A stretch of 64,000 nucleotides of DNA from an uncultured Actinomycetes bacterium (GTDB lineage Bacteria > Actinomycetota > UBA4738 > HRBIN12). The stretch is from assembly GCA_964640085.1 (NCBI GenBank), contig CAZXFA010000001.1, forward strand, positions 67,586 through 131,585, in the 5' to 3' direction. The translations under genes and the position numbers were made by a program. The notes beneath the pieces are model-generated. The model saw nothing but the letters and a program-made list of their open reading frames with translations, ran no database searches and was not told the DNA's origin. Of this stretch, positions 1 to 64,000 are shown piece by piece; position 1 is the stretch's first letter, and each line of letters starts with the position of its first letter.

Positions 1-502
<502 letters not shown>

Positions 503-536
503 TCATTGGCGAGGAACACGCGCGTAGACTCGGCTC

Positions 537-791
537 GTGAGCGTGTGGCTGATCCTGACCGCCATCCTGATCGGTCTGGCGATCGCATGGCTGGGGATCA
601 CGGCCCTGCGTGCGGCCTCCGGTGTCGGGGCGCCTGCCGGGCGCTCGGGGGTCGAGGATGTGGAGGAGCTGGAGGTCTTCCTCGTGTGCCGGGAGTGCGG
701 GACCGAGTTCAGGCTCACGCGCCTCGGCGAGCTCCAGATCCCTCGCCACTGCGGCGAGCCGATGGAGATCGTCCGGGGGCCGACCGGTTGA
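537..791 (+). CDS. small membrane-anchored zinc-ribbon protein (hypothetical)
   Basis: GTG start. N-terminal TM helix LILTAILIGLAIAWLGITAL, then a CRECG...RHCGEP Cys/His knuckle pair. GC3-rich codon usage like the neighbouring genes. Confidence 0.4.
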   Translation: MSVWLILTAILIGLAIAWLGITALRAASGVGAPAGRSGVEDVEELEVFLVCRECGTEFRLTRLGELQIPRHCGEPMEIVRGPTG

Positions 792-891
792 CGGATGGCC
801 CGAGCGCAGCACAGCGCCGCCACCAGGGCTTTCACCGGTTCTCCACAGGTGTGGAGAACCGGTGTGGGAAATCACATCGGTGTGATCCCAG

Positions 892-1137
892 TCACCGCCA
901 CTGCGTGGCGGCGGCGAACCCCGCGGCGATCACGCCCAGGCCGATCCAGAGCCAGTGCTGCTGGGTGCCGCCCGGCGTGAGATCCATGTAATTCAGGACG
1001 ATCACCGTCACGCCGACGAGCATCAGCCCGAGGACCAGGAACCCGTACCAGCGGGGGCTCTCCTTGGGGCGCTTCTTCTGGGGTGGGGGTGCATAGGGCC
1101 GGGACGAGCGCTTCTGACGCTGACGGGACCTGGGCAT
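892..1137 (-). CDS. crgA: cell division protein CrgA
   Basis: 81 aa. Basic N-terminus MPRSRQRQKRSSRP, two TM helices (GFLVLGLMLVGVTVIVL and WLWIGLGVIAAGFAAA), C-terminal ...TQWR. This architecture and the N-terminal MP(K/R)S(K/R) signature match the actinobacterial CrgA/UPF0233 family. Confidence 0.7.
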   Translation of the reverse strand: MPRSRQRQKRSSRPYAPPPQKKRPKESPRWYGFLVLGLMLVGVTVIVLNYMDLTPGGTQQHWLWIGLGVIAAGFAAATQWR

Positions 1138-1146
1138 GCTCCGATG

Positions 1147-3432
1147 TTACCCGGGGAGCAACCGCAGGGACCGCAGGGCCGCCGCCTCGACCGCCGGTCG
1201 GGTGAGTGGCGCCGGCCGGAGCTCACCGCCGACCCACAGCGGAGCCTGGTCGTTCCAGTGATCGGAGGCGGGATCGCCCGACTGGCCGGTCGGGAGCACC
1301 GCCATCGTCCGATCCTGGTCGGACAGGTCGGCCACGGTCCGCCAGCTCGGGACGACCACCGCCTCGAACCCCTCCCGTCCGTCGAAGGCAGCCTGGAGCA
1401 CCGTCTGTTCGTCGCCCCCCAGCTCGTGCTCGGCCGCGACGAACACCTCGTCGAGCCCGGGCATCCGGGCGAGCGGGTGGGCGAAGCGGACGTGGTGCAG
1501 CGCCCCCCACCGCCACGCCGAGCGGTCTGGTCCCAGCCGTTCTTCGAGCCCGGCAAGGGCGTCGTCGAGCGCGTGGAGCAGCAGCTCGTCCCATGTGCGG
1601 AACGGTGACCACCCCGGCGGGTCGTCCTGCAGGAGGGTCGGGAGCGCGAGGCAAGTGAACGCCTCACGCCACACGAGGTATCGGTCGCGGATCTCAGGAT
1701 CGCCGAACAGCCTGGGGCCGATCGCCGAGAGCCAGGCTTGGTACAGGGCGGCGGGAAGCGAGCCGACCGCCAGATCGCCGTCCCAGCCCCGGAGCTCGCC
1801 GAGCGCCCACCGGCCTCCCTCGCTCTGGGGCTCGACCCGGATGAGCCGGGGCAGGAGCGCGCGTGCCGGCAGCGAGACGGTGTCGGTCTGGATGTGCGCC
1901 ATGTCCTCGGGCGTCAGGGCGTCCTCGGCCTCGAGCAGCTCCAGGATCCGCCGGGCGCGGAAGGCCGTGTGGAAGTCGCGCCCGATCAGGTAGGGATAGG
2001 AGGCCTCGTGCATCCGATGGTTCGCCGTGATCAGGTAGTCACGCTCGGGGTCCTTGGACCAGGGCAGCTCGTCGTACGGCACGAAGCCGTCCCAGTCGTG
2101 CGCGGAGTTCCAGCCCGGGACCGGAACCGTTCCATCGCCAGCCCGTCGGATCGGGTACCGACCGGTGCACTGGTACCCGATGGTCCCCTCCACGTCCGCG
2201 TAGACGATGTTCTGGCCCGGACAGGAGAGCCCTCGCAGGGCCTCCCGGAAGGCCTCGAAGCTGGAGGCTCGGACGACCTCGACCAGGGTCCAGGGCTCGA
2301 GCAGGCCGTCGGCCGCCGTCCAGCGCAGCGCGAACGTTCCTTCGAGCGAGGCGAACTCGCTCCCGGCGAGGTCGACCGCCACCGACTCCAGGATGGGTCC
2401 GTGTCGGGTCTCTCGCACCTCGAGCGGCACGGTTGAACCGCCGCGGACGCCGATCTCCTCGTGCCGGACGGCGAGCGGCTCCCACCGCCCGTCGCGCTCG
2501 GCGGCGGTCCCGTCGGCGCTCAACCGCTCGCGGTAGAGGTCCTGGACGTCGCCGCTCACGTTCGTGATCCCCCAGGCGTGGTGTGGCGTGCGGCCGATCA
2601 GGATCCCGGGCGAGAACGGGAAGGCAACCCCGCGAGCCTCGAAGTCCCCCGCACGGAGATGGAGCTCGTACCACGCGATGGGCTGCTGGGTCAGCAGGTG
2701 CGGGTCGTTGGCCAGCAGGGGCCGGCCGCTCGCGGTCCGCGACCCGGACACGACCCAGGCGTTCGAGCCCTGGCCACGGGCGCGGGGCAGCGCGTCCAGC
2801 AGCCGGCCGCCGAGCGCGCCTGCGGCGAGCTCTGGTGGATCGTCGGGGAGGGGTGGCAGGAGCGCCGACGTCGCTTCGGCACCAAGCCGGTCGGACAGGA
2901 GCCCCCGGAGGAGCTCGTGGTCCCAGTTGCCCGAGAGTCCCCAGGCCGCATAGGCGAATGCCGCGGCCCACCCATCGAGCTCGTCGGGCAGCTCGGGGGT
3001 CGCGGCGAGGATCGCGTACTCCACCGGCGGGGCCGGCATCGCGGCGATCCAGGCGTGGACGCCCGCCACGAACCGCGACGCCATGCCGAGGGATCGCTCG
3101 TGCCATCGTTCGACCTCCCGTGCTCCGATACGCCCGAAGCCCACGGTGCGCGCGAAGCGATCGGCCGGCAGGGTGAGGTCGCCGAACAGCTCCGAGAGCC
3201 GGCCGCTCGATGCCCGGAGGATCAGGTCGATCTGGAACAGGCGCTCCGAGGCGGTCACGAAGCCCTGGGCGAACCACAGGTCATCCAGCGAGGCCGCGGA
3301 CACGTACGGGATGCCCCAGCGGTCCCGGAGAACCTCCACGGGCGCGGCGAGTCCGGGAACCGCGAGCTCACCCTCGACGGGTGGGAGCGCCGCCGAAGCG
3401 GCCGCCAGCACCTCCTCGCCCCAGCCGCCCAC
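1147..3432 (-). CDS. penicillin amidase family acylase (S45 Ntn-hydrolase; candidate acyl-homoserine-lactone/penicillin acylase)
   Basis: Frame of track ORF 1147..3603. GSNAWVVSGSRTASGRPLLANDPHL carries the Ser-Asn nucleophile motif expected at the beta-subunit N-terminus of penicillin G acylase-type enzymes. Start placed at GTG 3432, because the R/G-rich extension to 3603 would run through the divergent fadD start. The exact start is uncertain. Confidence 0.8.
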   Translation of the reverse strand: MGGWGEEVLAAASAALPPVEGELAVPGLAAPVEVLRDRWGIPYVSAASLDDLWFAQGFVTASERLFQIDLILRASSGRLSELFGDLTLPADRFARTVGFGRIGAREVERWHERSLGMASRFVAGVHAWIAAMPAPPVEYAILAATPELPDELDGWAAAFAYAAWGLSGNWDHELLRGLLSDRLGAEATSALLPPLPDDPPELAAGALGGRLLDALPRARGQGSNAWVVSGSRTASGRPLLANDPHLLTQQPIAWYELHLRAGDFEARGVAFPFSPGILIGRTPHHAWGITNVSGDVQDLYRERLSADGTAAERDGRWEPLAVRHEEIGVRGGSTVPLEVRETRHGPILESVAVDLAGSEFASLEGTFALRWTAADGLLEPWTLVEVVRASSFEAFREALRGLSCPGQNIVYADVEGTIGYQCTGRYPIRRAGDGTVPVPGWNSAHDWDGFVPYDELPWSKDPERDYLITANHRMHEASYPYLIGRDFHTAFRARRILELLEAEDALTPEDMAHIQTDTVSLPARALLPRLIRVEPQSEGGRWALGELRGWDGDLAVGSLPAALYQAWLSAIGPRLFGDPEIRDRYLVWREAFTCLALPTLLQDDPPGWSPFRTWDELLLHALDDALAGLEERLGPDRSAWRWGALHHVRFAHPLARMPGLDEVFVAAEHELGGDEQTVLQAAFDGREGFEAVVVPSWRTVADLSDQDRTMAVLPTGQSGDPASDHWNDQAPLWVGGELRPAPLTRPAVEAAALRSLRLLPG

Positions 3433-3497
3433 GGCCGGCAGCCTACCGCGGAACCGGCTTGAGCCCGCGCCGTCCGGCCTGGGATGATGCCCCCGCC

Positions 3498-5225
3498 ATG
3501 ACCGAGCACCGGCCCTGGTTCGGGAGCTACCCGCCCGAGGTCTCGCGGACCCTCGAGCCGTACCCCGACATGTCGCTGTTCGGCCTCCTCGAGTCGTCCG
3601 CACGCAAGCACCCAGATGCCACGGCCATCCGATGGTTCGGCCGGACGATCCGGTTCGCGGACCTGCTGCGGGAGACCGAGCGGTGCTCGGCCGCCCTGGC
3701 CGGGCTGGGCGTGCGGCCCGGGGATCGGATTGCCCTGATCATGCCCAACTGTCCTCAGTACGTGATCGCGTACTACGCGGCGGCGCGCCTCGGCGCGGTC
3801 GCCGTAGGCAACAACCCCCTGTACACCAAGCGGGAGATGGAGCATCAGCTCCGCGACTACGGCCCGAAGGTCGTGATCGTGCTCGACCTGCTGTACCGGG
3901 ACTTCGCGAGCCTGTTCCCCTCGCTTGGGGTGGAGCACGTGGTTGTGGCCGGACTGCAGGAGTACATGCCGTTCCCGAAGAAGCAGCTCGCGCAGGCGCT
4001 CCGTTTCAAGAAGATGCAGCGTGAGCAGGGCAAGCCCTGGCCCCCGGTGCCCTCGGGCGCGCCCGTCCGGCGGTGGAAGACCTGGGTGCGCGGTGCGGGG
4101 CCCGTCCCGGTCGCGGCCCACGTGGACCCCGGCCGGGAGGCCGCGGCGTTCGTGTACACGGGTGGCACCACCGGCGTGAGCAAGGGGGCCATGATCTCCC
4201 ACCGCAACCTGGTGGCCAACGCGATGCAGGGCGCCGCGTACCTCGGGCTGCGCGAGGGGGAGGAGGGGTTGCTGGGGTCGCTCCCGTTCTTCCACTCCTT
4301 CGGCATGCTGGTGATGAATGTCGCGATCCTCGTCGCGGGGAAGCTGATCCCGATCCCGAACCCGCGGGACCTGCACCTGGTGTTGGAGGAGATCCACAAC
4401 GAGAAGCCGACCTTCGTCCCGGGCGTCCCCAGGCTGTTCACCTCCCTGAACGAATCGCCGCTGGTGGCCAAGTACGACCTGCGGTCGGTCCGGGCCTGCA
4501 TCTCGGGGGGGGCGCCGCTGCCCACGGCCGTGGCCACGCGGTTCGCGGAGATCACGGGTGGCGCCACCCTGGTCGAGGGCTACGGGCTCACCGAGGCCTC
4601 GCCCGTCACCCATGCGAACCCGCTCCACGGGGAGCGCCGCGCGGGCTCGATCGGGCTGCCTGTCCCCGACACCGACTGCAAGATCGTCGACCTGGAGAAT
4701 CCCGACCGCCAGGTGGGGCCGGGCGAGCGGGGGGAGCTGTGCATCCGCGGTCCCCAGGTGATGCTCGGCTACTGGAACCGCCCCGAGGAGACCGCGCGGA
4801 CGGTCATCAACGGATGGCTCCACACGGGGGACGTCGCCGTTATGGACCCCGACGGGTACTTTCGGATCGTGGATCGCCTGAAGGAGCTCGTCATCGTGTC
4901 CGGGTTCAACGTGTATCCGAACGAGGTCGAGGAGGCCCTGTACCACCATCCGAAGATCTCCAAGGCCGCGGTGATCGGGGTCCCGGACGAGCGGACGGGA
5001 GAGGCGGTGAAAGCCTTCATCGTCCTGAAGGAGGGCGAGACGGCCACGGCGGAAGAGATCATGCAATGGGTCCGCGACCCCTCGAACGGCCTCACCGGCT
5101 ACCGGGTGCCTAAGCTGATCGAGTTCCGGGAGTCGTTGCCCGAGACGATGATCGGCAAGGTCCTGCGCCGGGTGCTGATGGAGGAGGAGCGCCGGAAGGC
5201 GGCGGCGGGCACCTCCTCCCCGTGA
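3498..5225 (+). CDS. fadD: long-chain-fatty-acid--CoA ligase (AMP-dependent synthetase/ligase)
   Basis: MTEHRPWFGSYPPEV... from ATG 3498, in the frame of track ORF 3210..5225. AMP-binding signature VYTGGTTGVSKGAMISHRNL, then GYGLTEASPV and a C-terminal lysine loop (MIGKVLRRVL). 576 aa. Confidence 0.9.
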   Translation: MTEHRPWFGSYPPEVSRTLEPYPDMSLFGLLESSARKHPDATAIRWFGRTIRFADLLRETERCSAALAGLGVRPGDRIALIMPNCPQYVIAYYAAARLGAVAVGNNPLYTKREMEHQLRDYGPKVVIVLDLLYRDFASLFPSLGVEHVVVAGLQEYMPFPKKQLAQALRFKKMQREQGKPWPPVPSGAPVRRWKTWVRGAGPVPVAAHVDPGREAAAFVYTGGTTGVSKGAMISHRNLVANAMQGAAYLGLREGEEGLLGSLPFFHSFGMLVMNVAILVAGKLIPIPNPRDLHLVLEEIHNEKPTFVPGVPRLFTSLNESPLVAKYDLRSVRACISGGAPLPTAVATRFAEITGGATLVEGYGLTEASPVTHANPLHGERRAGSIGLPVPDTDCKIVDLENPDRQVGPGERGELCIRGPQVMLGYWNRPEETARTVINGWLHTGDVAVMDPDGYFRIVDRLKELVIVSGFNVYPNEVEEALYHHPKISKAAVIGVPDERTGEAVKAFIVLKEGETATAEEIMQWVRDPSNGLTGYRVPKLIEFRESLPETMIGKVLRRVLMEEERRKAAAGTSSP

Positions 5226-5764
5226 GCCCACTGCCCGCCGACCTCGGGGACGGCGCGATCCTCCGCCGCCTGCGGATGGACGACATCCAGGCGCTCTGGG
5301 GAGCCGTCGAGTCCGAGCGCGCGCGCGTCGGTGCCTGGATGCCCTGGGTCGAGGTGACACGCACGATCGAGGAGGAGCGCGGCTGGCTCGAACGCGTGGT
5401 CGCGGACGAGCGTGGTCTCGAGGGATGTGGGGTGTTCCTGGGCGAGGAGTATCTCGGTGGGGTGGGGCTCATGCCGGACGCGTGGGGCATCGTCGGGGAG
5501 ATCGGGTACTGGATCCGCTCCGACTTCGAGGGGCGGGGGTTCGTGACGCGGGCGGTCCGTGCGCTCATCGACATCGGGTTCGGGGAGCTTCGCCTGCACC
5601 GCATCGTGATCCGTGCCGGGGTGGACAACGCCCGGAGCCGGGCGATCCCCGAACGCCTCGGGTTCTCGCGGGAGGGGATCGCCCGCGAGGAGGGGCGCGG
5701 CTCGGGCGGCTTCTACGACCTCGTGGTGTACGGGCTCTTGGAGAAGGAGTGGCCTCGCGCGTGA
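5222..5764 (+). CDS. GNAT family N-acetyltransferase (RimJ/RimL-like)
   Basis: GTG start overlaps the fadD stop (GTGA). Acetyl-CoA-binding region IGYWIRSDFEGRGFVTRAVRALIDIGF. 180 aa. Confidence 0.75.
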   Translation: MSPLPADLGDGAILRRLRMDDIQALWGAVESERARVGAWMPWVEVTRTIEEERGWLERVVADERGLEGCGVFLGEEYLGGVGLMPDAWGIVGEIGYWIRSDFEGRGFVTRAVRALIDIGFGELRLHRIVIRAGVDNARSRAIPERLGFSREGIAREEGRGSGGFYDLVVYGLLEKEWPRA

Positions 5765-6471
5765 TCGGGGCCGTGATCTTCGACCTGTTCGGGACGCTCG
5801 TCCACGAGTTCCCTCGCGCGGACTGGGAGGCCTGGCTCGAGGTGAGCGCGGCCGCGATGGAGGCCGACCCGGAACGGTTCCGGCGAGCCTGGGAGGCCAC
5901 GGCGGTCGAACGCCAGACGGGCGGGCTGGGGGACATCGAGGAGAACCTGCGGACGGTGGCCGCCCGGGCGGGTGCCTGGCCGACCGGTTCCCAGATCGCG
6001 GAGGCGCTGGAGGCTCGCGCCGCCCTGTACCGGAAGTGGTTCGTCCCCCGGCCCGGCGCCGGTGAGGTGTTGGCGGAGCTCCGCCGCCGTCCGGTGCCCA
6101 CCGCGTTGATCAGCATGTGCGCCCCCGACACCCCGCCGCTGTGGCTGGCCTCGCCGCTTGCCGGGAGCGTCGATGTCGAGGTCTTCTCCTCCGAGGTCGG
6201 CCTGCGCAAGCCCGATCCGGCGATCTACCACCTGGCGTGCGAGCGGCTGCGCGTCGAGCCTGCGGACTGCCTGTACGTCGGGGACGGGAGCTACGGTGAG
6301 CTCACCGGCGCGGCCGCGGTCGGGATGCGAGCGGTGCTGCTCCGGGACCCGGCGGAGGCGGAGACCCCAGCGCTGCGCCCGCACCCGGATCCCTGGGAGG
6401 GGGAGCGGATCGAGCATCTGCGCGAGGTGCTCGCGATCCTGGACGAAGGGGACGCGGCGCGCATGGCCTGA
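5761..6471 (+). CDS. HAD-superfamily hydrolase (haloacid dehalogenase-like phosphatase)
   Basis: GTG 5761 overlaps the GNAT stop (GTGA). N-terminal motif I VIFDLFGTLV, later ...LYVGDGSYGELTGA (motif IV). In the frame of track ORF 5425..6471. Confidence 0.75.
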   Translation: MIGAVIFDLFGTLVHEFPRADWEAWLEVSAAAMEADPERFRRAWEATAVERQTGGLGDIEENLRTVAARAGAWPTGSQIAEALEARAALYRKWFVPRPGAGEVLAELRRRPVPTALISMCAPDTPPLWLASPLAGSVDVEVFSSEVGLRKPDPAIYHLACERLRVEPADCLYVGDGSYGELTGAAAVGMRAVLLRDPAEAETPALRPHPDPWEGERIEHLREVLAILDEGDAARMA

Positions 6472-6485
6472 CGGCCTTCTACCCG

Positions 6486-7346
6486 TTACGGAAGGACGTC
6501 CACTGCTCGCGCGGCCTCCAGCGCTCGCTCATGCTCGTCCCCGGCGAGCCCGCGGAGGGGGGCACGGACATCAGGCCCTACGGGAACGCCGCGGGCGCGG
6601 AGGATGGCCTTCAGGGCGGCGAGGAACGGCACCGCGCCGAGCAGACGGCGGAGGGTCACCACGTGCTCGTGGGCCTCCTCGCTCCGCCGGTGCACGAGAT
6701 CGGTCACGATCTCGGGGAACGCGGTGGCCAGAGCGCTCACCGTCCCGACCGCACCGTGCTCGAACCCCTCCAGGGTGAGCGGCTCCGAACCCACGAACAG
6801 ATCCAGGCCCTCGACCAGGTATGGCTCGACCGCGCTCCACGGCGTGTCGGAGACCTTCATCCCGACCAGGTTCGGGGACGCCTCGTGGAGGCGCCCGACG
6901 ACCTCGACCGGGATCGGGTACCCCGAACGGCCGGCGAACTCGTAGACGTAGAACGGCAGGGGATCGGCGGCGGCCGCCGCGGAACGCAGATGCACGAACA
7001 GCTCCTCGGCGTCGAGCGGGAAGTAGGGGGGAGCGATCACCGCGACCGCGTCGGCGCCGACCTCCCTCGCGTGGGCCGCGAGGGCCATCGTGGCGGCGGT
7101 GGTCTGCGCTCCGGCGTGAACGGCGATCGCGAACCCGTCCGGGCGGCTCGCCATGTACGCGTCCACCACTCGCCGGCGCTCGTCCACCGAGAGCAGGATC
7201 CCCTCACCGGTCGTGCCGCAGGCCAGCACGCCCTGGATGCCGCCGTCGGCCAAGAAGCGCGCGAGGGGGCCGATCGCCGCCTCGTCGATGGCCTCGCCAC
7301 CCTCGGCGAGCGGTGTCACCGCCGCGGCGATCGCGCCCTTCAGCAC
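6486..7346 (-). CDS. dihydrodipicolinate synthase family protein (DapA-like class I aldolase)
   Basis: GTTGEG motif and Schiff-base lysine context VGMKVSDTP. Start placed at GTG 7346, one nt after the PfpI-like stop. The track's ATG 7403 would overlap the upstream gene by 56 nt. Confidence 0.75.
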   Translation of the reverse strand: MLKGAIAAAVTPLAEGGEAIDEAAIGPLARFLADGGIQGVLACGTTGEGILLSVDERRRVVDAYMASRPDGFAIAVHAGAQTTAATMALAAHAREVGADAVAVIAPPYFPLDAEELFVHLRSAAAAADPLPFYVYEFAGRSGYPIPVEVVGRLHEASPNLVGMKVSDTPWSAVEPYLVEGLDLFVGSEPLTLEGFEHGAVGTVSALATAFPEIVTDLVHRRSEEAHEHVVTLRRLLGAVPFLAALKAILRARGVPVGPDVRAPLRGLAGDEHERALEAARAVDVLP

Positions 7347-7347
7347 C

Positions 7348-7881
7348 TCAGCCCCGTCCGCCGACCGCGTCGACCAGCTCGCGACAGAAGTCGGGGATGT
7401 CATCCACGACTCGGCCCCAGACCAGGTTCCCGTCGCGGAACGCCGGCTCGTCCACCCAGGTCGCGCCGGCGTTCACCAGGTCGTCCCGGATCCCGAGGCT
7501 GCCGGTGGCGCGTGACCCCTCCACGATCCCCGCCGAGATCCCGACGAGGCCGGCGTGACAGATGAGCCCCACCACCTTCCCCTGGTCGTGGATCTTCCGG
7601 ACCAGGTCGGTCACGGCCGCGGACCGGCGGAGCTTGTCCGGAGCCCAGCCACCGGGGACGACGAGCGCGTCGAACGCGTCGGGCGCCACGTCCCGCGCCG
7701 AGACGTCGGTCTCGGCCTCGAGGCCGTGCTTGCCGCGGCACCGCTTCCCGGCCTCGGTCCCCACGATCGCGACCTCCGCGCCCTCCTCGCGCAGCCGCAT
7801 CACCGTCACCCAGAACTCGAGGTCCTCGAACCCCTCCTCGAGCAGCACGGCGACGCGGCGTTCCCTGAGGCGCTGTTCCAC
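7348..7881 (-). CDS. DJ-1/PfpI family protein
   Basis: Nucleophile-elbow GLICHAGLV with the conserved Cys-His. 177 aa. Confidence 0.8.
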   Translation of the reverse strand: MEQRLRERRVAVLLEEGFEDLEFWVTVMRLREEGAEVAIVGTEAGKRCRGKHGLEAETDVSARDVAPDAFDALVVPGGWAPDKLRRSAAVTDLVRKIHDQGKVVGLICHAGLVGISAGIVEGSRATGSLGIRDDLVNAGATWVDEPAFRDGNLVWGRVVDDIPDFCRELVDAVGGRG

Positions 7882-8110
7882 CGACCCACCTCCGGCTCAC
7901 GACTCTAGCAAGACCGGTTCGTCTCCCGGTGGGTGAGGGAACAGCTCTCGCGGGAGGGACCCGGTCGCCAGGGTGAAGGGGAACCCCCCGGGCGTCTTGG
8001 GCCCGAACGGTCGCTTCTCCGTGATCTTCGACGACGCTCGGTCGAGGCGCTGGCCTGACCGCTCTCCGGGAGTTGGGTTTGGCTTCGGCCTGGCGGGGTA
8101 GGCGACCGGT

Positions 8111-8377
8111 ATGGACCTAGAGACCGGCGAGGGTCTGAAGTGCCCCGTTTGTGGCGAAGGCGTGCTGTCCGACGTCGCCTACGCGAACCGCGTGATGAGC
8201 AGCTTCGCCCCGCACCAGGATGCGGACGCTCGCGAGGTCCGCCGGTATTCCTGCGGCCACGAGTGGGTCGGCGCCGCCCTCGGGACGGTGGCGTCCGAGG
8301 AAGTCACCGTGGAGCGCCGCGCTTCGGAGGACACGGTGGAGCCGGTCGACGGCGAGGACGCCGAAGGCCACGGCTGA
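8111..8377 (+). CDS. small zinc-ribbon protein (hypothetical)
   Basis: CPVCGEG ... SCGHEW (two Cys/His knuckles); acidic C-terminal tail. Confidence 0.4.
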   Translation: MDLETGEGLKCPVCGEGVLSDVAYANRVMSSFAPHQDADAREVRRYSCGHEWVGAALGTVASEEVTVERRASEDTVEPVDGEDAEGHG

Positions 8378-8383
8378 CCACCG

Positions 8384-9259
8384 TCAGGGGACGATCTTCG
8401 AGATCGGCAGCTCGAGGATGTCGGTGGCGCCCTTCGCCTTGAGCAGCGGGATCAGCAGGTTGACCTGCGACTTGTCCACCACGGTCTCCACCGCGTGCCC
8501 CCCCTCCTGGAGCGAGGACACGGTGGGCGACTTCATCGCCGGGAGCACCTCGAGCACCGGGGCCAGGTCCGCGGCCGCGACGTTCAGCTTGATCAGCACC
8601 TGCCCCTCGGCCCGGAGGGCTCCGAGGAGCAGGGTGACGACGTCGTCCATCGCCGCGCGTACGTCCGGGTCGGAGGCCGTCTCCCGGTTGGCGATCAGGA
8701 CCGGCTCGGAGGTCATCAGGGTCTCGATGATCTTCATCCCGTGCGCCCGGAGCGTGCTGCCCGTCTCCGTGACATCCACGATCGCGTCGACGATCTCGGG
8801 CACCTTGGCCTCGGTAGCCCCGAAGGACCACACGACGTGGACGTCGATCCCTAGCTCATCGAAGTAACGCTGGGTGAGGCGCTCGAACTCGGTCGAGATC
8901 CTGGATCCGGGCGGCATCTCATTGGCGCCGTTCGCCGGGTGGTCGGTCGGGACGGCCAGGACGACCCTGGTGCCGTGCCCGGTGCCGCTCTTGGCGTACG
9001 CCAGCGACGTGAGGATCTCGATGTCGGCACCGGTCTCCGCCAGCCAGTCCTGCCCGGTGATGCCGATGTCGAAGAGGCCGTCCTGGACGTAGACCGGGAT
9101 CTCCTGCGGGCGCAGGAGCGAGACCCGTTCGATCCGGTCGTCGTCGATCCGTCCGTGGTAGTCGCGCTCGGAGCTGCGGATGACGCGCAGGTCGGCGTCC
9201 TCGAACAGGCGCAGGGTCTGCTCCTCGAGCGAGCCTTTCGGGATGACGAGCTTCAGCAT
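8384..9259 (-). CDS. hisG: ATP phosphoribosyltransferase (long form with C-terminal regulatory domain)
   Basis: MLKLVIPKGSLEEQTLRLF... from the internal ATG 9259 of track ORF 8384..9292. Catalytic-core motifs and a C-terminal HisG_C regulatory domain are present. Confidence 0.9.
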   Translation of the reverse strand: MLKLVIPKGSLEEQTLRLFEDADLRVIRSSERDYHGRIDDDRIERVSLLRPQEIPVYVQDGLFDIGITGQDWLAETGADIEILTSLAYAKSGTGHGTRVVLAVPTDHPANGANEMPPGSRISTEFERLTQRYFDELGIDVHVVWSFGATEAKVPEIVDAIVDVTETGSTLRAHGMKIIETLMTSEPVLIANRETASDPDVRAAMDDVVTLLLGALRAEGQVLIKLNVAAADLAPVLEVLPAMKSPTVSSLQEGGHAVETVVDKSQVNLLIPLLKAKGATDILELPISKIVP

Positions 9260-9468
9260 GGGCGGCGAGTGTAGCCGGTCACGGATGGACACCGGGTGGG
9301 CCAGGGGCGATAGCCGGGTCCCTCCCCCTCCCGGACGCGGTGATCGCCGACTTCCTGGTGGCGCCCACGCCTCGATGCGTTCCGACCGGATGCCGAGCCG
9401 GGGTCGTGGCTTCTACCGGGCGTACTTCCGGCGGCTGGAAGTCGTCGCCCCCTCCCGGTCCTGACGCG

Positions 9469-9798
9469 TCACCGCGTGACGGCTCGGAAGAAGCAGGACC
9501 GCGCGCCGGTGTGGCAGGCGGCACCCACCTGGTGCACGCGGACGAGCAGCACGTCGCCGTCGCAGTCGACCCGGATCTCCTCGACGTGCTGCACGTGCCC
9601 GCTCGTGTCGCCCTTGCGCCACAGCTCGCGGCGGGAGCGGCTCCAGAACACGGTGCGCCCCTCCTCGAGCGTTCGCCGCACGGACTCCTCGTTCATCCAC
9701 GCGACCATGAGGACGTCGCCGCCCTCCGCTTCCTGGACTACCGCCGGGATCAGGCCCCGGTCGTCGAATCGCAGCTCGTCGATCTCGACGCGCTCCAT
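9469..9798 (-). CDS. hisI: phosphoribosyl-AMP cyclohydrolase
   Basis: [40 protein letters not shown]...[10 protein letters not shown]. Start at ATG 9798 (the track ORF extends further upstream from a GTG). 110 aa, HisI only; there is no fused HisE domain. Confidence 0.9.
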
Positions 9799-9930
9799 CA
9801 AGCACCTCTTCGAGTGTGAGGCTCGTTCAGCTCGACCTTCCCGCCGTCCGGATCCGGCACGGGGCCCCGGGCGGCCCGGGGCATGTCCTCGAGGTCGCTG
9901 CACACGCGCGTATCGGTCGGCTTCGCGTGG

Positions 9931-10695
9931 TCACGTGAGCCTCACCGGGAGCCCTCGCTGGACGAGGTACCGCTTCACGTCGGCGATCGTGAGCTGTCCG
10001 AAGTGGAACCGGGACGCGGCGAGGGCGGCGTCCGCTCCCCCCTCGGTGAGAGCCTCGGCGAAATGCTCGACGTGGCCCGCTCCGCCGCTCGCGACGACCG
10101 GAACCCCGACGGCTTGACCGACCGCCCGGAGGAGCTCGACGTCGTAGCCCTCCCCGGTCCCGTCCTGGTCCATCGACGTGAGCAAGACCTCGCCCGCGCC
10201 TCGGCGGGCCGTGGCCTCTGCCGCCCACCCCACGGCCTCCCGACCGGTCGGCGTCCGTCCGGCATCGACGAACACCTCCCACCCGCCGTCCCGGCGCTTG
10301 GCGTCGATCGCGATCACCATGCACTGGGTCCCGAACCGGTCGGCGCAGCGCTCGAGCAGCTCCGGGTCGCGGACGGCCGCGCTGTTGACCGCCACCTTGT
10401 CCGCGCCGGCCCGCAGCAACGTCCGGACGTCCTCCTGGCTCCGCACACCGCCGCCCACGGTGAGTGGGATGAACACCTGTTCGGCCGTCCCGGCGATCAC
10501 GTCGAGCGTGGCCTCCCGACCCTCGACGGTGGCGGCGATGTCGAGGAACACCAGCTCGTCCGCCCCCTCCGCGTCGTAGCGCGACGCGAGCTCGACCGGG
10601 TCCCCCGCGTCCACCAGGTCGACGAACCGGGTCCCCTTCACGACCCGCCCGGCGTCGACGTCCAGGCACGGGATCACCCGCTTGGCCAGCGTCAT
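9931..10695 (-). CDS. hisF: imidazole glycerol phosphate synthase, cyclase subunit
   Basis: [25 protein letters not shown]...; full-length HisF TIM-barrel signature. Confidence 0.95.
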
Positions 10696-11393
10696 CCCGT
10701 CACCACCTCCGCGAGCACGAGCGTCCCCGCGTGGATGGCCCTGCCCACCACCACGGCTTCGAGCGAGAGCCTGGACAGCGTGCGGACGTCCTCCGCCGTC
10801 CGAACCCCACCGCTCGCGATCACAGGACGGTCGGTGAGCTCGAGCACGCGCCGGTACAGCTCGAGGTCGGGTCCCTCGAGCGTGCCGTCACGCGCGATCG
10901 ACGTCACCAGGTACCTGGGCGCCCCACCCTCCTCGAGCGAGGCGAGGGCCTCCTCGAGCCTCGGTCCCTCCTCCCGCCAGCCGTGGGTCCGGAGGCGGCC
11001 GTCGCGGACGTCGAGCGCCACCACGATCCGAGGCTCGAACCGCCGCACGGCCTCCGCCACCAGGTGGCGATCGGTCGCGGCGGCGGTCCCGAGGATCGCC
11101 CGGGCGGCGCCGTCGGTGAGCGCGTCGTCGATCGCGGCCACCGTCCGGAGGCCACCGCCGACCTGCACCGGGACGGCCAGGCTCCGACAGATCTCCTTCA
11201 CGACGTCGCGGTTCGACCCCTCTCCGGCCGCGGCATCCAGATCCACGACGTGGAGCCACCGGGCGCCCTCGGCCTCGAACCGCCGGGCGACCGCAACCGG
11301 ATCCTCCCCGACGACCGTCTCGGCCGACAGGTCCCCGCGGACCAGCCGAACGCAGCGCCCGGCTCGAAGGTCGATCGCCGGGATCACGATCAC
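10692..11393 (-). CDS. hisA: phosphoribosylformimino-5-aminoimidazole carboxamide ribotide isomerase (HisA; in actinobacteria often the bifunctional PriA)
   Basis: [21 protein letters not shown]... from GTG 11393, 16 nt downstream of the hisH stop with a purine-rich spacer. ATGA overlap with hisF. Confidence 0.9.
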
Positions 11394-11409
11394 GTGCCGA
11401 CCTCGCCCT

Positions 11410-12015
11410 TCACGCCCCGGCCTCCAGTACGAAGGCCTCGTACAGCTGGAGCCCTGGCTCACCCGACTTCTCAGGGTGGAACTGGGTGGCGAACAGGGTG
11501 TCGCGCGCGACGGCCGCGGCGAACGGGCGGCCGTGTTCGGTCACGCCCACCGTGGTGTGGGCGTGCACGTCGGGTGCGAACGAGTGGACGAAGTAGAAGC
11601 GGGTCCCCGTGGGGACGTCGCGGACGTAGGGATGACGCTCGGTCCACCGGACGACGTTCCACCCCATGTGCGGCACCTTCACCCGCGACGGGAACCGGCG
11701 GGACCGGCCCTCGAAGAGGCCGAGCCCGGGCGTGGCGTCCTCCTCGCTGCCGTCGAAGAGCACCTGCATGCCCACGCAGACGGCGAACACGGGTCGCCCG
11801 CTCGTGACGAACCCACGGATCGCGTCGTCGAGACGGCGCTCGACCAGGTTCCGCATGCACGCGCCGAAGTGCCCGACGCCCGGCACCACGAGCCCGTTGG
11901 CGGCGAGCGCCCGCTCCGCGTCATCGGTGACGTCGGGCTTGCCGCCCACGTGCTCGACCGCGCGGGCGACGCTCCGGAGGTTCCCCATCCCGTAGTCCAA
12001 GATCGCGATCGTCAC
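11410..12015 (-). CDS. hisH: imidazole glycerol phosphate synthase, glutamine amidotransferase subunit
   Basis: MTIAILDYGMGNLRSVARAVEHVG...; catalytic triad context AVCVGMQ ... FHPEKS. Confidence 0.95.
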   Translation of the reverse strand: MTIAILDYGMGNLRSVARAVEHVGGKPDVTDDAERALAANGLVVPGVGHFGACMRNLVERRLDDAIRGFVTSGRPVFAVCVGMQVLFDGSEEDATPGLGLFEGRSRRFPSRVKVPHMGWNVVRWTERHPYVRDVPTGTRFYFVHSFAPDVHAHTTVGVTEHGRPFAAAVARDTLFATQFHPEKSGEPGLQLYEAFVLEAGA

Positions 12016-12593
12016 AGCGTGCCCTTGGTGCTCGGGATGCCCTCACCCACCACGCTGACCGCGTCGCGGAGGCACGTCGCGAGCGCCTTGAACTCGGCCT
12101 CGACCACGTGATGCGGCGATCGGCCGCTCACCCGGCGCACGTGGAGGGTCATCTCGGCCGCGGTCGCGAACGCGCGCAGGAAGTCCTCCGTCAGGCCGGT
12201 GTCGTACGTGCCGATCGTTTCGGCCGGGACGTCCACCTCGTGTACCACGAACGGCCGGCCCGACAGATCGAGCGCCACCTCGACGGCCGCCTCGTCCAGC
12301 GGAACCGTGATCGAGGCGAACCGCCGGGTCCCCGCCTTGTGGCCGAGCGCCTGGTGCAGCGCCTGGCCCAGGGCGAGCCCCACGTCCTCGACCGTGTGGT
12401 GGCCGTCGACCTCGAGGTCGCCCTTCGCCACCAGGGAGAGGTCGAACCCGGCGTGGACGCCGAGCTGCTGGAGCATGTGGTCGAAGAACGGCAGACCGGT
12501 GTCCGCGCTCGCCGTGCCCGAGCCGTCGACCTCCAGCTCGACCCGGACGTCGGTCTCTTTCGTGACGCGCTCGACCACCGACGAACGGCTCAT
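12012..12593 (-). CDS. hisB: imidazoleglycerol-phosphate dehydratase
   Basis: ...TKETDVRVELEVDGSG...FFDHMLQQL...HHTVEDVGLALGQAL...; metal-binding His motifs of IGPD. Confidence 0.95.
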   Translation of the reverse strand: MSRSSVVERVTKETDVRVELEVDGSGTASADTGLPFFDHMLQQLGVHAGFDLSLVAKGDLEVDGHHTVEDVGLALGQALHQALGHKAGTRRFASITVPLDEAAVEVALDLSGRPFVVHEVDVPAETIGTYDTGLTEDFLRAFATAAEMTLHVRRVSGRSPHHVVEAEFKALATCLRDAVSVVGEGIPSTKGTL

Positions 12594-13639
12594 GCGAGGA
12601 CCTCCTCCAAGGCGGACAGGAACCCGTCGACCTCCTCCGAGGTGCCGGCCGTGACGCGCAGGCAGCCGGGCACCTGTTCGGAGAAGTCACGGACGAGGAC
12701 GCCGCGATCGAGCAGGCCGCGCCAGACGGCGGCGGCATCCCCCGGGGGACGGAACAGGACGAAGTTGGCGTCCGAGGGGAACGCTTCGACCTCGAGACGG
12801 GGCAGCTCCCCTAGGATCCGGTCGCGCTGCGCGCGGACCGCATCCAGGATCGCGAGCGCCTCCTCCCGGTGGTCGAGCGCGACCAGGCCGGCGGCCTGCG
12901 TGAGCGCGCTGATGTGGTAGGGGAGCCGGACGCGACGAAGATCCTCGATCGCTTCTGGGTCGCCGAGGCAGTAGCCGATCCTCGCGCCGGCCAGGGCGAA
13001 TGCCTTCGAGAAGGTGCGGACGATCACGACGTTCGGGGTCGCCGCGAGGAGCGAGATGGCGCTGCGACCCCCGAACTCGAGGTAGGCCTCGTCCACCACG
13101 ACGAGCGCGTCGCCTGGTGCCGCGAGCTCGCCCACGACTTCGATCGGCTGCGAATTGCCGGTCGGGTTGTTCGGCGAGCAGACGAAGATCACGTGCGGCT
13201 CGAGTTCGATCGCTCGCTCGACGTGCTCCGAGCCGATCATCCAGGGCGGGTCGAGATGCACGGACGCGACCTCGCCGTGCGTAGCCCACGTGAGGCGCGG
13301 GTGCAGCGCATATGTCGGCTCGAACAGAGCGGCGCACCGGCCCGGCCCGCCGTAGGCCTGGAGCAGCTGCTGGATCACCTCGTTCGAGCCGTTCGCGACC
13401 CACGTCCCCTCGACGACGTGGTCGTTCAGGGCCGCCAGGCGCGAGCGCAGCTCGACGGCCTCGCGGTCCGGGTACCGGTGCAAGGTCTGTGCGCGGACGG
13501 CCTCGGCGAGGTCGTCGCGGAACCCATCCGGCAATGGGTACGGGCACTCGTTCGTGTTCAGGCGGATCGGGACGTCGAGCTGGGGGGCCTGGTACGGCTC
13601 GACGTCACGGAGCCCGGGGCGCGGGAGCGCGGGGCTCAC
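12590..13639 (-). CDS. hisC: histidinol-phosphate aminotransferase
   Basis: ...LNTNECPYPLP...; PLP-lysine context VRTFSKAFALAGARIGY. 349 aa. Confidence 0.95.
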   Translation of the reverse strand: MSPALPRPGLRDVEPYQAPQLDVPIRLNTNECPYPLPDGFRDDLAEAVRAQTLHRYPDREAVELRSRLAALNDHVVEGTWVANGSNEVIQQLLQAYGGPGRCAALFEPTYALHPRLTWATHGEVASVHLDPPWMIGSEHVERAIELEPHVIFVCSPNNPTGNSQPIEVVGELAAPGDALVVVDEAYLEFGGRSAISLLAATPNVVIVRTFSKAFALAGARIGYCLGDPEAIEDLRRVRLPYHISALTQAAGLVALDHREEALAILDAVRAQRDRILGELPRLEVEAFPSDANFVLFRPPGDAAAVWRGLLDRGVLVRDFSEQVPGCLRVTAGTSEEVDGFLSALEEVLA

Positions 13640-14925
13640 GGTCGGCGTCCCCCATCTTCGGCGCGGACCTCGACGGCGCGGGCGTGGCCCGGTAAGCCCT
13701 CGCTGCGGGCGAGCTCCGCGATCTCCGGCGCGAGGGCGACGGCCGCGTCGGGGGAGATCTCGACCACCGACATCACCTTCACGAAGTCGCTCGCGCGAAG
13801 GCCGCTCGCGAACCGTGCGGTTCCGGCCGTCGGAAGCACGTGGTTCGAGGCCACGCCGTAGTCACCGAACGGCACGGGCGTGTGGGCTCCGAGGAAGATC
13901 GCACCGGCGTTCCGTACGCCGTTGGCGAACACCTCCTCCGAGCTCACCGCGAGCTGGAGGTGCTCGGGGGCCAGGTCGTTCACGACCTCGACCGCGTGCT
14001 TCCGGTCGACGACGAGCACGGCGCGGGCGCCCTCGAGCGCGCTCACGACGATCTCGCGTCGCGCGGCCCGGAGGACCTCCATCTGCAGGTAGCGCTGGAC
14101 CTCGCGCACCAGTTCCTCGTCGTGGCTCACGAGCGTCGCGACCGCATCCGGGTCGTGCTCCGCTTGCGCGATCAGGTCGACCGCGAGCCACCGCGGATCG
14201 GCGTCGGGATCGGCGACCAGCACCAGCTCCGTCGGTCCGGCGAGCCCGTCGATCCCGATCACGCCGGCGAGCTGGCGCTTGGCCTCGGTGACGTACACGT
14301 TGCCGGGCCCCACGACCTTGTCCACGGCCGGCACCGAGCCGGTACCGTAGGCCATCGCGGCCACGGCCTGCGCGCCGCCGACCTTCACCACGCGCGTGGC
14401 GCCGGCCGCCCGCGCCGCGTACAGGACCTCTGGGTGGATCGAGCCGTCCTGCCGTGGCGGCGTGCAGACCACGATCTCCTCGACGCCAGCCACGGTCGCC
14501 GGTGTCACGGTCATGGCGATCGAGCTCGGGTAGACGGCGCGGCCCCCGGGGACGTAGCAGCCGACCGCGCGGATCGGGCGGACCCGCTCGCCGAACCGCA
14601 CGCCTCCTCTCTCGTCCTGCCACTCGATCGGAAGCTGGCGGCGGTGCAGGTCCGCCACGCGCGCGATCAGCGCGTCGACGCCCCGGCGGAGCCCATCCGG
14701 CACGCCGTCGATCGCAGCGGCGAACTCGTCGGGCGAGACGACCACCCCACGGTCGCGCAGGTCGGCCCCGTCGAACCGCAAGGTCAGGTCGAGCAGCGCG
14801 TCGTCCCCCTCCTGGCGGACGCGCGCGAGGATGCCGCGGACGGTATCGGAGACGTGGGGGTCGATCTCGAGGTGCCGGGGCTCGAGCCGCTCCCTCCGCT
14901 CCCGGAGGTCGAGGATCTCGAGCAC
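13636..14925 (-). CDS. hisD: histidinol dehydrogenase
   Basis: ...GAQAVAAMAYGT...IDGLAGPTELVLVAD...AQAEHDPDA...; GTG start. 429 aa. Confidence 0.95.
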   Translation of the reverse strand: MLEILDLRERRERLEPRHLEIDPHVSDTVRGILARVRQEGDDALLDLTLRFDGADLRDRGVVVSPDEFAAAIDGVPDGLRRGVDALIARVADLHRRQLPIEWQDERGGVRFGERVRPIRAVGCYVPGGRAVYPSSIAMTVTPATVAGVEEIVVCTPPRQDGSIHPEVLYAARAAGATRVVKVGGAQAVAAMAYGTGSVPAVDKVVGPGNVYVTEAKRQLAGVIGIDGLAGPTELVLVADPDADPRWLAVDLIAQAEHDPDAVATLVSHDEELVREVQRYLQMEVLRAARREIVVSALEGARAVLVVDRKHAVEVVNDLAPEHLQLAVSSEEVFANGVRNAGAIFLGAHTPVPFGDYGVASNHVLPTAGTARFASGLRASDFVKVMSVVEISPDAAVALAPEIAELARSEGLPGHARAVEVRAEDGGRRP

Positions 14926-15078
14926 CTAGTGCTCCTCGAGGGCCTCGTGATGCGCCGGGGCGGCCGCGCGCTCGGCGTGGCGGTCGCGGACGAACAGGAT
15001 CCAGCCGCTCGCGGACACGAACGCCGCGGCGGCGATCAGCAGCCCGAGGGCCAGCAGGAACGTCGCTTGACGGTCCAT
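14926..15078 (-). CDS. small upstream ORF (50 aa): TM helix plus His-containing tail; its stop abuts the hisD start
   Basis: ATG 15078 to TAG 14926, immediately followed by the hisD GTG. Product MDRQATFLLALGLLIAAAAFVSASGWILFVRDRHAERAAAPAHHEALEEH. Speculative: it could be a translationally coupled leader-like ORF or a chance ORF. Confidence 0.3.
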   Translation of the reverse strand: MDRQATFLLALGLLIAAAAFVSASGWILFVRDRHAERAAAPAHHEALEEH

Positions 15079-15128
15079 GGGGACCGACAGGGTACCCGAA
15101 GTCCCTGGTCGCGAGCGAGCGTCGGGAC

Positions 15129-16745
15129 TCAGCCGGGCCTTACGGCCCGACGCCGGGCCTCGGCTCGGCGCTCGGCCTCGAGGCGCTCGAGATCCACGTC
15201 GCTGACGTCGACGTGCGTCATCGCGCCGGCGATCGCGCGGTGTCCGGCGACCTCGGCGATCAGCCGGTGCATCTCGTGCGCCACGCGCCGGTACGTCGGA
15301 TGGCCCTGGGGGGAGCTCCGGAGCTCGATCAGGTGCATCGCCTCGCGCGCGTTCATCTGCATCACGAAGCGGATCCTGTAGGCCATCGAGACCGCGTACT
15401 GCGCGACTTCCTTGCTCGCGGCCGCGAACAGCGTCTCCCACGTCTGCGCCGAGTCCTCCATGATGCCGTGCCACGCGTCCTCGAACCCCGAGTCGACGAT
15501 CTCGGCCGGCGTCTCGTAACCGTGCATCGGCGACAGGCGCTGCCATTCGAGCGTGAGCGGGCGGTGGCGCTGGAGGTCGCGGAACGCCCCGTAGTCGCAG
15601 AGGACGTCGAACCGGTAGTCGGTGCGCTCGAACGCCCGACCAGGCTTGTGGCGCCGGTTGCTCCGGTCGCCGACGTACGCGCGGAGCACGTCCGTCCGCT
15701 CGCCGTGGCTCATCCCGCGGGCGAGCTCCCGGCACCGCGCGTCGGGCAGGTCCGTCGCCGCGTACAGGGCCGCCGCGACGACCTTCTCCTCCCCCTCGGG
15801 GTCGAAGTCGGTGAGCGTGACGAGCTCGGTCGGGCCGGGGGCGACGTCCTCCGTGTACCTCGCCGCCGCCCCGAGCGTGCGCTCGCGCGCGTCCTCCAGG
15901 TAGCGGGACCAGGCGATCCCTCGATCGGGGAGGTCCACGCGCCTGAGGAACGCCGGGATCACCTTGCGGAGCTCCGTGAGCATCAGGTCCGCGTACCCCC
16001 GCACCTCGGCCAGCGGATGCGCGCGCATCCGCAGGAGCATCTGCTCGTAGCTCTGCCCCGTCGCGTACACGCCGAGGTTCGAACGCGTGCCGGCCGGGAG
16101 CAGCACGCGCAGCGTGTCGCAGGTCTTGGCCGTGATCGTCGAGCGGTAGATGGTATCCGAGTCGTTCGGGTCCTTCGGGAAGCGCTGCCGGAACAGGTCG
16201 GCCACCGGCTCGAACATCCGGCCGTATGCCCGGAACATCTGGTCTGCGAAGGTCCCGTAGCGCTCGAGGGCCGGCGTGCCCTCGAGCTCGGGCGGGACCG
16301 TGAGGCGCCAGCGGCCGCCCGGCCGGTCGTCGTAGCGCATGTACCGGGTGGACTGCTCGAGGTAGGCCGCCAGCCGCCCCCATTCGATGGTCTTGGCGAG
16401 GAGCTGCGAGGCCTGCTCGCACGCGAGGTGGACCCCGCCGAGCTGGGCAACGGAGTCGTCGCCGTACTCGAAGAACACGTTGTCGTAGAGCTTCTCGGCG
16501 CGCTGCACGCCGACCTCGCTCGTCGCCCCCTCCGACTCCACGTCCTCGGCGAACTCGTCCAGGAAGAGCCGGCGGAGCGACTTGGTGGTCCGTGAGTACC
16601 GCGCGAACAGCGCCCCCTTGACGACCTCGGGCAGGTTCACCAAGGCGAACACGGGCCCGTCAAGGTTGGTGAAGTGGGGCGCGAGCCGGGCGCGCTCCTC
16701 GTCCGTGAAGTCCTCGTGGACGAACCAGAGGCCCGCGTCAGCCAT
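15129..16745 (-). CDS. flavin-dependent thymidylate synthase (ThyX/Thy1)-like protein, double-length (538 aa, apparently tandem ThyX domains)
   Basis: The C-terminal half carries the ThyX signatures QRHRPLTLEWQRLSP (RHR-x-S-like) and MQMNAREAMHLIELRSSPQGHPTYRRVAHEM (NAR...LR...H...E of ThyX). The N-terminal half is more diverged. The ATG 16745 overlaps the pknB stop by 8 nt. Confidence 0.5.
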   Translation of the reverse strand: MADAGLWFVHEDFTDEERARLAPHFTNLDGPVFALVNLPEVVKGALFARYSRTTKSLRRLFLDEFAEDVESEGATSEVGVQRAEKLYDNVFFEYGDDSVAQLGGVHLACEQASQLLAKTIEWGRLAAYLEQSTRYMRYDDRPGGRWRLTVPPELEGTPALERYGTFADQMFRAYGRMFEPVADLFRQRFPKDPNDSDTIYRSTITAKTCDTLRVLLPAGTRSNLGVYATGQSYEQMLLRMRAHPLAEVRGYADLMLTELRKVIPAFLRRVDLPDRGIAWSRYLEDARERTLGAAARYTEDVAPGPTELVTLTDFDPEGEEKVVAAALYAATDLPDARCRELARGMSHGERTDVLRAYVGDRSNRRHKPGRAFERTDYRFDVLCDYGAFRDLQRHRPLTLEWQRLSPMHGYETPAEIVDSGFEDAWHGIMEDSAQTWETLFAAASKEVAQYAVSMAYRIRFVMQMNAREAMHLIELRSSPQGHPTYRRVAHEMHRLIAEVAGHRAIAGAMTHVDVSDVDLERLEAERRAEARRRAVRPG

Positions 16746-18465
16746 CGTCCCCGGTGGGCCCGGTCGGTCCCGTCGGCCCGGTGGGCGCCGGTTCCTCCCC
16801 CGCGTACAGGGTCACGGTGGAGCCGGCCGGGACATCGGTCCCTGGCGCCGGATCCTGCGCCGCCACCTTGTTGCCCAGCGGGCAGAGCGGGTTGACGGGT
16901 CTGGTCTCGCTCGAGATCACCGGGTTCAAGCCTTCCTTCCGGACCTGGTTCTGCGCGGCGTTGAAGCTGAGGCAGGTTACGTTGGGGACCTCGACCGCGC
17001 CCGCGCCGGTGGACACGATGATCGTCACCTCCGACCCGAAGTCCGCTGACGTGCCCGCGGGCGGGTCCGTTCCGATCACGTCCCCCTCGTCGATCTCGTC
17101 GTTCGACTGGTCCTCGAAGCCGGCGACCACGAACCCGAGCGCTTCGAGCTCGGCTTGCGCCTGGTCGGGGGAGAGGTTCTCCACCGAAGGGATCGTCACG
17201 GAATCCGGCGCCACCAGCACGGTGAGCGTGACCTCCGTGCCCGCCTCGACCTCCTCGTCCGGCGCCGGGTCCTGGTCCACGACGGTGTTGGGGATCTCGT
17301 TCTCCGGCTCCACGATCTCCTGCTCGACGATCTCGTCGGCGACGATCAGGCCCTCCTCCTCGAGGGTCGTGCGGGCCCGGTTGAGGCGCTCGCCGATCAC
17401 GTTCGGGACCAGGACCACCTCCGGGCCGGTCGGCCCGGGCTCGTCCTCGAGCAAGCCCGTCGCCAGGAACCACAGGACGCCACCCAGGATCCCCAGGATC
17501 AGCAGGGTCACCAGGACCGGGATCCACCAGCGGCCGCGCTCCGGCTCTGGCTCGTACGAGGGCGGGAGGACCTCGGTGCGCGTGGCCGGCGCCGGGCGCT
17601 CGAGCACCTGGGTCGCGCCCGTCGCGGGCAGGACCGGCGTGGCCTCCACCGGCAGGCCCCGGCGCACCCGCTCGAGGTCGGCGCGCAACTCCTCGGCCGA
17701 GCCGTACCGGTTGTCCGGGTTCTTCGACAGCGCCCGGAGGATCACCGCGTCCAGGTCGGGCGAGACGTCGGGGTTCAGCTGCGAGGGGGAGAGCGGCTGC
17801 TCGAGCACCTGCTTGGAGGCCACGGTGACCGGCGAGTCGCCGAGGAACGGCGGGCGTCCCGTCACCATCTCGTAGAGGACGCAGCCGAGCGAGTAGAGAT
17901 CGGACCGCGCGTCGACCGGCTGCCCCTGCGCCTGCTCGGGCGAGAGGTACGAGGCCGTTCCCAGCACGGCGACGGTCTGTTCCACCGTCTCGGTCGCCGA
18001 GGTCATCCGCGCGATCCCGAAGTCGGTCACCTTCACCTCGCCGCGCGCGTTCAGCATGATGTTGCCGGGCTTGATGTCGCGGTGGATCACGCCCTGCGCG
18101 TGGGCGGCTCCCAGCGCCCGGCACACGTGCTCGGAGATGTCGATCGCGCGATCGGGCATGATCCGTCCGCCGCCGGTCAGGTACTCGGCGAGGGTCTTGC
18201 CCTCGACGAACTCCATCACGATGTAATGGACCCCGTCGTCCGATCCGGTATCGAATACCGAGACGATCGTCGGATTGCTGATGCTCGCGGCGGCCTGCGC
18301 CTCGCGCCTGAACCGCGACACGAACCCCGCATCCTCGGCGAACTGCGGGGCGAGCACCTTGATTGCGACGCTGCGGCCGAGCACCGTGTCGGTGCCCTGG
18401 AACACCTTGGCCATCCCGCCCCGGCCGAGCTCGCGCTCGACGCGGTAGCGACCCCCCAGCATCAC
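16738..18465 (-). CDS. pknB: Ser/Thr protein kinase with PASTA repeats
   Basis: Hanks kinase motifs GRGGMAKV...AIK, HRDIKPGNIM, DFGIA, SPEQ. TM helix, then extracellular repeated PASTA-like modules. C-terminal tail ...PTGPTGPTGPTGDDG. Confidence 0.9.
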   Translation of the reverse strand: MMLGGRYRVERELGRGGMAKVFQGTDTVLGRSVAIKVLAPQFAEDAGFVSRFRREAQAAASISNPTIVSVFDTGSDDGVHYIVMEFVEGKTLAEYLTGGGRIMPDRAIDISEHVCRALGAAHAQGVIHRDIKPGNIMLNARGEVKVTDFGIARMTSATETVEQTVAVLGTASYLSPEQAQGQPVDARSDLYSLGCVLYEMVTGRPPFLGDSPVTVASKQVLEQPLSPSQLNPDVSPDLDAVILRALSKNPDNRYGSAEELRADLERVRRGLPVEATPVLPATGATQVLERPAPATRTEVLPPSYEPEPERGRWWIPVLVTLLILGILGGVLWFLATGLLEDEPGPTGPEVVLVPNVIGERLNRARTTLEEEGLIVADEIVEQEIVEPENEIPNTVVDQDPAPDEEVEAGTEVTLTVLVAPDSVTIPSVENLSPDQAQAELEALGFVVAGFEDQSNDEIDEGDVIGTDPPAGTSADFGSEVTIIVSTGAGAVEVPNVTCLSFNAAQNQVRKEGLNPVISSETRPVNPLCPLGNKVAAQDPAPGTDVPAGSTVTLYAGEEPAPTGPTGPTGPTGDDG

Positions 18466-18497
18466 GGGCTGATCGATCTCGAGATCCTCCTCCGTCG

Positions 18498-19991
18498 TCA
18501 GGTGCCCAGGGCGGCCTCCAGGACCGCCCGCGCGATCGGTGCGGCCACCTGCCCCCCCGTCGCTTCGCTGCCAAGGCTACCGCCATCGAGCACGATCACG
18601 GCGACGGCGATCACCGGAGCCGGCGCCGGCGCGAAGCTCACGAACCACGCGTGGGGGTCCGCTCCCTCGCCGTGTTGGGCGGTTCCGGTCTTGCCGGCGA
18701 CCTGCACGCCTGAGATCCGGGCGGCCGTCCCGGTTCCGTTGTCGACGACCTCGACCATCATCCGCGTGAGCGCCTCGGCGTTCGTCGGCGAGAGGGGCGT
18801 GGAGAACTCCTCCGGTTCGAACTCGGCGATCACCCGGCCCGTGGGGTCGCGCATCTCGGTGACCAGGCGCGGTCGCATCTGCACGCCGCCGTTGCCGATC
18901 GCCGCCGCGACGAGCGCCATCTGGAGCGGGTTCGCGGCCACGTCCTGCTGCCCGATCGCCGAGAGCGCGATCGCTGGCGTCCGCTGCTCGAAGGTCTCGG
19001 GGGCCGGGAACACGCCCGAGACCCACGGGATGTCGAACGGCACCAGGTCCTGGCCCGGTTCCTCGGTGAAGCCGAACAGCCGGGCCTGCTGCGCGAGCGC
19101 GTCGGCCCCGAGCTCCAGCCCGATCTCGCCGAACGTGACGTTGCAGCTCACGCGGAGCGCGACGGCGAGCGTGATCTGGCTCGCGCCGCCGACGCAATGT
19201 GCGCCGCCGAAGTTCTCGAGCGTCTCGGTCGTGAGCGGCAGCTCGAGCTCGCGAGGGTTCGGCCAGGTGGACTCGGGGCCGAACCCGTTCTCGAGCGCTG
19301 CGGCAGCCGTGACGATCTTGAACGTCGAGCCCGGAGGGAACAGCTCGTCGCTCGCCCGAGAGACGAGCGGCTTGTCGGGGTCCGCGTTCAGCTCCTCCCA
19401 CGTCGGGCGGACCACCTGCGGATCGTGTGAGGAGAGCGGGCTCGGGTCGTACGTCGGCTCGGCCACCAGCGCGAGGACGTCACCGGTCGACGGGTCGACG
19501 GCCGCGATCGCGACGTCGCCCGGCTCGGCCGCCGCGGCTTCCTCGGCGGCGGCCTGTAGATCGGGGTCGATCGTGGTGACGATCGTGGCGCCCTGCTTGT
19601 CGCGGCCGAGGACGAGATCGGTGAGCGTCTGCGGGAGGAGCTCGGCCGCATCGCCGGCCAGGTAGTCGTTGTAGGCCGCCTCGAGCTCGGTCCGGCCGAA
19701 GACGAAGGAGTAGAAGCCGGTGATGTGCGCGTACCGCGGCCCCTGCGGGTACCGGCGCTGGTACCGGAGCTCGCCGGCGCTGCGACGGCTCGAGGCCAGC
19801 ACGGTGGTCCCGTCGCGGGCCAGGATGCTGCCGCGGTCCACCTCGTACTCGGCGATCAGCTGACGTTTCGCGTTGGCGGGGTCGTTCGCGATCCGATCGG
19901 CGGCGAAGACCTGGAGGTAGTTGATCTGCGTGAACAGCGCGAGGAACAGGATCAGCAGCGCGGCGCCGAGGCGACGGATCTGGCGGTCCAC
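18498..19991 (-). CDS. pbpA: class B penicillin-binding protein (transpeptidase)
   Basis: N-terminal TM, then STFK, SCN and KTGT motifs. 497 aa. Confidence 0.9.
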   Translation of the reverse strand: MDRQIRRLGAALLILFLALFTQINYLQVFAADRIANDPANAKRQLIAEYEVDRGSILARDGTTVLASSRRSAGELRYQRRYPQGPRYAHITGFYSFVFGRTELEAAYNDYLAGDAAELLPQTLTDLVLGRDKQGATIVTTIDPDLQAAAEEAAAAEPGDVAIAAVDPSTGDVLALVAEPTYDPSPLSSHDPQVVRPTWEELNADPDKPLVSRASDELFPPGSTFKIVTAAAALENGFGPESTWPNPRELELPLTTETLENFGGAHCVGGASQITLAVALRVSCNVTFGEIGLELGADALAQQARLFGFTEEPGQDLVPFDIPWVSGVFPAPETFEQRTPAIALSAIGQQDVAANPLQMALVAAAIGNGGVQMRPRLVTEMRDPTGRVIAEFEPEEFSTPLSPTNAEALTRMMVEVVDNGTGTAARISGVQVAGKTGTAQHGEGADPHAWFVSFAPAPAPVIAVAVIVLDGGSLGSEATGGQVAAPIARAVLEAALGT

Positions 19992-19992
19992 C

Positions 19993-21312
19993 TCAGCCCA
20001 CCCCCCGCACCTCGACCGGGCCGGAGGAGAGCCGGACGAGGAGCGCGAGTAGGACGAAGTTGGAGACCAGGCTCGAGCCGCCGTACGACATGAACGGGAG
20101 CGTCACGCCCGTGAGGGGGATGAGCCGGGTGACGCCTCCCACGATCACGAACGCCTGGAGGGCGACGATCGTGGCGAGCCCCGTCGCGAGCAGCGCCCCG
20201 AACCCGTCGGTCGGGGCGAGCGCGCGTCCGATCCGCAGCCCCTTGCCGATCAGCACCACGAACAGGAGCAGCACCGCGGTGGTGCCGAGCAGTCCGAGCT
20301 CCTCCCCGATCGCCGCGAAGATGAAGTCCGTCGGGGCGAACGGGATCAGGCCCGGCGAGCCCTGCCCCAGCCCCGTCCCGACCAGCCCGCCCGTCGCCAT
20401 CGCGAACTGCGCCTGCGCGAGCTGGCCGTAGCCCTGCTCGAAGACGTTCGCGGGATCGAGGGCGTTCAGCCAGACGTCCACCCGGAGCTGCACGTGGTCG
20501 AAGAGCGCCCACCCCGCGTACGCCCCGGCGGCGAACAGGAGAAGCCCGATCACGAGGTAAGCGGCTCTGCCGGTCGCCACCCAGATCATCACCACGAAGA
20601 TCCCGAAGTAGAGGAGCGAGGCGCCGAGGTCGCGCTGGAAGAACAGGATCGCGAGCGAGGCGCCCCAGGCGAGCAGCACGGGCCCGAGGTGCTTGGCCGA
20701 CGGGAGCCGGAGGGGGCCGAGGCGGGTGGTGGCGACCCGGAGCAGCTCGCGCTTCTGGTCCAGGTACGAGGCCAGGAAGACGACGATGAGCACCTTCCCG
20801 ATCTCGGCGGGCTGGAACCCGAGGGGACCGATCTCGACCCACAGGCGGGCCCCGTTGATCGTCTGCCCGATGCCGGGGACCATCGGCAGGAGCAGCAGCA
20901 CGAGGCCGAGCAGCCCGATCGTGTAGGTGTAGGCGTCGAGCATCCGGTGGTCGCGCACCACGACCAGGGTGGCGGCGAACGCGAACAGTCCCACCACGAT
21001 CCACGTTGCCTGCTCGGCGGCCAGGCCGCCCGAGAGGCGGAAGATCATCGCGAAGCCCAGCCCCACCAGGACCCCCGCGGTCGGGAACAGCGCGGGGTCC
21101 GCGTTCGGCGCGAACCGGCGGATCACAACCAGCGCGGCGAGGTACCCGAGCGTGAAGATGGTGGCGTACAGGCCGAACGTGGCCGGCAGCCGATCACGCT
21201 TGCCGTACCCCGCGATCACGTAGGCCCCGACGGCTAGGATCAGCGCGAGAACCGTGAACGCGATCGCGGGCAGCAGCGGAGCCCGGTCGGTACGGGCGGC
21301 GGTCCGGCTCAC
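19993..21312 (-). CDS. rodA: SEDS-family peptidoglycan glycosyltransferase (FtsW/RodA)
   Basis: Polytopic membrane protein with ...LPFMSYGGSSL... near the C-terminus. One-nt gap to pbpA, 4-nt overlap with pstP. Confidence 0.9.
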   Translation of the reverse strand: MSRTAARTDRAPLLPAIAFTVLALILAVGAYVIAGYGKRDRLPATFGLYATIFTLGYLAALVVIRRFAPNADPALFPTAGVLVGLGFAMIFRLSGGLAAEQATWIVVGLFAFAATLVVVRDHRMLDAYTYTIGLLGLVLLLLPMVPGIGQTINGARLWVEIGPLGFQPAEIGKVLIVVFLASYLDQKRELLRVATTRLGPLRLPSAKHLGPVLLAWGASLAILFFQRDLGASLLYFGIFVVMIWVATGRAAYLVIGLLLFAAGAYAGWALFDHVQLRVDVWLNALDPANVFEQGYGQLAQAQFAMATGGLVGTGLGQGSPGLIPFAPTDFIFAAIGEELGLLGTTAVLLLFVVLIGKGLRIGRALAPTDGFGALLATGLATIVALQAFVIVGGVTRLIPLTGVTLPFMSYGGSSLVSNFVLLALLVRLSSGPVEVRGVG

Positions 21313-22436
21313 GAGCCTCCCGCCGCGGCGCGGGCCACGTCAACCCTGATGCGCTCCACGATCTCCTCGGCATCCTGTCGGTCGGCGGCGGTGATGCCCT
21401 CGTCCAGGTCGCGGTAGATCTCCAGGGCCATCGCCTCCTCCGCGTCGACCGGCGTCTCGACCACGACCGAGTGCAGCTCGATGCCGGCGACCTCGGCCGG
21501 CACCCCGCGGAAGATCGCGACCTGCCCGTCGGACACGCCCACGTACCACTGCGAATCGAGGAACAGCCGCACCCCGACGAGCCCCACCAGGATGGTCGCG
21601 ACCACGATCCCGACGGTGATCGCCAGCCGGATGCGGTTGCGGGCTCGGGCGGGCGGCCGCGGCACGGCCCCCGGCTCCGGGGGCGTCGGGGGTGCCCACC
21701 CAACCGTGGTCGCGGTCGATGGCGGGTCGTCCCCCGTGCTCTCCTCGAGGTCCAGGATCACCACCGTGATGTTGTCCACGCCGCCGGCCGCGTTCGCCTC
21801 GTTCACGAGACGATCGGCCGCCTCCTGGGGATCGGCGATCTGCCCCAGGATGTCCCGGATCCTCGCCTCCGGGAGCATGCCCGTCAGGCCGTCCGTGCAC
21901 AAGAGCAGCCGGTCGCCTCCACCTACCTCGACGACCGCCTCGTCCACGCGGACGGCCGGGTCGACCCCCAGCGCGCGCGTCAGGATGCTCCGGTGCGGAT
22001 GCGTCTCCGCCTCCGTCTCGGTGATCTCGCCTTCCTCCACCATCCGATGCACGAGCGTGTGATCCTCTGTGAGCCGTCGGAGACGTGCGCCTCGGAACAG
22101 GTAGGCCCTGGAGTCACCGACGTGGGCCACGCGGACGTGAGTCCCCTCGAACAGCGCGGCGGTGAGGGTGGTGCCCATGCCGGCGACCTCGCGGTCGAGC
22201 TGCGAGCGCTCGAACACCGCACGGTTGGCCCGCTCCACCTGCTCAGCGAGCGTCCCTGTGCGTTCCTCGAACAGGCGCTGGATCGTCTCGAGCGCTACGC
22301 GTGAGGCGACCTCGCCCCCACGGTGGCCACCCATCCCGTCCGCCACGGCGAACAGGGGCTCCTCCACCAGGAGGGAGTCCTCGTTCCCCTCCCGCACCCG
22401 TCCGATGTCGGAGGTCGCGCCGATCCGGATCCTCAC
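21309..22436 (-). CDS. pstP: PP2C-family Ser/Thr phosphatase
   Basis: ...ATSDIGRVREGNEDS...VADGMGGH...; C-terminal TM and extracellular tail. Confidence 0.9.
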   Translation of the reverse strand: MRIRIGATSDIGRVREGNEDSLLVEEPLFAVADGMGGHRGGEVASRVALETIQRLFEERTGTLAEQVERANRAVFERSQLDREVAGMGTTLTAALFEGTHVRVAHVGDSRAYLFRGARLRRLTEDHTLVHRMVEEGEITETEAETHPHRSILTRALGVDPAVRVDEAVVEVGGGDRLLLCTDGLTGMLPEARIRDILGQIADPQEAADRLVNEANAAGGVDNITVVILDLEESTGDDPPSTATTVGWAPPTPPEPGAVPRPPARARNRIRLAITVGIVVATILVGLVGVRLFLDSQWYVGVSDGQVAIFRGVPAEVAGIELHSVVVETPVDAEEAMALEIYRDLDEGITAADRQDAEEIVERIRVDVARAAAGGS

Positions 22437-22888
22437 CGGCGGAGCTCCAGCAGGGTCTTTCCCACGCGCACGACGTCGCCCGCGTGCACCTCGACGGGCG
22501 AGGCGACCCGTCGGTCGTTCAGGAACGTTCCGTTCGTCGAGCCCATGTCCTCCACGAACCAGCCCCCGTCTCGTCCGACCAGGCGCGCGTGCACCTGGGA
22601 GACGTACGTGTCGGAGAGGCGGATCGTGCAGGACGCGCCCCGGCCGATCTCGACCGATCCGGAAAGGCGGACCGAACGCGGCGGATGTCCGTCGGGCTCG
22701 TGCACCAGGACCTGCGTCGGAGGCTTGCCCTTGGAGGGGGCGGCCGCGGCGGCCGAACGCCCTGTTGCCCGCTCCGCTCGGCGCCGACCGACCACGTCGA
22801 CCGCGACCGAGCGCACCGCGCGGAAGACGAAGAAGTACAGGAGGACCAGCAACGCGTACTTGAGGACCGAGAGCGCGAACGGAGACAC
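22433..22888 (-). CDS. fhaB: FHA-domain protein FhaB/FipA-like
   Basis: N-terminal TM helix, C-terminal FHA domain (...GRGASCTIRLSDTYVSQVHARL...STNGTFLNDRRV...). Confidence 0.85.
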   Translation of the reverse strand: MSPFALSVLKYALLVLLYFFVFRAVRSVAVDVVGRRRAERATGRSAAAAAPSKGKPPTQVLVHEPDGHPPRSVRLSGSVEIGRGASCTIRLSDTYVSQVHARLVGRDGGWFVEDMGSTNGTFLNDRRVASPVEVHAGDVVRVGKTLLELRR

Positions 22889-22889
22889 C

Positions 22890-23576
22890 TCAACCCCTCC
22901 GGAACTCGAGCAGGGTCTCGCCGATCGTGATCCGGTCGCCGTCGTCCAGGATCCGCTCCTGCACCGCCTCGTCGTTCACGAGGGTGCCGTTGGTCGATCC
23001 GAGGTCGGTGAGGACGTACTCGCCGTCCGCGTGTCGGATCCGGGCGTGCTGACGCGAGGCGCCGGGATCGCTTACCACGATGTCGCACTCGGGCAGGCGG
23101 CCGAGGGTGATCGGGCCCGTGCCCAGTCGGAACGTCCGTGCGTCGCCCTCGCGCTCGTACAGCGTCAGGCTCGCGGCCTCAGAAGGCTGCGGCGCGAGCT
23201 CCTCCTCCCCCTCGACGAAGGAGGCCTCGCAGGTGAAACGCCCTTTCGACAGGTCCTGGTCGATCAGGAGCTCGACCTCCGGCGGCCCGACCAGGCCCCA
23301 GCCGCGCTCGGTCGCGGTCTCGCGGACCACGCGCTTGAGCTCCGCCGCCAACGCGTGCTCGGCCTGCTCGAACCGTTGCCCGTCGTGCTCGGAGACCGAC
23401 AGCACGTACCGGTTCGGCGCCCAGACCTCCCGGACGCCCACCGTCCGGTTCGCCTCCATCTCGCGCATCACGCGCTTGGCGAGCTCGACCGGTTGCAGGC
23501 CGGACCGGAACGTGGTCGCGAAGAAGCCCTCGACCAGGTTCCCGAGGCGGCGCTCGAAGTCACGGAGGATCGGCAC
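22890..23576 (-). CDS. fhaA: FHA-domain protein FhaA-like (DUF3662 + FHA)
   Basis: N-terminal DUF3662-like region (MPILRDFERRLGNLVEGFF...) and C-terminal FHA (...GRLPECDIVVSDPGASRQHARI...STNGTLVN...). Confidence 0.85.
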   Translation of the reverse strand: MPILRDFERRLGNLVEGFFATTFRSGLQPVELAKRVMREMEANRTVGVREVWAPNRYVLSVSEHDGQRFEQAEHALAAELKRVVRETATERGWGLVGPPEVELLIDQDLSKGRFTCEASFVEGEEELAPQPSEAASLTLYEREGDARTFRLGTGPITLGRLPECDIVVSDPGASRQHARIRHADGEYVLTDLGSTNGTLVNDEAVQERILDDGDRITIGETLLEFRRG

Positions 23577-23692
23577 GTCGAGATGCGTTCGCGCAGCTAG
23601 CAGCCGTCGTTGCCGCTATCCTACCGGTCCGCCGTGCCTCGCACGCGCCTGGCGGGTCGGCCGGGAGGCGCTGCTACGATGTGTGACCCCAC

Positions 23693-23779
<87 letters not shown>

Positions 23780-23801
23780 CGCAGCCATTCCACCCGATCG
23801 A

Positions 23802-23859
23802 CCGATCGCGCTGGAGCGTGTCGCGCCCCCGCGAGCATCGCGAGCCCCAGCGCGATCGG
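23802..23859. terminator. long hairpin (13-bp perfect inverted repeat CCGATCGCGCTGG / CCAGCGCGATCGG, 32-nt loop) between the convergent tRNA-Leu and nirK 3' ends
   Basis: Perfect inverted repeat read directly from the sequence. There is no U-tract, so if it acts as a terminator it would be a bidirectional, I-shaped type. Confidence 0.35.
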
Positions 23860-23890
23860 GAGCAGGATCTGCGTGCCGTCGTCGGGATCG

Positions 23891-25276
23891 CTAGTGGGCG
23901 GTGCCCGGCAGCACGGTGATCGTGCCCTCCATGCCCGCCTCCCGGTGTCCCGGGATCGAGCAGTAGAAGGTGTACGTGCCCGGGATGGCTTCGAACGTCC
24001 CCTCCACGGTCTCGTTCGCGCCCATCACCAGCTGGACATCGAGCTCATCGATCGTGAAGTCGTGCTCGAACGCGTCCTGGTTGGCGATCGCGAGCGTGAC
24101 CTCCCCCTCGGCGACCTCCAGGTCGCCGGGCGAGAACCCCGTGATCGTGGCATCGACCGACACCGGCCCCTCCTGCGCGCCGCCGTCGTCCGATCCGCCC
24201 TCGACCACCGCAGGGGTGGCGCCGTACCGGAGCACACCCGCGGTGAACGGATCACCGAACACCGGGTAGGTCGCCGGGGCGGCCTGCGCATCCGCCGCCA
24301 CCTGGAGCACGCCCACCGCGCCGAGCCCCGTGTACGCGAACGAATGCGTGACGAACGGGTACAGCCCCTCGTCGGGGATCCTGAGCTCGAACATCGTGCC
24401 TCCGCCCGGCGGGACGTTGTAGGTCTGGACTCCGTTCAGGGCGTTGGTCGGGTTCCCGTCCGCGTAGACGTGGTCGAACAGCGCGCCGATCACGTGGAAC
24501 GCGTTCGTGAGGGTCGGGCCCGCGTTCATCACCCAGATCCGGATCAGCTCGTTCGGGCGCGCCTGGAGGGGTGCGTCCAGGTACCGGTTCGCCATCCCGT
24601 CGAACACGACGTGCGTCGGATCGGCGGCCTCCATCTTGGCCACATCACCCGTGTACAGGGCGTCGGGTCCCGGCTCGTCGCTGGCGTAGAACTCGCTCGA
24701 CGTGAGCACGAACTCCCGGGCCGGCTCCAGGCCCTCGGGCTCGACGATGATCGCCCCGTACATGCCGTTCGCGATGTGATGCAGCACGGGGGGGACCCCG
24801 CAGTGGTACATGAACACGCCGGGGAACCTCGCGACCCAGTCGAACGTGAGCGTCTCGCCGGGGGCCACGGGCTGGTAGTTCACGTTCCACGGCGTCTGGG
24901 CCGCGTGGAAGTCGATCGAATGCGACAGGCCGAGACCCGACTCGTTCGTGAGGGTGAAGCGGACCGTGTCTCCGAGCTTCACCCGGATCACCGGACCCGG
25001 GGCCGTCCCGTTGAACGTCCACACCTGGTAGTCGACGCCATCGGCCAGGGTCTGGGTCGTCTCCCCGGCCACCAGATCGACCTCGACGATGTTCCCCGTC
25101 CCCTCGCCTTCCAGCCGGAAGGCCTCGGCGACGTCGGGAACCTCTGGGCTGGTGGTAGCTCCCTCGTCGCCACCCCGGGCGATCGGTCGAACCCAGGTCA
25201 GCCCCACGATCAGCAGCGCGACCTGGATCATCGCTCCCACCGCAAGCACCCTGCGCATCGTCCCCACCCTTTCCAT
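23891..25276 (-). CDS. nirK: copper-containing nitrite reductase with a C-terminal cupredoxin extension (three-domain NirK)
   Basis: N-terminal signal/TM segment. SHSIDFHAAQ and MYHCGVPPVLHHIANGMYGAIIVEP carry the type-1/type-2 Cu ligand pattern of NirK. The C-terminal ~100 aa (...YTFYCSIPGHREAGMEGTITV) is a plastocyanin/azurin-like Cys-His-Met domain. An alternative start lies at ATG 25258. Confidence 0.85.
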   Translation of the reverse strand: MERVGTMRRVLAVGAMIQVALLIVGLTWVRPIARGGDEGATTSPEVPDVAEAFRLEGEGTGNIVEVDLVAGETTQTLADGVDYQVWTFNGTAPGPVIRVKLGDTVRFTLTNESGLGLSHSIDFHAAQTPWNVNYQPVAPGETLTFDWVARFPGVFMYHCGVPPVLHHIANGMYGAIIVEPEGLEPAREFVLTSSEFYASDEPGPDALYTGDVAKMEAADPTHVVFDGMANRYLDAPLQARPNELIRIWVMNAGPTLTNAFHVIGALFDHVYADGNPTNALNGVQTYNVPPGGGTMFELRIPDEGLYPFVTHSFAYTGLGAVGVLQVAADAQAAPATYPVFGDPFTAGVLRYGATPAVVEGGSDDGGAQEGPVSVDATITGFSPGDLEVAEGEVTLAIANQDAFEHDFTIDELDVQLVMGANETVEGTFEAIPGTYTFYCSIPGHREAGMEGTITVLPGTAH

Positions 25277-25555
25277 AAGTTCGGCACTAAACGTTCGGGT
25301 TAGTCTGGCCGGGTTGGCAGGTGCGGCAAGGGGCCGGAGGTCCCGGTCGCACAGGGCCGACCGGCCTTGGTGCGTTCGTCAGGGCCGACGGGGTTCGAAG
25401 CGGCGGAGGAGATCGGACGGGTTGGGGCGGACGGGCCGACGGAGGAGAGGTGCGCCGGCCCGTCCGCGTCGCCCTCCCGGTGGGGCAGGAGGTAGAAATG
25501 TACAGTAATCTACTCAACGTCAGGTGGCAAGCCCAACGTAGGGTAGACTCCCCTC
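25277..25555. promoter_or_regulatory. divergent nirK / nsrR control region with an AT-rich inverted-repeat element (GTAGAAATGTACAGTAATCTAC, 25492..25513)
   Basis: 279-nt intergenic region between divergent starts. An unusually AT-rich 25-30 nt island in a 72% GC background, with GTAGA...TCTAC arms and a central TGTACA, sits ~40 nt upstream of the nsrR GTG. A second AT-richer patch (TTCGGCACTAAACGTTCGGGTTAGTCT) abuts the nirK start. Confidence 0.4.
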
Positions 25556-26053
25556 GTGGACCTGACCCTCACCCGCCGGGGCGACTACGTGGTCCGAGCG
25601 GCGATCAGCCTCGCGGCCGCCTGGGACGGGAACGGCGCCTACCGGAAGATCCGGGAGATCGCCGGCGAGATGCGCCTGCCTCCGAGCTACACGCCGCAGC
25701 TCCTCGGCGTGCTGGCCAAGGCCAGGCTGGCCGAGGCCAAGGCGGGTCGGGACGGCGGGTACCGGCTGACCCGGCATCCCGACGAGATCTCCCTCCTGCA
25801 GGTGATCGAGGCGGCTGAAGGGGACCTGGTCTCCAGGCGCTGTCCCCTCCGGGGCGGCCCCTGCCGGTGGGACGACGTGTGCGCCCTCCACCCCACCTGG
25901 AGCAAGGCCTCCGAGGCGATCCGCGCGACCCTGGCCGGAACCTCGTTGCTGGAGGTCGCGCGGGTCGATCGCCACCTCGGGGAGGGTGGGAAGATCCCCC
26001 TGCCGCCGGCCGGGCACCGGCGAACCCCCCACCGCCACCGCCCCCGTCGCTGA
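25556..26053 (+). CDS. nsrR: Rrf2-family transcriptional regulator, NsrR-like (three-Cys [Fe-S] ligand motif)
   Basis: N-terminal Rrf2 wHTH (...LTRRGDYVVRAAISLA...), then CPLRGGPCRWDDVC, matching the C-x5-6-C-x5-C cluster-ligand spacing of NsrR/IscR-type regulators. Divergent to nirK. Confidence 0.8.
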   Translation: MDLTLTRRGDYVVRAAISLAAAWDGNGAYRKIREIAGEMRLPPSYTPQLLGVLAKARLAEAKAGRDGGYRLTRHPDEISLLQVIEAAEGDLVSRRCPLRGGPCRWDDVCALHPTWSKASEAIRATLAGTSLLEVARVDRHLGEGGKIPLPPAGHRRTPHRHRPRR

Positions 26054-26150
26054 TCGGGGCGGTCAGGCCGAACGGCACCTCCCGGCCGGGGCGTCCGGCC
26101 CTCTCCTCCCGCCCCCGACGGCGGTACCAAGGGACGAGGAGGCGAGACGG

Positions 26151-26420
26151 ATGGCTGGATGGCAGGGCTTCCAGCAGTGCCCGGGCTGTGGCCTGGACCT
26201 GCTCACGGGTGAGGGGGTCCGGGGGTGCGCCTGGGGCGACTGCCCCTACCTCCCGGACGATCTGCGCATGACCTGTGACTACTGCATGTTCAACTTCCTC
26301 ACGATGGAGGGCAATCCTCCCTGCGACGCCCCGATGACCTGCGATCACGCGAAGGAGCCGCTGGCGCACGTGGAGAACCTGCGTCGGTGGGCGGCCGAGC
26401 AGGGTCGCGTAGTCCCCTAG
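26151..26420 (+). CDS. small Cys-rich protein (89 aa, 9 Cys; hypothetical metal/redox protein)
   Basis: ATG 26151, preceded by GAGGAGG at -14..-8. Product MAGWQGFQQCPGCGLDLLTGEGVRGCAWGDCPYLPDDLRMTCDYCMFNFLTMEGNPPCDAPMTCDH.... In the frame of track ORF 25986..26420. Same strand as nsrR, 97 nt downstream. Confidence 0.5.
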   Translation: MAGWQGFQQCPGCGLDLLTGEGVRGCAWGDCPYLPDDLRMTCDYCMFNFLTMEGNPPCDAPMTCDHAKEPLAHVENLRRWAAEQGRVVP

Positions 26421-26449
26421 GGGTCGAGCGGGGGGACGCGTTCGCGGGA

Positions 26450-27259
26450 TCAGCCCGCCTCGCTCGGATCCGATGGCTCCGACGCGCCTCCGAGGAGCCG
26501 CAGGTCGGGTAGCTCGAGCGGATCGCCCGGACGGGAGCTGGGAGCGACCTCCTGTCCGACGAGCAGGCGGAGGAGGTCCGGGAGATCCACCCGACGTCTC
26601 CCCGTGCCGTACCCGACGGCCTCCAGCCGCATCGTCGGCAGCTCCCCGAAGCCCTCGACGGTCGCGGCCAGGATCGCCGCGCCGGTCGCGGTGGTGAGCT
26701 CGGCGGCCACCCCGCGCGAGAACAGGGGGGCGCCGCGCAGGAGCTCCAGGACGGTCGGGGAGGGGATCGGCATCGCCCCGTGCTCGGTCCGCGCCAGCCC
26801 GAGACCCGTCGGCACCGCGGAGGAGAACACCCGGTCCACACCCAACGTCGTCAAGCCGATGGCGGTGCCGACGACCGCCACGACGGCGTCGACGCCGGCG
26901 GCCGCCGGGAAGGTCACGGCCTCCAGCTCGCGACGATGGACGCGGGCTTCCGCCTCCGCCAGGCGTCGGAAGATGCGGTGCGCTAGCAGCAGCGCGTCCT
27001 CGGGGAGGTCCCCCGCGTCCAGCAACGCCCGCACGCTCCGGTAGGTCCTGATCACGCCCACCGCCGAGGTGCGCACATCGACCAGGGTGGCGCGGATCCC
27101 CTGCTCCTCGACCCCGGTCACGTCGAGCTCGAACGGGCCGAGCGGGAGCGAGGACAGATGGGTCCGGATCGTGTCGGGGTCCGCGCCGACATCGATCAGG
27201 GCCGCGAGCGCGGTGTCGCCGGTGATGCCGGCGATGCAGTCGAAGTAGGCCACGCGCAT
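26450..27259 (-). CDS. LarC N-terminal-domain (DUF111/LarC1)-like protein, 269 aa, lacking the LarC2 C-terminal domain
   Basis: MRVAYFDCIAGITGDTALAALIDVGAD... matches the LarC/DUF111 N-terminal signature (M.ILY.DCFSGISGDM.LGAL.D.G). The protein ends in an acidic Pro-rich tail after ~270 aa. The track ORF 26450..27829 extends upstream but overlaps a better-supported plus-strand gene. Confidence 0.55.
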   Translation of the reverse strand: MRVAYFDCIAGITGDTALAALIDVGADPDTIRTHLSSLPLGPFELDVTGVEEQGIRATLVDVRTSAVGVIRTYRSVRALLDAGDLPEDALLLAHRIFRRLAEAEARVHRRELEAVTFPAAAGVDAVVAVVGTAIGLTTLGVDRVFSSAVPTGLGLARTEHGAMPIPSPTVLELLRGAPLFSRGVAAELTTATGAAILAATVEGFGELPTMRLEAVGYGTGRRRVDLPDLLRLLVGQEVAPSSRPGDPLELPDLRLLGGASEPSDPSEAG

Positions 27260-27373
27260 CCGGCAGGCCTCACCCGCGGTTCGTTCGACCGCGCGGTGCT
27301 CGATCGTATATATACTTCCGCCCTCTCGGGAAGCTGCCGGCCGGCGACCCTCGAATCGACGCCTGGGGACCGG
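27260..27373. promoter_or_regulatory. divergent intergenic region with a TATATATA element (27306..27313)
   Basis: 114-nt spacer between the divergent LarC1-like and DUF4446-like starts. It contains the only (TA)4 run in the vicinity (GATCGTATATATACTTCC), plausibly a -10-like element. Confidence 0.3.
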
Positions 27374-27868
27374 ATGACCTTCTCCATCGAAGCGCTCAGC
27401 CTGCTGGTCCTCGCCGCGCTCGGCCTCGGCGCCCTCGCGCTGATCCTGTCGGCGCTCTCGCAGGGACGACGTCGCAGCGAGCAGCGCGGACCGATCCAGA
27501 TGGACGACGTGCTCCGCGGCGTCCTGGAGGGACACGCCCGACAGATCCAGCGGCTGGAGTCGGCTGTGAGGTCGCTGAACTCGACCGCGCGCCGACAGGA
27601 GGCGCTGATCCACGGCGCGGTGCGTCGCGTCGGGTTGGTCCGCTACGACGCGTTCGAGGACGTAGGAGGACGCCTCTCCTTCTCCTGCGCCCTGCTCGAC
27701 GACCACGGGAGCGGGGTCGTGCTGACCTCGATCAATGGACGGCAGGACACGCGCGTGTACGCGAAACCGATCGGCGAGGGGAAGAGCCGCTACAACCTCT
27801 CGGTCGAGGAGGAGGAAGCGATCCGGCAAGCGCTCGCGGGACCCCGGGAGGCGGTGACCGCCACGTGA
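27374..27868 (+). CDS. DUF4446-like membrane-anchored protein (hypothetical)
   Basis: ATG 27374, in the frame of track ORF 27158..27868. N-terminal TM helix (LSLLVLAALGLGALALILSAL), then a ~120-aa conserved-looking domain (...IHGAVRRVGLVRYDAFEDVGGRLSFSCALLDDHGSGVVLTSINGRQDTRVYAKPI...). Confidence 0.5.
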   Translation: MTFSIEALSLLVLAALGLGALALILSALSQGRRRSEQRGPIQMDDVLRGVLEGHARQIQRLESAVRSLNSTARRQEALIHGAVRRVGLVRYDAFEDVGGRLSFSCALLDDHGSGVVLTSINGRQDTRVYAKPIGEGKSRYNLSVEEEEAIRQALAGPREAVTAT

Positions 27869-27930
27869 TCTGGCGACGGGAGGACCCGGATGCGCCCGGT
27901 GAGGGGCGCCAGGAGACGAGGGGGCGACGG

Positions 27931-28335
27931 ATGGCAGAGCAGAGCGGTGAGGTCACCATCGTCGGACAGGGAGCCAAGCTCGAGGGGACGGTGGTCTCGG
28001 CCGGCTCCCTCCGGATCGACGGCCAGGTGAAGGGACAGATCAACGCCGACGGCGACGTGATGCTCTCCCCGCAGAGCCAGGTCGAGGCCGACATCCGCGC
28101 GCAGAACGTCTCGGTGGCCGGGAGGTTCAACGGCTCGATCGTCGTCAAGGGGCGCGCCGAGATCGCCCGCGGGGGCCGCGTCGACGGCAACATCACGTCG
28201 AAGACGCTGGTCGTCGAGGAGGGCGCAGTCTTCCAGGGTCAGAGCATCATGGACCAGCAGAAGGCCCAGGCCCCCACGCCTCAGGCCGCCCAGGGCAAGG
28301 GCGAGGCGGCTCAGGCGCAGCAGGCCAAGGTCTAG
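27931..28335 (+). CDS. bactofilin family cytoskeletal protein
   Basis: MAEQSGEVTIVGQGAKLEGTVVSAGSLRIDGQVKGQINADGDVMLSPQSQVEADIRAQNVSVAGRFNGSIVVKGRAEIARGGRVDGNITSKTLVVEEGAVFQGQ shows the repetitive beta-helical bactofilin (DUF583) pattern. AGGAG lies 12-16 nt upstream of ATG 27931. Gln/Ala-rich C-terminal tail. Confidence 0.8.
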   Translation: MAEQSGEVTIVGQGAKLEGTVVSAGSLRIDGQVKGQINADGDVMLSPQSQVEADIRAQNVSVAGRFNGSIVVKGRAEIARGGRVDGNITSKTLVVEEGAVFQGQSIMDQQKAQAPTPQAAQGKGEAAQAQQAKV

Positions 28336-28338
28336 CCC

Positions 28339-29610
28339 GTGCTCGACGTCAGGGCGATCCGGGAGGATCCCGAGCCGTTCCGTCGCGGCCTGGCCCGGCG
28401 CGGCCTGGCCGACGCGGTCGACGAGATCCTGCGGCTGGACGAACGCCACCGCTCACTGACCGCGCGGGTCGAGGAGCGCCGCGCACAGCAGAACCGCGTC
28501 TCCAAGGAGATCGGTGGCGAGCAGGGCGACCGGAAGCAGGAGCTGATCGCCGAGGCGAGCAGGGTCTCCGCTGACCTGAAGGAGCTCGAGCCGGAGCTCG
28601 ACGAGGCCGAGCGGGAGCTGAACGGGCTGTTGGCCCGGACCCCGAACGTGCCGCACGACTCAGCGCCGGCCGGGTTCACCGACGAGGACGCGGTGGAGGT
28701 GCGCCGGCACGGGGAGCCGTCGACCTTCGACTTCGAGCCGCGGGACCATGTCGCCCTGGGCGAGCTCCTCGGCGTGCTCGACACCGAACGGGCGGCGCGC
28801 GCGAGCGGATCGCGGTTCGTGTACCTACTGGGGGACATCGTGCACGTCCAGTTCGCCTTGGTCCGCCACGCGCTCGAGATCCTGGCATCCAGGGGCTTCA
28901 CGCCGGTGATCCCGCCGGTGCTCGTGCGCGAGGAGGCGATGTACGGAACCGGGTTCCTCCCGACGGACGAGCCCAACCTCTACGTGACGACCGAGGATCA
29001 GCTCTACCTGGTGGGGACCTCCGAGGTCCCGCTGGCCTCGTTCCACATGGGCGAGATCGTGGAGGAGGCCGCGCTCCCGTTGCGCTACGCGGGGTACTCC
29101 ACGTGCTTCCGGCGCGAGGCCGGCACCTACGGCAAGGACATGGGCGGGATGTTCCGCGTGCACCAGTTCGACAAGGTGGAGATGTTCAGCTTCACGCGAC
29201 CCGAGGACTCGTGGGCGGAGCAAGAGTTGATGGTCTCCGTCGAGGAGGAGATCGTGCAGCGCCTGGACCTGCCCTACCGGGTGGTGAACATCGCCGCGGG
29301 CGAACTGGGCGGCGCGGCCGCGAAGAAGTACGACCTGGAGGTCTGGCTCCCCGGTCAAGGGCGCTACCGCGAGCTCACGTCCTGCTCGAACTGCACCGAC
29401 TACCAGGCTCGGCGCCTCCAGACGCGGGTCCGGCGATCCGACGGGACGATAGAGGCACTCCACACCCTCAACGGGACCGCGACGGCGGTCGGCCGCACCC
29501 TGATCGCTCTCATCGAGAACGGCCAGCGTGCGGACGGCTCGGTGGCGCTCCCGGCGGTGCTCCATCCATACCTGCCGGAGGCGCTCCGCGAGCTGCGCCC
29601 GCCGGGCTGA
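28339..29610 (+). CDS. serS: seryl-tRNA synthetase
   Basis: N-terminal coiled-coil arm, class II motifs (...FRREAGTYGKDMGGMFRVHQFDKVEMF..., ...GELGGAAAKKYDLEVWLPGQGRYRELTSCSNCTDYQARRL...). GTG start. 423 aa. Confidence 0.95.
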   Translation: MLDVRAIREDPEPFRRGLARRGLADAVDEILRLDERHRSLTARVEERRAQQNRVSKEIGGEQGDRKQELIAEASRVSADLKELEPELDEAERELNGLLARTPNVPHDSAPAGFTDEDAVEVRRHGEPSTFDFEPRDHVALGELLGVLDTERAARASGSRFVYLLGDIVHVQFALVRHALEILASRGFTPVIPPVLVREEAMYGTGFLPTDEPNLYVTTEDQLYLVGTSEVPLASFHMGEIVEEAALPLRYAGYSTCFRREAGTYGKDMGGMFRVHQFDKVEMFSFTRPEDSWAEQELMVSVEEEIVQRLDLPYRVVNIAAGELGGAAAKKYDLEVWLPGQGRYRELTSCSNCTDYQARRLQTRVRRSDGTIEALHTLNGTATAVGRTLIALIENGQRADGSVALPAVLHPYLPEALRELRPPG

Positions 29611-29664
29611 GCCCGGAGGCCGTTTCCGGGGCACGCTCGTCGCGTTCTGGCTGCCGCTGGCGGC

Positions 29665-31485
29665 CTACCGCCTGCGCGGGGCCGGCTCGGCCCGAACCCG
29701 GATCGCCAGGTCCCGGTATCGGCGCTCGAGCTCTTGGAGCTTGTGCTCGGCCGAACGCTGTCGGGTCACGTCGAGGGCGACCCCGTGCCAGAAGCGTGGC
29801 GTTCCGCCGGCGTCCCGGAGCAGCGTCGCCCGGCTGTGCAGCCACACGACGACGTCGTCCTCGCGGACGACGCGGAACTCCTCGTCGAACGGTTCCCCGG
29901 ACTCCTCGGCGCGGGCGTTGGCGGCCAGGACGCGTTCCCTGTCCTCCGGATGCAGCATCCGGCCGAAGTGCCCCGGATCCGCCATGAGCTCCTCGACCGT
30001 CAGACCGAAGATCCGCTCCACCTGAGGGCTCACGTACACGAACCGCGCCTGATCCGGCGCCTCACCGGGGACCTCGATGTAGGTCATCGCCGGGATCTGC
30101 TCGACCAGCGTCCGGTACAGGGTCTCGGCCTCTCGGATCCTGGTCTCGGCCTCCTTGCGCCCGGTGATATCCATCATCACGCCCTGGAACAGGTCCGGTC
30201 GGCCGTCCGCATCGCGGCTGAGCAGCACTGCCTCGTCGAGGACCCACACGATGCGACCGTCCTTGTGCAGGTACCGGAACTCCATCGAGAACGGTTCGCC
30301 GGTGGTCTCCGAGCGAAGGGCGGCGGCGATCACCGCCGTGCGGTCGTCTGGGTGCAGACGCGACATCCAGAAGTCGGGCGTCGCGTGCCACTCGTCGACG
30401 GTGTACCCGAGCATCCGCTCGATCCGCGGGCTCGTGTAGAAGCGCGACCGGTCGGGTGGGGGGGAGCATTCCCAGACGTAGGTCACGGCGGGGATCTGCT
30501 CCGCCAGGAGACGTGACCGGTGCTCGGCCTCGCGCAGCTCCGCCTCAGCGCGCCGCCGCTCGGCGATCTCGAGGGACATGAGCTCGTTGGCTTCCTCCAG
30601 GGCGGCCGCGCGTTCGACCACGCGCATCTCGAGCTCGTCGCGCGCGGTGCGCAGCTCGTCCTCGACGCGCTTGAGCTCGGTGATGTCGAGCTGGACGCCC
30701 AACCAGTGTTGTGGGCGACCGGCGTCGTCCCGGACGAGGGTCGCGACGTCCCGGAACCACACCGGCCGTCCGTCGCTCGCGATCAGCCGGTATTCACGCT
30801 TCCATGGCTCCCCGGTCTGGTTGTGACGATCGTGGGCGTCGAGCGTGAGCTCGCGGTCGTCGGGGTGCAGCAGCTCGGTCCAGATGTCGGGCTGGTCCAG
30901 CCACTCCTGTCTGGTATAGCCGAGGGTCCGCTCCACGTGCGGGCTCACGTACAGGGTTCGCCGGTCGTCGTCGGGCGCCACCATGTACACGACGGCCGGC
31001 ACGTTCTCCACCAGCAGCCGGTACCGGGTCTCGGATCCGCGGAGGGTCTCCTCGGTGAGCTTGGAGCCCGTGATATCGAAGACCACGCCCTGCCAGAAGA
31101 GCGGCTGTCCGTGCTCGTCCCGGAGCACGACCGCTCCGTCTCGGACCCAAACGACCGAGCCGTCCGGGCGCATGCACCGGTACTCGGACTCGAACCGATC
31201 CTGGCGCCCCATCGCCGCCGACCACTCCGCCATCACGCGGGCGTGGTCATCGGAGTGGATCGAGCGCGTCCACAGGTCGCGGTCGTGGAGGTACCGCGAG
31301 GGGGTGTGGCCCAGGATCGCCTCGACCTGCGGGCTCACGTAGAGCGTGCGCGAGCGGAGCTCGTTCGAGGCCACGTAGACGATCGCGGGGACCTGCTCGA
31401 CGAGGCTCCGATACAGCGCTCCGGACGCGTCCAGATGCCGCGGCGGCTCGGCCGCGCCGCGATCGCGGTGGTCGGGGGCCGACAT
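29665..31485 (-). CDS. multi-PAS sensor protein: four tandem PAS domains, no recognizable output domain
   Basis: Four ~125-aa repeats, each of the form ...YVSP(Q/H/R)VE..LG(Y/H)T..E(W/L).......W...(L/I)HP(D/E)DR........ ....GEP(F/W)..E(Y/F)R.......VW...... ......G.P..(W/F)(Q/H/L)GV..DIT..K. The repeats are also visible at DNA level with a ~450-nt period. Confidence 0.8.
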   Translation of the reverse strand: MSAPDHRDRGAAEPPRHLDASGALYRSLVEQVPAIVYVASNELRSRTLYVSPQVEAILGHTPSRYLHDRDLWTRSIHSDDHARVMAEWSAAMGRQDRFESEYRCMRPDGSVVWVRDGAVVLRDEHGQPLFWQGVVFDITGSKLTEETLRGSETRYRLLVENVPAVVYMVAPDDDRRTLYVSPHVERTLGYTRQEWLDQPDIWTELLHPDDRELTLDAHDRHNQTGEPWKREYRLIASDGRPVWFRDVATLVRDDAGRPQHWLGVQLDITELKRVEDELRTARDELEMRVVERAAALEEANELMSLEIAERRRAEAELREAEHRSRLLAEQIPAVTYVWECSPPPDRSRFYTSPRIERMLGYTVDEWHATPDFWMSRLHPDDRTAVIAAALRSETTGEPFSMEFRYLHKDGRIVWVLDEAVLLSRDADGRPDLFQGVMMDITGRKEAETRIREAETLYRTLVEQIPAMTYIEVPGEAPDQARFVYVSPQVERIFGLTVEELMADPGHFGRMLHPEDRERVLAANARAEESGEPFDEEFRVVREDDVVVWLHSRATLLRDAGGTPRFWHGVALDVTRQRSAEHKLQELERRYRDLAIRVRAEPAPRRR

Positions 31486-31559
31486 CGCCCCACATGGTGC
31501 CAGAAGGCCCGTGCCGGGGGAAGCGGGCGCGGAGGGCCGGCTGAGCTAGGCTCGCGGGC

Positions 31560-31649
31560 GGGAGGATGGCCGAGCGGACGAAGGCGGCGGTCTTGAAAAC
31601 CGCTAGTCCCGCAAGGGGCTCCTGGGTTCGAATCCCAGTCCTCCCGCCA
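31560..31649 (+). tRNA. tRNA-Ser (anticodon TGA), class II, CCA encoded
   Basis: Acceptor GGGAGGA/TCCTCCC (perfect 7 bp), D-arm GCCGAGCGG, anticodon stem GCGGT/ACCGC with loop CTTGAAA, long variable arm, T-arm CTGGG-TTCGAAT-CCCAG, discriminator G, then CCA. Confidence 0.85.
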
Positions 31650-31931
31650 TCCACCGAACGGCGCCCGATGGTGACCGGATCCGATCGCGGGATGCCTCAG
31701 CTCCCTGGTCGGGGAAGGAACGGGGTATGAGATCTCGCGCCCTGGGGATCCTCGGGCTGCTCGTCCTCGTCGGCGCGGCCGCCGACGCCGGTCGCGCCGC
31801 GGTTGGCTGCGTCGCCGCGGGCAACGGATACCCCGGCGGAGCCCGGTTCCGTCCTTTCCCAGGGGGACGAACCAGGAGATCGATCCGGATCGTCCGCGTC
31901 GCGCCGAGCTTGACCGAGGGCGTTCGCGCGG

Positions 31932-33419
31932 CTACCCAGTGGAGCGGTCGGCGCCCTTCGTCCCGGCGGCCCGACCGTCCGCGACGCGGCCGTCGGTGAT
32001 CCGGAGCACGCGATCGAGGCGGGGCTCGACCTCCTCGTTGTGCGTCGCGATCACGCAGCAGGTCCCCAGGGCGGCGGCCGCCCCGAAGGCATCCAGGATC
32101 CGTCGGGCCGAGCCCGCGTCCTGGTGCCCGGTGGGCTCGTCGGCGAGCAGGAGCGCCGGCCGGAGCACGAGGGCTCGCGCCACCGAGGCGCGCTGCTGCT
32201 CGCCGAGGGACGTCTCCCGCGGGTAGCGACGCTCCAGGTGCTCGATGCCCAGCGCGGCCAGGAGCTCGTCGACCCGATCGCTCCCCCGCTCGAGCCGTGC
32301 GGTCAACCGGAGCGGATACCCGACGTTCTCCCGCACCGTGAGCTCCTCGAGCATGCCGAGCTTCTGTGGGACCACGGCGACCTCGTGCCAGGCGGGGATC
32401 GACGAGCCCACACGCTCGAGCGTCCCGGCGTCGGGACGCTCCCAGCCCGCGAGGACGTTCAGGAGCGTGGTCTTGCCCGAGCCGGACCGGCCCACCAACC
32501 CCACCAGCTCCCCGGCGCGCAGCGAGAGCGACACGCGGTCCAGCGCGTGCACGGCTTCGTCGCCGCGGCGGTAGGACTTGGAGAGCCCGATTGCGGTCAC
32601 CACCGGCGTCGCCTCCGCCTCGACGTCAGCGACCGGTGGCGTGACTTGGGGTGCCCACCGGACGCCGCGGTCCGGCACGCCGCGCGGCGGGCGGGCCGCT
32701 CCCGGCTCGCCGGATCGGATGGGCGCTGCCCGTCCGCCGGGGCGCCTCCGCTGCACCCCGTGCTCGAGCTCGAGCGCCTCGTCGGCTCGACGCATCACCG
32801 CCGGGTCGTGCGTGGCGAGCACGAACGTCACGCCGCGGTCGACGAGCGCCCTGATCGTGTCCAGCACCAGCCGCGCCGACGCCGTGTCGAGCTCGGCGGT
32901 CGGCTCGTCGGCGACGATCGTCTCCGCTCCGCCCATCAGGACCTCGGCCATCGCGGCGCGCTGCTGCTCCCCGCCCGAGAGCTCGCCGGGGAGGTGGTCG
33001 ATCCGGTGGGCGATGCCGAGCGTCTCCAGGAGATCCTCCGGCGGGATCCGCGGTGGCCGATGGGTGATCCTGGCGGCCATCCGGAGGTGCTCCCCGACCG
33101 TGAGGTGTGGCAGGAAGTTGTCCGAGGGCCGCTGGAAGAGGTAGCCGACCACCGTGCGACGGAACCTCCGCAGATCTCGTCCCGAGGCTCGGTGCACCGG
33201 GGTCCCCCCGACGACCAGCGTGCCCTCGGTTGGCCGGTCCAGTCCCGCGAGCAACCGCAGCAGCGAGGACTTCCCGCTCCCCGAGGGCCCGATCACGGCG
33301 GTGAGGGCGCCGGCGGGGAGCTCGGCCGTGATGCCGGCCAGGGCCCGGACCTCGCTGGCGTCGGTGCGGTAGGTCTTCACGAGCCCGTCGGACCGGGCCG
33401 CGACGCCTTCAGTCCGCAA
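31932..33419 (-). CDS. ABC transporter ATP-binding protein with two tandem ABC domains (MacB/LolD-type ATPase duplicated)
   Basis: Two Walker A motifs (GPSGSGKSSLL, GRSGSGKTTLL), two signature motifs (LSGGEQQR, SLGEQQR), two Walker B motifs (IVADEPT, LLADEPTGHQD). Confidence 0.85.
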   Translation of the reverse strand: MRTEGVAARSDGLVKTYRTDASEVRALAGITAELPAGALTAVIGPSGSGKSSLLRLLAGLDRPTEGTLVVGGTPVHRASGRDLRRFRRTVVGYLFQRPSDNFLPHLTVGEHLRMAARITHRPPRIPPEDLLETLGIAHRIDHLPGELSGGEQQRAAMAEVLMGGAETIVADEPTAELDTASARLVLDTIRALVDRGVTFVLATHDPAVMRRADEALELEHGVQRRRPGGRAAPIRSGEPGAARPPRGVPDRGVRWAPQVTPPVADVEAEATPVVTAIGLSKSYRRGDEAVHALDRVSLSLRAGELVGLVGRSGSGKTTLLNVLAGWERPDAGTLERVGSSIPAWHEVAVVPQKLGMLEELTVRENVGYPLRLTARLERGSDRVDELLAALGIEHLERRYPRETSLGEQQRASVARALVLRPALLLADEPTGHQDAGSARRILDAFGAAAALGTCCVIATHNEEVEPRLDRVLRITDGRVADGRAAGTKGADRSTG

Positions 33420-36153
33420 GTCGCATCACCTCACCCAGGTCGGCACGACGCGCGCGCACCCCCGTGAGCCAACCGCCGACGAGCGTCGCCAGGGCGAGCG
33501 CCGGAGCGAGCCACGCGACGACCGAGAGCGGGAGGACGGTGAGGGGCGGGGGTGGGACCACCTCGAGCGGGTCGAGCAGCGGGATCGTCAGGCGCGCCGC
33601 GACCACCCCGAGGACGGCGCCCGCGACGTACGCGGCCGCCAGGAGCGCGCCGAGCTCGGCCGCGACCGCGCGCACGTGCCCGCGCCCGTCCATCCCCATC
33701 CTGAGCGACAGGCCGTAGGTGACGATCTGCGACCGCTGCCGTGCCTGCAGGTACATCAGGGTCGCCACGATGACCAGGAGCGCCGCCGCGAGGCCGAGAC
33801 CGTTCATCACCAGGAACGTGTCGATCACGGCCGAGATGTAGGGGATGTCCTTCACCTCGTCGGTCGTGAGCACCAGATCGGGGAGGTATGGGAGCGTCGC
33901 GAGCGCCTCGCGCGCGGCGTCGGGCGTGGCCCGGATCCAGAGCTCGGTCGTGGTGTCGGACGCGTCCAACGGGTTCGGGGTGCCTCCGAGGGCGGCCAAC
34001 AACCGCTGTTCGTCCGCGATCACCAGGGGGCGGAGCGACGACATCCCCGGGAAGGCCTCCGCGTGACCGACGACCGCGATCGGGATCGTCTGCGTGCCCA
34101 CCGTGATCGTCGAGGGATCCGGACCGTTCCACGCCGCCAGGATCACGCGGACCTCGGGGGTCCCGCCGCCGAGGAGCCGGCCGGTGAGCTCCTCCAGCGG
34201 GACCTCGGAGAACGAGGGGTCCCAGAAGGCGGCGTCTGCGAACGTCGCCGCATCGATGGTCAGCAGGTCGAAGGGCACGTCATCGCGGAAGGTTCCCGCC
34301 TGGAACGCCCGGCTCACACGCGTGAACGGCTCGCCGATCCGCTCGGGGACCACGTTCCCGTAGTCGATCCTGGCCTGCACAGCACTCCCGACGTACACGG
34401 CCGCCTTCGCATCGACCGTCGCCCGGACCGAACGCGTGAGGGCCTGCGCCTCGACGAACAGGCCGAGGCACAGCCCCGCGGCGGAGGTCACGAGGAGGGT
34501 CAGCCCGGCGGTACCTGCCAGCCGATGGATTGCGAGGAACGGGGCGGGTGACAGGCGGCCGCTCCGCCGCCGGAGCGCCACGAGCGCGAGCGTGAAGCCT
34601 CTGGCGACGATCGAGACGAACCCCGCGAGGAAGAGCACCGGGAACAACAGCAGGAGCGGGCTCGGACGCTTCGAGATCGAGGACGGATCCTCGAGCAGCG
34701 CTCCGCCCGAGCGGAGCCGATCGAGCACGACCAGCGCCAGGGCGGCGATCCCCAGCTCCCACGGAACGCGGGAGAGCACGCCCAGCCGCGCCCGATGGTG
34801 CTCGGAGTGTCGGAGGAAGGACACCGCCGCGACCAGCCCGTTCACGAGCACGGCGGCCAGGGCGGCGAGCGTACCGGCCAGGACGGCCTCCTGGAGGGCG
34901 CCGGCGTCGATCCTCCCCTCGGGTCCCAACGTGCGGACCACGACGAACGCGACGCCGAACCCGGTCACCGCACCGATGACCGCGGGCAGGAGCGATTCGA
35001 GCGCGGCCCGGGTGGCGATCGTTCCCGGGCCGGTCCCACGGGCGTTCAGCAGCGCGGCCTCGACCCGGCGCGCCGACATCGCGAACGCGCCCGCCGAGGC
35101 GACGACGACGAGCGCCACCAGCAGCCCGGCCACGCGGAGGAGCCCCGCCGGGCCCTCGACCGTGGTCATGCGACGTTGGACGTCGGTCGCGACGTCGTCG
35201 ATGCGGGTCGTGAACGTCGGATCGAACTGGGACCGACAGAAGCTCACGTAGCAGCTGTGGAACGCCTCGCCGGGCGCGGTCCCCGGCCGCGTTCGTTCGT
35301 TCAACCGGTCGGCGAGATCCGCGATCCCCCGGGCCTCCACCAGGGTCACGTCCCGCGCGAGTGGCGCCTGCCACGCATACCAGGCGCGGCCGATCCCGAG
35401 CTCGTCGGACATCTGGAGGAACTCGGCCCGCTCGACGATCAGGGGCTGGGGAGGCGGAGGACAGTTGCTGCAGTACAGCACCAGTTCGTCGTACCAGGGG
35501 TTCCAGTAGCCGGAGATCCTCCCTCGGTACAGGCCGCGGAAGACGCCCCGCACGGTCAGAGGCTCTGAGGCCTGCCGGTCGCTCGAGAGGACGATGCGGT
35601 CCCCCGGCGCGATGTCGAGCGCGTCGGCCACCAGGTCCGGCACCCACACGCCGCCCGAGCCCGAGCCGGCGACCACCTCGACGTGGGCGTCGACGCCCTC
35701 GCCCGTGAACAGCCGGATCTCCCGCGTGTTCCGGGGTGCGTCCGCCCGAGCGACGTGGAGCTGAGGTCCGAGGATCGACGCGACCGCCCGATCGAGCAGC
35801 GGGCTCGACCCGGTGAGGCGCCGGAACGCCTCGTCCGCCACCGTGACCGGCTCGCCGAGCCCGGTGCCGGACGGGGGCGGGAGGCTGTCCGACCGATGGG
35901 TCAGCCCGGCTCCGAAACGCGTGACGGTGGCGTCGGCGATGCGGCTCCGAACCAGGCCGCTCGCCGTCGCGGACAGGAACATCGGGTGGGCCGCCGCCGT
36001 AGCGGCGAGCAGGAGGGCCCCCACCGCGAGCGCGATCAGGAGCCCCGGATAGCGGAGCAGGATCAGCGGCGCGTGGGTCCACAGCGGGTTCGCGCCCCCC
36101 GTTCCGGTGGAAGCCTTCAGCCGGCCGTCCTTTCCGTCCTGCGTCCGAGCCAC
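33409..36153 (-). CDS. FtsX-family (MacB-like) ABC transporter permease, 914 aa
   Basis: Very long polytopic protein with two FtsX-like 4-TM modules separated by large extracytoplasmic domains. Overlaps the ATPase start by 11 nt. Confidence 0.75.
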   Translation of the reverse strand: MARTQDGKDGRLKASTGTGGANPLWTHAPLILLRYPGLLIALAVGALLLAATAAAHPMFLSATASGLVRSRIADATVTRFGAGLTHRSDSLPPPSGTGLGEPVTVADEAFRRLTGSSPLLDRAVASILGPQLHVARADAPRNTREIRLFTGEGVDAHVEVVAGSGSGGVWVPDLVADALDIAPGDRIVLSSDRQASEPLTVRGVFRGLYRGRISGYWNPWYDELVLYCSNCPPPPQPLIVERAEFLQMSDELGIGRAWYAWQAPLARDVTLVEARGIADLADRLNERTRPGTAPGEAFHSCYVSFCRSQFDPTFTTRIDDVATDVQRRMTTVEGPAGLLRVAGLLVALVVVASAGAFAMSARRVEAALLNARGTGPGTIATRAALESLLPAVIGAVTGFGVAFVVVRTLGPEGRIDAGALQEAVLAGTLAALAAVLVNGLVAAVSFLRHSEHHRARLGVLSRVPWELGIAALALVVLDRLRSGGALLEDPSSISKRPSPLLLLFPVLFLAGFVSIVARGFTLALVALRRRSGRLSPAPFLAIHRLAGTAGLTLLVTSAAGLCLGLFVEAQALTRSVRATVDAKAAVYVGSAVQARIDYGNVVPERIGEPFTRVSRAFQAGTFRDDVPFDLLTIDAATFADAAFWDPSFSEVPLEELTGRLLGGGTPEVRVILAAWNGPDPSTITVGTQTIPIAVVGHAEAFPGMSSLRPLVIADEQRLLAALGGTPNPLDASDTTTELWIRATPDAAREALATLPYLPDLVLTTDEVKDIPYISAVIDTFLVMNGLGLAAALLVIVATLMYLQARQRSQIVTYGLSLRMGMDGRGHVRAVAAELGALLAAAYVAGAVLGVVAARLTIPLLDPLEVVPPPPLTVLPLSVVAWLAPALALATLVGGWLTGVRARRADLGEVMRLAD

Positions 36154-36536
36154 TACTTTCTACGTCGCCGGCCGCTTCCCTCGCTCGCGATGACGTGCGC
36201 GAGTGGATTGAGCCCTGGCCAGGCGGCTCGACGCCGTCGGCGTCGATCGGTGACCTCTACCGGATCGACCGCTTCGCCGTCCCGCGAGGCCGACCTCTTG
36301 GCCTAGTCCGGACGATGGGTGCATCCGTAGGCCAACGGAGGTAGAGCACATCACCTGCCGTCCCCATACTGGATTCCGCCAGATGGGGCTACAGGAGGAG
36401 CGTTAGGGGACGAGCACGACACCGTCCGGGGGGCGCCGGATCGTCGAGTTGCGTCCCACGTCCTCGCGATCGGCCGAGGGCAGGTCGATCAGGTGCATCG
36501 CCCGCTACCGCAGATCGAGCCAGAAGGAGCGATGTG

Positions 36537-36779
36537 ATGCTTGGCAGGTTCACCGCGAACATCCGTGTTGGTTTCTCCTCGATCACCCGCCTGACCGCCG
36601 GGAAGGTGGCGGTCGGCGCGGTCGTCGCCGCCTCCCTCGTGACTCCCCAGGGATGGAGGCTGCTCGTCACCATCGCAGCCCTCGCTCTGCTGTTCGCCGC
36701 TGCTGGCGCGTTCCTGGGGATCGACCTCGAGGCGCAGAGGAAGGGGGCGAGGACGGATGTCTTCTCTGATCGGTCGTAG
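36537..36779 (+). CDS. small membrane protein (80 aa, two hydrophobic segments; hypothetical)
   Basis: AAGGAG lies 8 nt upstream of ATG 36537 (a GTG at 36534 is also in frame). Product ...GKVAVGAVVAASLVTPQGWRLLVTIAALALLFAAAGAFLGIDL.... Its stop overlaps the next gene's start region. Confidence 0.45.
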   Translation: MLGRFTANIRVGFSSITRLTAGKVAVGAVVAASLVTPQGWRLLVTIAALALLFAAAGAFLGIDLEAQRKGARTDVFSDRS

Positions 36780-37854
36780 GTTCCGTAGGCTCCGGGAGGA
36801 CGAGGGCGGCGCGGTCCTGCTGGTCGTCGCGCTCACTCTGGCGGCCCTGGTCGGGATGCTCGCCCTCGTGTTCGACCTGGGGTCGTTGGTGTCGACGCGC
36901 AGGACCGCGGTCAAGGCGGCGGATGCCGCGGCCTTGGCGGCAGCGCAGTCCTGTTTCGATGGGGACTCGGCCGGAGCGCCGGTCGTGGCCGAACGGATCG
37001 GCCTGGCCAACATGGAGGACTCCGGCACGAGCCTCTCGGGGACAACCTCCACGATCGTCGCGCAGGAAGGCTGTGGGACGAACAGGGACTACGGGTACGT
37101 GACCGTCAGGGTCTCCACCGATCAGGACCTGTACTTCTCCCCGATCTTCGGCATCGGCTCGCACGGCGTCGCCGCTGAGGCCACGGCGGCGTGGGGCATG
37201 GTGGTCGGGCCGCCCGTGCCGGTCATGGCCTCCATCGGCGGGCCGAATGAGTTCTCGTCGTGCGACACCCCCCAGTCCACCCCGGGCGGGACGTGCTACA
37301 TGCTGATGGACAACGACCAGAATGAAGGGGGTCAATTCGGATACCTGAGCCTGACGAACTGGTATCCGGTGGGGACCGACCCGCTGACGATGGACTGCAA
37401 CTCCGCGGGCGGCACCAACCTCATCCGCGATCAGATCGCCGGGGTCAACATGCCGAGCTACGTCTACGGTGCCCCTGCTTGGTCGTGCAAGGTGCCCGGC
37501 GAGAGCGCCCAGACCTGGCCGACCCTGTCGGGGCTGACTCGCTGGTTCCCGTTGACCAACCCGGCCGTGACCGAACCGTCCGGCAAGTTCTACTACGTGC
37601 AAGGCTTCGCGCAGGCCACGGTCGTCAGCGTCGAGCAGAAGAGCTGGAGCGACGTCGCCACCGATCCGGACAGCGGGGATGGGAGCGGCAACGAGGCTCC
37701 GCCCTCGATCGACACGACGCAGCAGACCTGCGGCAACGGCATCCTGGTCCCCCCGAATGGCAGCTACTCCTGCATCGGGCTGACGTGGCACACGTCCTTG
37801 ATGCCCACGCCCGGCGACACGGCGATCGCTGAGGGGGTGCACCTGATCGAGTAG
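36757..37854 (+). CDS. TadE/G-like N-terminal-domain (PF13400-like) secreted Cys-rich protein, 365 aa
   Basis: N-terminus ...RRLREDEGGAVLLVVALTLAALVGMLALVFDLGSLVSTRRTAVKAADAAALAAAQ matches the Flp-pilus-assembly TadE/G-like N-domain (TM plus the AADAAALA motif). The remainder has ~14 Cys in a Gly/Thr/Ser-rich context and no obvious vWA MIDAS. GAGGAAGGGGG upstream of ATG 36757. Confidence 0.55.
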   Translation: MSSLIGRRFRRLREDEGGAVLLVVALTLAALVGMLALVFDLGSLVSTRRTAVKAADAAALAAAQSCFDGDSAGAPVVAERIGLANMEDSGTSLSGTTSTIVAQEGCGTNRDYGYVTVRVSTDQDLYFSPIFGIGSHGVAAEATAAWGMVVGPPVPVMASIGGPNEFSSCDTPQSTPGGTCYMLMDNDQNEGGQFGYLSLTNWYPVGTDPLTMDCNSAGGTNLIRDQIAGVNMPSYVYGAPAWSCKVPGESAQTWPTLSGLTRWFPLTNPAVTEPSGKFYYVQGFAQATVVSVEQKSWSDVATDPDSGDGSGNEAPPSIDTTQQTCGNGILVPPNGSYSCIGLTWHTSLMPTPGDTAIAEGVHLIE

Positions 37855-37968
37855 GGTCAGCCAGGCGCCCGGTCAACGTCGTCCTGGCGAGACCGGCATC
37901 CTGCGGATGGCTCGTGACCTGAGGACCCGGCGGCGTTGGGGACACCGCCCGGCTGGACAGGAGGGACC

Positions 37969-38313
37969 ATGTCGAGATACTCACTCATCGAAGATGAGAA
38001 GGGGAACTACCGGTACGGGTACGAACGGTTCGAGGAGCAGGAGACGCCCCCCGAGCCCGACGACCAGAAGTCGACGCTGCGGGCGCTCATGCGCGACGCG
38101 GACGCGGCGGACAGGCGGATGACGCTGGACGAGTTGAAGGCGAGGATCACCGCCATCCTGCCGGGGGCCACCTTCGAGGTGGACGACCTCGGCCAGATCC
38201 TCATCCGCAGCAGCTTCCGGGTGCACATCGACTCCGAGGCGTTGGCGGAGATCCTGCGTCGGAAGGCGCGCGATCACGTTCCGCCCAAGAAGGGTCGGTT
38301 CCGGAGGAACTGA
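37969..38313 (+). CDS. hypothetical cytoplasmic protein, 114 aa (charged; noticeably lower-GC codon usage)
   Basis: AGGAGGGA lies 3-10 nt upstream of ATG 37969. Product MSRYSLIEDEKGNYRYGYERFEEQETPPEPDDQKSTLRAL...ITAILPGATFEVDDLGQILIRSSFRVHIDSEALAEILRRKARDHVPPKKGRFRRN. Local GC is ~52-60%, against >70% in the flanking genes. Confidence 0.45.
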   Translation: MSRYSLIEDEKGNYRYGYERFEEQETPPEPDDQKSTLRALMRDADAADRRMTLDELKARITAILPGATFEVDDLGQILIRSSFRVHIDSEALAEILRRKARDHVPPKKGRFRRN

Positions 38314-38368
38314 CCCTGCGGGCCGAACCGGACGAGAACGGCCGCGCTCGCGCGCGTCGTTCCCTTCC

Positions 38369-38983
38369 TCAGCTGCCGTGGGCCGAGTTGGCGCTCGCGT
38401 GCGCGGGCCCGTTGGCGTTGCCGTTACCCTGCGCTCCGGCCTGCCCGGGCGCCGCGTGCGAGTGTGGGCCACCTGGCTGCCCGTTCCCGTTGCCCGGCTT
38501 GCCGTCCGGCCACTTCGCCTCGAACTTCTCCCGCAGCCACAGCTCGTGCTGGTGGTGGCGGAGCCAGTTCTGGCCGAGGTGGGCGAGCGCGTTCCGCAGC
38601 CCGCGGTTCGCGTGATCCTCGCAGTTCGTGAGCACGGAGCGGATCCCCTGGACGCCGTGGCTCGTCTGGCCTCCGTCCAGCGCCTCGATCAGCGTGCCGA
38701 ACGCGTCCACGATGACCACGTCTGCCAGGTCCGCGTCGCCGAGCAGGTCGGCGCCGCACCTCTTGGCGAAGGCATCGAAGTACTGCCCGATGTCCGCCCC
38801 GTCCTCCGGATCGACCGTCTGCGGGACGAGCGGGTCGGTCGCCCCGGTGAGGGCCTCCTCCGCGCCCCATGGCGGCCCGGAGCTGGTGCGGGCGATAGCG
38901 GTGCCTACGCCGGCAAGCAGGAGTGCCGAGGCCGCCACCGCCACGACCCTACGACCGCGGTGGCGGGTGTGGGTCTCGCTCAT
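38369..38983 (-). CDS. secreted hypothetical protein with a Gly/Asn/Ala-rich C-terminal tail (204 aa)
   Basis: ATG 38983 (an internal Met of track ORF 38369..39619). Signal-peptide-like MSETHTRHRGRRVVAVAASALLLAGVGTAIA, mature domain with NCEDHANRG ... HHQHELWLREKF, and tail GNGNGQPGGPHSHAAPGQAGAQGNGNANGPAHASANSAHGS. The upstream 212 aa of the track ORF is low-complexity, off-frame-looking sequence. Confidence 0.5.
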   Translation of the reverse strand: MSETHTRHRGRRVVAVAASALLLAGVGTAIARTSSGPPWGAEEALTGATDPLVPQTVDPEDGADIGQYFDAFAKRCGADLLGDADLADVVIVDAFGTLIEALDGGQTSHGVQGIRSVLTNCEDHANRGLRNALAHLGQNWLRHHQHELWLREKFEAKWPDGKPGNGNGQPGGPHSHAAPGQAGAQGNGNANGPAHASANSAHGS

Positions 38984-39191
38984 GACGGCAAGTATGCTCG
39001 GCCGCGCCCGGTGGCGGAAGGACCCGTCCGGCCGTTTCGCCCGCTCTGGGCGGGGGACCGACCTTCGGCCGGGAAGGGTCCCTTGGGTGGTGCCACCCGG
39101 GGGAGGCGGGTCTCGGCCGTGCGGTTGCCTGACCGGGCAACCCGGCTTCGATGATGAGAGGGGCTCGGACAGGGCCCGTATCCTGGGCCTC

Positions 39192-40214
39192 GTGACCGAC
39201 CGCTTCCTGCGCGCGCTCCGGATCGAGCCCGTGGACCGCACCCCTGTCTGGTTCATGCGCCAGGCCGGGAGGTACCTGCCCGAGTACCGGGACCTGCGCG
39301 GCGAGCGTGACATCCTCGAGACCTGCCGCCACGCCGACCTCGCGGTCGAGATCTCGCTCCAGCCGCTCCGGAGGATGCCGCTCGACGCCGCGATCGTGTT
39401 CAGCGACATCATGGTGCCCCTGGCGGCGATCGGGATCCCCGTGCGGGTCGCGCCGGGGACCGGTCCGCTCGTGGACGCGCCGATCCTCGGACCGGCCGAC
39501 CTCGCCCGTCTCCGCCCGCTCGAGCCCGAGGCGGACGAGCCGGCGCTGCTCGAAACGATCCGTCTCCTGCGCAAGGAAGTCGATGTGCCGGTGATCGGAT
39601 TCTCGGGGGCCCCGTTCACGCTGGCGAGCTATCTCGTCGAGGGCGGCCCCTCCCGACATCACACGAGGACGAAGGGGCTGATGCACGGGCGACCGGAGGT
39701 ATGGGCCGGCCTGATGGAGGCGCTCGGGCAGATCGCTGTCGCCCACGCTCGCGCACAGATCGCGGCGGGGGCCCAGGCCGTACAGTTCTTCGACTCGTGG
39801 GTCGGAGCGCTCGACCCGGACGACTACGAGCGACACGTGCTGCCCTGGATGGCTCAGCTCCTGAACGGGATCGAGGCGCCGACGATTCACTTCGGCGTGG
39901 GGACCGGGGAGCTCCTTCCCCTGATGCGCCGGGCGGGCGGCGACGCGATCGGCGTGGATCACCGCGTGCCGCTGGACGCCGCGTGGGAGCGGGTCGGAGC
40001 CGACCGCGCGATCCAGGGCAACCTCGACCCGGCGGTGTGTACCGCGCCGTGGGACGCGGTGGAACGTAAGGCGGTTCGCGTGCTCGACCGCGCCGCCATG
40101 CGGGACGGGCATGTGTTCAACCTCGGCCACGGCGTCCCGCCCGACACCCCGGTGGGCAACCTGCAGCGCCTCGTAGTGCTGGTCCACGAGCGGACCGAGC
40201 GGACCCGGCCGTGA
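39192..40214 (+). CDS. hemE: uroporphyrinogen decarboxylase
   Basis: VTDRFLRALRIEPVDRTPVWFMRQAGRYLPEY... (UroD N-terminal signature) from GTG 39192, in the frame of track ORF 38628..40214. Confidence 0.9.
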   Translation: MTDRFLRALRIEPVDRTPVWFMRQAGRYLPEYRDLRGERDILETCRHADLAVEISLQPLRRMPLDAAIVFSDIMVPLAAIGIPVRVAPGTGPLVDAPILGPADLARLRPLEPEADEPALLETIRLLRKEVDVPVIGFSGAPFTLASYLVEGGPSRHHTRTKGLMHGRPEVWAGLMEALGQIAVAHARAQIAAGAQAVQFFDSWVGALDPDDYERHVLPWMAQLLNGIEAPTIHFGVGTGELLPLMRRAGGDAIGVDHRVPLDAAWERVGADRAIQGNLDPAVCTAPWDAVERKAVRVLDRAAMRDGHVFNLGHGVPPDTPVGNLQRLVVLVHERTERTRP

Positions 40215-41170
40215 CCCCGATCGGCGTGCTGGTGATGGCGTACGGGACCGCGAGCGGTCCCGACGACGTCGAGCGTTACTACACCGACGTCCGCGGCGGG
40301 CGGCCGCCGACCCCAGAGCACCTCATGGAGCTGAGAGAACGGTACGCGGCGATCGGGAACCGCTTCCCCCTCACGGAGATCACGCGGCAGCAGGCCGAAG
40401 GGGTCGTCCGCGAGCTCAACGCGGGTGCGGCCGATGAGGAGAGCTTCCGCTCGTACGTGGGGATGAAGCACTCGCCACCGTTCATCCCAGAGGCAGTGGA
40501 GCGGATGCGTGCCGACGGGATCGGGCGCGCGGTCGCGATCGTGATGGCTCCGCACTGGTCGGGGATGTCGGTCGAGACCTACCACGAGCGGGTGCGCCGC
40601 GCGGTCGGCGACGGTCCGCCCGCGTTCGCCTTCGTCCGGAGCTACCACGACCACCCGGCGTTCATCGGGTTCCTGGCCGCGCGCGTCGCCCACGCGCTCG
40701 CGACGCTCGGGCCCGCCGAGCGCGAGCGCGCCGCGGTGGTCTTCTCGGCGCATTCGCTGCCGGTCCGCGCGTTCGAGGATGGCTCGCTCCGCTGCAAGCA
40801 CTGCACCGCGTGCGAGGGCTCGTGCCGGTACGCGGACGGGCTGCGGGAGACGGCCGACCTGGTGGCGGCGGAGCTCAGCCTGCCGCACCATACGATCGCC
40901 TGGCAGAGCGCCGGGCGCACGACGGACCCGTGGTGGGGTCCGCCGATCGAGGACGTGGTGGTCGAGCTGGGGGAAGCCGGTCACCCGGCGGTGGTGGTGT
41001 GTTCGGCGGGGTTCGTCGCGGACCACCTCGAGACGCTGTACGACCTGGACGTCGAGCTGCGCGAGAAGGCGGAGGACGCGGGGATCCATCTCGTGCGGAC
41101 CGGGATGCCGAACGCCGACCCCGCGTTCGCGCGGGTCCTGGCCCAGGTCGTGCGAGAGCACCTGTCGTGA
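40211..41170 (+). CDS. hemH: ferrochelatase (in this lineage expected to be coproporphyrin ferrochelatase CpfC)
   Basis: GTG 40211 overlaps the hemE stop (GTGA). ...VLVMAYGTASGPDDVERYYTDVRGGRPP..., ...AHSLP..., ...CSAGFVADHLETLYDLD.... Carries an unusual internal Cys cluster CKHCTACEGSC after the AHSLP motif. Confidence 0.9.
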   Translation: MTPIGVLVMAYGTASGPDDVERYYTDVRGGRPPTPEHLMELRERYAAIGNRFPLTEITRQQAEGVVRELNAGAADEESFRSYVGMKHSPPFIPEAVERMRADGIGRAVAIVMAPHWSGMSVETYHERVRRAVGDGPPAFAFVRSYHDHPAFIGFLAARVAHALATLGPAERERAAVVFSAHSLPVRAFEDGSLRCKHCTACEGSCRYADGLRETADLVAAELSLPHHTIAWQSAGRTTDPWWGPPIEDVVVELGEAGHPAVVVCSAGFVADHLETLYDLDVELREKAEDAGIHLVRTGMPNADPAFARVLAQVVREHLS

Positions 41171-41223
41171 GCGCCGTCTCCCCGGTATCGTCGTCGGGCA
41201 CCGATCTGATCGGAGCACGTGCG

Positions 41224-41883
41224 ATGAGCGAGACGGTCTACGCCCTGTACCCCTGCTTCCGGGCGTCGAGCGGGTTCCGCGACCTGGACCCGGACGACGC
41301 GGCGCAGGAGGTCGAGAACCTGTTCAAGGCCTGGGAGGAGGTCTCGGTCCGCGGCATCTACTCGACGAAGGGGTTCCGGGCGGACACCGACCTGATGCTC
41401 TGGCTCGTGGGGCCGACGCCCGGCGCCCTCCAGGACGCCATGGTCGGGTTCGGTCGCACCCACGCCGGACGCGAGCTCGAGATCGTCTGGACGTTCATGG
41501 GTGTCGTCAAGCCGGCCGAGTTCACCGCCGACCACGCGCCGGCGTTCGTCAAGGGCGAGACGCCGCGGCGGTACCTGTGCGCCTACCCGTTCGTCCGCAC
41601 ACCCGACTGGTACCTGCTCCCGCCGGAGGAGCGGGCGGCGATGCTCCGCGAGCACGGCGAGATCGGGCGGGAGTTCCCCGACGTGCTGGCCAACACCACG
41701 AGCGCGTTCGGGCTGAACGACTGGGAGTGGATCCTGGCGTTCGAGGCGGACGAGCTCGACCGGATCGTGGACTGCATCCGCCGGCTGCGCGGGGCGGAGG
41801 CGCGCCGGTTCACGAAGGAGGAGGTCCCGTTCGTGACCGGGATCCGCAAGGACGTCCGCTCGGCCTTCGCCGATCTGATGTAG
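41224..41883 (+). CDS. hemQ: coproheme decarboxylase / hydrogen-peroxide-dependent heme synthase (HemQ/ChdC, chlorite-dismutase-like fold)
   Basis: MSETVYALYPCFRASSGFRDLDPDD...YSTKGFRADTDLMLWLVGP...; ATG 41224 in the frame of track ORF 40810..41883. 219 aa. Confidence 0.8.
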   Translation: MSETVYALYPCFRASSGFRDLDPDDAAQEVENLFKAWEEVSVRGIYSTKGFRADTDLMLWLVGPTPGALQDAMVGFGRTHAGRELEIVWTFMGVVKPAEFTADHAPAFVKGETPRRYLCAYPFVRTPDWYLLPPEERAAMLREHGEIGREFPDVLANTTSAFGLNDWEWILAFEADELDRIVDCIRRLRGAEARRFTKEEVPFVTGIRKDVRSAFADLM

Positions 41884-41948
41884 CCCTCGGCTCCGCGCCC
41901 GTTGGCGCGGGATAATGGGCGGCAGACCCGTGGACGGAGGGCCAGATC

Positions 41949-42086
41949 GTGTCCAAAGCGAAGGACAAGGGCGGCGAGAAGCACGTGAAGCGCGCCGCGC
42001 AGAAGTCCATCAAGGAGAAGCGGGCCGCCAAGAAGGCGAAGAAGCGGGCGTCCGCCTCGGCGTCGTCCAAGCTGATCGAGTCGTAG
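41949..42086 (+). CDS. small Lys-rich basic protein (45 aa; hypothetical)
   Basis: GTG 41949, preceded by GGACGGAGGG. Product VSKAKDKGGEKHVKRAAQKSIKEKRAAKKAKKRASASASSKLIES. Uses AAG/AAA codons, atypical for this GC content but forced by the Lys content. Not in the ORF track (too short). Confidence 0.35.
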   Translation: MSKAKDKGGEKHVKRAAQKSIKEKRAAKKAKKRASASASSKLIES

Positions 42087-42090
42087 CGGG

Positions 42091-43140
42091 GTGTTCGAGG
42101 ACCTGCTCCGTGGCTGGGACGGCGAGGTGGTCGCCGTCCGGCACGACGCGCCCACCGGCACGTGGATGTTCGTCTGCGTCGACTCGACCGCGCTCGGACC
42201 GGGGGCCGGCGGGACGCGCATGAAGGTGTACCCGACCCCGCACGACGGGCTGCGGGATGGCCTCCGCCTGGCGAGCGCGATGACCAGCAAGAACGCCGCG
42301 GCCGGTCTCCCGCTCGGCGGTGGCAAGGCGGTGCTGGCCGTGCCGTTGATCCCGGCCGGTGACACGCGCCGCGAGCTGTTGCTGCGGTACGGGGACCTGG
42401 TCGAGTCGCTCCACGGGACCTACTGGACGGCCTGCGACATGAACACGCGGCCGCGGGACATGGACGTGATCGGCGAGCGATGCCGTTCGGTTTTCGGCAA
42501 GAGCGTCGAGGGCGGCGGGTCCGGCTCCTCGGCGTTCTCAACCGCCGACGGCGTGTTCCACGGGATCAGGGCGGCGGTGGCCCACGCGTTCGGTTCCCCC
42601 TCGCTCGAGGGGCATTCGGTCCTGATCCAGGGCGTCGGAGCGGTCGGTCGACCGCTCGCCGGACATCTGGCGCGCGAGAGGGCCCGGCTGATCCTCACCG
42701 ACGTCGACGAGGTCCGGGCGAAGGAGGCGGCGGCCGAGCTCGGCGGCGAGGTCGTCCCGCCGGAGGAGGCCGTCGCGACGGAGTGCGACGTCTTCTCGCC
42801 CTGCGCCACCGGCGGTGTGCTCTCGGCCGGGACGATCCCGCGCCTGCGATGCCGCATCGTGGCGGGTGCCGCGAACAACCAGCTCGGCGAGCCCCAGGAT
42901 GCGGAGCGGCTCTACGAGCGCGGGATCCTGTACGCGCCGGACTACGTGGTCAACGCGGGCGGGATCATCCACCTCGCGTCGCTCGAGCTCCTCGGCGAGG
43001 ACGAGGCGGCGAAGGACGCGCGCGTGCGCGGGATCGCGGACACGCTCGGCCGCGTGTTCGAGATCGCGTCGGCCGAGGATATCTCGACCGGCGCCGCCGC
43101 CGACCGGATCGTCCGGGAACGGCTGGCAACGGGGAGGTGA
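42091..43140 (+). CDS. Glu/Leu/Phe/Val dehydrogenase family amino-acid dehydrogenase (Leu/Val/Phe-DH-like, 349 aa)
   Basis: Catalytic Gly-rich lysine motif LPLGGGKAVL; NAD(P) Rossmann GVGAVGRPLAGHL. GTG start. Confidence 0.85.
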   Translation: MFEDLLRGWDGEVVAVRHDAPTGTWMFVCVDSTALGPGAGGTRMKVYPTPHDGLRDGLRLASAMTSKNAAAGLPLGGGKAVLAVPLIPAGDTRRELLLRYGDLVESLHGTYWTACDMNTRPRDMDVIGERCRSVFGKSVEGGGSGSSAFSTADGVFHGIRAAVAHAFGSPSLEGHSVLIQGVGAVGRPLAGHLARERARLILTDVDEVRAKEAAAELGGEVVPPEEAVATECDVFSPCATGGVLSAGTIPRLRCRIVAGAANNQLGEPQDAERLYERGILYAPDYVVNAGGIIHLASLELLGEDEAAKDARVRGIADTLGRVFEIASAEDISTGAAADRIVRERLATGR

Positions 43141-43142
43141 CG

Positions 43143-43493
43143 ATGGCCCGCGACCTCGCCTCGATGGAGTGCGTGCCATGCAGGGGCGGCATCCCGCCGC
43201 TCACGCACGAGGAGATCCGGCCGTACCTCGCTGATCTCGGCAGCGAATGGCGGGTCGTCAACGATCACCACCTGGAGAAGGAGTTCCGGTTCAGGAACTT
43301 CCGGCAGGCGCTCGAGGCTACCAACCGGGTCGGCGAGCTCGCCGAGCAGGTCGGCCACCACCCGGACATCGAGCTCGCCTGGGGCCGGATGAAGGTCACG
43401 GTCTGGACCCACAAGATCGACGGACTGCACGAGGCCGACTTCGTGTTCGCGGCCAAGGCCGACCGGGTCCTAGCCGAGGACCCGGTCGGCTGA
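43143..43493 (+). CDS. pterin-4a-carbinolamine dehydratase (PCD/DCoH)
   Basis: ...EFRFRNFRQALEATNRVGELAEQVGHHPDIELAWGRMKVTVWTHK... contains the PCD signature (E-x3-HHP-x6-W-x9-TH). ATG 43143, 2 nt after the dehydrogenase stop. Confidence 0.85.
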   Translation: MARDLASMECVPCRGGIPPLTHEEIRPYLADLGSEWRVVNDHHLEKEFRFRNFRQALEATNRVGELAEQVGHHPDIELAWGRMKVTVWTHKIDGLHEADFVFAAKADRVLAEDPVG

Positions 43494-43502
43494 AGCTTCG
43501 TC

Positions 43503-44024
43503 TCAGACGCGCGCCTCGACGAGCCCGAGCTCGCGGAGCGTTCCCCAGGGGATCGCGTGGCAGTACGGCTCGTGCCCGTTCTTGTCGTAGTAGCGCTGGT
43601 GGTACTCCTCGGCCGGCCAGAAGCGCCCCGCCGGCTCGATCGACGTCGCGATCGGTCGGTCGAACCGCACCTGCGCACGCTCGCGCGAGGCCTCGGCGAT
43701 CGGGCGCTGCTCGTCCGAGTGCGTGAGGATCACGCTCCGGTACTGGTCGCCGACGTCCGGACCCTGCCGGTTCACCTGGGTCGGGTCGTGCATCGCCCAG
43801 AAGACCTCGAGCAGCTGCTCGTAGGTGACGACCGACGGATCGAACGTCACGCGGAGGACCTCGGCGTGGCCGGTGGTGTGCGAGCACACGTCGCGGTACG
43901 TGGGGTTGTCGGTGTGACCCCCCGCGTAGCCGACCTCGGTGTCGACGACCCCGGGGACGCGCTCGAACACGTGCTCGACGCCCCAGAAGCAGCCGGCCCC
44001 GAAGGTCGCGGTCTGGATGGACAT
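43503..44024 (-). CDS. msrA: peptide methionine sulfoxide reductase MsrA
   Basis: [26 protein letters not shown]... (GCFWG active site). Start at ATG 44024, ~11 nt downstream of GAGGAGGG; the track ORF extends further upstream. Confidence 0.9.
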
Positions 44025-44111
44025 ACGGGACATCCCTCCTCGGATGGGGTTCACCCCTCCAGTGTGCCGGAGGGGTCCCAACGTTGCACCCCGCCTCCGT
44101 ATCCTGGCCCC

Positions 44112-45491
44112 GTGCCGGAGGGGGTCGTGGTCGTCGGCGGAGGCGTCTCGGGTCTCACCACCGCGTACCGGCTGCTCGCCGACCATCGGCTGCAGGCCGA
44201 GGTCCTGGTCCTGGAGGCCGAGCTCGATCCGGGTGGCAAGCTCCGGACGGTCGGGGTCGGGGACCTCGAGCTCGAGGCGGGCCCGGACTCGTTCCTCGCG
44301 CGCAAGCCCGCCGCCGTCGAGCTCGCCCGGGAGCTCGGCCTGGGGAAGGACCTCGTGCCGTCCGCGGCCCGCGCGGCGCTCGTCTGGTCCGAGGGCCGGC
44401 TGCTACCGTTGCCCCGCGGCCCGCTCGGGATCTGGACCGATCTCCGCGAGCTCTGGACCTGGCCGGGGATGTCGCCGTGGGGGAAGCTCCGGGGGGCCGC
44501 CGACCTGATCCTGCCCCGTGAGCGCGGGACGGCGGACCGATCCATCGGCAGCCTGTCGCGGCGGCGGCTCGGCGGCGAGGCCACCGAAGCGCTCGTCGCG
44601 CCACTGCTCGGCGGGCTCTTCGCCGGCGACGTCGATCGCCTGGGGATCGCGGCCACGTTCCCCGAGCTCGCCGCCTGGGAGCGGGAGCACGGTGGGCTGA
44701 TCCGCGGTGCGCGGGCCGCCGCCCGCGCACAGGCCCTCGTGCCACGGGCGCCGATGTTCGTGCGCCTGCGCGGAGGCCTGCGCCGGCTGACCGACCGGCT
44801 CGCCGAGTCGATCGGCGGCGAGCGGGTCCGCCTCGGGATCCGGGTCGAGGAGGTCGCCCTGCGGGGCGGGGGTTTCGAGCTCCGGGCCGGCGGCCAGGCG
44901 TATGAGGCCGAGGTGGTCGTGTTCGCCGGTCCGGCGTTCGTCACGGCCGACCTCGTGGAGGCCTGGGCGCCCGAGGCGGCCCGTGATCTCCGAGCGATCC
45001 GCTACGTCTCGACGGCGGTCGTCGCGCTCGTCTACCCGCAGGGCACGGCCTCGGCGTTACCGGAGACGTCGGGGTTCGTGGTCCCTCGGGGACGGCTCTC
45101 GACGACCGCCTGCACGTTCGTCTCGCGCAAGTGGCCCGAGGCCGCGTTCGGCGATCGGGCGGTGCTCCGGTGCTTCGTCGGCGCCGATGGCTCCGAGGCC
45201 GCGCTCGACCGTCCGGATGAGGACCTGGTCGGGTTCGTGGCGCGGGAGCTCGCCGCCCTGCTCCCGCTCCCACCCGAACCCGCGGCCTCGGCGGTGGCCC
45301 GGTGGCCGCGCTCGATGCCCCAGTACGAGGTGGGGCATCTGGAGCGGGTGGCGGCCATCGAACGAGCGCTGCCGCCCGGGGCCTTCGTCGTCGGGCAGGC
45401 CTTCCGGGGGGTGGGGATCTCGGACTGCGTCCGCCGGGCGACCGAGGTCGCAGATCGGGTCGCTGCGGCCGTCCGCTCGGCTGGGTCCTGA
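44112..45491 (+). CDS. hemY: protoporphyrinogen/coproporphyrinogen III oxidase (HemY family; CgoX in the coproporphyrin-dependent pathway)
   Basis: FAD dinucleotide-binding N-terminus [17 protein letters not shown], ...[22 protein letters not shown].... GTG 44112, in the frame of track ORF 43557..45491. Confidence 0.85.
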
Positions 45492-45500
45492 CTCGGCCCG

Positions 45501-46775
45501 TCAGCCGGGGAAGGACGCCGCCGCCTCAGCGATCGCGTCGATCTCCTCGGCCCCGTGCGCGGCCCCGAGCGTCCACAGCTCGTAGCCCGAGGGCGGTAGC
45601 AGCACGCCACGTTCGAGCAGGTGGTGGAAGAACCGCGCGTACCGCTCGTGGTCGGCGGCACGGGCGTCTCCGAAGTCCCGGACCGGGCCATCGGCGAAGA
45701 ACACGCTGAGCATCGACTCGGCGCGGTTGATCGTCGCCGCGATCCCCGCCGCGTCGAAGGTCTCCTCCAGGCGCCACGCGAGCTCGGCCGCCATCGCCGC
45801 GAGCGCCGGGTACGGCTCGAGCGACCTCGCGAGGTCGAGCGCGGCGATCCCCGCCGCCACGGCGACCGGGTTCCCGCTCAGGGTTCCCGCCTGATACACG
45901 GGTCCAACCGGTGCCAGGTGCTCCATCAGGTCGCGGCGGCCGCCGAAGGCGGCGCACGGGAAGCCGCCGCCCATCACCTTCCCGAGCACGGTGAGATCGG
46001 GGGCGACCGCGTAGTGGCTCTGCGCGCCGCCGTATGCGACCCGGAACCCCGTGATCACCTCGTCGAACACGAGGAGCGCACCGGCTTCGGTGCAGACGGC
46101 CCGGAGCCCCTCGAGGAACCCGGGCTCGGGTGGGACCACCCCCATGTTGGCGGCCACGGGCTCGACGATCACCGCGGCGATCTCGTCCCCGCGCTCCGCG
46201 AAGAGCGCCCGGACCGCCTCCAGGTCGTTGTACGGCAGGGTGATCGTGTCGGCGGCGGCGCCCGGCGTCACCCCCGGCGAGCCCGGGATCCCGAGCGTCA
46301 CCACGCCGGACCCGGCGCCCTGGGCGAGCAGCCCGTCGGAGTGCCCGTGGTAGCAGCCGGCGAACTTCACGACCCGCTCCCGGCCGGTGGAACCGCGGGC
46401 CAGTCGGATCCCGCTCATCGCCGCCTCGGTCCCCGAGGAGACCAGCCGCACCATCTCGACGCCGGGCATCGCCTCGACGATCCTCTCGGCGAGCTCCACC
46501 TCGAGCTCGGTCGGGGTGCCGAACGACGTCCCGCGATCCATCGCCGCCCTGGCCGCCTCCACGATCTCGGGCCGCGCGTGTCCGAACAGCAGGGCCCCCC
46601 AGGACTGCACGAGGTCGACGTACCGGTTCCCGTCGGCGTCGAACACATACGCGCCCGCCCCGCGGTGAACGAACCGCGGGGTGCCGCCCACGGCCCCGAA
46701 CGCGCGGACTGGGGAATCGACCCCGCCCGGGATCACCGAGCGGGCGCGTTCGAACAGCTCCTCGGACCGTCCCAC
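45501..46775 (-). CDS. hemL: glutamate-1-semialdehyde 2,1-aminomutase
   Basis: ...[14 protein letters not shown]..., ...[13 protein letters not shown]..., PLP-lysine context [14 protein letters not shown]. Confidence 0.95.
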
Positions 46776-46788
46776 CGGACCTCCGAGC

Positions 46789-47931
46789 CTAACGGAGGGA
46801 CTCGATCACGAGGCCCGCGGCGCCACCGGCCAGGACGAGCCACAGCGAGTTCGGTCGCCACAGGATCAGCGCCGCGCCCGCCAGCAGCGCGAGCGCGGCG
46901 GTGGGGACGTCGACGATTGCCTCCAGGGCGATCCGCCAGGTCACCGCCGCCATCAGCGCGAGCGCGGCGACCGCCACCCCGTCGAGCAGCGCGCCGAGCC
47001 AGCGGGAGGCCCGCATCCTGGGGATCAGCGGGGCGGTGGCGGCCACGAAGACGAACGACGGGAGGAAGATCGCCGCGGTGGCCAGGAGAGCGGCGGGGAG
47101 CCCGAGGACCACGTACCCGACGAACGTCGCCGTGGTGAACAACGGGCCGGGCGTGAGCTGCCCGATCGCGACGGCATCGACGAGCTGTCGCTCGGTCAGC
47201 CAGCCGAGCCGCTCGACGAGGCCGGCACGCAGGAACGCGAGCAGCACGTAGCCGCTGCCGTACAGCACGGCACCGATCTTCAGGAACGTCAGGAACAGGC
47301 GCAGGAGCGCGGGCTCGGCGGCGGGCGCGGCCGCGAGCAGCGGGATCGACAGACCCCACGGCGCGATCGCCGACGACCCCAGGCGAGCGATCGATCCTGC
47401 GTTCCGCGTCAGCGCGACGAACAGCCCCGCGCCGAACAGCAGCACCAGCTCGTTCACGCCGAGGAACGACAGGACCAGGGAGACCAGGCCCACGGCCGCG
47501 AGGAGCGGACCTCGCACCGCCGTCCGCCCGAGCCTCCAGAGGGCCTGCACGACGATCGCGACGATCACCGGCCCTATCCCGTACAGGAGCGCCTGGCCCC
47601 CGGGGGTGGACCCGTACTCGACATACGCCCAGGCCAGCATGAGCACGATCAGACTCGCCGGCACGATGAAGGACGCACCGGCGAGGATGAGTCCCGCCGC
47701 TCCGGCGCGTCGGCGCCCGAGGTGGATCGCCAGCTCCGTGGAGTTCGGCCCGGGGATCAGGTTCACCGCCGCGATGAGGTCGAGGAGCTCCCGCTCGTGG
47801 ATCCAGCCGCGGCGGGTGACGACCTCATCGTGCATCATCGCCGTGTGGGCGGCCGGGCCCCCGAACGCGGTGAACCCCAGGCGGGTGAACAGGCGGGCCA
47901 CCTCGAGCAGGCGACCCCGCCGGCCGTTCAC
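46789..47931 (-). CDS. chrA: chromate-ion-transporter (ChrA) family membrane protein, two tandem ChrA domains
   Basis: Both halves carry the ChrA signature (...[19 protein letters not shown]... and ...[19 protein letters not shown]...[17 protein letters not shown]). 380 aa. Confidence 0.8.
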
Positions 47932-47947
47932 CCGTCGGGGACCAGCG

Positions 47948-48928
47948 TCAGACGGCGAGCCACTCGGCCGCGTCCTTCGCGTGGTACGTGAGGACGAGGT
48001 CGGCGCCCGCGCGCCGGATCGAGGTCAGGACCTCGAGGACCGCCTTGCGTTCGTCGAGCCAGCCGTTGCGGGCGGCGGCCTTGAGCATCGCGTACTCGCC
48101 CGAGACGTTGTAGGCAGCCATCGGGAACCGGGTCTCGTCCTTCGCTCTGTGGAGCACGTCGAGGTAGGGCAGGGCGGGCTTCACCATCACCACATCGGCG
48201 CCCTGCTCGATGTCGGCCCGGATCTCGCGGATCGCCTCGTCGGCGTTCGGCGGGTCCATCTGGTAGCCGGCGCGGTCGCCGAACCGCGGGGCGCACTCGG
48301 CCGCCTCGCGGAACGGACCGTAGAACGCCGAGGCGAACTTAGCCGCGTAGGCCATGATCCCCACCCGTTGGAACCCAGCGGCGTCGAGCGCCTCCCGGAT
48401 CGCCCCGACCTGGCCGTCCATCATCCCGCTCGGGCCGACCATGTGGGCGCCCGCCTCGGCCTGCGCCACCGCGATCCGCACGTAGCGCTCGAGCGTGGCG
48501 TCGTTGTCGACGTCCCCCTCGTCGTCGAGGACGCCGCAGTGGCCGTGGTCGGTGTACTCGTCCAGGCAGAGGTCGGCGATCAGGACGTGGTCGTCGCCGA
48601 GCTCCTCGCGGAGGAGGCGGAGCGCCCGCTGTGCGATGCCCTCGGGGCTCCACGCCTCCGAGCCCTCGGGGTCCTTCCGCTCGGGGACGCCGAAGAGCAT
48701 CAACGCGACCACGCCGCGGCTCGCGATGTCCACCGCCTCCTTCCGGAGGGACTCGAGCGTGTGCTGGAACTGGCCCGGCATCGCCTCGATCGCCACCGGC
48801 TCGGACACAGCCTCCTTCACGAAGAGCGGGGCGATCAGGTGGCGCGGGGCGGGCTCGGTCTCGCGCACGAGCGCGCGCAGTGCTGGGGTCCGGCGGAGCC
48901 TCCTCGGTCGCTGCGTCGGATACGGCAT
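47948..48928 (-). CDS. hemB: porphobilinogen synthase (delta-aminolevulinic acid dehydratase)
   Basis: MPYPTQRPRRLRRTPALRALV... from ATG 48928 (an internal Met of track ORF 47948..49222). Active-site lysines ...AYAAKFASAFYGPFR... and ...VVMVKPALPYLD.... Confidence 0.95.
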   Translation of the reverse strand: MPYPTQRPRRLRRTPALRALVRETEPAPRHLIAPLFVKEAVSEPVAIEAMPGQFQHTLESLRKEAVDIASRGVVALMLFGVPERKDPEGSEAWSPEGIAQRALRLLREELGDDHVLIADLCLDEYTDHGHCGVLDDEGDVDNDATLERYVRIAVAQAEAGAHMVGPSGMMDGQVGAIREALDAAGFQRVGIMAYAAKFASAFYGPFREAAECAPRFGDRAGYQMDPPNADEAIREIRADIEQGADVVMVKPALPYLDVLHRAKDETRFPMAAYNVSGEYAMLKAAARNGWLDERKAVLEVLTSIRRAGADLVLTYHAKDAAEWLAV

Positions 48929-49009
48929 GCGGCCTATGGTAGTTGGGGAGCGACCGTCGCGGCTGCCACGGATCCGAAGAGGAGGGACCACGTCGCGACC
49001 GAGGACCTG

Positions 49010-49285
49010 TTGGGCGGGTACGTCACGACCGAGCTCGGGATGGTCTCCGGGCGGCACCATCACGGCGGCCAGCAGACCCTGATCCACGTCATCAGCGGGT
49101 CGGTGCGGATGGCGTTCGGCACCCATCCCTCCGAAGTGGTCGAGGCTGGCCCGGCCGACTTCGTCTTCGTCGCCGAGCCGGAGGTGCACCGCGAGCGCGA
49201 TCCCGGCTCGGAGCCCGCGCACGTGATCGTCGTGCGGGGTGGGACGGGCGAGTCGGTGTTCGACGTGGAGGGTCCGGCCGACTAG
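49010..49285 (+). CDS. small cupin-domain protein (81-91 aa)
   Basis: In the frame of track ORF 47606..49285. G-x5-HxH...Q motif GRHHHGGQQTLIHVISG and second motif ...AGPADFVFVAEPEVHRE. GAGGAGGG at 48979..48986. Start is either TTG 49010 or ATG 49040; uncertain. Confidence 0.45.
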   Translation: MGGYVTTELGMVSGRHHHGGQQTLIHVISGSVRMAFGTHPSEVVEAGPADFVFVAEPEVHRERDPGSEPAHVIVVRGGTGESVFDVEGPAD

Positions 49286-50031
49286 GTTCGGACCAGGGCC
49301 CGCCGGACCGCCGCGACCACCCCGTCCATCGTGTGAGGGCGGGCGACCGCGGCGACGCGGAAGCCGCGGGCGCGCGCCTCCCTCGCCGTGACCGGGCCGA
49401 TGCAGATCACCTTCGGATCCTCTCTGATGCGGCCGAGCGCCCGGACGAACCCGCGGACCGTCGATGCGCTGGTGAAGGTGACCGCATCGACGTCACCGCG
49501 GCGGAGGGCCTCCCGGGCGTCCACGGGCAACGATCGAGCGAACCGCGTCCGGTAGGCGGTGACGCGCGTCGGTCGCCAGCCCTTGGCGGCCAACGCCTCC
49601 TCGAGCCCCTCGGGCGCGATGTCCGCCCTCGGACACAGCACCCGTCCGGACCCACGGGGGAACGCTCGGGCGAGCGCGGCGGTGGTGAACGTGCGCGGTA
49701 CCAGATCGGGATCGCGACCCGACCAGCGTCGGAACGCCTCGCGCGTCCCCTCGCCCACCACGGCGACCCGGGCGGGGAGCTCGCGGCGACCGAGCCGTTC
49801 GGCGAGGATCGCGATGGCCCTCGGGCTCGTGAGCGTCACCCAGGCGAACCCCCCCTGCGCGAGCTCGCCGATCGCGCGCGTGAGCGCCACGCTCCGGGAG
49901 GGGACGATCTCGATCGCCGGAGCCACGAGGACGCGGGCGCCGAGCCACCGGAGCGGCCGGGCGAGCTCCTCGGCCTCGTCGACGGGGCGGGTTACGAGCA
50001 CCGTCCGCCCCGACAGCGGCCTCGGGGTCAT
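49282..50031 (-). CDS. hemD: uroporphyrinogen-III synthase
   Basis: MTPRPLSGRTVLVTRP... from ATG 50031, overlapping the hemC stop (ATGA). 249 aa. Confidence 0.85.
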   Translation of the reverse strand: MTPRPLSGRTVLVTRPVDEAEELARPLRWLGARVLVAPAIEIVPSRSVALTRAIGELAQGGFAWVTLTSPRAIAILAERLGRRELPARVAVVGEGTREAFRRWSGRDPDLVPRTFTTAALARAFPRGSGRVLCPRADIAPEGLEEALAAKGWRPTRVTAYRTRFARSLPVDAREALRRGDVDAVTFTSASTVRGFVRALGRIREDPKVICIGPVTAREARARGFRVAAVARPHTMDGVVAAVRRALVRT

Positions 50032-50918
50032 CGCACCAGCGCCAGGATTTCGTCTGCGCCGGCGGCCCGAAGCTCCCGAGCGGCGACGTCGGCCGCCTCG
50101 GCCGGTGTCGGGGCCTCCACCGTGCACCGGGCCGTGCGCTCGCCGTCGGGCGAGAGGACGATCGCCGTCAACCGCACGCGGGCGTCGACGAGCTCGGCGA
50201 GGGCCCCGAACGGGAGGGCGCAGCCGCCCCCGAGCAGGGCCATCAGCGTGCGCTCCGCCTCGAGCGCGGTCCGGCTGGGTCCGTGGTCGAGCGCGGCCGC
50301 CGCCCCGAGCGTGCCTGCATCGTCTGCCCGGGCCTGGATTGCCAGGCACCCCTGGCCGGGGGCCGGAACCATCTCGGCCACCGACATGGGCGCCGCATGC
50401 TCCGGCACCACGCCCAGCCGGAGCAGCCCCGCCGCCGCGAGCACCAGCGCGTCGGTCTCGCCGTCCGTGAGCTTCCGGAGGCGCGTGTCCACGTTCCCCC
50501 GGAGGTCTCGCACGACCACGTCCGGGCGCCACCGGAGGACCTGCGCCCGGCGCCGCAGGGACGAGGTTCCCACCGCCTGGCCGGCCCGGAGCTCGCCGTC
50601 CGTCGTGATCAGCACGTCAAGTGGGGAGACCCGTTCGGGCACGGCCGCGAGCGAGAGATCCTCCTCGTCGGCGGCGGGCAGATCCTTGGCCGAATGGATC
50701 GCCAGGTCGACCTCGCCCCGGCGGAGCGCGTGCACGATCTCCGCGACGAACAGACCCTTCAGCCCCGCCGGACCGGTGGAGGCGCCGGCTCCGCGGTCGC
50801 CGGAGGTCTCGATCGGCACGAGCTCGGCTCGCAGACCAGCGGTCGCGAGCGCGTCGGCTACCTCCCGGGCCTGGGCGAGCGCCAGGCGGGAGCGCCGGGT
50901 CCCGATCCGGAGCGTCAC
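50028..50918 (-). CDS. hemC: hydroxymethylbilane synthase (porphobilinogen deaminase)
   Basis: VTLRIGTRRSRLALAQAREV... from GTG 50918, overlapping the hemA stop (GTGA). Cofactor-binding Cys in ...GGGCALPFG.... 296 aa. Confidence 0.9.
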   Translation of the reverse strand: MTLRIGTRRSRLALAQAREVADALATAGLRAELVPIETSGDRGAGASTGPAGLKGLFVAEIVHALRRGEVDLAIHSAKDLPAADEEDLSLAAVPERVSPLDVLITTDGELRAGQAVGTSSLRRRAQVLRWRPDVVVRDLRGNVDTRLRKLTDGETDALVLAAAGLLRLGVVPEHAAPMSVAEMVPAPGQGCLAIQARADDAGTLGAAAALDHGPSRTALEAERTLMALLGGGCALPFGALAELVDARVRLTAIVLSPDGERTARCTVEAPTPAEAADVAARELRAAGADEILALVR

Positions 50919-52180
50919 TCGGGCTCGAGCTCGAACAGCTCCGCGATGAGACGCGCGTGGGCGTCCTCGTCTCCGGGGCCCGAGAGCTCCTTCAGCCGGA
51001 CGATCGGATCGTGGAGGAGCTTGGCCACTACCCCCCGTGCGAGGGCGTGGACTGCCTCCCGCTCGTCGGGGGTGAGGTCGGCGAGCTGCGACCGGAAGCG
51101 CTCGAGCTCGGAGCCCACCACGGCGTCGCCCCGGCGTCGCAGGGCGTGGATCAGCGGGGCGAGCCGTTCGGAGCGTTTCCGCAGCACGAAGCGGTGCACC
51201 TCCTCGGCGACGATCCCGTGCGCCCGGGCGATGTCCTCGGCGGTCTCCGCCTCGTGGACCGCGACGGTCTCGCGCAGCCCCTCGATGTCGACCACGGCGA
51301 CCCCCGGCAGCTCGCGAGCGGCGGGGTCGACGTCGCGAGGCACGGCGAGGTCGAGGACGAACAACGGCCGGTCGCGTCCGCCGGAGCCCGAGGCCAGGAC
51401 CTCGGCGGAGATCACCAGCCCCGAGGCCCCGGTCGCGCTCACCACCAGGTCGGCCTGGGCGAGGGCGTCGGGCAGCTGTTCTAGGTGGCCGTGTTCCACC
51501 CCGGCGCGCTCGGCGAGGGCCCGAGCCCGCTCCAGCGAGCGGTTCAACACCCGGAGGGTGCCGACCCCGCGGTGCCGCAGGTGCTTCACGGCGAGCGCCG
51601 ACATCTGGCCAGCCCCGACGACCACCGCCGTCCGGCCCTCGAGGCCGCCCAGGCTCTCGGCGGCCAGGTCCGCCCCCGCCCGTACGAACGCGTCGGGCGC
51701 CGCGCCCACCGCGGTCTCGGCCCGGACCCGTCGCCCGGCCCGGGCGGCGGCGTGGAACAGCCCCGTGAGCGTGCGACCTGCCGTCCCCTCCGCCTGGGCC
51801 CGCCTCAGGGCCTCGCGGACCTGCGACTGGATCTGGGGCTCGCCCAACACCATCGAATCCAGCCCGCTCGCCACCGCGAACGCGTGCTCGGCTGCCTCCA
51901 GCTCGTAGTGCGAGTACAGGGGCTCGGCCAGTTCGTCGGGGTTCACCCCGCGGGTCTCGGACAGCAGGCGCTTCAACGCCTGGAACCCGGCGTGGTAGCT
52001 GGGGACGCTCGCGTAGACCTCGACGCGGTTGCAGGTGGACAGCACCACGGCCTCTTCGATCGCGGGATCGTCCGCGGCGCGCCGGAAGGCCTTGACCAGG
52101 TCGTCGTCGGAGAACGCGAGCCGGTCCAGGAGGTCGACCGTGGCGCGACGGTGCGAGACGCCGAGGGCGAGGATGGGCAT
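50915..52180 (-). CDS. hemA: glutamyl-tRNA reductase
   Basis: MPILALGVSHRRATV... from ATG 52180 (internal to track ORF 50915..52354). ...VVLSTCNRVEVY... (active-site Cys), NADPH Rossmann AVVVGAGQMSALAVKHL. Confidence 0.9.
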   Translation of the reverse strand: MPILALGVSHRRATVDLLDRLAFSDDDLVKAFRRAADDPAIEEAVVLSTCNRVEVYASVPSYHAGFQALKRLLSETRGVNPDELAEPLYSHYELEAAEHAFAVASGLDSMVLGEPQIQSQVREALRRAQAEGTAGRTLTGLFHAAARAGRRVRAETAVGAAPDAFVRAGADLAAESLGGLEGRTAVVVGAGQMSALAVKHLRHRGVGTLRVLNRSLERARALAERAGVEHGHLEQLPDALAQADLVVSATGASGLVISAEVLASGSGGRDRPLFVLDLAVPRDVDPAARELPGVAVVDIEGLRETVAVHEAETAEDIARAHGIVAEEVHRFVLRKRSERLAPLIHALRRRGDAVVGSELERFRSQLADLTPDEREAVHALARGVVAKLLHDPIVRLKELSGPGDEDAHARLIAELFELEPE

Positions 52181-52280
52181 GGTAGGGCCTGATTCTACGC
52201 ATCGACCCCTCGGTCGGGGGCGGGAGGGCTCGCGGTAGCATGCGCCCGGTCCCCACCGGAGGGGCCGGGGAGCCGGAGCG

Positions 52281-53378
52281 ATGGAACGAGGGAGGGCTCG
52301 TGATCTCGGGGTGGCGATCGGGACGTACCCCATCGGTCCCCGGAACGCGATCACGGACGTCGCGGGCGTCCGGGTGGGTCACGCCACGGTGGTCCGCGAT
52401 CCGTCGCCGGACGGGCGGGGCGCCGTCCGCACCGGCGTGACCGCGGTGTTCCCACACGACGGTCTCCCGTGGCTCGAACGCGTGTACGCCGGGACCCACG
52501 TGCTGAACGGCTACGGCGAGCTGATCGGGATCAACCAGATCCGGGAGTGGGGGCTCCTGCACTCGCCGGTCGTGATGACCAGCTCGCTCGCGATCGGCAA
52601 GGCCTACGACGCGACCGTCCGTTGGCGAACCGAGCGGCACGCGACGACCTCGCACGGTGGCGGCGACATGCCCGTGGTCACCGAGTGCGACGACTCGTTC
52701 CTGAACGACGTCACGACGTTCCCCCTGTCGGACGCCGACGTGTACGAGGCGCTGGATGCAGCGCGCGGCGGCGACGTGGCCGAGGGGTGCGTCGGCGCCG
52801 GTACCGGCATGCAGTGCATGGACTTCAAGGGTGGGATCGGCACCGCGTCTCGGATCGTGCCGGGCGGGTTCACGCTGGGCGCGCTGGTGCTGACGAACTT
52901 CGGCGAGCGGCGCGACCTGCGCATCGACGGCGTCCCGATCGGGCGGGAGATCGACGACCTGATGCCGGGCTCCCGCTCCGACGGCTCGTGCGTGGTGCTG
53001 GTGGCGACCGACGCGCCGCTGCTGCCCCACCATGCTCGCCGCCTCGCGGTGCGCGCGGGGCTCGGCCTGGCCCGAACGGGCTCCACGGCGCACGACGGCT
53101 CCGGCGAGCTCATGATCGCGTTCTCGACGGCCAACCGGATCCCGGTCGGGACCGAGGACGGCATCATCGACGTCCGCGCGATCCTCGACGGTTCCGCCGG
53201 GGAGCCGGAGCTGTTCGACCCCCTGTTCGCGGCGACCGTGGAGGCGGTCGAGGAGGCCGTGGTGAACGCCCTGTTCATCGCCGTCACGACGGTCGGCCGC
53301 GACGGGAACGTGCTCCACGCCCTCCCCCTCGACCGGACGCTCGAGCTCCTCGAGCGGCACGGTCGCCTCCCCCGCTAG
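52281..53378 (+). CDS. DmpA/OAT-like P1 (S58) family peptidase (L-aminopeptidase/D-esterase-like)
   Basis: ...MQCMDFKGGIGTASR... (the self-processing Gly-Ser nucleophile region of DmpA-family Ntn hydrolases). 365 aa. Confidence 0.8.
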   Translation: MERGRARDLGVAIGTYPIGPRNAITDVAGVRVGHATVVRDPSPDGRGAVRTGVTAVFPHDGLPWLERVYAGTHVLNGYGELIGINQIREWGLLHSPVVMTSSLAIGKAYDATVRWRTERHATTSHGGGDMPVVTECDDSFLNDVTTFPLSDADVYEALDAARGGDVAEGCVGAGTGMQCMDFKGGIGTASRIVPGGFTLGALVLTNFGERRDLRIDGVPIGREIDDLMPGSRSDGSCVVLVATDAPLLPHHARRLAVRAGLGLARTGSTAHDGSGELMIAFSTANRIPVGTEDGIIDVRAILDGSAGEPELFDPLFAATVEAVEEAVVNALFIAVTTVGRDGNVLHALPLDRTLELLERHGRLPR

Positions 53379-53464
53379 CGGCCCGAACGTCACGGGCCCC
53401 GCGGGCCGCTCGACCCCTTCCGAGACTCGCCCCGCGGGGCACGATGCGAACGGAAGGAGGCGCC

Positions 53465-54010
53465 ATGCACGGAGATGCGCTGCTCCACGAGATGGAGGCG
53501 CGGTTCGGCACGGTCGGAGGAGCGATGACCGCGAACGTGCTCACGCTCGATCCGGGGATGCGCGCGAGCGACGCCGCCCTCAGGCTCTCGAACGCCGGGG
53601 TGGCCGGCGCCCCGGTGGTGGAGGGTGGAGCGGTGGTGGGGATCGTCACGCTCCGCGACCTGCTCGAACGCGAAGGTCACATCGCGCCACAGACGAGCGG
53701 ACCCTTCCTGAGAGGGGAGCGGCACCTCGCCAACCTGAAGGTCGCCGAGGTGATGACGCGCGACGTGGTGACGATCCACCGCGACGAGACGCTGCTGCGC
53801 GCGGTCGACGTGATGGACGCGGTCGGCGTGAACCGGTTGCCGGTCGTGGACGAGGACGACCGCCCGATCGGGATCCTGGCCCGCGACGATGTGATCCGCG
53901 CGATCGCGCTCGCGATCCGGGAGCTGGGTCCGGTGGCTGTCACCCACCACGCTTCGGACGGGATCGGCCTGCAGGGGATCGGCCCGCTGCTCGCACCGCA
54001 CGTCAGCTGA
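53465..54010 (+). CDS. CBS-domain pair protein
   Basis: GGAAGGAGG lies 4 nt upstream of ATG 53465. Two CBS motifs (...VMTANVLTLDPGMRASDAALRL... and ...VMTRDVVTIHRDETLLRAVDVMDAVGVNRLPVVDEDDRPIGIL...). Confidence 0.8.
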   Translation: MHGDALLHEMEARFGTVGGAMTANVLTLDPGMRASDAALRLSNAGVAGAPVVEGGAVVGIVTLRDLLEREGHIAPQTSGPFLRGERHLANLKVAEVMTRDVVTIHRDETLLRAVDVMDAVGVNRLPVVDEDDRPIGILARDDVIRAIALAIRELGPVAVTHHASDGIGLQGIGPLLAPHVS

Positions 54011-54053
54011 GGCCGGTTGGGCCGGCCGACGGGCGTTCCGTAGAATCGGCCAC

Positions 54054-54143
54054 GGAGACGTGGCTGAGTGGCCGAAAGCAGCCGCCTGCTAAGCGGTTAG
54101 GGGGTGTTGAGCTCCCTCGCGCGTTCGAATCGCGCCGTCTCCG
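54054..54143 (+). tRNA. tRNA-Ser (anticodon GCT), class II
   Basis: Acceptor GGAGACG/CGTCTCC (perfect), anticodon stem GCCGC/GCGGT with loop CTGCTAA, long variable arm, T-arm GCGCG-TTCGAAT-CGCGC, discriminator G; CCA not encoded. Confidence 0.85.
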
Positions 54144-54221
54144 CTGGTAGAGCGTAGTTTCCACCGTCAGCGAGAGAGCCGCGTTTCTTGTCACTCTCGG
54201 CCCGGCGCAGTGTCCGGGCGT

Positions 54222-54917
54222 CTATCGGCAGGCACCCGTCGGCCTCGGAGCCGGATTCCGCTCGATCGCCACGTCCGGGTACAGGGTGCCCTGCCGGTCG
54301 GACGAGAAGATCGCCAGGTAGCCCGCACACCCCTCCGCCTGGTGGAAGACGCCGTCGCTGACTTCGGTTCGATCCTTCCAGGTGACCGCGCGCCAGCTGC
54401 AGAGGCCGGTCTTCCAGCAGACGTAGTCGTCGGTGCTCATGATGCGGACCGTCACGGGCACCGTGGCCCGGAACTTCAGGTGGTACGTGAACGTATCCGG
54501 CACCCCGCCCACGTACTCCCTGCCCGGAGTCAGCGGGCAGCCCTGTTCGGGCCCAGCGCCGCAGGAGTTCCAAAGCGGGAATCGCGGGTTGTCCAGACTC
54601 CCGACGGTCTCCTCGATCTGGTCCTGGAGCCGCTGGATCGAGTTCCGCAACGCGCGCCACCGACCAGCGAATCGCGCCGCCTCCTCGCTCTGATCCGCCA
54701 GCTCGCTCTTGAGGCGCTCGACCTCCATGACCGCCCTCTCGTGGAGCGGTTCCCACCGGCTCCGTTCGTCGCGGGCTCCGAGCCACATGCCGATGCTGAC
54801 GCCGCCGAGAAGCATCGCGATGGCGATGGCGCCGAAGGCGACGGCTCGTCCACGTCGGACCGGTCTCCTGGCCGGCTTCGGGGGTTCAGGGAGACGCGCT
54901 CCGAGCTGTTCTCCCAC
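54222..54917 (-). CDS. hypothetical single-pass membrane protein: short basic cytoplasmic N-terminus, TM, coiled coil, Cys-rich extracytoplasmic domain (231 aa)
   Basis: Product MGEQLGARLPEPPKPARRPVRRGR-AVAFGAIAIAMLLGGVSIGMWLG-...ERLKSELADQSEEAARFAGRWRALRNSIQRLQDQIEE...NSCGAGPEQGCPL...YVCWKTGLCSW...EGCAGY...TGAC. Lies between tRNA-Ser(GCT) and a partial duplicate of its 3' end. Confidence 0.5.
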   Translation of the reverse strand: MGEQLGARLPEPPKPARRPVRRGRAVAFGAIAIAMLLGGVSIGMWLGARDERSRWEPLHERAVMEVERLKSELADQSEEAARFAGRWRALRNSIQRLQDQIEETVGSLDNPRFPLWNSCGAGPEQGCPLTPGREYVGGVPDTFTYHLKFRATVPVTVRIMSTDDYVCWKTGLCSWRAVTWKDRTEVSDGVFHQAEGCAGYLAIFSSDRQGTLYPDVAIERNPAPRPTGACR

Positions 54918-55104
54918 GGGTAGACGCTAGCCTGAGAGCCCGGAGCTGTGAAGGCCGTGGCGGCAGCACGGAGGCGTCACGTGACCCCGGCGCGACCGGT
55001 CGCAACATGACCTCTCTGGGATCGGTGGTGTTGCCCTGACCTGCGGCGATGTCCGAACTCGCAGGCGGACGGCGTGCCCTGCCGTGCCGAGCCCGCAGGG
55101 TGCC

Positions 55105-55150
55105 GAGCTCCCTCGCGCGTTGGGATCGCGCCGTCTCTGCTGGTCGGCGT
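55105..55150 (+). repeat. direct repeat of the 3' ~35 nt of tRNA-Ser(GCT) plus ~10 nt downstream (copy 2; copy 1 = 54109..54155)
   Basis: 54109 GAGCTCCCTCGCGCGTTCGAATCGCGCCGTCTCCGCTGGTAGAGCGT versus 55105 GAGCTCCCTCGCGCGTTGGGATCGCGCCGTCTCTGCTGGTCGGCGT: 17/17, 13/13 and 6/6 identical blocks separated by 3-, 1- and 2-3-nt differences (about 40 of 46 positions identical). Confidence 0.7.
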
Positions 55151-55228
55151 GGTGCCCGCAGTGGGTGTGCATCGGAGCGGTCGATGGGTAAGGTGGAGGG
55201 GACCGCGACCGCGGAAGGAGGGAGCATC

Positions 55229-55525
55229 ATGCTCCAGATCACCGACACGGCCGCGTCCGCGTTCCGGGACATCCTGTCGAACGAGGACGTCCCGGGATCC
55301 GCCATCCGGCTCGCGCCGGAGACGCAGGCAGACGGGCGAGCGAGCATCTCGCTCCAAGCGATCGACCAGCCCGCTCCGACCGACGCACCTGCCGAGGCAT
55401 CGGGCGTGCAGGTCGTCGTGGCGCCCGAGCTCGCGGCCTCGCTGGACGATGCGATCCTCGATGCCAGGCCGAGCCAGCAGGGGACGGAGTTCTTCATCCG
55501 CCCTCAGGAACCGCAGGCGTCCTGA
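55229..55525 (+). CDS. HesB/IscA-fold (Fe-S biogenesis-like) domain protein lacking the conserved Cys ligands (98 aa)
   Basis: GGAAGGAGGG lies 6 nt upstream of ATG 55229. MLQITDTAASAFRDIL...GSAIRLAPE...ISLQAIDQPAPTDAPAEASGVQVVVAPELAASLDDAILD follows the I.LT..A...I...G.GLRL....VD..S...L.G..ID pattern of the IscA/HesB fold, but has no Cys. Confidence 0.5.
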   Translation: MLQITDTAASAFRDILSNEDVPGSAIRLAPETQADGRASISLQAIDQPAPTDAPAEASGVQVVVAPELAASLDDAILDARPSQQGTEFFIRPQEPQAS

Positions 55526-55627
55526 ACCCCGCGGGTGGGGCGGTCTCCGGCGCGCCCCGCCCGACCGGGTCCTGGGGCTCGCCCAGCGGCAGGACGGCGT
55601 CCGCCCCGCGGTACGATGTGAGGCCGA

Positions 55628-55700
55628 GCGCCGGTAGCTCAATGGATAGAGCATCTGACTACGGATCAGAAGGTTGGGGGTTCGACTCCCTCCCGGCGCG
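55628..55700 (+). tRNA. tRNA-Arg (anticodon ACG)
   Basis: Acceptor GCGCCGG/CCGGCGC (perfect), D-arm AGCTCAATGGATAGAGC, anticodon stem TCTGA/TCAGA with loop CTACGGA, T-arm GGGGG-TTCGACT-CCCTC, discriminator G. Confidence 0.85.
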
Positions 55701-55711
55701 CTAGGTTCTGT

Positions 55712-56170
55712 TCAATCCGCGCAGAACGTCTGCACCCGCGCGATCCCGAGCGGCGACGGGTCGAGGGCCCTGGCGAACCGGGTCGCCTCGCGGAAGCGCT
55801 CGAAGTAGACGGCGACCGTGGCCAGGTCCCCGCGGACCCCGAGCTGGGCCGCGGCTCCCTGGTCGCAGGCGATGCTGCCGGGGAAGGCCTCGATGCCGAG
55901 CTCGGCGAGCAGATCCACGGCCGCCTCGAGCTCGGGCGTGTCGAACGGCGCCACCGCCAGGTACACGCCGAAGTACGTTCCGCCGTGCTCGACGTCCGTC
56001 GTGATCGGCGAGGGGAGGGCGGTAGGCGTCGGGCTGGGCTCGGCCGACGGGACCGGGGACGCCGTGACCGAAGGGGTCGGGACCGGCGCGGGTGAGACCG
56101 CCTGGGGGTCGCCGTTGTCGCACGCGGAGACGAGGAGCCCCACCAGCGCCAGAGCGGGGAACCGTCGCAT
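55712..56170 (-). CDS. putative lipoprotein (signal peptide with lipobox LVSAC, Pro/Ser/Thr-rich linker, ~90-aa C-terminal domain)
   Basis: MRRFPALALVGLLVSACDNGD..., then SPAPVPTPSVTASPVPSAEPSPTPTALPSPITTD. The stop overlaps a 6-bp hairpin (GTTCTG...CAGAAC) just after tRNA-Arg. Confidence 0.55.
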   Translation of the reverse strand: MRRFPALALVGLLVSACDNGDPQAVSPAPVPTPSVTASPVPSAEPSPTPTALPSPITTDVEHGGTYFGVYLAVAPFDTPELEAAVDLLAELGIEAFPGSIACDQGAAAQLGVRGDLATVAVYFERFREATRFARALDPSPLGIARVQTFCAD

Positions 56171-56240
56171 GTCTCCATGCTGACCGATGGTCGGCGGTCT
56201 GTCTCCCCGCCGGCCGCGATCGCCGTGTGGCCGGCCGAGA

Positions 56241-58283
56241 TCAGGAGAACCGGATCTTCGTCACGAAGGCGTCCCGGTCGCCCGCGTTCTCGTGGTCCTC
56301 GAACGCGCCATGTGTCTCGCCACCGATGTAGGCGGCCGAGGTCCCTACGGTGAGCGCGTTCCCGGCGTCGAAGTCGTCGGTGCCGAACTGGACGGTCCAC
56401 GATTGCACGCCCTTGGCGTCGTACTGCAGCAGGAAGGCGTCGGTCTCCCCGAGCAGGATGGCGTCCGGGAGGGCGCCGTTGGTCGCTCCGGCCACCAGCA
56501 CGCCGGTCGACGTGATCCCCACGCCGGCGACGCGGTCGTCCCCCGCCGAGCCGAACTGCCGGGTCCAGACCTCGACCCCCTTCGGATCCAGCCGGCGGAG
56601 GAAGCCGTCGAACCCCCCGTGCCCGGTCGTGTCGGGGAACACCCCCGAGGTGGTCCCTCCCACGAAGGCCTTCCTCGGGCGGACGACGAGGCCACCGACG
56701 TGGTCGTCGCCGGCCGTCCCGAACCGGGTGGTCCGGCGCACCCTGCCGCTGCGCGAGAGCGTGCCGACGAACCCGTCGATGCCTCCGATCCCAGGGCCCC
56801 CGAACCTTCCGTCGGTCGTGCCCGCGACCCAGACCCGGCGTCCCTGGACCTCGACCCCGGTGATGCGTTCCGCGCCCCGGGCGCCGATCTGGCGGGTCCA
56901 GACCTCGGTTCCCGAACGAGTGAGCTTCCTCACGAAGGCGTCGAGCCCTCGGCTGCGGCCCGCGAGCCGTCCCCCGGTGGAGCCCGCGACGTACACGCCG
57001 GTGGCGTCGAGAGCGATGGCGAGCGCTTCGTCGTCGGCCCGCGTCCCGAACTGCATGGTCCAGCGTTCGTTCCCCCTCAGGTCGTACGCGCGGACGAACG
57101 CGTCGACCCTGCCCGTGGAGCGCTCGCCCCTCAGCGTGCGGTCTGTGGTCCCTGCCACATAGACGCCCGTCCGGTCGACGGCCACCGCGAGTGCCCGATC
57201 GACCCCCGTGGTTCCGAACTGCCGCGTCCAAAGCTCCCGACCGCGGGGGTCGTGGACGCGGACGAACGCGTCGGCCAGGCGATGCCAGTCCTGACCCGGC
57301 AGCTCCATGTTCGTCTGGCCGACCGCGTACACGCCCCCGGGCCCCGTGTCGAGCCCGAGCGTGAGGTCGTACCGCTGGGTCCCGAACTGGCGGGTCCAGT
57401 CGGGTGTCGGGGTGGGCTGCACGGCCCGGCAGCGGATGTCCGCGTTCAGACATTCGGACACGAGCTGGTCCAGGCGCGGCTGCTGCCACGTGTTCCAGAA
57501 GTCCGAGTGCATCGTGAAGTACGGGCCGCTCGAGAGCAGGAGCGCCGGGCCACCCGCTGGGCCGAGCGGGCTCATCACGCCGAGATGGATCCGCTGGCTG
57601 AGCCTGGGAAGGTGGTGCGGGAACGCGGCTGGGCACGAGGTGCCGATCGGGTACGCCACGTCCGAAGGCTCCAGTCCCACGCCGTTCCAGCAGCTCGGCA
57701 TGTCCACGATGGCGACGATCCCGTCCACGAAGTCGTACCGCTCCGCCCACTGGGTGCAGTCGTAGGGGGCGTCTTCGCGCGGGGTCTTCACGTTCTTGGT
57801 CTCGCCGCAGAACCAGCGCACGTGCGGGTTCCCGGTGGCCGAGGTGGCCGACGGGTTCCCACCGATCATCTTCAGCCCCGGTGGGATCGTCTCCACGTCG
57901 CGGCCCTCGAGGCCGAGGTAGTAGATGCGCATCACCGGCGGGGTGATCTGGCGGCCGTTGAGCGAGAAGACCGGTGCCCAGTACCCGGCGGTATCGCTCG
58001 GGACCCGGCACGTCGTGGAGCCGGCCAGCATCGAGTCCACGGTCGAGTGGGCGTCCACGGTGCTGTTGCCGAAGAAGTCGTGAAGGTGGGACGCGCCCGG
58101 CACGCCGGGGTGGACGATCGGATCGTCGGGCAGCGTGTGCGAGTGGCGGCAGCGGATCACGAACTGCCCGGGGGAGCCATCCGCGGCCGAAGCGGGCACC
58201 GCACCCGCGAGGGAGGCCAACAGGGCGATCGCGACGAAGGCCGTGACCATCGGCCGGATGGGCTGCGGGGGTCGGGTCCCCAT
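56241..58283 (-). CDS. secreted DUF1996-domain protein with C-terminal beta-propeller (SBBP-type) repeats, ~680 aa
   Basis: Start at ATG 58283 (internal to track ORF 56241..58505). Signal peptide ...MVTAFVAIALLASLAGAVPASAADG. DUF1996-like region ...CRHSHTLPDDPIVHPGVPGASHLHDFFGN.... Then 7-8 repeats of the form G.(R/D)(V/L)DAFV(R/K).....G.E.WT.QFG...(D/A)D......(V/I)...G.(Y/L)V(A/G)G.T. Confidence 0.65.
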   Translation of the reverse strand: MGTRPPQPIRPMVTAFVAIALLASLAGAVPASAADGSPGQFVIRCRHSHTLPDDPIVHPGVPGASHLHDFFGNSTVDAHSTVDSMLAGSTTCRVPSDTAGYWAPVFSLNGRQITPPVMRIYYLGLEGRDVETIPPGLKMIGGNPSATSATGNPHVRWFCGETKNVKTPREDAPYDCTQWAERYDFVDGIVAIVDMPSCWNGVGLEPSDVAYPIGTSCPAAFPHHLPRLSQRIHLGVMSPLGPAGGPALLLSSGPYFTMHSDFWNTWQQPRLDQLVSECLNADIRCRAVQPTPTPDWTRQFGTQRYDLTLGLDTGPGGVYAVGQTNMELPGQDWHRLADAFVRVHDPRGRELWTRQFGTTGVDRALAVAVDRTGVYVAGTTDRTLRGERSTGRVDAFVRAYDLRGNERWTMQFGTRADDEALAIALDATGVYVAGSTGGRLAGRSRGLDAFVRKLTRSGTEVWTRQIGARGAERITGVEVQGRRVWVAGTTDGRFGGPGIGGIDGFVGTLSRSGRVRRTTRFGTAGDDHVGGLVVRPRKAFVGGTTSGVFPDTTGHGGFDGFLRRLDPKGVEVWTRQFGSAGDDRVAGVGITSTGVLVAGATNGALPDAILLGETDAFLLQYDAKGVQSWTVQFGTDDFDAGNALTVGTSAAYIGGETHGAFEDHENAGDRDAFVTKIRFS

Positions 58284-58353
58284 GAGACGTCCGACGCTAC
58301 CACGGGCGCCAACCGGGGCTAGGATGGCGTCCCGCCTCGCGAGAGGAGCCGTC

Positions 58354-59325
58354 ATGCGCCACGTGAACCTGGGGCGGCACGGTGTGAAGGTCAGCCGGTT
58401 GTGCCTGGGAACGATGAACTTCGGCCCGGAGACGAGCGAGGAGGACTCGTTCGCGATCATGGACCGGGCGCTGGATGAGGGCATCAACTTCTTCGACACC
58501 GCCAACGTCTACGGGCGCTGGAAGGGTGTCGGGGCCACCGAGACGATCCTCGGGCACTGGTTCGCGAAGAGCGGCGGTCGCCGGGAGAAGGTGGTCCTGG
58601 CCACGAAGGTCTACAACAAGATGGGGGATTGGCCGAACGAGTTCCGTCTATCCGCGTACCACATCCGGCGCGCGTGCGAGGACTCCCTACAGAGGCTCCG
58701 GACCGACCACATCGACCTCTACCAGATGCATCACATCGACCGCCATGCCCCGTGGGACGAGGTGTGGCAGGCATTCGACACGCTCGTGCAGCAGGGGAAG
58801 ATCAGCTACGTCGGCTCCTCGAACTTCGCGGGCTGGCACATCGCGCAGGCGAACGAGACCGCACGGGAGCGGCACCGGCTCGGACTCGCGTCCGAGCAGT
58901 GTGAGTACAGCCTCGCCCAACGGATGGGCGAGCTCGAGGTCCTGCCCGCCTGCGAGGGCTACGGCATGGGCGTGATCCCCTACAGCCCGCTCGCCGGCGG
59001 CCTGCTGGGCGGGATCCTCGGGAAGACCGGCGGGCGGAGCCAGAGCGACGAGTGGGTGCAAGGGGAGCTCGCCGAGCGTCGGGACCAGGTCGAGGCGTTC
59101 GAGGCGCTCTGCCGCGAGCTGGGCGAGGCCCCCGCCGTGGTGGCCCATGCGTGGCTCCTGGCGAACCCGGTGGTGACGGCCCCGATCATCGGGCCGCGGA
59201 CGATCGAGCAGCTCGATGCTCCGCTCCGTTCGCTCGAGGTGGAGCTGGGCGAGGACGCCATGCGGCGCCTGGACGAGATCTTCCCCGGGCCAGGCGGCCC
59301 CGCTCCCGAAGCCTACGCCTGGTAG
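58354..59325 (+). CDS. aldo/keto reductase family oxidoreductase
   Basis: GAGAGGAG lies 5 nt upstream of ATG 58354. ...LCLGTMNFG..., ...DTANVYG..., catalytic tetrad context (D, Y, K, H), ...ISYVGSSNF.... 323 aa. Confidence 0.9.
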   Translation: MRHVNLGRHGVKVSRLCLGTMNFGPETSEEDSFAIMDRALDEGINFFDTANVYGRWKGVGATETILGHWFAKSGGRREKVVLATKVYNKMGDWPNEFRLSAYHIRRACEDSLQRLRTDHIDLYQMHHIDRHAPWDEVWQAFDTLVQQGKISYVGSSNFAGWHIAQANETARERHRLGLASEQCEYSLAQRMGELEVLPACEGYGMGVIPYSPLAGGLLGGILGKTGGRSQSDEWVQGELAERRDQVEAFEALCRELGEAPAVVAHAWLLANPVVTAPIIGPRTIEQLDAPLRSLEVELGEDAMRRLDEIFPGPGGPAPEAYAW

Positions 59326-59356
59326 GGATCTCGGTCGGCCGGTATATCGTTCGACC

Positions 59357-60298
59357 GTGGGCCGTGCCCGTTCGTTCCTGTTCGCGCTGCTCCTGATCGG
59401 GGCCGGGGTCCTCCTGCTGCTCCAGCAAGCGGAGGTGATCGCGGAGGACGTCAGCGTGTGGCCGATCATCCTGATGGGCGTCGGCGCCCTGTGGGTCCTC
59501 GAACGTCTGCTCCTGGGTGGCGGTGAGGGGTACGTGTTCCCGCTCGTGGTGTTCGCGATCGGACTGGCGTTCCTCCTCGAGGACCTGGACGTCGTCGACC
59601 CTGACGGGGTCCTGCTGCCGCTGGTGGTGATCGCGATCGGGCTCGGGTTGCTGCTCGGCGCCGCTCCCGCGCGGGGGCCGCGCTCGGAGCGGCGACAGGT
59701 GCCGCTCGAGGGGGCGAGCAGGGCACGCATCGAGGTGGACCACGGCGCAGGCCGGCTCCGGATCGGGTCGCACGTCGGCGGGGAGGACCTGGTGGAAGGG
59801 ACGTTCGTCGGAGGGGTGGACGTCCGCCGGCGGCGCGATGACGGGAGCGTCGACGTGCGGCTCTCGGCCAACCCGTGGCGGGCTGGGTTCCCGTGGGCGC
59901 GTGGCGGGGCCCTGGACTGGTCCCTCACCCTGTCGCGCAGCGTGCCGACCGAGCTCCACGTCAACACGGGCGCGAGCAACGCCGAGATCGACCTGAGCGA
60001 GAGCCACGTCGAGGAGCTCCGGCTCGAGACCGGGGCGAGCAAGACCGTCGTCACCGTTCCGGCCACGGGGAAGCCAACGGTCCGGATCCGGGGCGGCGCC
60101 GCCGAGATCAAGGTGGTCGTCCCGGCCAGGATGGCGGCCCGGATCCGGATCCAAGGGGCGCTCGCGGCCGTGTTCGTCGACCGGCACCGGTTCCCCGAGG
60201 CGGACGACCGCGAATACCGCTCCCCAGACCTGGAGGAGGCGGCCGATCGTGCCGACATCCAGGTCGACGCCGGCGCCGCGAAGGTCGAGGTCCTCTGA
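59357..60298 (+). CDS. membrane protein with C-terminal toastrack (DUF2154/DUF4097, LiaF-like) beta-helical domain
   Basis: GTG 59357, in the frame of track ORF 59216..60298. Four N-terminal TM helices, then a repetitive beta-solenoid (...ARIEVDHGAGRLRIGS..., ...VDVRLSANPW..., ...ELHVNTGASNAEIDLS..., ...LRLETGASKTVVTV..., ...VRIRGGAAEIKVVV...). Confidence 0.55.
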   Translation: MGRARSFLFALLLIGAGVLLLLQQAEVIAEDVSVWPIILMGVGALWVLERLLLGGGEGYVFPLVVFAIGLAFLLEDLDVVDPDGVLLPLVVIAIGLGLLLGAAPARGPRSERRQVPLEGASRARIEVDHGAGRLRIGSHVGGEDLVEGTFVGGVDVRRRRDDGSVDVRLSANPWRAGFPWARGGALDWSLTLSRSVPTELHVNTGASNAEIDLSESHVEELRLETGASKTVVTVPATGKPTVRIRGGAAEIKVVVPARMAARIRIQGALAAVFVDRHRFPEADDREYRSPDLEEAADRADIQVDAGAAKVEVL

Positions 60299-60302
60299 CG
60301 GA

Positions 60303-61634
60303 TCAGAGCACGCCGGCGGCGCGCAGGGCGGACTCACGCGCGCGCTCGGTGAGCCGACCGAGGCCCTCGGAGATCCGAGGCTCTGGCGGCTCGGGGTCCT
60401 CGATCCGACGGGCGTGCATCGGGATCCGCCCGAGGTCGCTGTGGAACAGCTCCCGAGCCGTGCCGAGCGTCCGATGGGGACCCGTGCGCCGGCCTTCCCG
60501 CATGACCGGGACGAGCAGCGGTTCGTGGTCGTCGGGCAGCGGCTCGTCCCGGAGGGCCAGCACGTCACCCTCCGCGCCGCGGAACACCTGCTTGCGTCCC
60601 GGGTACGTGTGCTTGTTCGGCGAGAGCTTGATCATCGGCCGGCCGTCGTACTCCACGAGCTTGTAGGCCGAGTCGAGGTAGGGGGCGTCGGCCGAGACTC
60701 CGATCCGGGTGCCCACTCCGAACGCATCGATCGGCGCTCCGGAGCGGACGAGCCGGTCGACCTCGAACTCGTCCAGGCCGCCGCTCGCGAAGATCCGGAC
60801 GCCGTCGTGGTCCGCCTCGTCCAAGATCGCCCGGCTCCGCCGGGCGAGCTCGGCCAGGTCGCCGCTGTCCAACCGGACCCCGAGGTTGCGCTCCAGCCCG
60901 AGCTCGCGGATCACGTCGATCGCGGTGCGGACGCCGTTCAGGGTGTCGTAGGTGTCCACCAGGAACGTCGTCTTGTCCGGGAAATCCTGCGCGAAGGTTC
61001 GGAACGCCTCGGCCTCGGTCGGGAACGACTCGATGTAGGAATGGGCCATCGTCCCCACCACCGGCAGCCCGAACCGGCGCCCGGCCTCCACGTTGCTCGT
61101 CGCCGCGAACCCCACGATCCACGTCACCCTTGCGACGTTCAGCGCGGCGTCGAGCCCCTGCGTGCGCCGCAGCGCGAAGTCCACCACGCTCCGCCCGTCG
61201 GCGGCCAGGACGCATCGGGCGGCCTTCGAGGCGATCGTGGTCTGGAAGGTGATCTGGTTCAGGAGGTACGGCTCCACGAGCTGCGCCACGGCGATCGGTG
61301 CGGTGAGCTCGAGCAGCGGCTCGTTCGCGTAGACGACCCGCCCCTCCGGCACCGCCCACACGTCGCCGTCGAACCGGAGCCGGGCGAAGGCCTCGAGCAC
61401 CTCGTCGTCGAACCCCAGCTCGCGGCCGAGGTGCTCGAGCTCGTTCTCGGTGAACCCGAACGTCTCGAGGAACGCCAGGCAAGGCTCCAGCCCCGCCGAG
61501 ACCAGGAACCCACGGTCCGGCGGAAGGGCCCGGACGAACAGGCTGAACGTGGCCTCCTGGCGCATGCCGCGCTGGAGGTAGCTCGCGGCCATGTTGAGCT
61601 CGTAGAGGTCGGTCAGCAGGGCGCTGGGCGGCAT
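60303..61634 (-). CDS. pncB: nicotinate phosphoribosyltransferase
   Basis: MPPSALLTDLYELNMAASYLQRGM... (NAPRTase N-terminal signature), ...GTMAHSYIESF..., ...RLDSGDL.... 443 aa. Confidence 0.9.
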   Translation of the reverse strand: MPPSALLTDLYELNMAASYLQRGMRQEATFSLFVRALPPDRGFLVSAGLEPCLAFLETFGFTENELEHLGRELGFDDEVLEAFARLRFDGDVWAVPEGRVVYANEPLLELTAPIAVAQLVEPYLLNQITFQTTIASKAARCVLAADGRSVVDFALRRTQGLDAALNVARVTWIVGFAATSNVEAGRRFGLPVVGTMAHSYIESFPTEAEAFRTFAQDFPDKTTFLVDTYDTLNGVRTAIDVIRELGLERNLGVRLDSGDLAELARRSRAILDEADHDGVRIFASGGLDEFEVDRLVRSGAPIDAFGVGTRIGVSADAPYLDSAYKLVEYDGRPMIKLSPNKHTYPGRKQVFRGAEGDVLALRDEPLPDDHEPLLVPVMREGRRTGPHRTLGTARELFHSDLGRIPMHARRIEDPEPPEPRISEGLGRLTERARESALRAAGVL

Positions 61635-61717
61635 CGGACCATAAGGCTACGCGACGGCGCTGGGCCGGACCCGCCTCCGGGGGTCGGAGGTCCCCCCGAC
61701 GGTGCGCCCTTCGCCAG

Positions 61718-62860
61718 GTGGGCGCGACCGTCACCTCCGCCAGCCTGGTGGCGGGAGGTGTGCTCGTGCGGTACCTGGACCGCCCGGGGATCGGCGCGCT
61801 GCTGCGCTCGCTCGTGGATGCGGGCTACGCGCTGATCGGACCGACCGTGCGTGAGGGGGCCATCGTCCTCGAGGAGATCGAAGGGATCGAGGACCTCCCG
61901 TCGGGGGTGGGCGAGGAGCAGGCGCCCGGTGCCTACCGGCTGACCGAGCGCAACGACGACCGACTCTTCGGCTGGGCGCACGGCCCCGATGCAGCCAAGC
62001 GTTTCCTGTTCCCTCCGCGCGAGCTCCTGGCGACCGTCCGCCGGAACGGCTCGATGACCGTGGTGCGCCCGGGGGAAGAGCGCCCGTACGCGGTCGTCGG
62101 CCTCCGGTCCTGCGACCTGCACGCGATCGCGGTGCAGGACCGGGTGTTTATGGACCTGGACCCCGCCTACCGGCGCCGGCGGGAGCGTGCCGTGTTCGTC
62201 GGCGTGAACTGCGCCGAGCCCGGTTCGACCTGCTTCTGCGCCTCGATGGGCACCGGCCCGCGATGCACGACCGGGTTCGACCTGGCGCTGACCGAGCTCG
62301 ACGAGGGGTTCGCGGTGGAGGCCGGGACGCCGAGGGGCGAGGAGCTCCTGTCGGCCGTCGAGAGCCGCGAGGCGACCCGAGCCGAGGTCGCCGCGGTCGA
62401 GCGGATCGTCGGGCGGGCGACCGCCCGGATGGGGCGGACGCTGGACACGTCCGACATGCCGGGGCTGCTGTACCGGAACCGGGAACACCCTCGTTGGGCC
62501 GCTGTCGCGGCCCGGTGCCTGGCCTGCGCGAACTGCACGAACGTGTGCCCCACGTGCTTCTGCCACGACGTCGTGGACGGCGTGAGCCTGTCGGGCGACG
62601 TGGCGACGCGGACCCGCGAGTGGGCCAGCTGCTTCGGCCAGGAGTACAGCTGGGCCGCGGGCGAGACGGTCCGGATGTCCCGGGACTCCCGTTACCGCCA
62701 GTGGCTGACCCACAAGTTCGCCTCTTGGATCGACCAGTACGGAACGTCCGGCTGCGTCGGCTGCGGACGCTGCATCACCTGGTGCCCGGTCGGCATCGAC
62801 GTGACCGAGGAGATCGTCGCGATCCGCGCGACCGACGGTGAGGTGGTGGAGGCGGGGTGA
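61718..62860 (+). CDS. Fe-S subunit of a group-3b-type [NiFe] hydrogenase (sulfhydrogenase beta / AsrA-like)
   Basis: Cys clusters CAEPGSTCFC and CLACANCTNVCPTCFC...CVGCGRCITWCP (ferredoxin-like 4Fe-4S motifs). The true start may be GTG 61766 (GGAGG 8 nt upstream) rather than 61718. Confidence 0.65.
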   Translation: MGATVTSASLVAGGVLVRYLDRPGIGALLRSLVDAGYALIGPTVREGAIVLEEIEGIEDLPSGVGEEQAPGAYRLTERNDDRLFGWAHGPDAAKRFLFPPRELLATVRRNGSMTVVRPGEERPYAVVGLRSCDLHAIAVQDRVFMDLDPAYRRRRERAVFVGVNCAEPGSTCFCASMGTGPRCTTGFDLALTELDEGFAVEAGTPRGEELLSAVESREATRAEVAAVERIVGRATARMGRTLDTSDMPGLLYRNREHPRWAAVAARCLACANCTNVCPTCFCHDVVDGVSLSGDVATRTREWASCFGQEYSWAAGETVRMSRDSRYRQWLTHKFASWIDQYGTSGCVGCGRCITWCPVGIDVTEEIVAIRATDGEVVEAG

Positions 62861-63729
62861 ACGCGAGCGTGACCGAGGTCCGTCGGACGCAGCCGGAGGG
62901 TGGCCCCACCCGCGTGGCCGTGATCCAGCGGGTCGTGCCCGAGACCCCGGAGTCGGCCACGTACTGGAGCACGTGGCGCGACGGCGACGGGGAGGGGTAC
63001 GCGTTCGAGGCGGGCCAGTTCAACATGATCTACGTCTACGGGGTCGGCGAGGTCGCGATCTCGATCTCGTCCGACCCGGCGCACCCGCAACGGCTCGGCC
63101 ACACGATCCGCTCGGTCGGCCGGGTGACGAACGTGATCAAGGACCTGAAGCCCGGGGACGAGATCGGGATCCGCGGTCCGTTCGGGACGCCCTGGCCGCT
63201 GCACGAGGCGGAGAGAGGCGACCTGGTCGTGGTCGCCGGTGGGGTGGGCGTCTGCCCCGTGCGCCCGGCGATCGAGACCGCGATGCGCCGACGGGACCGC
63301 TACCGACGTTTGATCCTGTTGCTCGGGGCGAGGACGCCGCGGCTCCTCCCGTACCAGGAGGAGCTCGACTGGTGGCTCGCCACGATGGAGCGCCTGGGGG
63401 TCGAGCTCCACCTGACGGTGGACGAGGCCGAGCCGGGCTGGCTCTACGGCGAGGGCGTCGTCACGACGCTGTTCCCGAAGGCGCAGATCGAGGCGGCGCG
63501 CACGACCGCGTTCATCTGCGGCCCCGAGATCATGATGCGCTTCGCCGGTGAAGGCCTGACCGAGCTCGGGGTACCGCGCGAGCGGATCTTCGTCTCGATG
63601 GAGCGGAACATGCAGTGCGGGATCCGGCTCTGCGGGCACTGCCAGCTGGGGCCCTACTTCGTGTGCGCCGACGGGCCCGTGTTCAGGTACGACCGGATCG
63701 CCGACCTCTTGGAGGTGCGCGAGCTGTGA
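62857..63729 (+). CDS. FAD/NAD(P)-binding + [2Fe-2S] subunit (sulfhydrogenase gamma / AsrB / PyrK-like)
   Basis: Ferredoxin-reductase-type FAD/NAD domains (...LVVVAGGVGVCPV...) and a C-terminal CGIRLCGHCQLGPYFVCADGP 2Fe-2S motif. 4-nt overlap with the upstream gene. Confidence 0.7.
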   Translation: MNASVTEVRRTQPEGGPTRVAVIQRVVPETPESATYWSTWRDGDGEGYAFEAGQFNMIYVYGVGEVAISISSDPAHPQRLGHTIRSVGRVTNVIKDLKPGDEIGIRGPFGTPWPLHEAERGDLVVVAGGVGVCPVRPAIETAMRRRDRYRRLILLLGARTPRLLPYQEELDWWLATMERLGVELHLTVDEAEPGWLYGEGVVTTLFPKAQIEAARTTAFICGPEIMMRFAGEGLTELGVPRERIFVSMERNMQCGIRLCGHCQLGPYFVCADGPVFRYDRIADLLEVREL

Positions 63730-64000
63730 TCGCCAGCCCGAAACGCGGACCGCGGGTCGCGGTGTTCAAGATGGCCTCCTGCGACGGGTGCCAGCTGCAG
63801 CTGCTGGACGCCGAGGAGGCCCTGCTCGAGCTGGCGGGGGCTATCCAGATCGTGAACTTCGCCGAGGCCTCGAGCCACATGGAGCCGGGGCCGTACGACG
63901 TGACGCTGGTCGAGGGGTCGGTCTCGACACCCGAGCAGGAGGAGCAGATCCGGCAGATCCGTGGGGACACGCGGTTCCTGATCACGATCGGCGCCTGCGC
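63726..64000 (+). CDS. [NiFe] hydrogenase small (delta) subunit, N-terminal part; gene runs off the window end
   Basis: VIASPKRGPRVAVFKMASCDGCQLQLLDAEEALLELAGAIQIVNFAEASS... has the CxGC proximal-cluster motif at the expected N-terminal position. 4-nt overlap with the upstream gene. Confidence 0.6.
   Translation, partial: MIASPKRGPRVAVFKMASCDGCQLQLLDAEEALLELAGAIQIVNFAEASSHMEPGPYDVTLVEGSVSTPEQEEQIRQIRGDTRFLITIGAC

What the first reader, a model, noticed from the sequence alone, without database searches (positions are those of the whole stretch)
36160..38313. Lower-GC three-gene module: small 2-TM protein, TadE/G-like Cys-rich secreted protein, small charged cytoplasmic protein
From ~36.2 to 38.3 kb the GC content drops visibly. 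I counted 62% in 36541..36600, and the 114-aa gene is ~52-60%, against >70% in the flanking transporter and haem genes. The central 365-aa protein starts with the TM + AADAAALAAA motif typical of the Flp/Tad pseudopilin-like TadE/G N-domain. It then has ~14 Cys in a Gly/Ser/Thr-rich body and no obvious vWA/MIDAS. There are no other tad genes (no cpaF/tadA ATPase, tadB/C, flp pilin or prepilin peptidase) anywhere in the window. All three genes have strong Shine-Dalgarno sequences (AAGGAG, GAGGAAGGGGG, AGGAGGGA), unlike many neighbours. The composition, the orphan pseudopilin-like domain and the uniform strong RBS together suggest a horizontally acquired unit of unknown function. The 380-nt region upstream (36154..36533) also holds a near-perfect hairpin CCCCATaCTGG-(6 nt)-CCAGaTGGGG at 36362..36388.
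Basis: partly seen in the sequence, partly recalled or inferred. Interest (0 to 1): 0.55.

Follow-up and report, generated by a model that had tools for sequence, protein, structure and literature searches.

The report
Orphan TadG-like pilin three-gene operon
This is a small operon kept intact across one clade of uncultured soil Actinomycetota: a TadG-type pilus tip protein, away from any pilus machinery genes, with two lineage-specific small proteins and a conserved upstream DNA block; it is a modest variant of a known kind, and recent foreign origin is not supported.

Summary
The three ORFs are real and form one unit: orf80 (36537-36779, two hydrophobic segments), orf365 (36757-37854) and orf114 (37969-38313). 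Orf365 passes Pfam gathering scores for Tad (PF13400) and Tad_C (PF09977). It has 8 Cys, not about 14, and 7 are conserved family-wide.

The GC dip is real but small (67.5% against 71.6%). It sits at codon position 1. GC3 is close to the window norm for orf365 and orf114, and lower for the 80-codon orf80. The dip is therefore mostly amino-acid composition, not foreign codon usage.

Flanking genes differ in most relatives.

No Tad machinery genes lie in the window or in the DNA held around the trio in relatives (up to 10 kb each side). Distant homologues of orf365 (33-39% identity) lie in complete Flp-TadE-TadG-RcpC-TadZ-TadA-TadB-TadC loci.

Best reading: an orphan TadG-family minor (tip) pilin cassette that serves a Tad pilus encoded elsewhere. 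This is not proven. The functions of orf80, orf114 and the non-coding block are unknown. Divergence similar to housekeeping genes suggests vertical inheritance within the clade; recent horizontal acquisition is not supported.

The parts
36296..36402 (+). Conserved non-coding block upstream of the operon (TTGGCCTAGTCCGGACGATGG...GTAGAGCAC...CCCCATACTGG-loop-CCAGATGGGGCTACAGGAGG). Its nature is unresolved: promoter/operator or leader RNA.
   Evidence: Present in all 17 relatives with distinct sequence. Mean pairwise nt identity is 83%, equal to the CDSs (80-86%), against 52% for the adjoining spacer. Eight of the 9 metagenome pattern matches are this block, and in all 8 the trio follows it. RNAalifold gives 0 compensatory pairs. 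No Rfam family. 1-nt indels exclude coding.
36362..36388 (+). It lies inside the conserved block, and its 5' arm contains a -10-like CATACT (36365-36370).
   Evidence: Read from the sequence. The arms are conserved and the loop varies in relatives. Some relatives break pairs without compensation, e.g. L009. No T-run follows, and the scan found 0 terminator-like sites.
36403..36536 (+). Variable spacer between the block and orf80, ending in the Shine-Dalgarno AAGGAG (36524-36529).
   Evidence: Spacer length is 65-299 nt across 11 loci and mean identity 52%. AAGGAG is invariant.
36537..36779 (+). orf80: an 80-aa membrane protein with two hydrophobic segments joined by an invariant P-x-G-W-R-L-L turn. 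Its 3' end overlaps orf365 by 23 nt.
   Evidence: ORF. 47 protein clusters, all 64-100% identical, no Pfam domain. Alignment A5. GC3 is 84%. No similarity to Flp or TadE: hhalign probability <1%.
36757..37854 (+). orf365: a TadG-family protein. It has a basic leader ending in G18 and a hydrophobic helix. The Tad domain covers aa 18-64 and Tad_C aa 52-144. Both lie in the predicted helix-plus-sheet N-terminal module, which is followed by a beta-rich C-terminal domain (about aa 150-365). Seven of its 8 Cys are conserved across the family.
   Evidence: Pfam. Homologues. Alignment A3: C66, C180, C214 and C244 invariant; C106, C169 and C339 at least 90% conserved. AlphaFold2 pLDDT 71: helices 16-67 and 71-89, sheet 93-150, beta-rich C-terminus.
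37855..37968 (+). Variable intergenic gap with GGAGG (37960-37964) 4 nt before the orf114 ATG.
   Evidence: Gap length is 31-260 nt in relatives and mean identity 39%. Sequence.
37969..38313 (+). orf114: a 114-aa charged, presumably cytoplasmic protein. The N-terminus is acidic and low-confidence in the model, the core is MTLDELKA+ITAILPGATFEVDDLGQI, and the C-terminal tail is basic.
   Evidence: 65 clusters, all 62-100% identical, no Pfam domain. A profile search of 1.84 billion representatives found only 14 hits at E<=1e-3. GC3 is 91%. The AlphaFold2 model is poor, pLDDT 55.

Best explanation
The locus is a lineage-specific operon: conserved upstream block, orf80, orf365, orf114. Its central product is a TadG-family large minor pilin.

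Proposed mechanism:
- Orf365 is inserted into the cytoplasmic membrane by its basic leader and hydrophobic alpha-1 helix.
- Its N-terminal helix-plus-sheet module lets it join the tip-priming complex of a Flp/Tad pilus. The motor (TadA), platform (TadB/C), major pilin (Flp) and TadE are encoded elsewhere in the genome.
- Its compact, probably disulfide-stabilised beta-rich C-terminal domain is displayed at the pilus end as an alternative adhesion or recognition module.
- Orf80 (membrane) and orf114 (cytoplasmic) are dedicated accessory factors, for example for holding or delivering the pilin, or for regulation.
- The conserved upstream block controls expression.

Shown: family membership of orf365, conservation of the four-part unit, absence of tad genes nearby, and canonical tad-locus context of distant homologues.

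Inferred: incorporation into a pilus, tip location, existence of a tad locus elsewhere in this genome, disulfide bonding, and the roles of orf80, orf114 and the block.
For: - Orf365 passes the gathering scores of PF13400 and PF09977.
- The whole length aligns with 430-470-aa homologues. The N-terminal module is highly conserved (D56-A63 nearly all invariant) and so are the shared C-domain Cys.
- Two of those homologues, P0029 and P0052, sit in canonical loci: TadE-TadG-RcpC-TadZ-T2SSE-T2SSF-T2SSF in L006, preceded by Flp in L028.
- Other homologues of about 380 aa occur in orphan clusters with a second TadG-like protein and an N_methyl pilin. Orphan copies of this family therefore recur beside other pilin genes.
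- Published work has TadG-type proteins as the backbone of Tad tip complexes with variable C-terminal modules. It also shows tip-gene clusters encoded away from the core machinery in Myxococcus (PMC12075869).
- CpaL of Caulobacter is modelled at the pilus tip (PMC12607857).
- PF13400 proteins of the actinobacterium Micrococcus luteus are essential for Flp-pilus-dependent transformation (PMC4322843).
- A conserved 23-nt overlap of orf80 and orf365, and the unbroken trio in all relatives, indicate co-expression.
Against: - No Tad or type IV pilus machinery gene was seen in 64 kb of this genome or in the DNA held around the trio in relatives, up to 10 kb each side. The rest of the genome could not be searched.
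- The trio lacks the TadE/TadF partners that accompany TadG in known tip clusters. Orf80 shows no similarity to Flp or TadE.
- The residue at +5 after the conserved G18 is Val (Ile/Val in the family), not the Glu/Phe/Tyr of the prepilin-peptidase motif. Processing is therefore doubtful.
- Structural matches to pilins are weak and embedded among unrelated hits of equal score. Foldseek found nothing at E<=0.001.
- The C-domain confidence is only moderate.
Confidence: 0.45

Rival explanations
1. Pilus-independent envelope module. The TadG-like N-terminus serves only as a membrane anchor. Orf365 displays its Cys-containing ectodomain on the cell surface and forms a small complex with the two-segment membrane protein orf80. 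Orf114 is a cytoplasmic partner. Together they would form a clade-specific envelope, sensing or signalling device that has been uncoupled from Tad pili.
For: - No tad genes near the trio in any of about 20 loci.
- Fixed partnership with two proteins that have no counterpart in tad loci.
- No E/F at +5 of the putative cleavage site.
- The architecture of membrane protein + exported protein + cytoplasmic protein, with a strongly conserved regulatory block, is self-contained.
Against: - The pilin-like N-terminal module is conserved as strictly as in tad-locus homologues. That would be unexpected if it were only a membrane anchor.
- No signalling or enzymatic domain is detectable in any of the three proteins.
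Confidence: 0.3
2. One reading: a recently horizontally acquired island of unknown function. This concerns origin, so it is not exclusive of the two functional readings.
For: - Lowest-GC 2.15-kb stretch of the window and top 3% in tetranucleotide distance.
- Different flanking genes in most relatives, and integrase-core genes next to the module in L009 and L014.
- In the window the module is inverted relative to the PAS-serS block compared with L002-L004, and is separated from it by an ABC transporter.
Against: - GC3 is 90-91% for the two larger genes, within about 1 SD of 27 reference genes. The dip is at GC1.
- Protein divergence between the window and L002 matches SerS and FhaA.
- The trio was found only in this clade of Actinomycetota MAGs. 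There are no plasmid, PHROG or PADLOC hits.
- No terminal repeats and no conserved right boundary beyond the stop codon.
- The window and L002-L004 keep the module within a few kb of the same PAS-serS-bactofilin-FhaA-FtsW block.
Confidence: 0.12
3. The conserved upstream block is a structured cis-regulatory RNA, a riboswitch-like leader that controls the operon.
For: - It is conserved as strongly as the coding sequence while the neighbouring spacer is not.
- It always lies upstream on the same strand as the operon.
- It holds a conserved hairpin with a variable loop.
- It has a faint resemblance to the Guanidine-III aptamer (CCGGACGA).
Against: - RNAalifold: 18 pairs, none compensatory, covariation term +0.14, energy only -10.6 kcal/mol.
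- An all-pairs scan found no helix-level covariation on either strand.
- Several substitutions break predicted pairs.
- The folding z-score of the leader is only -1.9.
- The Guanidine-III score is 13.6 bits against a gathering score of 36, and the matching stem is not kept in relatives.
- The sequences are too similar for a fair covariation test.
Confidence: 0.15

Closest known systems
TadG / CpaL / KilN-type large minor pilins of Tad (type IVc) pili
   Same: - N-terminal Tad domain (PF13400) with a single hydrophobic helix, followed by Tad_C.
- A predicted helix-plus-sheet pilin-like module with a separate C-terminal domain.
- Distant homologues of orf365 occupy the TadG position in canonical actinobacterial tad loci.
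   Different: - No vWA/MIDAS domain, unlike CpaL and many proteobacterial TadG (PMC12607857).
- Much shorter: 365 aa.
- Not in a tad locus.
- No adjacent TadE/TadF.
- Val rather than Glu/Phe at +5 of the putative cleavage site.
Orphan 'Tip' gene clusters of the Myxococcus xanthus Kil (Tad-like) pilus (Herrou et al. 2025, PMC12075869)
   Same: A TadG-like protein encoded away from the core machinery, with a variable C-terminal domain. This is the concept of interchangeable pilus tips.
   Different: - Myxococcus tip clusters each encode TadE-, TadF- and TadG-like pilins.
- Here the partners are a membrane protein with two hydrophobic segments and a charged cytoplasmic protein. Neither shows similarity to pilins.
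Micrococcus luteus Mlut_07560 / Mlut_18150 (PF13400 proteins needed for Flp-pilus-dependent transformation, PMC4322843)
   Same: Actinobacterial proteins with a single transmembrane helix and a PF13400-like N-terminus. They are genetically tied to Flp pili.
   Different: [quoted passage not shown] The gene here is detached from any such cluster.
GspK-type tip pseudopilins of type II secretion
   Different: No sequence relationship. The match is no better than unrelated alpha/beta folds in the same list.

Membership tests
Pfam Tad (PF13400) / Tad_C (PF09977), 'TadG-related pilus assembly protein' | Score above the curated gathering threshold for the N-terminal Tad domain | tested here: met
   31.0 bits against 22.3, residues 18-64
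Pfam Tad (PF13400) / Tad_C (PF09977), 'TadG-related pilus assembly protein' | Score above the gathering threshold for Tad_C | tested here: met
   23.5 bits against 22.1, residues 52-144. This is marginal. Close homologues carry the same precomputed hit.
TadG as a component of a tad locus | Encoded with tadA/cpaF, tadB, tadC, tadZ, rcpC, flp and tadE | tested here: not met
   No such genes in the 64-kb window or in the DNA held around the trio in relatives, up to 10 kb each side. The rest of the genome is not available.
TadG as a component of a tad locus | Required for piliation, or present in pilus fibres | not testable with these tools
   Needs genetics or proteomics in an uncultured lineage.
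CpaL-type TadG (vWA tip adhesin) | vWA domain with a MIDAS motif | tested here: not met
   No VWA family in Pfam at E<=1. The C-domain is beta-rich with no matching fold.
Type IV (class III signal peptide) pilins | Prepilin-peptidase site G/A-X4-E/F/Y after a short basic leader | tested here: inconclusive
   The basic leader and a near-invariant G18 are present, but +5 is Val, and Ile/Val across the family.
Type IV (class III signal peptide) pilins | Alpha-1 helix packed on an antiparallel beta-sheet | tested here: inconclusive
Myxococcus-type tip gene cluster (TadE+TadF+TadG) | Adjacent TadE- and TadF-like minor pilin genes | tested here: not met
   The neighbours are orf80 and orf114. Orf80 against Flp and TadE gives hhalign probability <1%. 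No PF07811 hit.
NCBIfam TIGR03816, Rv3654c-family TadE-like protein | Score above the curated cut-off | tested here: not met
   28.8 bits against 50.95
Guanidine-III riboswitch (RF01763), for the upstream block | Score above the gathering threshold, with a conserved pseudoknot | tested here: not met
   13.6 bits against 36, E = 2.4. The aligned stem is not conserved in relatives.
Recently acquired genomic island | Foreign codon usage (GC3) relative to the host | tested here: not met
   GC3 is 90.2% and 91.3% against 92.5 +/- 1.9% in reference genes. Orf80 is 84.0% on 80 codons. The deviation is mainly at GC1.
Recently acquired genomic island | Mobility genes or boundary repeats | tested here: inconclusive
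   None in the window. rve integrase-core genes adjoin the module in L009 and L014. There is no conserved right-end repeat.

The most novel reading that the evidence does not exclude
The conserved block plus the trio is a self-contained system that no longer depends on a Tad pilus. A TadG-derived, disulfide-stabilised ectodomain would work with a dedicated two-segment membrane partner and a novel charged cytoplasmic protein as a previously undescribed envelope sensing or adhesion device. It would be controlled by a new, sequence-constrained cis-element, possibly an RNA leader.
Probability: 0.15. Interest if true: 0.6.

Novelty: new variant of a known kind. Interest (0 to 1): 0.33.

Why it matters
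- If the pilin reading holds, this extends the recent idea of interchangeable, separately encoded Tad pilus tips. That idea comes from Myxococcus, with models for Caulobacter. The extension would be to uncultured soil Actinomycetota.
- It would do so with a minimal TadG form and two unknown partner proteins in place of TadE/TadF.
- It also yields a well-delimited ~105-nt conserved regulatory block and two orphan protein families with a fixed genomic association. These are concrete handles for experiments.
- It does not bear on a long-standing open question, and nothing here would greatly surprise a specialist.

Tried and rejected
- **Foreign composition as evidence of transfer.** Rejected: the dip is mainly at GC1, not GC3.
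- **Upstream block as a known RNA family.** Rfam gave nothing at gathering thresholds, and only chance-level SNORD35 and Guanidine-III hits.
- **Upstream block as structured RNA.** RNAalifold and an all-pairs covariation scan on both strands gave no compensatory helix. Single-sequence folding z-scores were -1.9 and -2.2.
- **Upstream block as coding sequence.** Excluded by stop codons and 1-nt indels.
- **Hairpin as terminator.** No T-run, and 0 terminator-like sites in the scan.
- **Sigma-70-type promoter in the block.** The scan found none there. The only hit, at 37954-37981, overlaps the orf114 start.
- **Orf80 as a degenerate Flp or TadE.** hhalign probability <1%.
- **Orf114 fold or family.**
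  - The AlphaFold2 model is too poor (pLDDT 55) for a fold search.
  - There were no significant PDB sequence hits.
  - Pfam, NCBIfam, PHROGs and PADLOC gave nothing.
  - The profile search of 1.84 billion representatives found essentially only the family itself, plus one protein with a tandem copy of the core motif.
- **Mobile cassette boundaries.** No terminal repeats and no conserved sequence beyond the orf114 stop.
- **Plasmid carriage.** No tblastn match in 72,556 plasmids.
- **Partial hits P0025 and P0050 on long contigs.** These look like frameshift-fragmented assemblies and added nothing.
- **Are the tad-locus homologues (L006, L028) from the same lineage as the window?** No shared genes, so this could not be decided.
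Full report
**What is in the sequence**

Three same-strand ORFs occupy 36537-38313.
- Orf80 (36537-36779) has an alternative GTG start at 36534.
- Orf365 (36757-37854) overlaps orf80 by 23 nt.
- Orf114 (37969-38313) follows.

An identical 2.5-kb Logan contig has the same three genes called. Each ORF has the frame-specific GC3 of real genes in this genome. Each is conserved as a protein in dozens of database clusters.

**Composition**

- The stretch 36160-38313 is 67.5% GC against 71.6% for the window. It is essentially the lowest 2.15-kb stretch (rank 0.16%, about 2.9 SD below the mean).
- GC3 is 84.0% (orf80), 90.2% (orf365) and 91.3% (orf114). In 27 reference genes of the window it is 92.5 +/- 1.9%.
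- GC1 is 58.7-63.0% against 73.1 +/- 3.4%.
- The dip therefore mostly reflects amino-acid content. Orf365 is rich in Gly, Ser, Thr and Asn, and orf114 in charged residues.
- Tetranucleotide distance is in the top 3% of windows. The multicopper-oxidase region near 24.2 kb deviates more.
The figure of 52-60% for orf114 holds only for local 60-nt windows; the gene is 65.2%. The Cys count is 8, not about 14.

**The central protein**

- Orf365 passes the Pfam gathering scores for Tad PF13400 (31.0 against 22.3 bits, residues 18-64) and Tad_C PF09977 (23.5 against 22.1, residues 52-144). It has no vWA hit.
- It falls below the cut-off of TIGR03816.
- AlphaFold2 with a 45-sequence alignment gives pLDDT 71. 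It predicts a long helix (16-67), a second helix (71-89), a beta-sheet (93-150) at pLDDT 80-92, and a beta-rich C-terminal domain of moderate confidence.
- Foldseek against PDB found nothing at E<=0.001.
- In the family alignment, C66, C180, C214 and C244 are invariant. C106, C169 and C339 are at least 90% conserved. That fits an exported, disulfide-bonded domain, but this is an inference.
- G18 at the end of the basic leader is near-invariant. The +5 residue is Val (Ile/Val in the family), not Glu/Phe/Tyr.

**Relatives of the central protein fall in three classes**

1. About 20 clusters at 73-86% identity, all from 'Actinomycetota bacterium' soil MAGs or metagenomes.
2. Proteins of 430-470 aa at 33-39% identity. 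P0029 and P0052 sit in canonical loci. L028 runs Flp-TadE-TadG-RcpC-TadZ(CbiA)-TadA(T2SSE)-TadB-TadC. L006 has the same order from TadE onwards.
3. Proteins of about 380 aa in orphan clusters with a glycosyltransferase, a second TadG-like protein and an N_methyl pilin.

The family is therefore a genuine Tad-pilus family, and detached paralogues recur within it.

**The unit and its context**

- Every class-1 locus with enough sequence shows the same order: an ~80-aa gene, the TadG-like gene overlapping it, and a 108-117-aa gene.
- Orf80 has 47 clusters at 64-100% identity. Orf114 has 65 clusters at 62-100% identity. Neither was found outside this group.
- A profile search of 1.84 billion representatives with the orf114 alignment returned only 14 hits at E<=1e-3, mostly the family itself. 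One 178-aa protein carries the core motif twice.
- Neither small protein matches Pfam, NCBIfam, PHROGs, PADLOC or PDB sequences.
- Orf80 is not detectably related to Flp or TadE.

No Tad machinery gene lies in the window or in the DNA held around the trio in any relative, up to 10 kb each side.

Flanking genes differ from locus to locus.

| Locus | Neighbours of the trio |
|---|---|
| window | ABC transporter upstream; a secreted-protein gene downstream, then hemE |
| L002-L005 | MarR-GNAT |
| L007 | Cu P-type ATPase |
| L008 | FAA hydrolase and AlkZ-like glycosylase |
| L009 | SpoIID/LGFP protein and an rve_3 integrase core |
| L010 | sigma-70/SnoaL protein |
| L014 | rve integrase core |

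The window and L002-L004 keep the trio within a few kb of the same PAS-serS-bactofilin-FhaA-FHA-PP2C-FtsW block. In the window it is inverted relative to that block and separated from it by the ABC transporter.

Protein identity between the window and L002 is similar for module and housekeeping proteins.

| Protein | Identity, window vs L002 |
|---|---|
| orf365 | 79% |
| orf114 | 70% |
| SerS | 74.6% |
| FhaA | 75% |

(Values.) This fits inheritance within the clade followed by local rearrangement better than recent import. There is no plasmid match and no conserved right-end repeat.

**The upstream block**

It is part of a ~105-nt block (36296-36402) found upstream of the trio in all 17 relatives with distinct sequence.

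| Region | Mean pairwise nt identity over 11 loci |
|---|---|
| Upstream block | 83% |
| Three CDSs | 80-86% |
| Spacer to orf80 (65-299 nt) | 52% |
| orf365-orf114 gap | 39% |

(Values.)

- A degenerate-pattern scan of the metagenome collection returned nine places. Eight are this block followed by the trio, and one is a chance match.
- It is not coding, because it has stop codons and 1-nt indels.
- It matches no Rfam family. The best hits are SNORD35 at 17.5 bits and Guanidine-III at 13.6 bits, both against a gathering score of 36.
- The hairpin is not followed by a T-run.
- RNAalifold gives 18 pairs with none compensatory and a covariation term of +0.14.
- My all-pairs scan found only isolated, non-helical covarying columns on either strand.
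- With sequences this similar, the test has little power.
- A -10-like CATACT lies in the hairpin's 5' arm at 36365-36370. This is read from the sequence and was not tested.
- Whether the block is a promoter/operator or a leader RNA remains open.

**Mechanism**

The best-supported reading (0.45) is an orphan TadG-family minor pilin cassette.
- Orf365 would enter the membrane through its leader and alpha-1 helix.
- It would join the tip-priming complex of a Tad pilus made by genes elsewhere.
- It would display its compact Cys-containing domain at the tip.

Three papers lend support.
- PMC12075869 places TadG-type proteins as the backbone of Tad tip complexes, with interchangeable tips encoded in separate clusters.
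- PMC12607857 models CpaL at the Caulobacter pilus tip.
- PMC4322843 shows that actinobacterial PF13400 proteins are essential for Flp-pilus-dependent transformation.

Three points count against this reading: the missing TadE/F partners, the unverified machinery, and the atypical +5 residue.

The main rival (0.30) is a pilus-independent envelope module built from a TadG-derived anchor plus orf80 and orf114. Recent horizontal acquisition (0.12) concerns origin rather than function and is poorly supported.

**Verdict**

- Orf365 is a member of a known family.
- The fixed trio with two orphan proteins and a conserved cis-block is a new variant of a known kind, of moderate to low interest.

Noticed in passing
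L026:424-5185 and L027:423-5130: Orphan clusters in other metagenomic contigs: a ~380-aa TadG-like protein, a UDP-glycosyltransferase, a second ~435-aa TadG-like protein, and an N_methyl (type IV pilin-like) protein. This is a second kind of detached TadG cassette in the same protein family.
   Followed up: partly
P0179 (178 aa, from the representative library): A protein with low-GC-type composition that carries the orf114 core motif twice in tandem (LKELKTKVLEILPNAGFEEDGEGQITIYTGL / YQELRRKIQAILPDMELDVDETNQIVIYTGL). It has no Pfam or NCBIfam family. This may be a small uncharacterised domain that is wider than the clade.
   Followed up: partly
window 23891-25276 (-): A multicopper oxidase / cupredoxin gene lies in the most tetranucleotide-deviant stretch of the window, around 24.2 kb. 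That stretch is more deviant than the finding itself.
   Followed up: no
window 38369-39010 (-): A gene for a secreted protein of unknown function lies downstream of the trio. It has an N-terminal signal-like segment and a C-terminal Gly/Asn/Gln/His/Ala-rich low-complexity tail, and no Pfam hit. The downstream DNA is shared with the closest relative, L014, but is not part of the conserved unit.
   Followed up: partly
window 19993-31485 compared with L002:12140-21134: The gene block FtsW-PP2C-FHA-FhaA ... bactofilin-serS-PAS is shared with relative L002 (SerS 74.6% and FhaA 75% identity). In the window an ABC transporter pair (31932-36153, - strand) lies between this block and the trio, and the trio is inverted relative to L002.
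   Followed up: partly
L002:11710-11850, L004:11696-11836, L005:3095-3235 (- strand): A conserved 46-aa ORF (MVNWDGWEAEIRERLAELTNEQSS...) lies convergent to the trio in the L002-L005 group. It is absent from the window.
   Followed up: no
L024 and L025 (ENA long contigs): The partial TadG-like hits P0025 and P0050 lie in contigs whose genes are broken into many short fragments. This is consistent with frameshift-rich long-read assemblies. They should not be read as truncated paralogues.
   Followed up: partly
window 23693-23777, 31560-31646, 54054-54143, 55628-55700 (+): Four tRNA genes were detected by Rfam at gathering thresholds. None adjoins the trio, so there is no tRNA-linked integration site at the finding.
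   Followed up: no

Follow-up and report, generated by a model that had tools for sequence, protein, structure and literature searches.

Actinomycete elements of the pSAM2/SLP1 type (AICEs) integrate at the 3' ends of tRNA genes. The mycobacteriophage Ms6 integrates at the T-loop of tRNA-Ala (PMC1762012). An intact tRNA gene together with a displaced 3' fragment is the signature used by Islander to map islands; the T-stem-region class of subsites accounts for 1836 of 3919 Islander islands, about half (PMC4383910). Furthermore, cis-mobilizable elements (CIMEs) were described as decayed ICEs or IMEs which lost their integration and transfer genes and kept attL and attR (PMC5704250).

We analyzed a stretch of 64,000 nucleotides (the window) from an uncultured Actinomycetes bacterium, in which a tRNA-Ser(GCT) gene is followed about 1 kb downstream by a repeat of its own 3' end. 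The original prediction took this arrangement for the attL/attR-like trace of DNA that was inserted at the 3' end of tRNA-Ser(GCT) and lacks an integrase, and the results described below support this reading. We consider it probable (roughly 0.75) that the bracketed segment is all that decay has left of an integrative element which entered by Campbell-type recombination within the tRNA-Ser(GCT) 3' end; the remnant is probably CIME-like and immobile. The features of the locus are compiled in Table 1.

Table 1. Features of the locus (positions in the window) and of the interval between tRNA-Ser(GCT) and tRNA-Arg(ACG) in the window and its relatives.
Feature or locus	Position	Strand	Remarks
tRNA-Ser(GCT)	54054-54143 (end 54143/4 by caller)	+	ARAGORN; Rfam tRNA model, 56.3 bits
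Repeat copy 1, attL-like	54102..54158	+	Part of variable arm, T arm, acceptor 3' strand, ~15 nt trailer
Lineage-specific segment, ~1.03 kb	54148..55180		Absent from L032 and all other relatives, present in L057
X231, cargo gene, 231 aa	54222-54917	-	Bitopic membrane protein, basic N-terminus
X231 upstream (promoter) region	54918..55097		11/180 differences to L057; diverges fastest within the locus
Repeat copy 2, attR-like displaced tRNA-Ser 3' fragment	55098..55153	+	Degenerate in T-loop and acceptor
H98, 98-aa ORF	55230..55525	+	Outside the repeat-bounded segment, inside the tRNA-Ser/tRNA-Arg interval; GC3 0.72
tRNA-Arg(ACG)	55628..55700	+	Conserved right-hand hotspot border; ARAGORN, Rfam
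L045			Gap 1 nt; empty site
L041			Gap roughly 5-10 nt; empty site
L034			Gap 18 nt; empty site
L036, L037, L040, L046			Gap 42-43 nt; empty sites
L023			Gap 516 nt; DUF6855
L022			Gap 1.25 kb
Window and L057			Gap 1.48 kb
L031, L039, L042			Gap 1.64 kb; in L031 candidate ArsR-type regulator (by eye)
L047			Gap 1.76 kb; candidate HAD-type hydrolase (by eye)
L032			Gap 2.5 kb
L009			Gap 2.7 kb
L012			Gap 3.3 kb; ANTAR regulator and desaturase
L007, L024			Gap 4.7-4.8 kb; in L007 luciferase-like monooxygenase and molybdopterin oxidoreductase, in L024 DUF6855
L010, L013, L019, L020, L021			Gap >8 kb; in L019 RTX-repeat protein, in L020 IS481-type rve transposase
L035			Secreted repeat proteins

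A repeat search revealed that positions 54102-54148 and 55098-55144 form a direct repeat with 42 of 47 identical nucleotides (89%), ungapped and with a spacing of 996 nt. Gapped local alignment extended the repeat to 54102-54158 versus 55098-55153, where 49 of 57 positions are identical with one gap. The repeat announced by the original prediction is thus real, and the duplicated part consists of the last 42 nt of tRNA-Ser(GCT) and about 15 nt of trailer, the tRNA portion comprising the complete T arm, the 3' strand of the acceptor, and some of the variable arm. A 17-nt partial match (repeat family D2) was also seen inside X231; short GC-rich repeats of this kind are common in a genome of 71.6% G+C, and a chance match or a generic tRNA-like or GC-rich sequence was considered for the long repeat as well. 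However, the 40-nt core of the repeat, searched with ≤3 mismatches, had just two occurrences in the 64-kb window and none in 100 dinucleotide-preserving shuffles, in line with the prediction that chance would be an unlikely source. Upon local alignment with the tRNAs of the window, copy 2 scored 37 against tRNA-Ser(GCT) and ≤11 against tRNA-Ser(TGA), tRNA-Leu, and tRNA-Arg; furthermore, the repeat is conserved in the related contig L057. The probability of mere coincidence is therefore negligible.

The mismatches between both copies had been described as clustered in the T-loop. This holds for two of the five ungapped mismatches, which change TTCGAAT in copy 1 to TTGGGAT in copy 2, but two others are located in the variable-arm loop and one in the acceptor 3' strand; the longest perfect block between the copies is 17 nt. 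The sequence of the copy-2 type is GGGTGCCGAGCTCCCTCGCGCGTTGGGATCGCGCC, and copy 2 was not called as a tRNA by either ARAGORN or Rfam. Judged by its sequence, tRNA-Ser(GCT) itself appears intact and functional-looking and would represent the regenerated target gene. A metagenome scan with a 35-nt att pattern yielded 20 contigs, all of them with a full tRNA-Ser(GCT). The identical 90-nt allele was present in most of these contigs, and a few differed by 1-2 nt in the variable loop. Hence, the unusual GCGCG T stem is the normal host allele and was not brought by an element. The trailers were compared to find out which copy carries the original host flank, a comparison which covers just 5-8 nt and is uninformative.

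The borders of the inserted DNA were determined by comparison with L032, the closest distinct relative. L032 shares with the window CBS (74% at the amino acid level), tRNA-Ser, H98 (68%), and tRNA-Arg, and also the 152-aa lipoprotein Lipo152 (82%) and the large downstream protein Big754 (67%). DNA homology between L032 and the window stops at 54147, 4 nt past tRNA-Ser, and restarts at about 55180-55186, roughly 30 nt beyond copy 2; this break brackets exactly X231 and copy 2. At the same place L032 carries an unrelated insert of 2.1 kb without a tRNA fragment, for which inspection of the translations suggested a small secreted protein, a hexapeptide-repeat acyltransferase, and a family-2 glycosyltransferase. 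Both repeat copies are therefore located at the borders of window-specific DNA, as an attL/attR pair should be.

A second contig, L057 (1644 nt, SRR24270832), is 97.7% identical to window positions 54030-55672 and shows the same layout. Copy 1 is identical in L057, and copy 2 has the same T-loop and acceptor changes and one further substitution. These changes are common to both strains and hence predate their split. Between the window and L057, X231 shows 18 differences, 8 of them nonsynonymous and 10 synonymous; this rough site count indicates that X231 is a functional gene retained under purifying selection. Conservation of the segment with both copies in distant relatives had been named beforehand as the mark of an ancient local duplication; the segment is absent from L032 and beyond and was found only in L057.

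The segment between the copies (54148-55097) contains one credible gene, X231, which is the sole ORF with the coding signature of a 71.6% G+C genome. The expectation of a single gene and no integrase was thus borne out: no recombinase gene is present in the segment, and there is no room for one beside X231. G+C content is 0.687 for the segment as compared to 0.716 for the window, and GC3 of X231 is 0.85 as compared to a window mean of 0.915 ± 0.028 (z = -2.3), a modest deviation. The region upstream of X231 gave no match to the sigma-70 consensus, and a scan of the locus for promoter and terminator consensus sequences detected nothing.

Additionally, the interval between tRNA-Ser(GCT) and tRNA-Arg(ACG) was compared among related genomes. 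By means of the upstream peptidase S58 gene (52281-53378, identified by Pfam), 22 loci of GTDB species representatives were fetched. These genomes are without exception uncultured Actinomycetota MAGs, with an S58 identity of 76-83% in most cases. The gap lengths and gap contents are given in Table 1. Seven related contigs contain empty sites, and three of these (L036, L040, L046) share the S58-CBS-tRNA-Ser left flank of the window and are thus orthologous empty sites. The gap lengths across the loci lead to the conclusion that a tight tRNA-Ser/tRNA-Arg tandem, separated by 1-43 nt, is the ancestral state. The empty sites had been predicted with tRNA-Ser next to either tRNA-Arg or a 'HesB-like' gene; the former arrangement was found in the seven contigs, but the latter in none. 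In occupied gaps the cargo is unrelated between loci and ranges from 0.5 to >8 kb. The tRNA-Ser/tRNA-Arg gap is a hypervariable hotspot which has been filled repeatedly with different accessory DNA in this lineage.

Fragments of tRNA-Ser were searched for in the occupied gaps of L032, L031, L047, L029, L035, L043, and L033, and none was found. Since most occupied gaps lack such a fragment, a large part of the exchange at this hotspot may follow another route, e.g., homologous recombination in the flanking tRNAs. Non-site-specific routes thus clearly operate here, and this counts against integration in the window, as does the failure to find an integrase or attP source anywhere searched; the modest compositional deviation points in the same direction, and so do the roughly 30 nt between copy 2 and the restart of L032 homology, which are no more than a candidate for the original tRNA trailer. 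The first two of these observations would suit a local rearrangement, in which the 3' part of tRNA-Ser was duplicated, or a second tRNA-Ser lost its 5' half, and X231 arrived separately between the copies. However, tandem full-length tRNA-Ser(GCT) genes were absent from all of about 35 related loci, and a 3' piece lying in direct orientation at the far border of lineage-specific DNA is what integration predicts. Moreover, a rearrangement needs two independent events, namely duplication and a precise insertion or deletion, whereas integration needs one. We therefore regard a local rearrangement as unlikely and integration into tRNA-Ser(GCT) as the preferred explanation.

The layout predicted for the X231 protein, a basic N-terminus followed by a TM helix, a coiled coil, and a Cys-rich domain, agrees with its AlphaFold model. 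This model (mean pLDDT 78.7, mostly 86-97 for residues about 130-220) comprises a TM helix (25-39), a single long coiled-coil-like helix (48-105), and a Cys-containing beta-sandwich (127-220). X231 contains six Cys residues. It may be exposed outside the cell membrane, with a role as a binding module. The public gene call is 197 aa long (P0001). It lacks 34 residues, which would place its start at M35 within the predicted TM helix, and it thereby appears to lose this helix; the alignment favours the GTG start giving 231 aa. GOLD-domain and CBM-like beta-sandwiches are structural neighbours of the C-terminal domain with a sequence identity of 9-16%. In contrast to these neighbours, X231 is bacterial and has no sequence-family match, and its topology is reversed as compared to p24 proteins, which are anchored C-terminally and not N-terminally.

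The description of X231 as an orphan proved wrong: 108 homologues exist in a protein set clustered at 90%, and a profile search returned 234 clusters at 50% identity, 171 of them with E ≤ 1e-10. The few homologues with a named organism belong to Actinomycetota, with one additional Dormibacteraceae member. P111, W116, P140-D-T-F143, C167, G196-C197, Y200, P214, T227-G228, and C230 are invariant in the alignment. The proposed search of X231 against Pfam and phage cargo returned nothing at or above the Pfam threshold, and NCBIfam, PHROGs, PADLOC, and PDB sequences gave no real match; a recombinase domain was not detected with Pfam, NCBIfam, PHROGs, or PADLOC. Assignment to DUF7032 (PF23005) was rejected at 17 bits versus a cut-off of 27, with a match limited to coiled-coil residues 67-104, and PADLOC matches to Cas12 were spurious and due to the coiled coil. 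X231 was also rejected as phage, plasmid, or defence cargo, with no relative in viral contigs, PHROGs, PADLOC, or plasmid or phage records.

The homologues of X231 that were examined reside in unrelated neighbourhoods, some of which look mobile (DDE transposases with an amidase; AAA_25 with Fic; runs of tiny ORFs). No tRNAs, tRNA fragments, or flanking repeats were found around them; hence, X231 does not travel as a repeat-bounded cassette. At the tRNA-Ser loci of the relatives X231 was absent from every one, as determined by tblastn.

The original prediction had left the choice between the eroded remnant of a larger element and a small mobilizable cassette; the remnant is favoured, and the cassette fares less well. 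Such a cassette would be an active, CIME-like unit of a single gene without integrase, whose tRNA-derived ends are recombined by an integrase encoded elsewhere, so that it is mobilised in trans or in cis. The unit in the window is indeed highly compact, as it consists of a single intact gene plus short spacers, and CIMEs with both att sites preserved have been described (PMC5704250). An independent second case of one bracketed gene was seen in L019, where tRNA-Ser is followed by a single RTX-repeat gene and then by a tRNA-Ser fragment of 65 nt that belongs to another allele, over ~1.3 kb and without an integrase. Furthermore, copy 2 and the following spacer differ from L057 at 2 of 132 positions as compared to 11 of 180 in the adjacent intergenic region upstream of X231 (Fisher p = 0.049), a value too weak on such small counts to claim constraint on copy 2. 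Two cases, the window and L019, are too few for a pattern, and the homologues of X231 lack repeats or tRNA fragments at their flanks. In addition, the copies differ at 5 of 47 positions, two of them in the T-loop, with no perfect block beyond 17 nt; the changes of copy 2 were fixed early, with the same sequence state in two samples, and no recombinase was found among ten window ORFs scanned. An active cassette is thus distinctly improbable. Still broader is the idea that tRNA-Ser(GCT) of this actinobacterial lineage hosts recurrent single-gene cassettes without integrase, each delimited by the tRNA and a 3' tRNA fragment and inserted and exchanged in trans by a chromosomal recombinase, and we give it very little credence; if true, this class would be an integron-like system anchored on a tRNA gene, with each cassette encoding a secreted or surface protein (X231; the RTX-repeat protein of L019).

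The gene following copy 2 had been called HesB-like. This 98-aa ORF, H98, has no HesB match and none in Pfam, NCBIfam, PHROGs, or PDB, and no homologue was found in a set of 5.8 billion proteins. It is common only to L032 (identity given above) and L057 and absent from other relatives. As tRNA-Ser lies directly beside tRNA-Arg in the ancestral state, H98 is part of the variable interval, and it probably arrived in the tRNA-Ser/tRNA-Arg gap earlier than the X231 segment. Tandem accretion would fit H98, though no second tRNA fragment marks it.

Mobility genes and a parent element were sought within and beyond the window. Ten other window ORFs (305-606 aa) contain no recombinase; all match non-recombinase families, among them metabolic enzymes, transporters, and a Tad pilus protein. 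The rest of the window looks like core chromosome: ORF translations, together with a small number of Pfam matches, point to a his operon, a pknB/pbpA/rodA-type cluster, and genes of heme biosynthesis. Among ten ORFs from the gaps of relatives no tyrosine recombinase was found, the one transposase being that of the IS481 type in L020, and no integrase was located beside any copy of this tRNA-Ser(GCT) allele. An 85-aa ORF beside the L029 tRNA resembled an integrase C-terminus by eye and was discarded, as it had no Pfam or PDB support. Viral contigs were searched for attP-bearing elements with 35-nt and 26-nt att patterns and gave 0 matches; the att allele of the relatives matched only a jumbo-phage tRNA array in these contigs, which is irrelevant. 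A parent ICE or IME was found neither in viral contigs nor in phage or plasmid records.

Insertion is concluded from the empty sites in relatives, the breaks of L032 homology at both copies, and the occurrence of X231 elsewhere in unrelated contexts only; decay is concluded from the missing integrase, the size of 1 kb, and the degenerate attR-like copy. Recombination was most likely mediated by a tyrosine integrase, which would once have been accompanied by further mobility genes. The incoming DNA would have brought its own tRNA 3' end; this end is now part of the functional tRNA on the attL side (copy 1), and the chromosomal 3' fragment would have been displaced about 1 kb downstream to the attR side (copy 2). 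Later, the integrase and any transfer genes may have been deleted, so that X231 and the region upstream of it remained. Released from tRNA selection, copy 2 would then have gathered its changes in the T-loop and acceptor, and these have probably immobilised the element.

In an uncultured Actinomycetota lineage, the locus identifies tRNA-Ser(GCT)/tRNA-Arg(ACG) as a well-defined accessory-DNA hotspot, which is of value mainly for annotation, and it shows how small a tRNA-island remnant can get without losing a cargo gene under selection. Two by-products are of most use, namely the definition of this hotspot and the unnamed X231 family of uncharacterised membrane-anchored proteins. This family has a GOLD-like beta-sandwich and invariant motifs (Cys, Trp, PDTF) and could deserve a DUF entry.

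With Ms6 and the pSAM2/SLP1-type AICEs the locus shares the host phylum, the tRNA 3' end as target, and a block of identity from the T arm to the 3' end; unlike these, the segment contains no int, xis, rep, or tra, and no sequence link to these elements was found. An Islander island has a tyrosine integrase gene, whereas here ~1 kb with one gene and a degenerate fragment would be rejected by the Islander filters. Nevertheless, the intact tRNA, the 3' fragment in the same orientation downstream, the lineage-specific DNA between them, and the empty sites in relatives are those of Islander islands; copy 2, which begins immediately 5' of the T stem and extends beyond the tRNA 3' end, agrees with the T-stem-region class. 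The definition of CIMEs comes from Firmicutes, with an identifiable ICE parent and usable att sites, whereas no parent element is known here and the changes in the attR-like copy 2 would probably block recombination. The locus is like CIMEs in that integrase and transfer genes are absent, att-like repeats are present at a tRNA 3' end, and other acquired DNA (H98) lies in tandem. It is another example of a well-known type of feature and leaves the understanding of tRNA-targeted integration unchallenged.

A second integrase-less bracket, in which a tRNA-Ser(GCT) gene and a downstream tRNA fragment enclose a single gene, was found in L019, a locus fetched from a relative. Its only gene encodes an RTX-repeat protein. 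The tRNA-Ser fragment at the far end was called as a tRNA by ARAGORN and not by Rfam; its variable arm and T stem correspond to the allele of the more distant relative L022 and not to that of the resident tRNA. The metagenome-assembled genome MFD10007.bin.2.82 carries two different loci with the peptidase S58 gene and tRNA-Ser(GCT), L010 and L019, on separate contigs, which could reflect either a binned mixture of strains or a true duplication of the locus.

The tRNA-Ser(GCT) gene of the window (54054-54143) was compared with those of loci L007-L024. Among these relatives, the 5' half, which reaches as far as the variable arm, was near-invariant, L021 and L022, with 2-3 different positions, being the sole exceptions. 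At least six allelic versions of the variable arm and T stem occurred, and changes in the stems were compensated. A near-invariant 5' half together with variable 3' alleles would be expected if repeated integrations had exchanged the 3' portion of the gene; alternatively, the pattern could result from ordinary compensatory evolution.

Features of the tRNA-Ser(GCT) locus in the window and in relatives
Feature	Location	Strand	Remark
5' end of the X231 gene	window 54815-54917
98-aa ORF	window 55230-55525	+	between repeat copy 2 and tRNA-Arg
Large secreted protein, 754-aa ORF	window 56241-58505	-	downstream of tRNA-Arg
Second single-gene bracket	L019 12747-14153		tRNA-Ser(GCT), RTX-repeat gene, tRNA-Ser fragment
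RTX-repeat protein gene	L019 12881-14035
tRNA-Ser fragment	L019 14090-14153		65 nt
HicA/HicB-like pair	L029 14230-14809		identical tRNA-Ser(GCT) allele lies about 1 kb upstream

Additionally, L029 contains a weak HicA/HicB-like toxin-antitoxin pair (HicA at 21.6 bits, below the Pfam cut-off), suggesting that a further lineage also has accessory DNA at this site. The viral contig L056 (IMG/VR UViG_3300035660_000001, 160 kb), with 33 tRNA genes within 5.5 kb (L056 6174-11679), is unrelated to the tRNA-Ser insertion; it was matched solely because the T arm of one of its tRNA-Ser genes also occurs in the relatives' allele.

The 98-aa ORF had been described as HesB-like in the original prediction. 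This label was not borne out by Pfam, NCBIfam, PHROG or PDB, none of which gave a match, and a search of 5.8 billion proteins returned no homologue. Its GC3 is 0.72 as compared to a window mean of 0.91. The closest distinct relative (L032) has an ORF of equal length with 68% identity, and only two residues differ between the window and the 97.7%-identical strain L057. The locus has its true orphan in this 98-aa ORF, which belongs to the variable interval between tRNA-Ser(GCT) and tRNA-Arg.

For X231, the bracketed membrane protein of the window, the public gene call (P0001) comprises 197 aa and lacks 34 N-terminal residues; translation would then start at M35, within the predicted TM helix. 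Alignment of 46 homologues supports the GTG start of a 231-aa protein.

Furthermore, the gene of the large secreted protein is inverted in L023 and L024 relative to a 152-aa lipoprotein gene, as compared to the window. The first ~80 residues of the window's 754-aa ORF match a separate place in the relatives, past the lipoprotein gene and on the - strand; judged by this match, the ORF is probably over-extended. The stretch that follows tRNA-Arg is rearranged as well.
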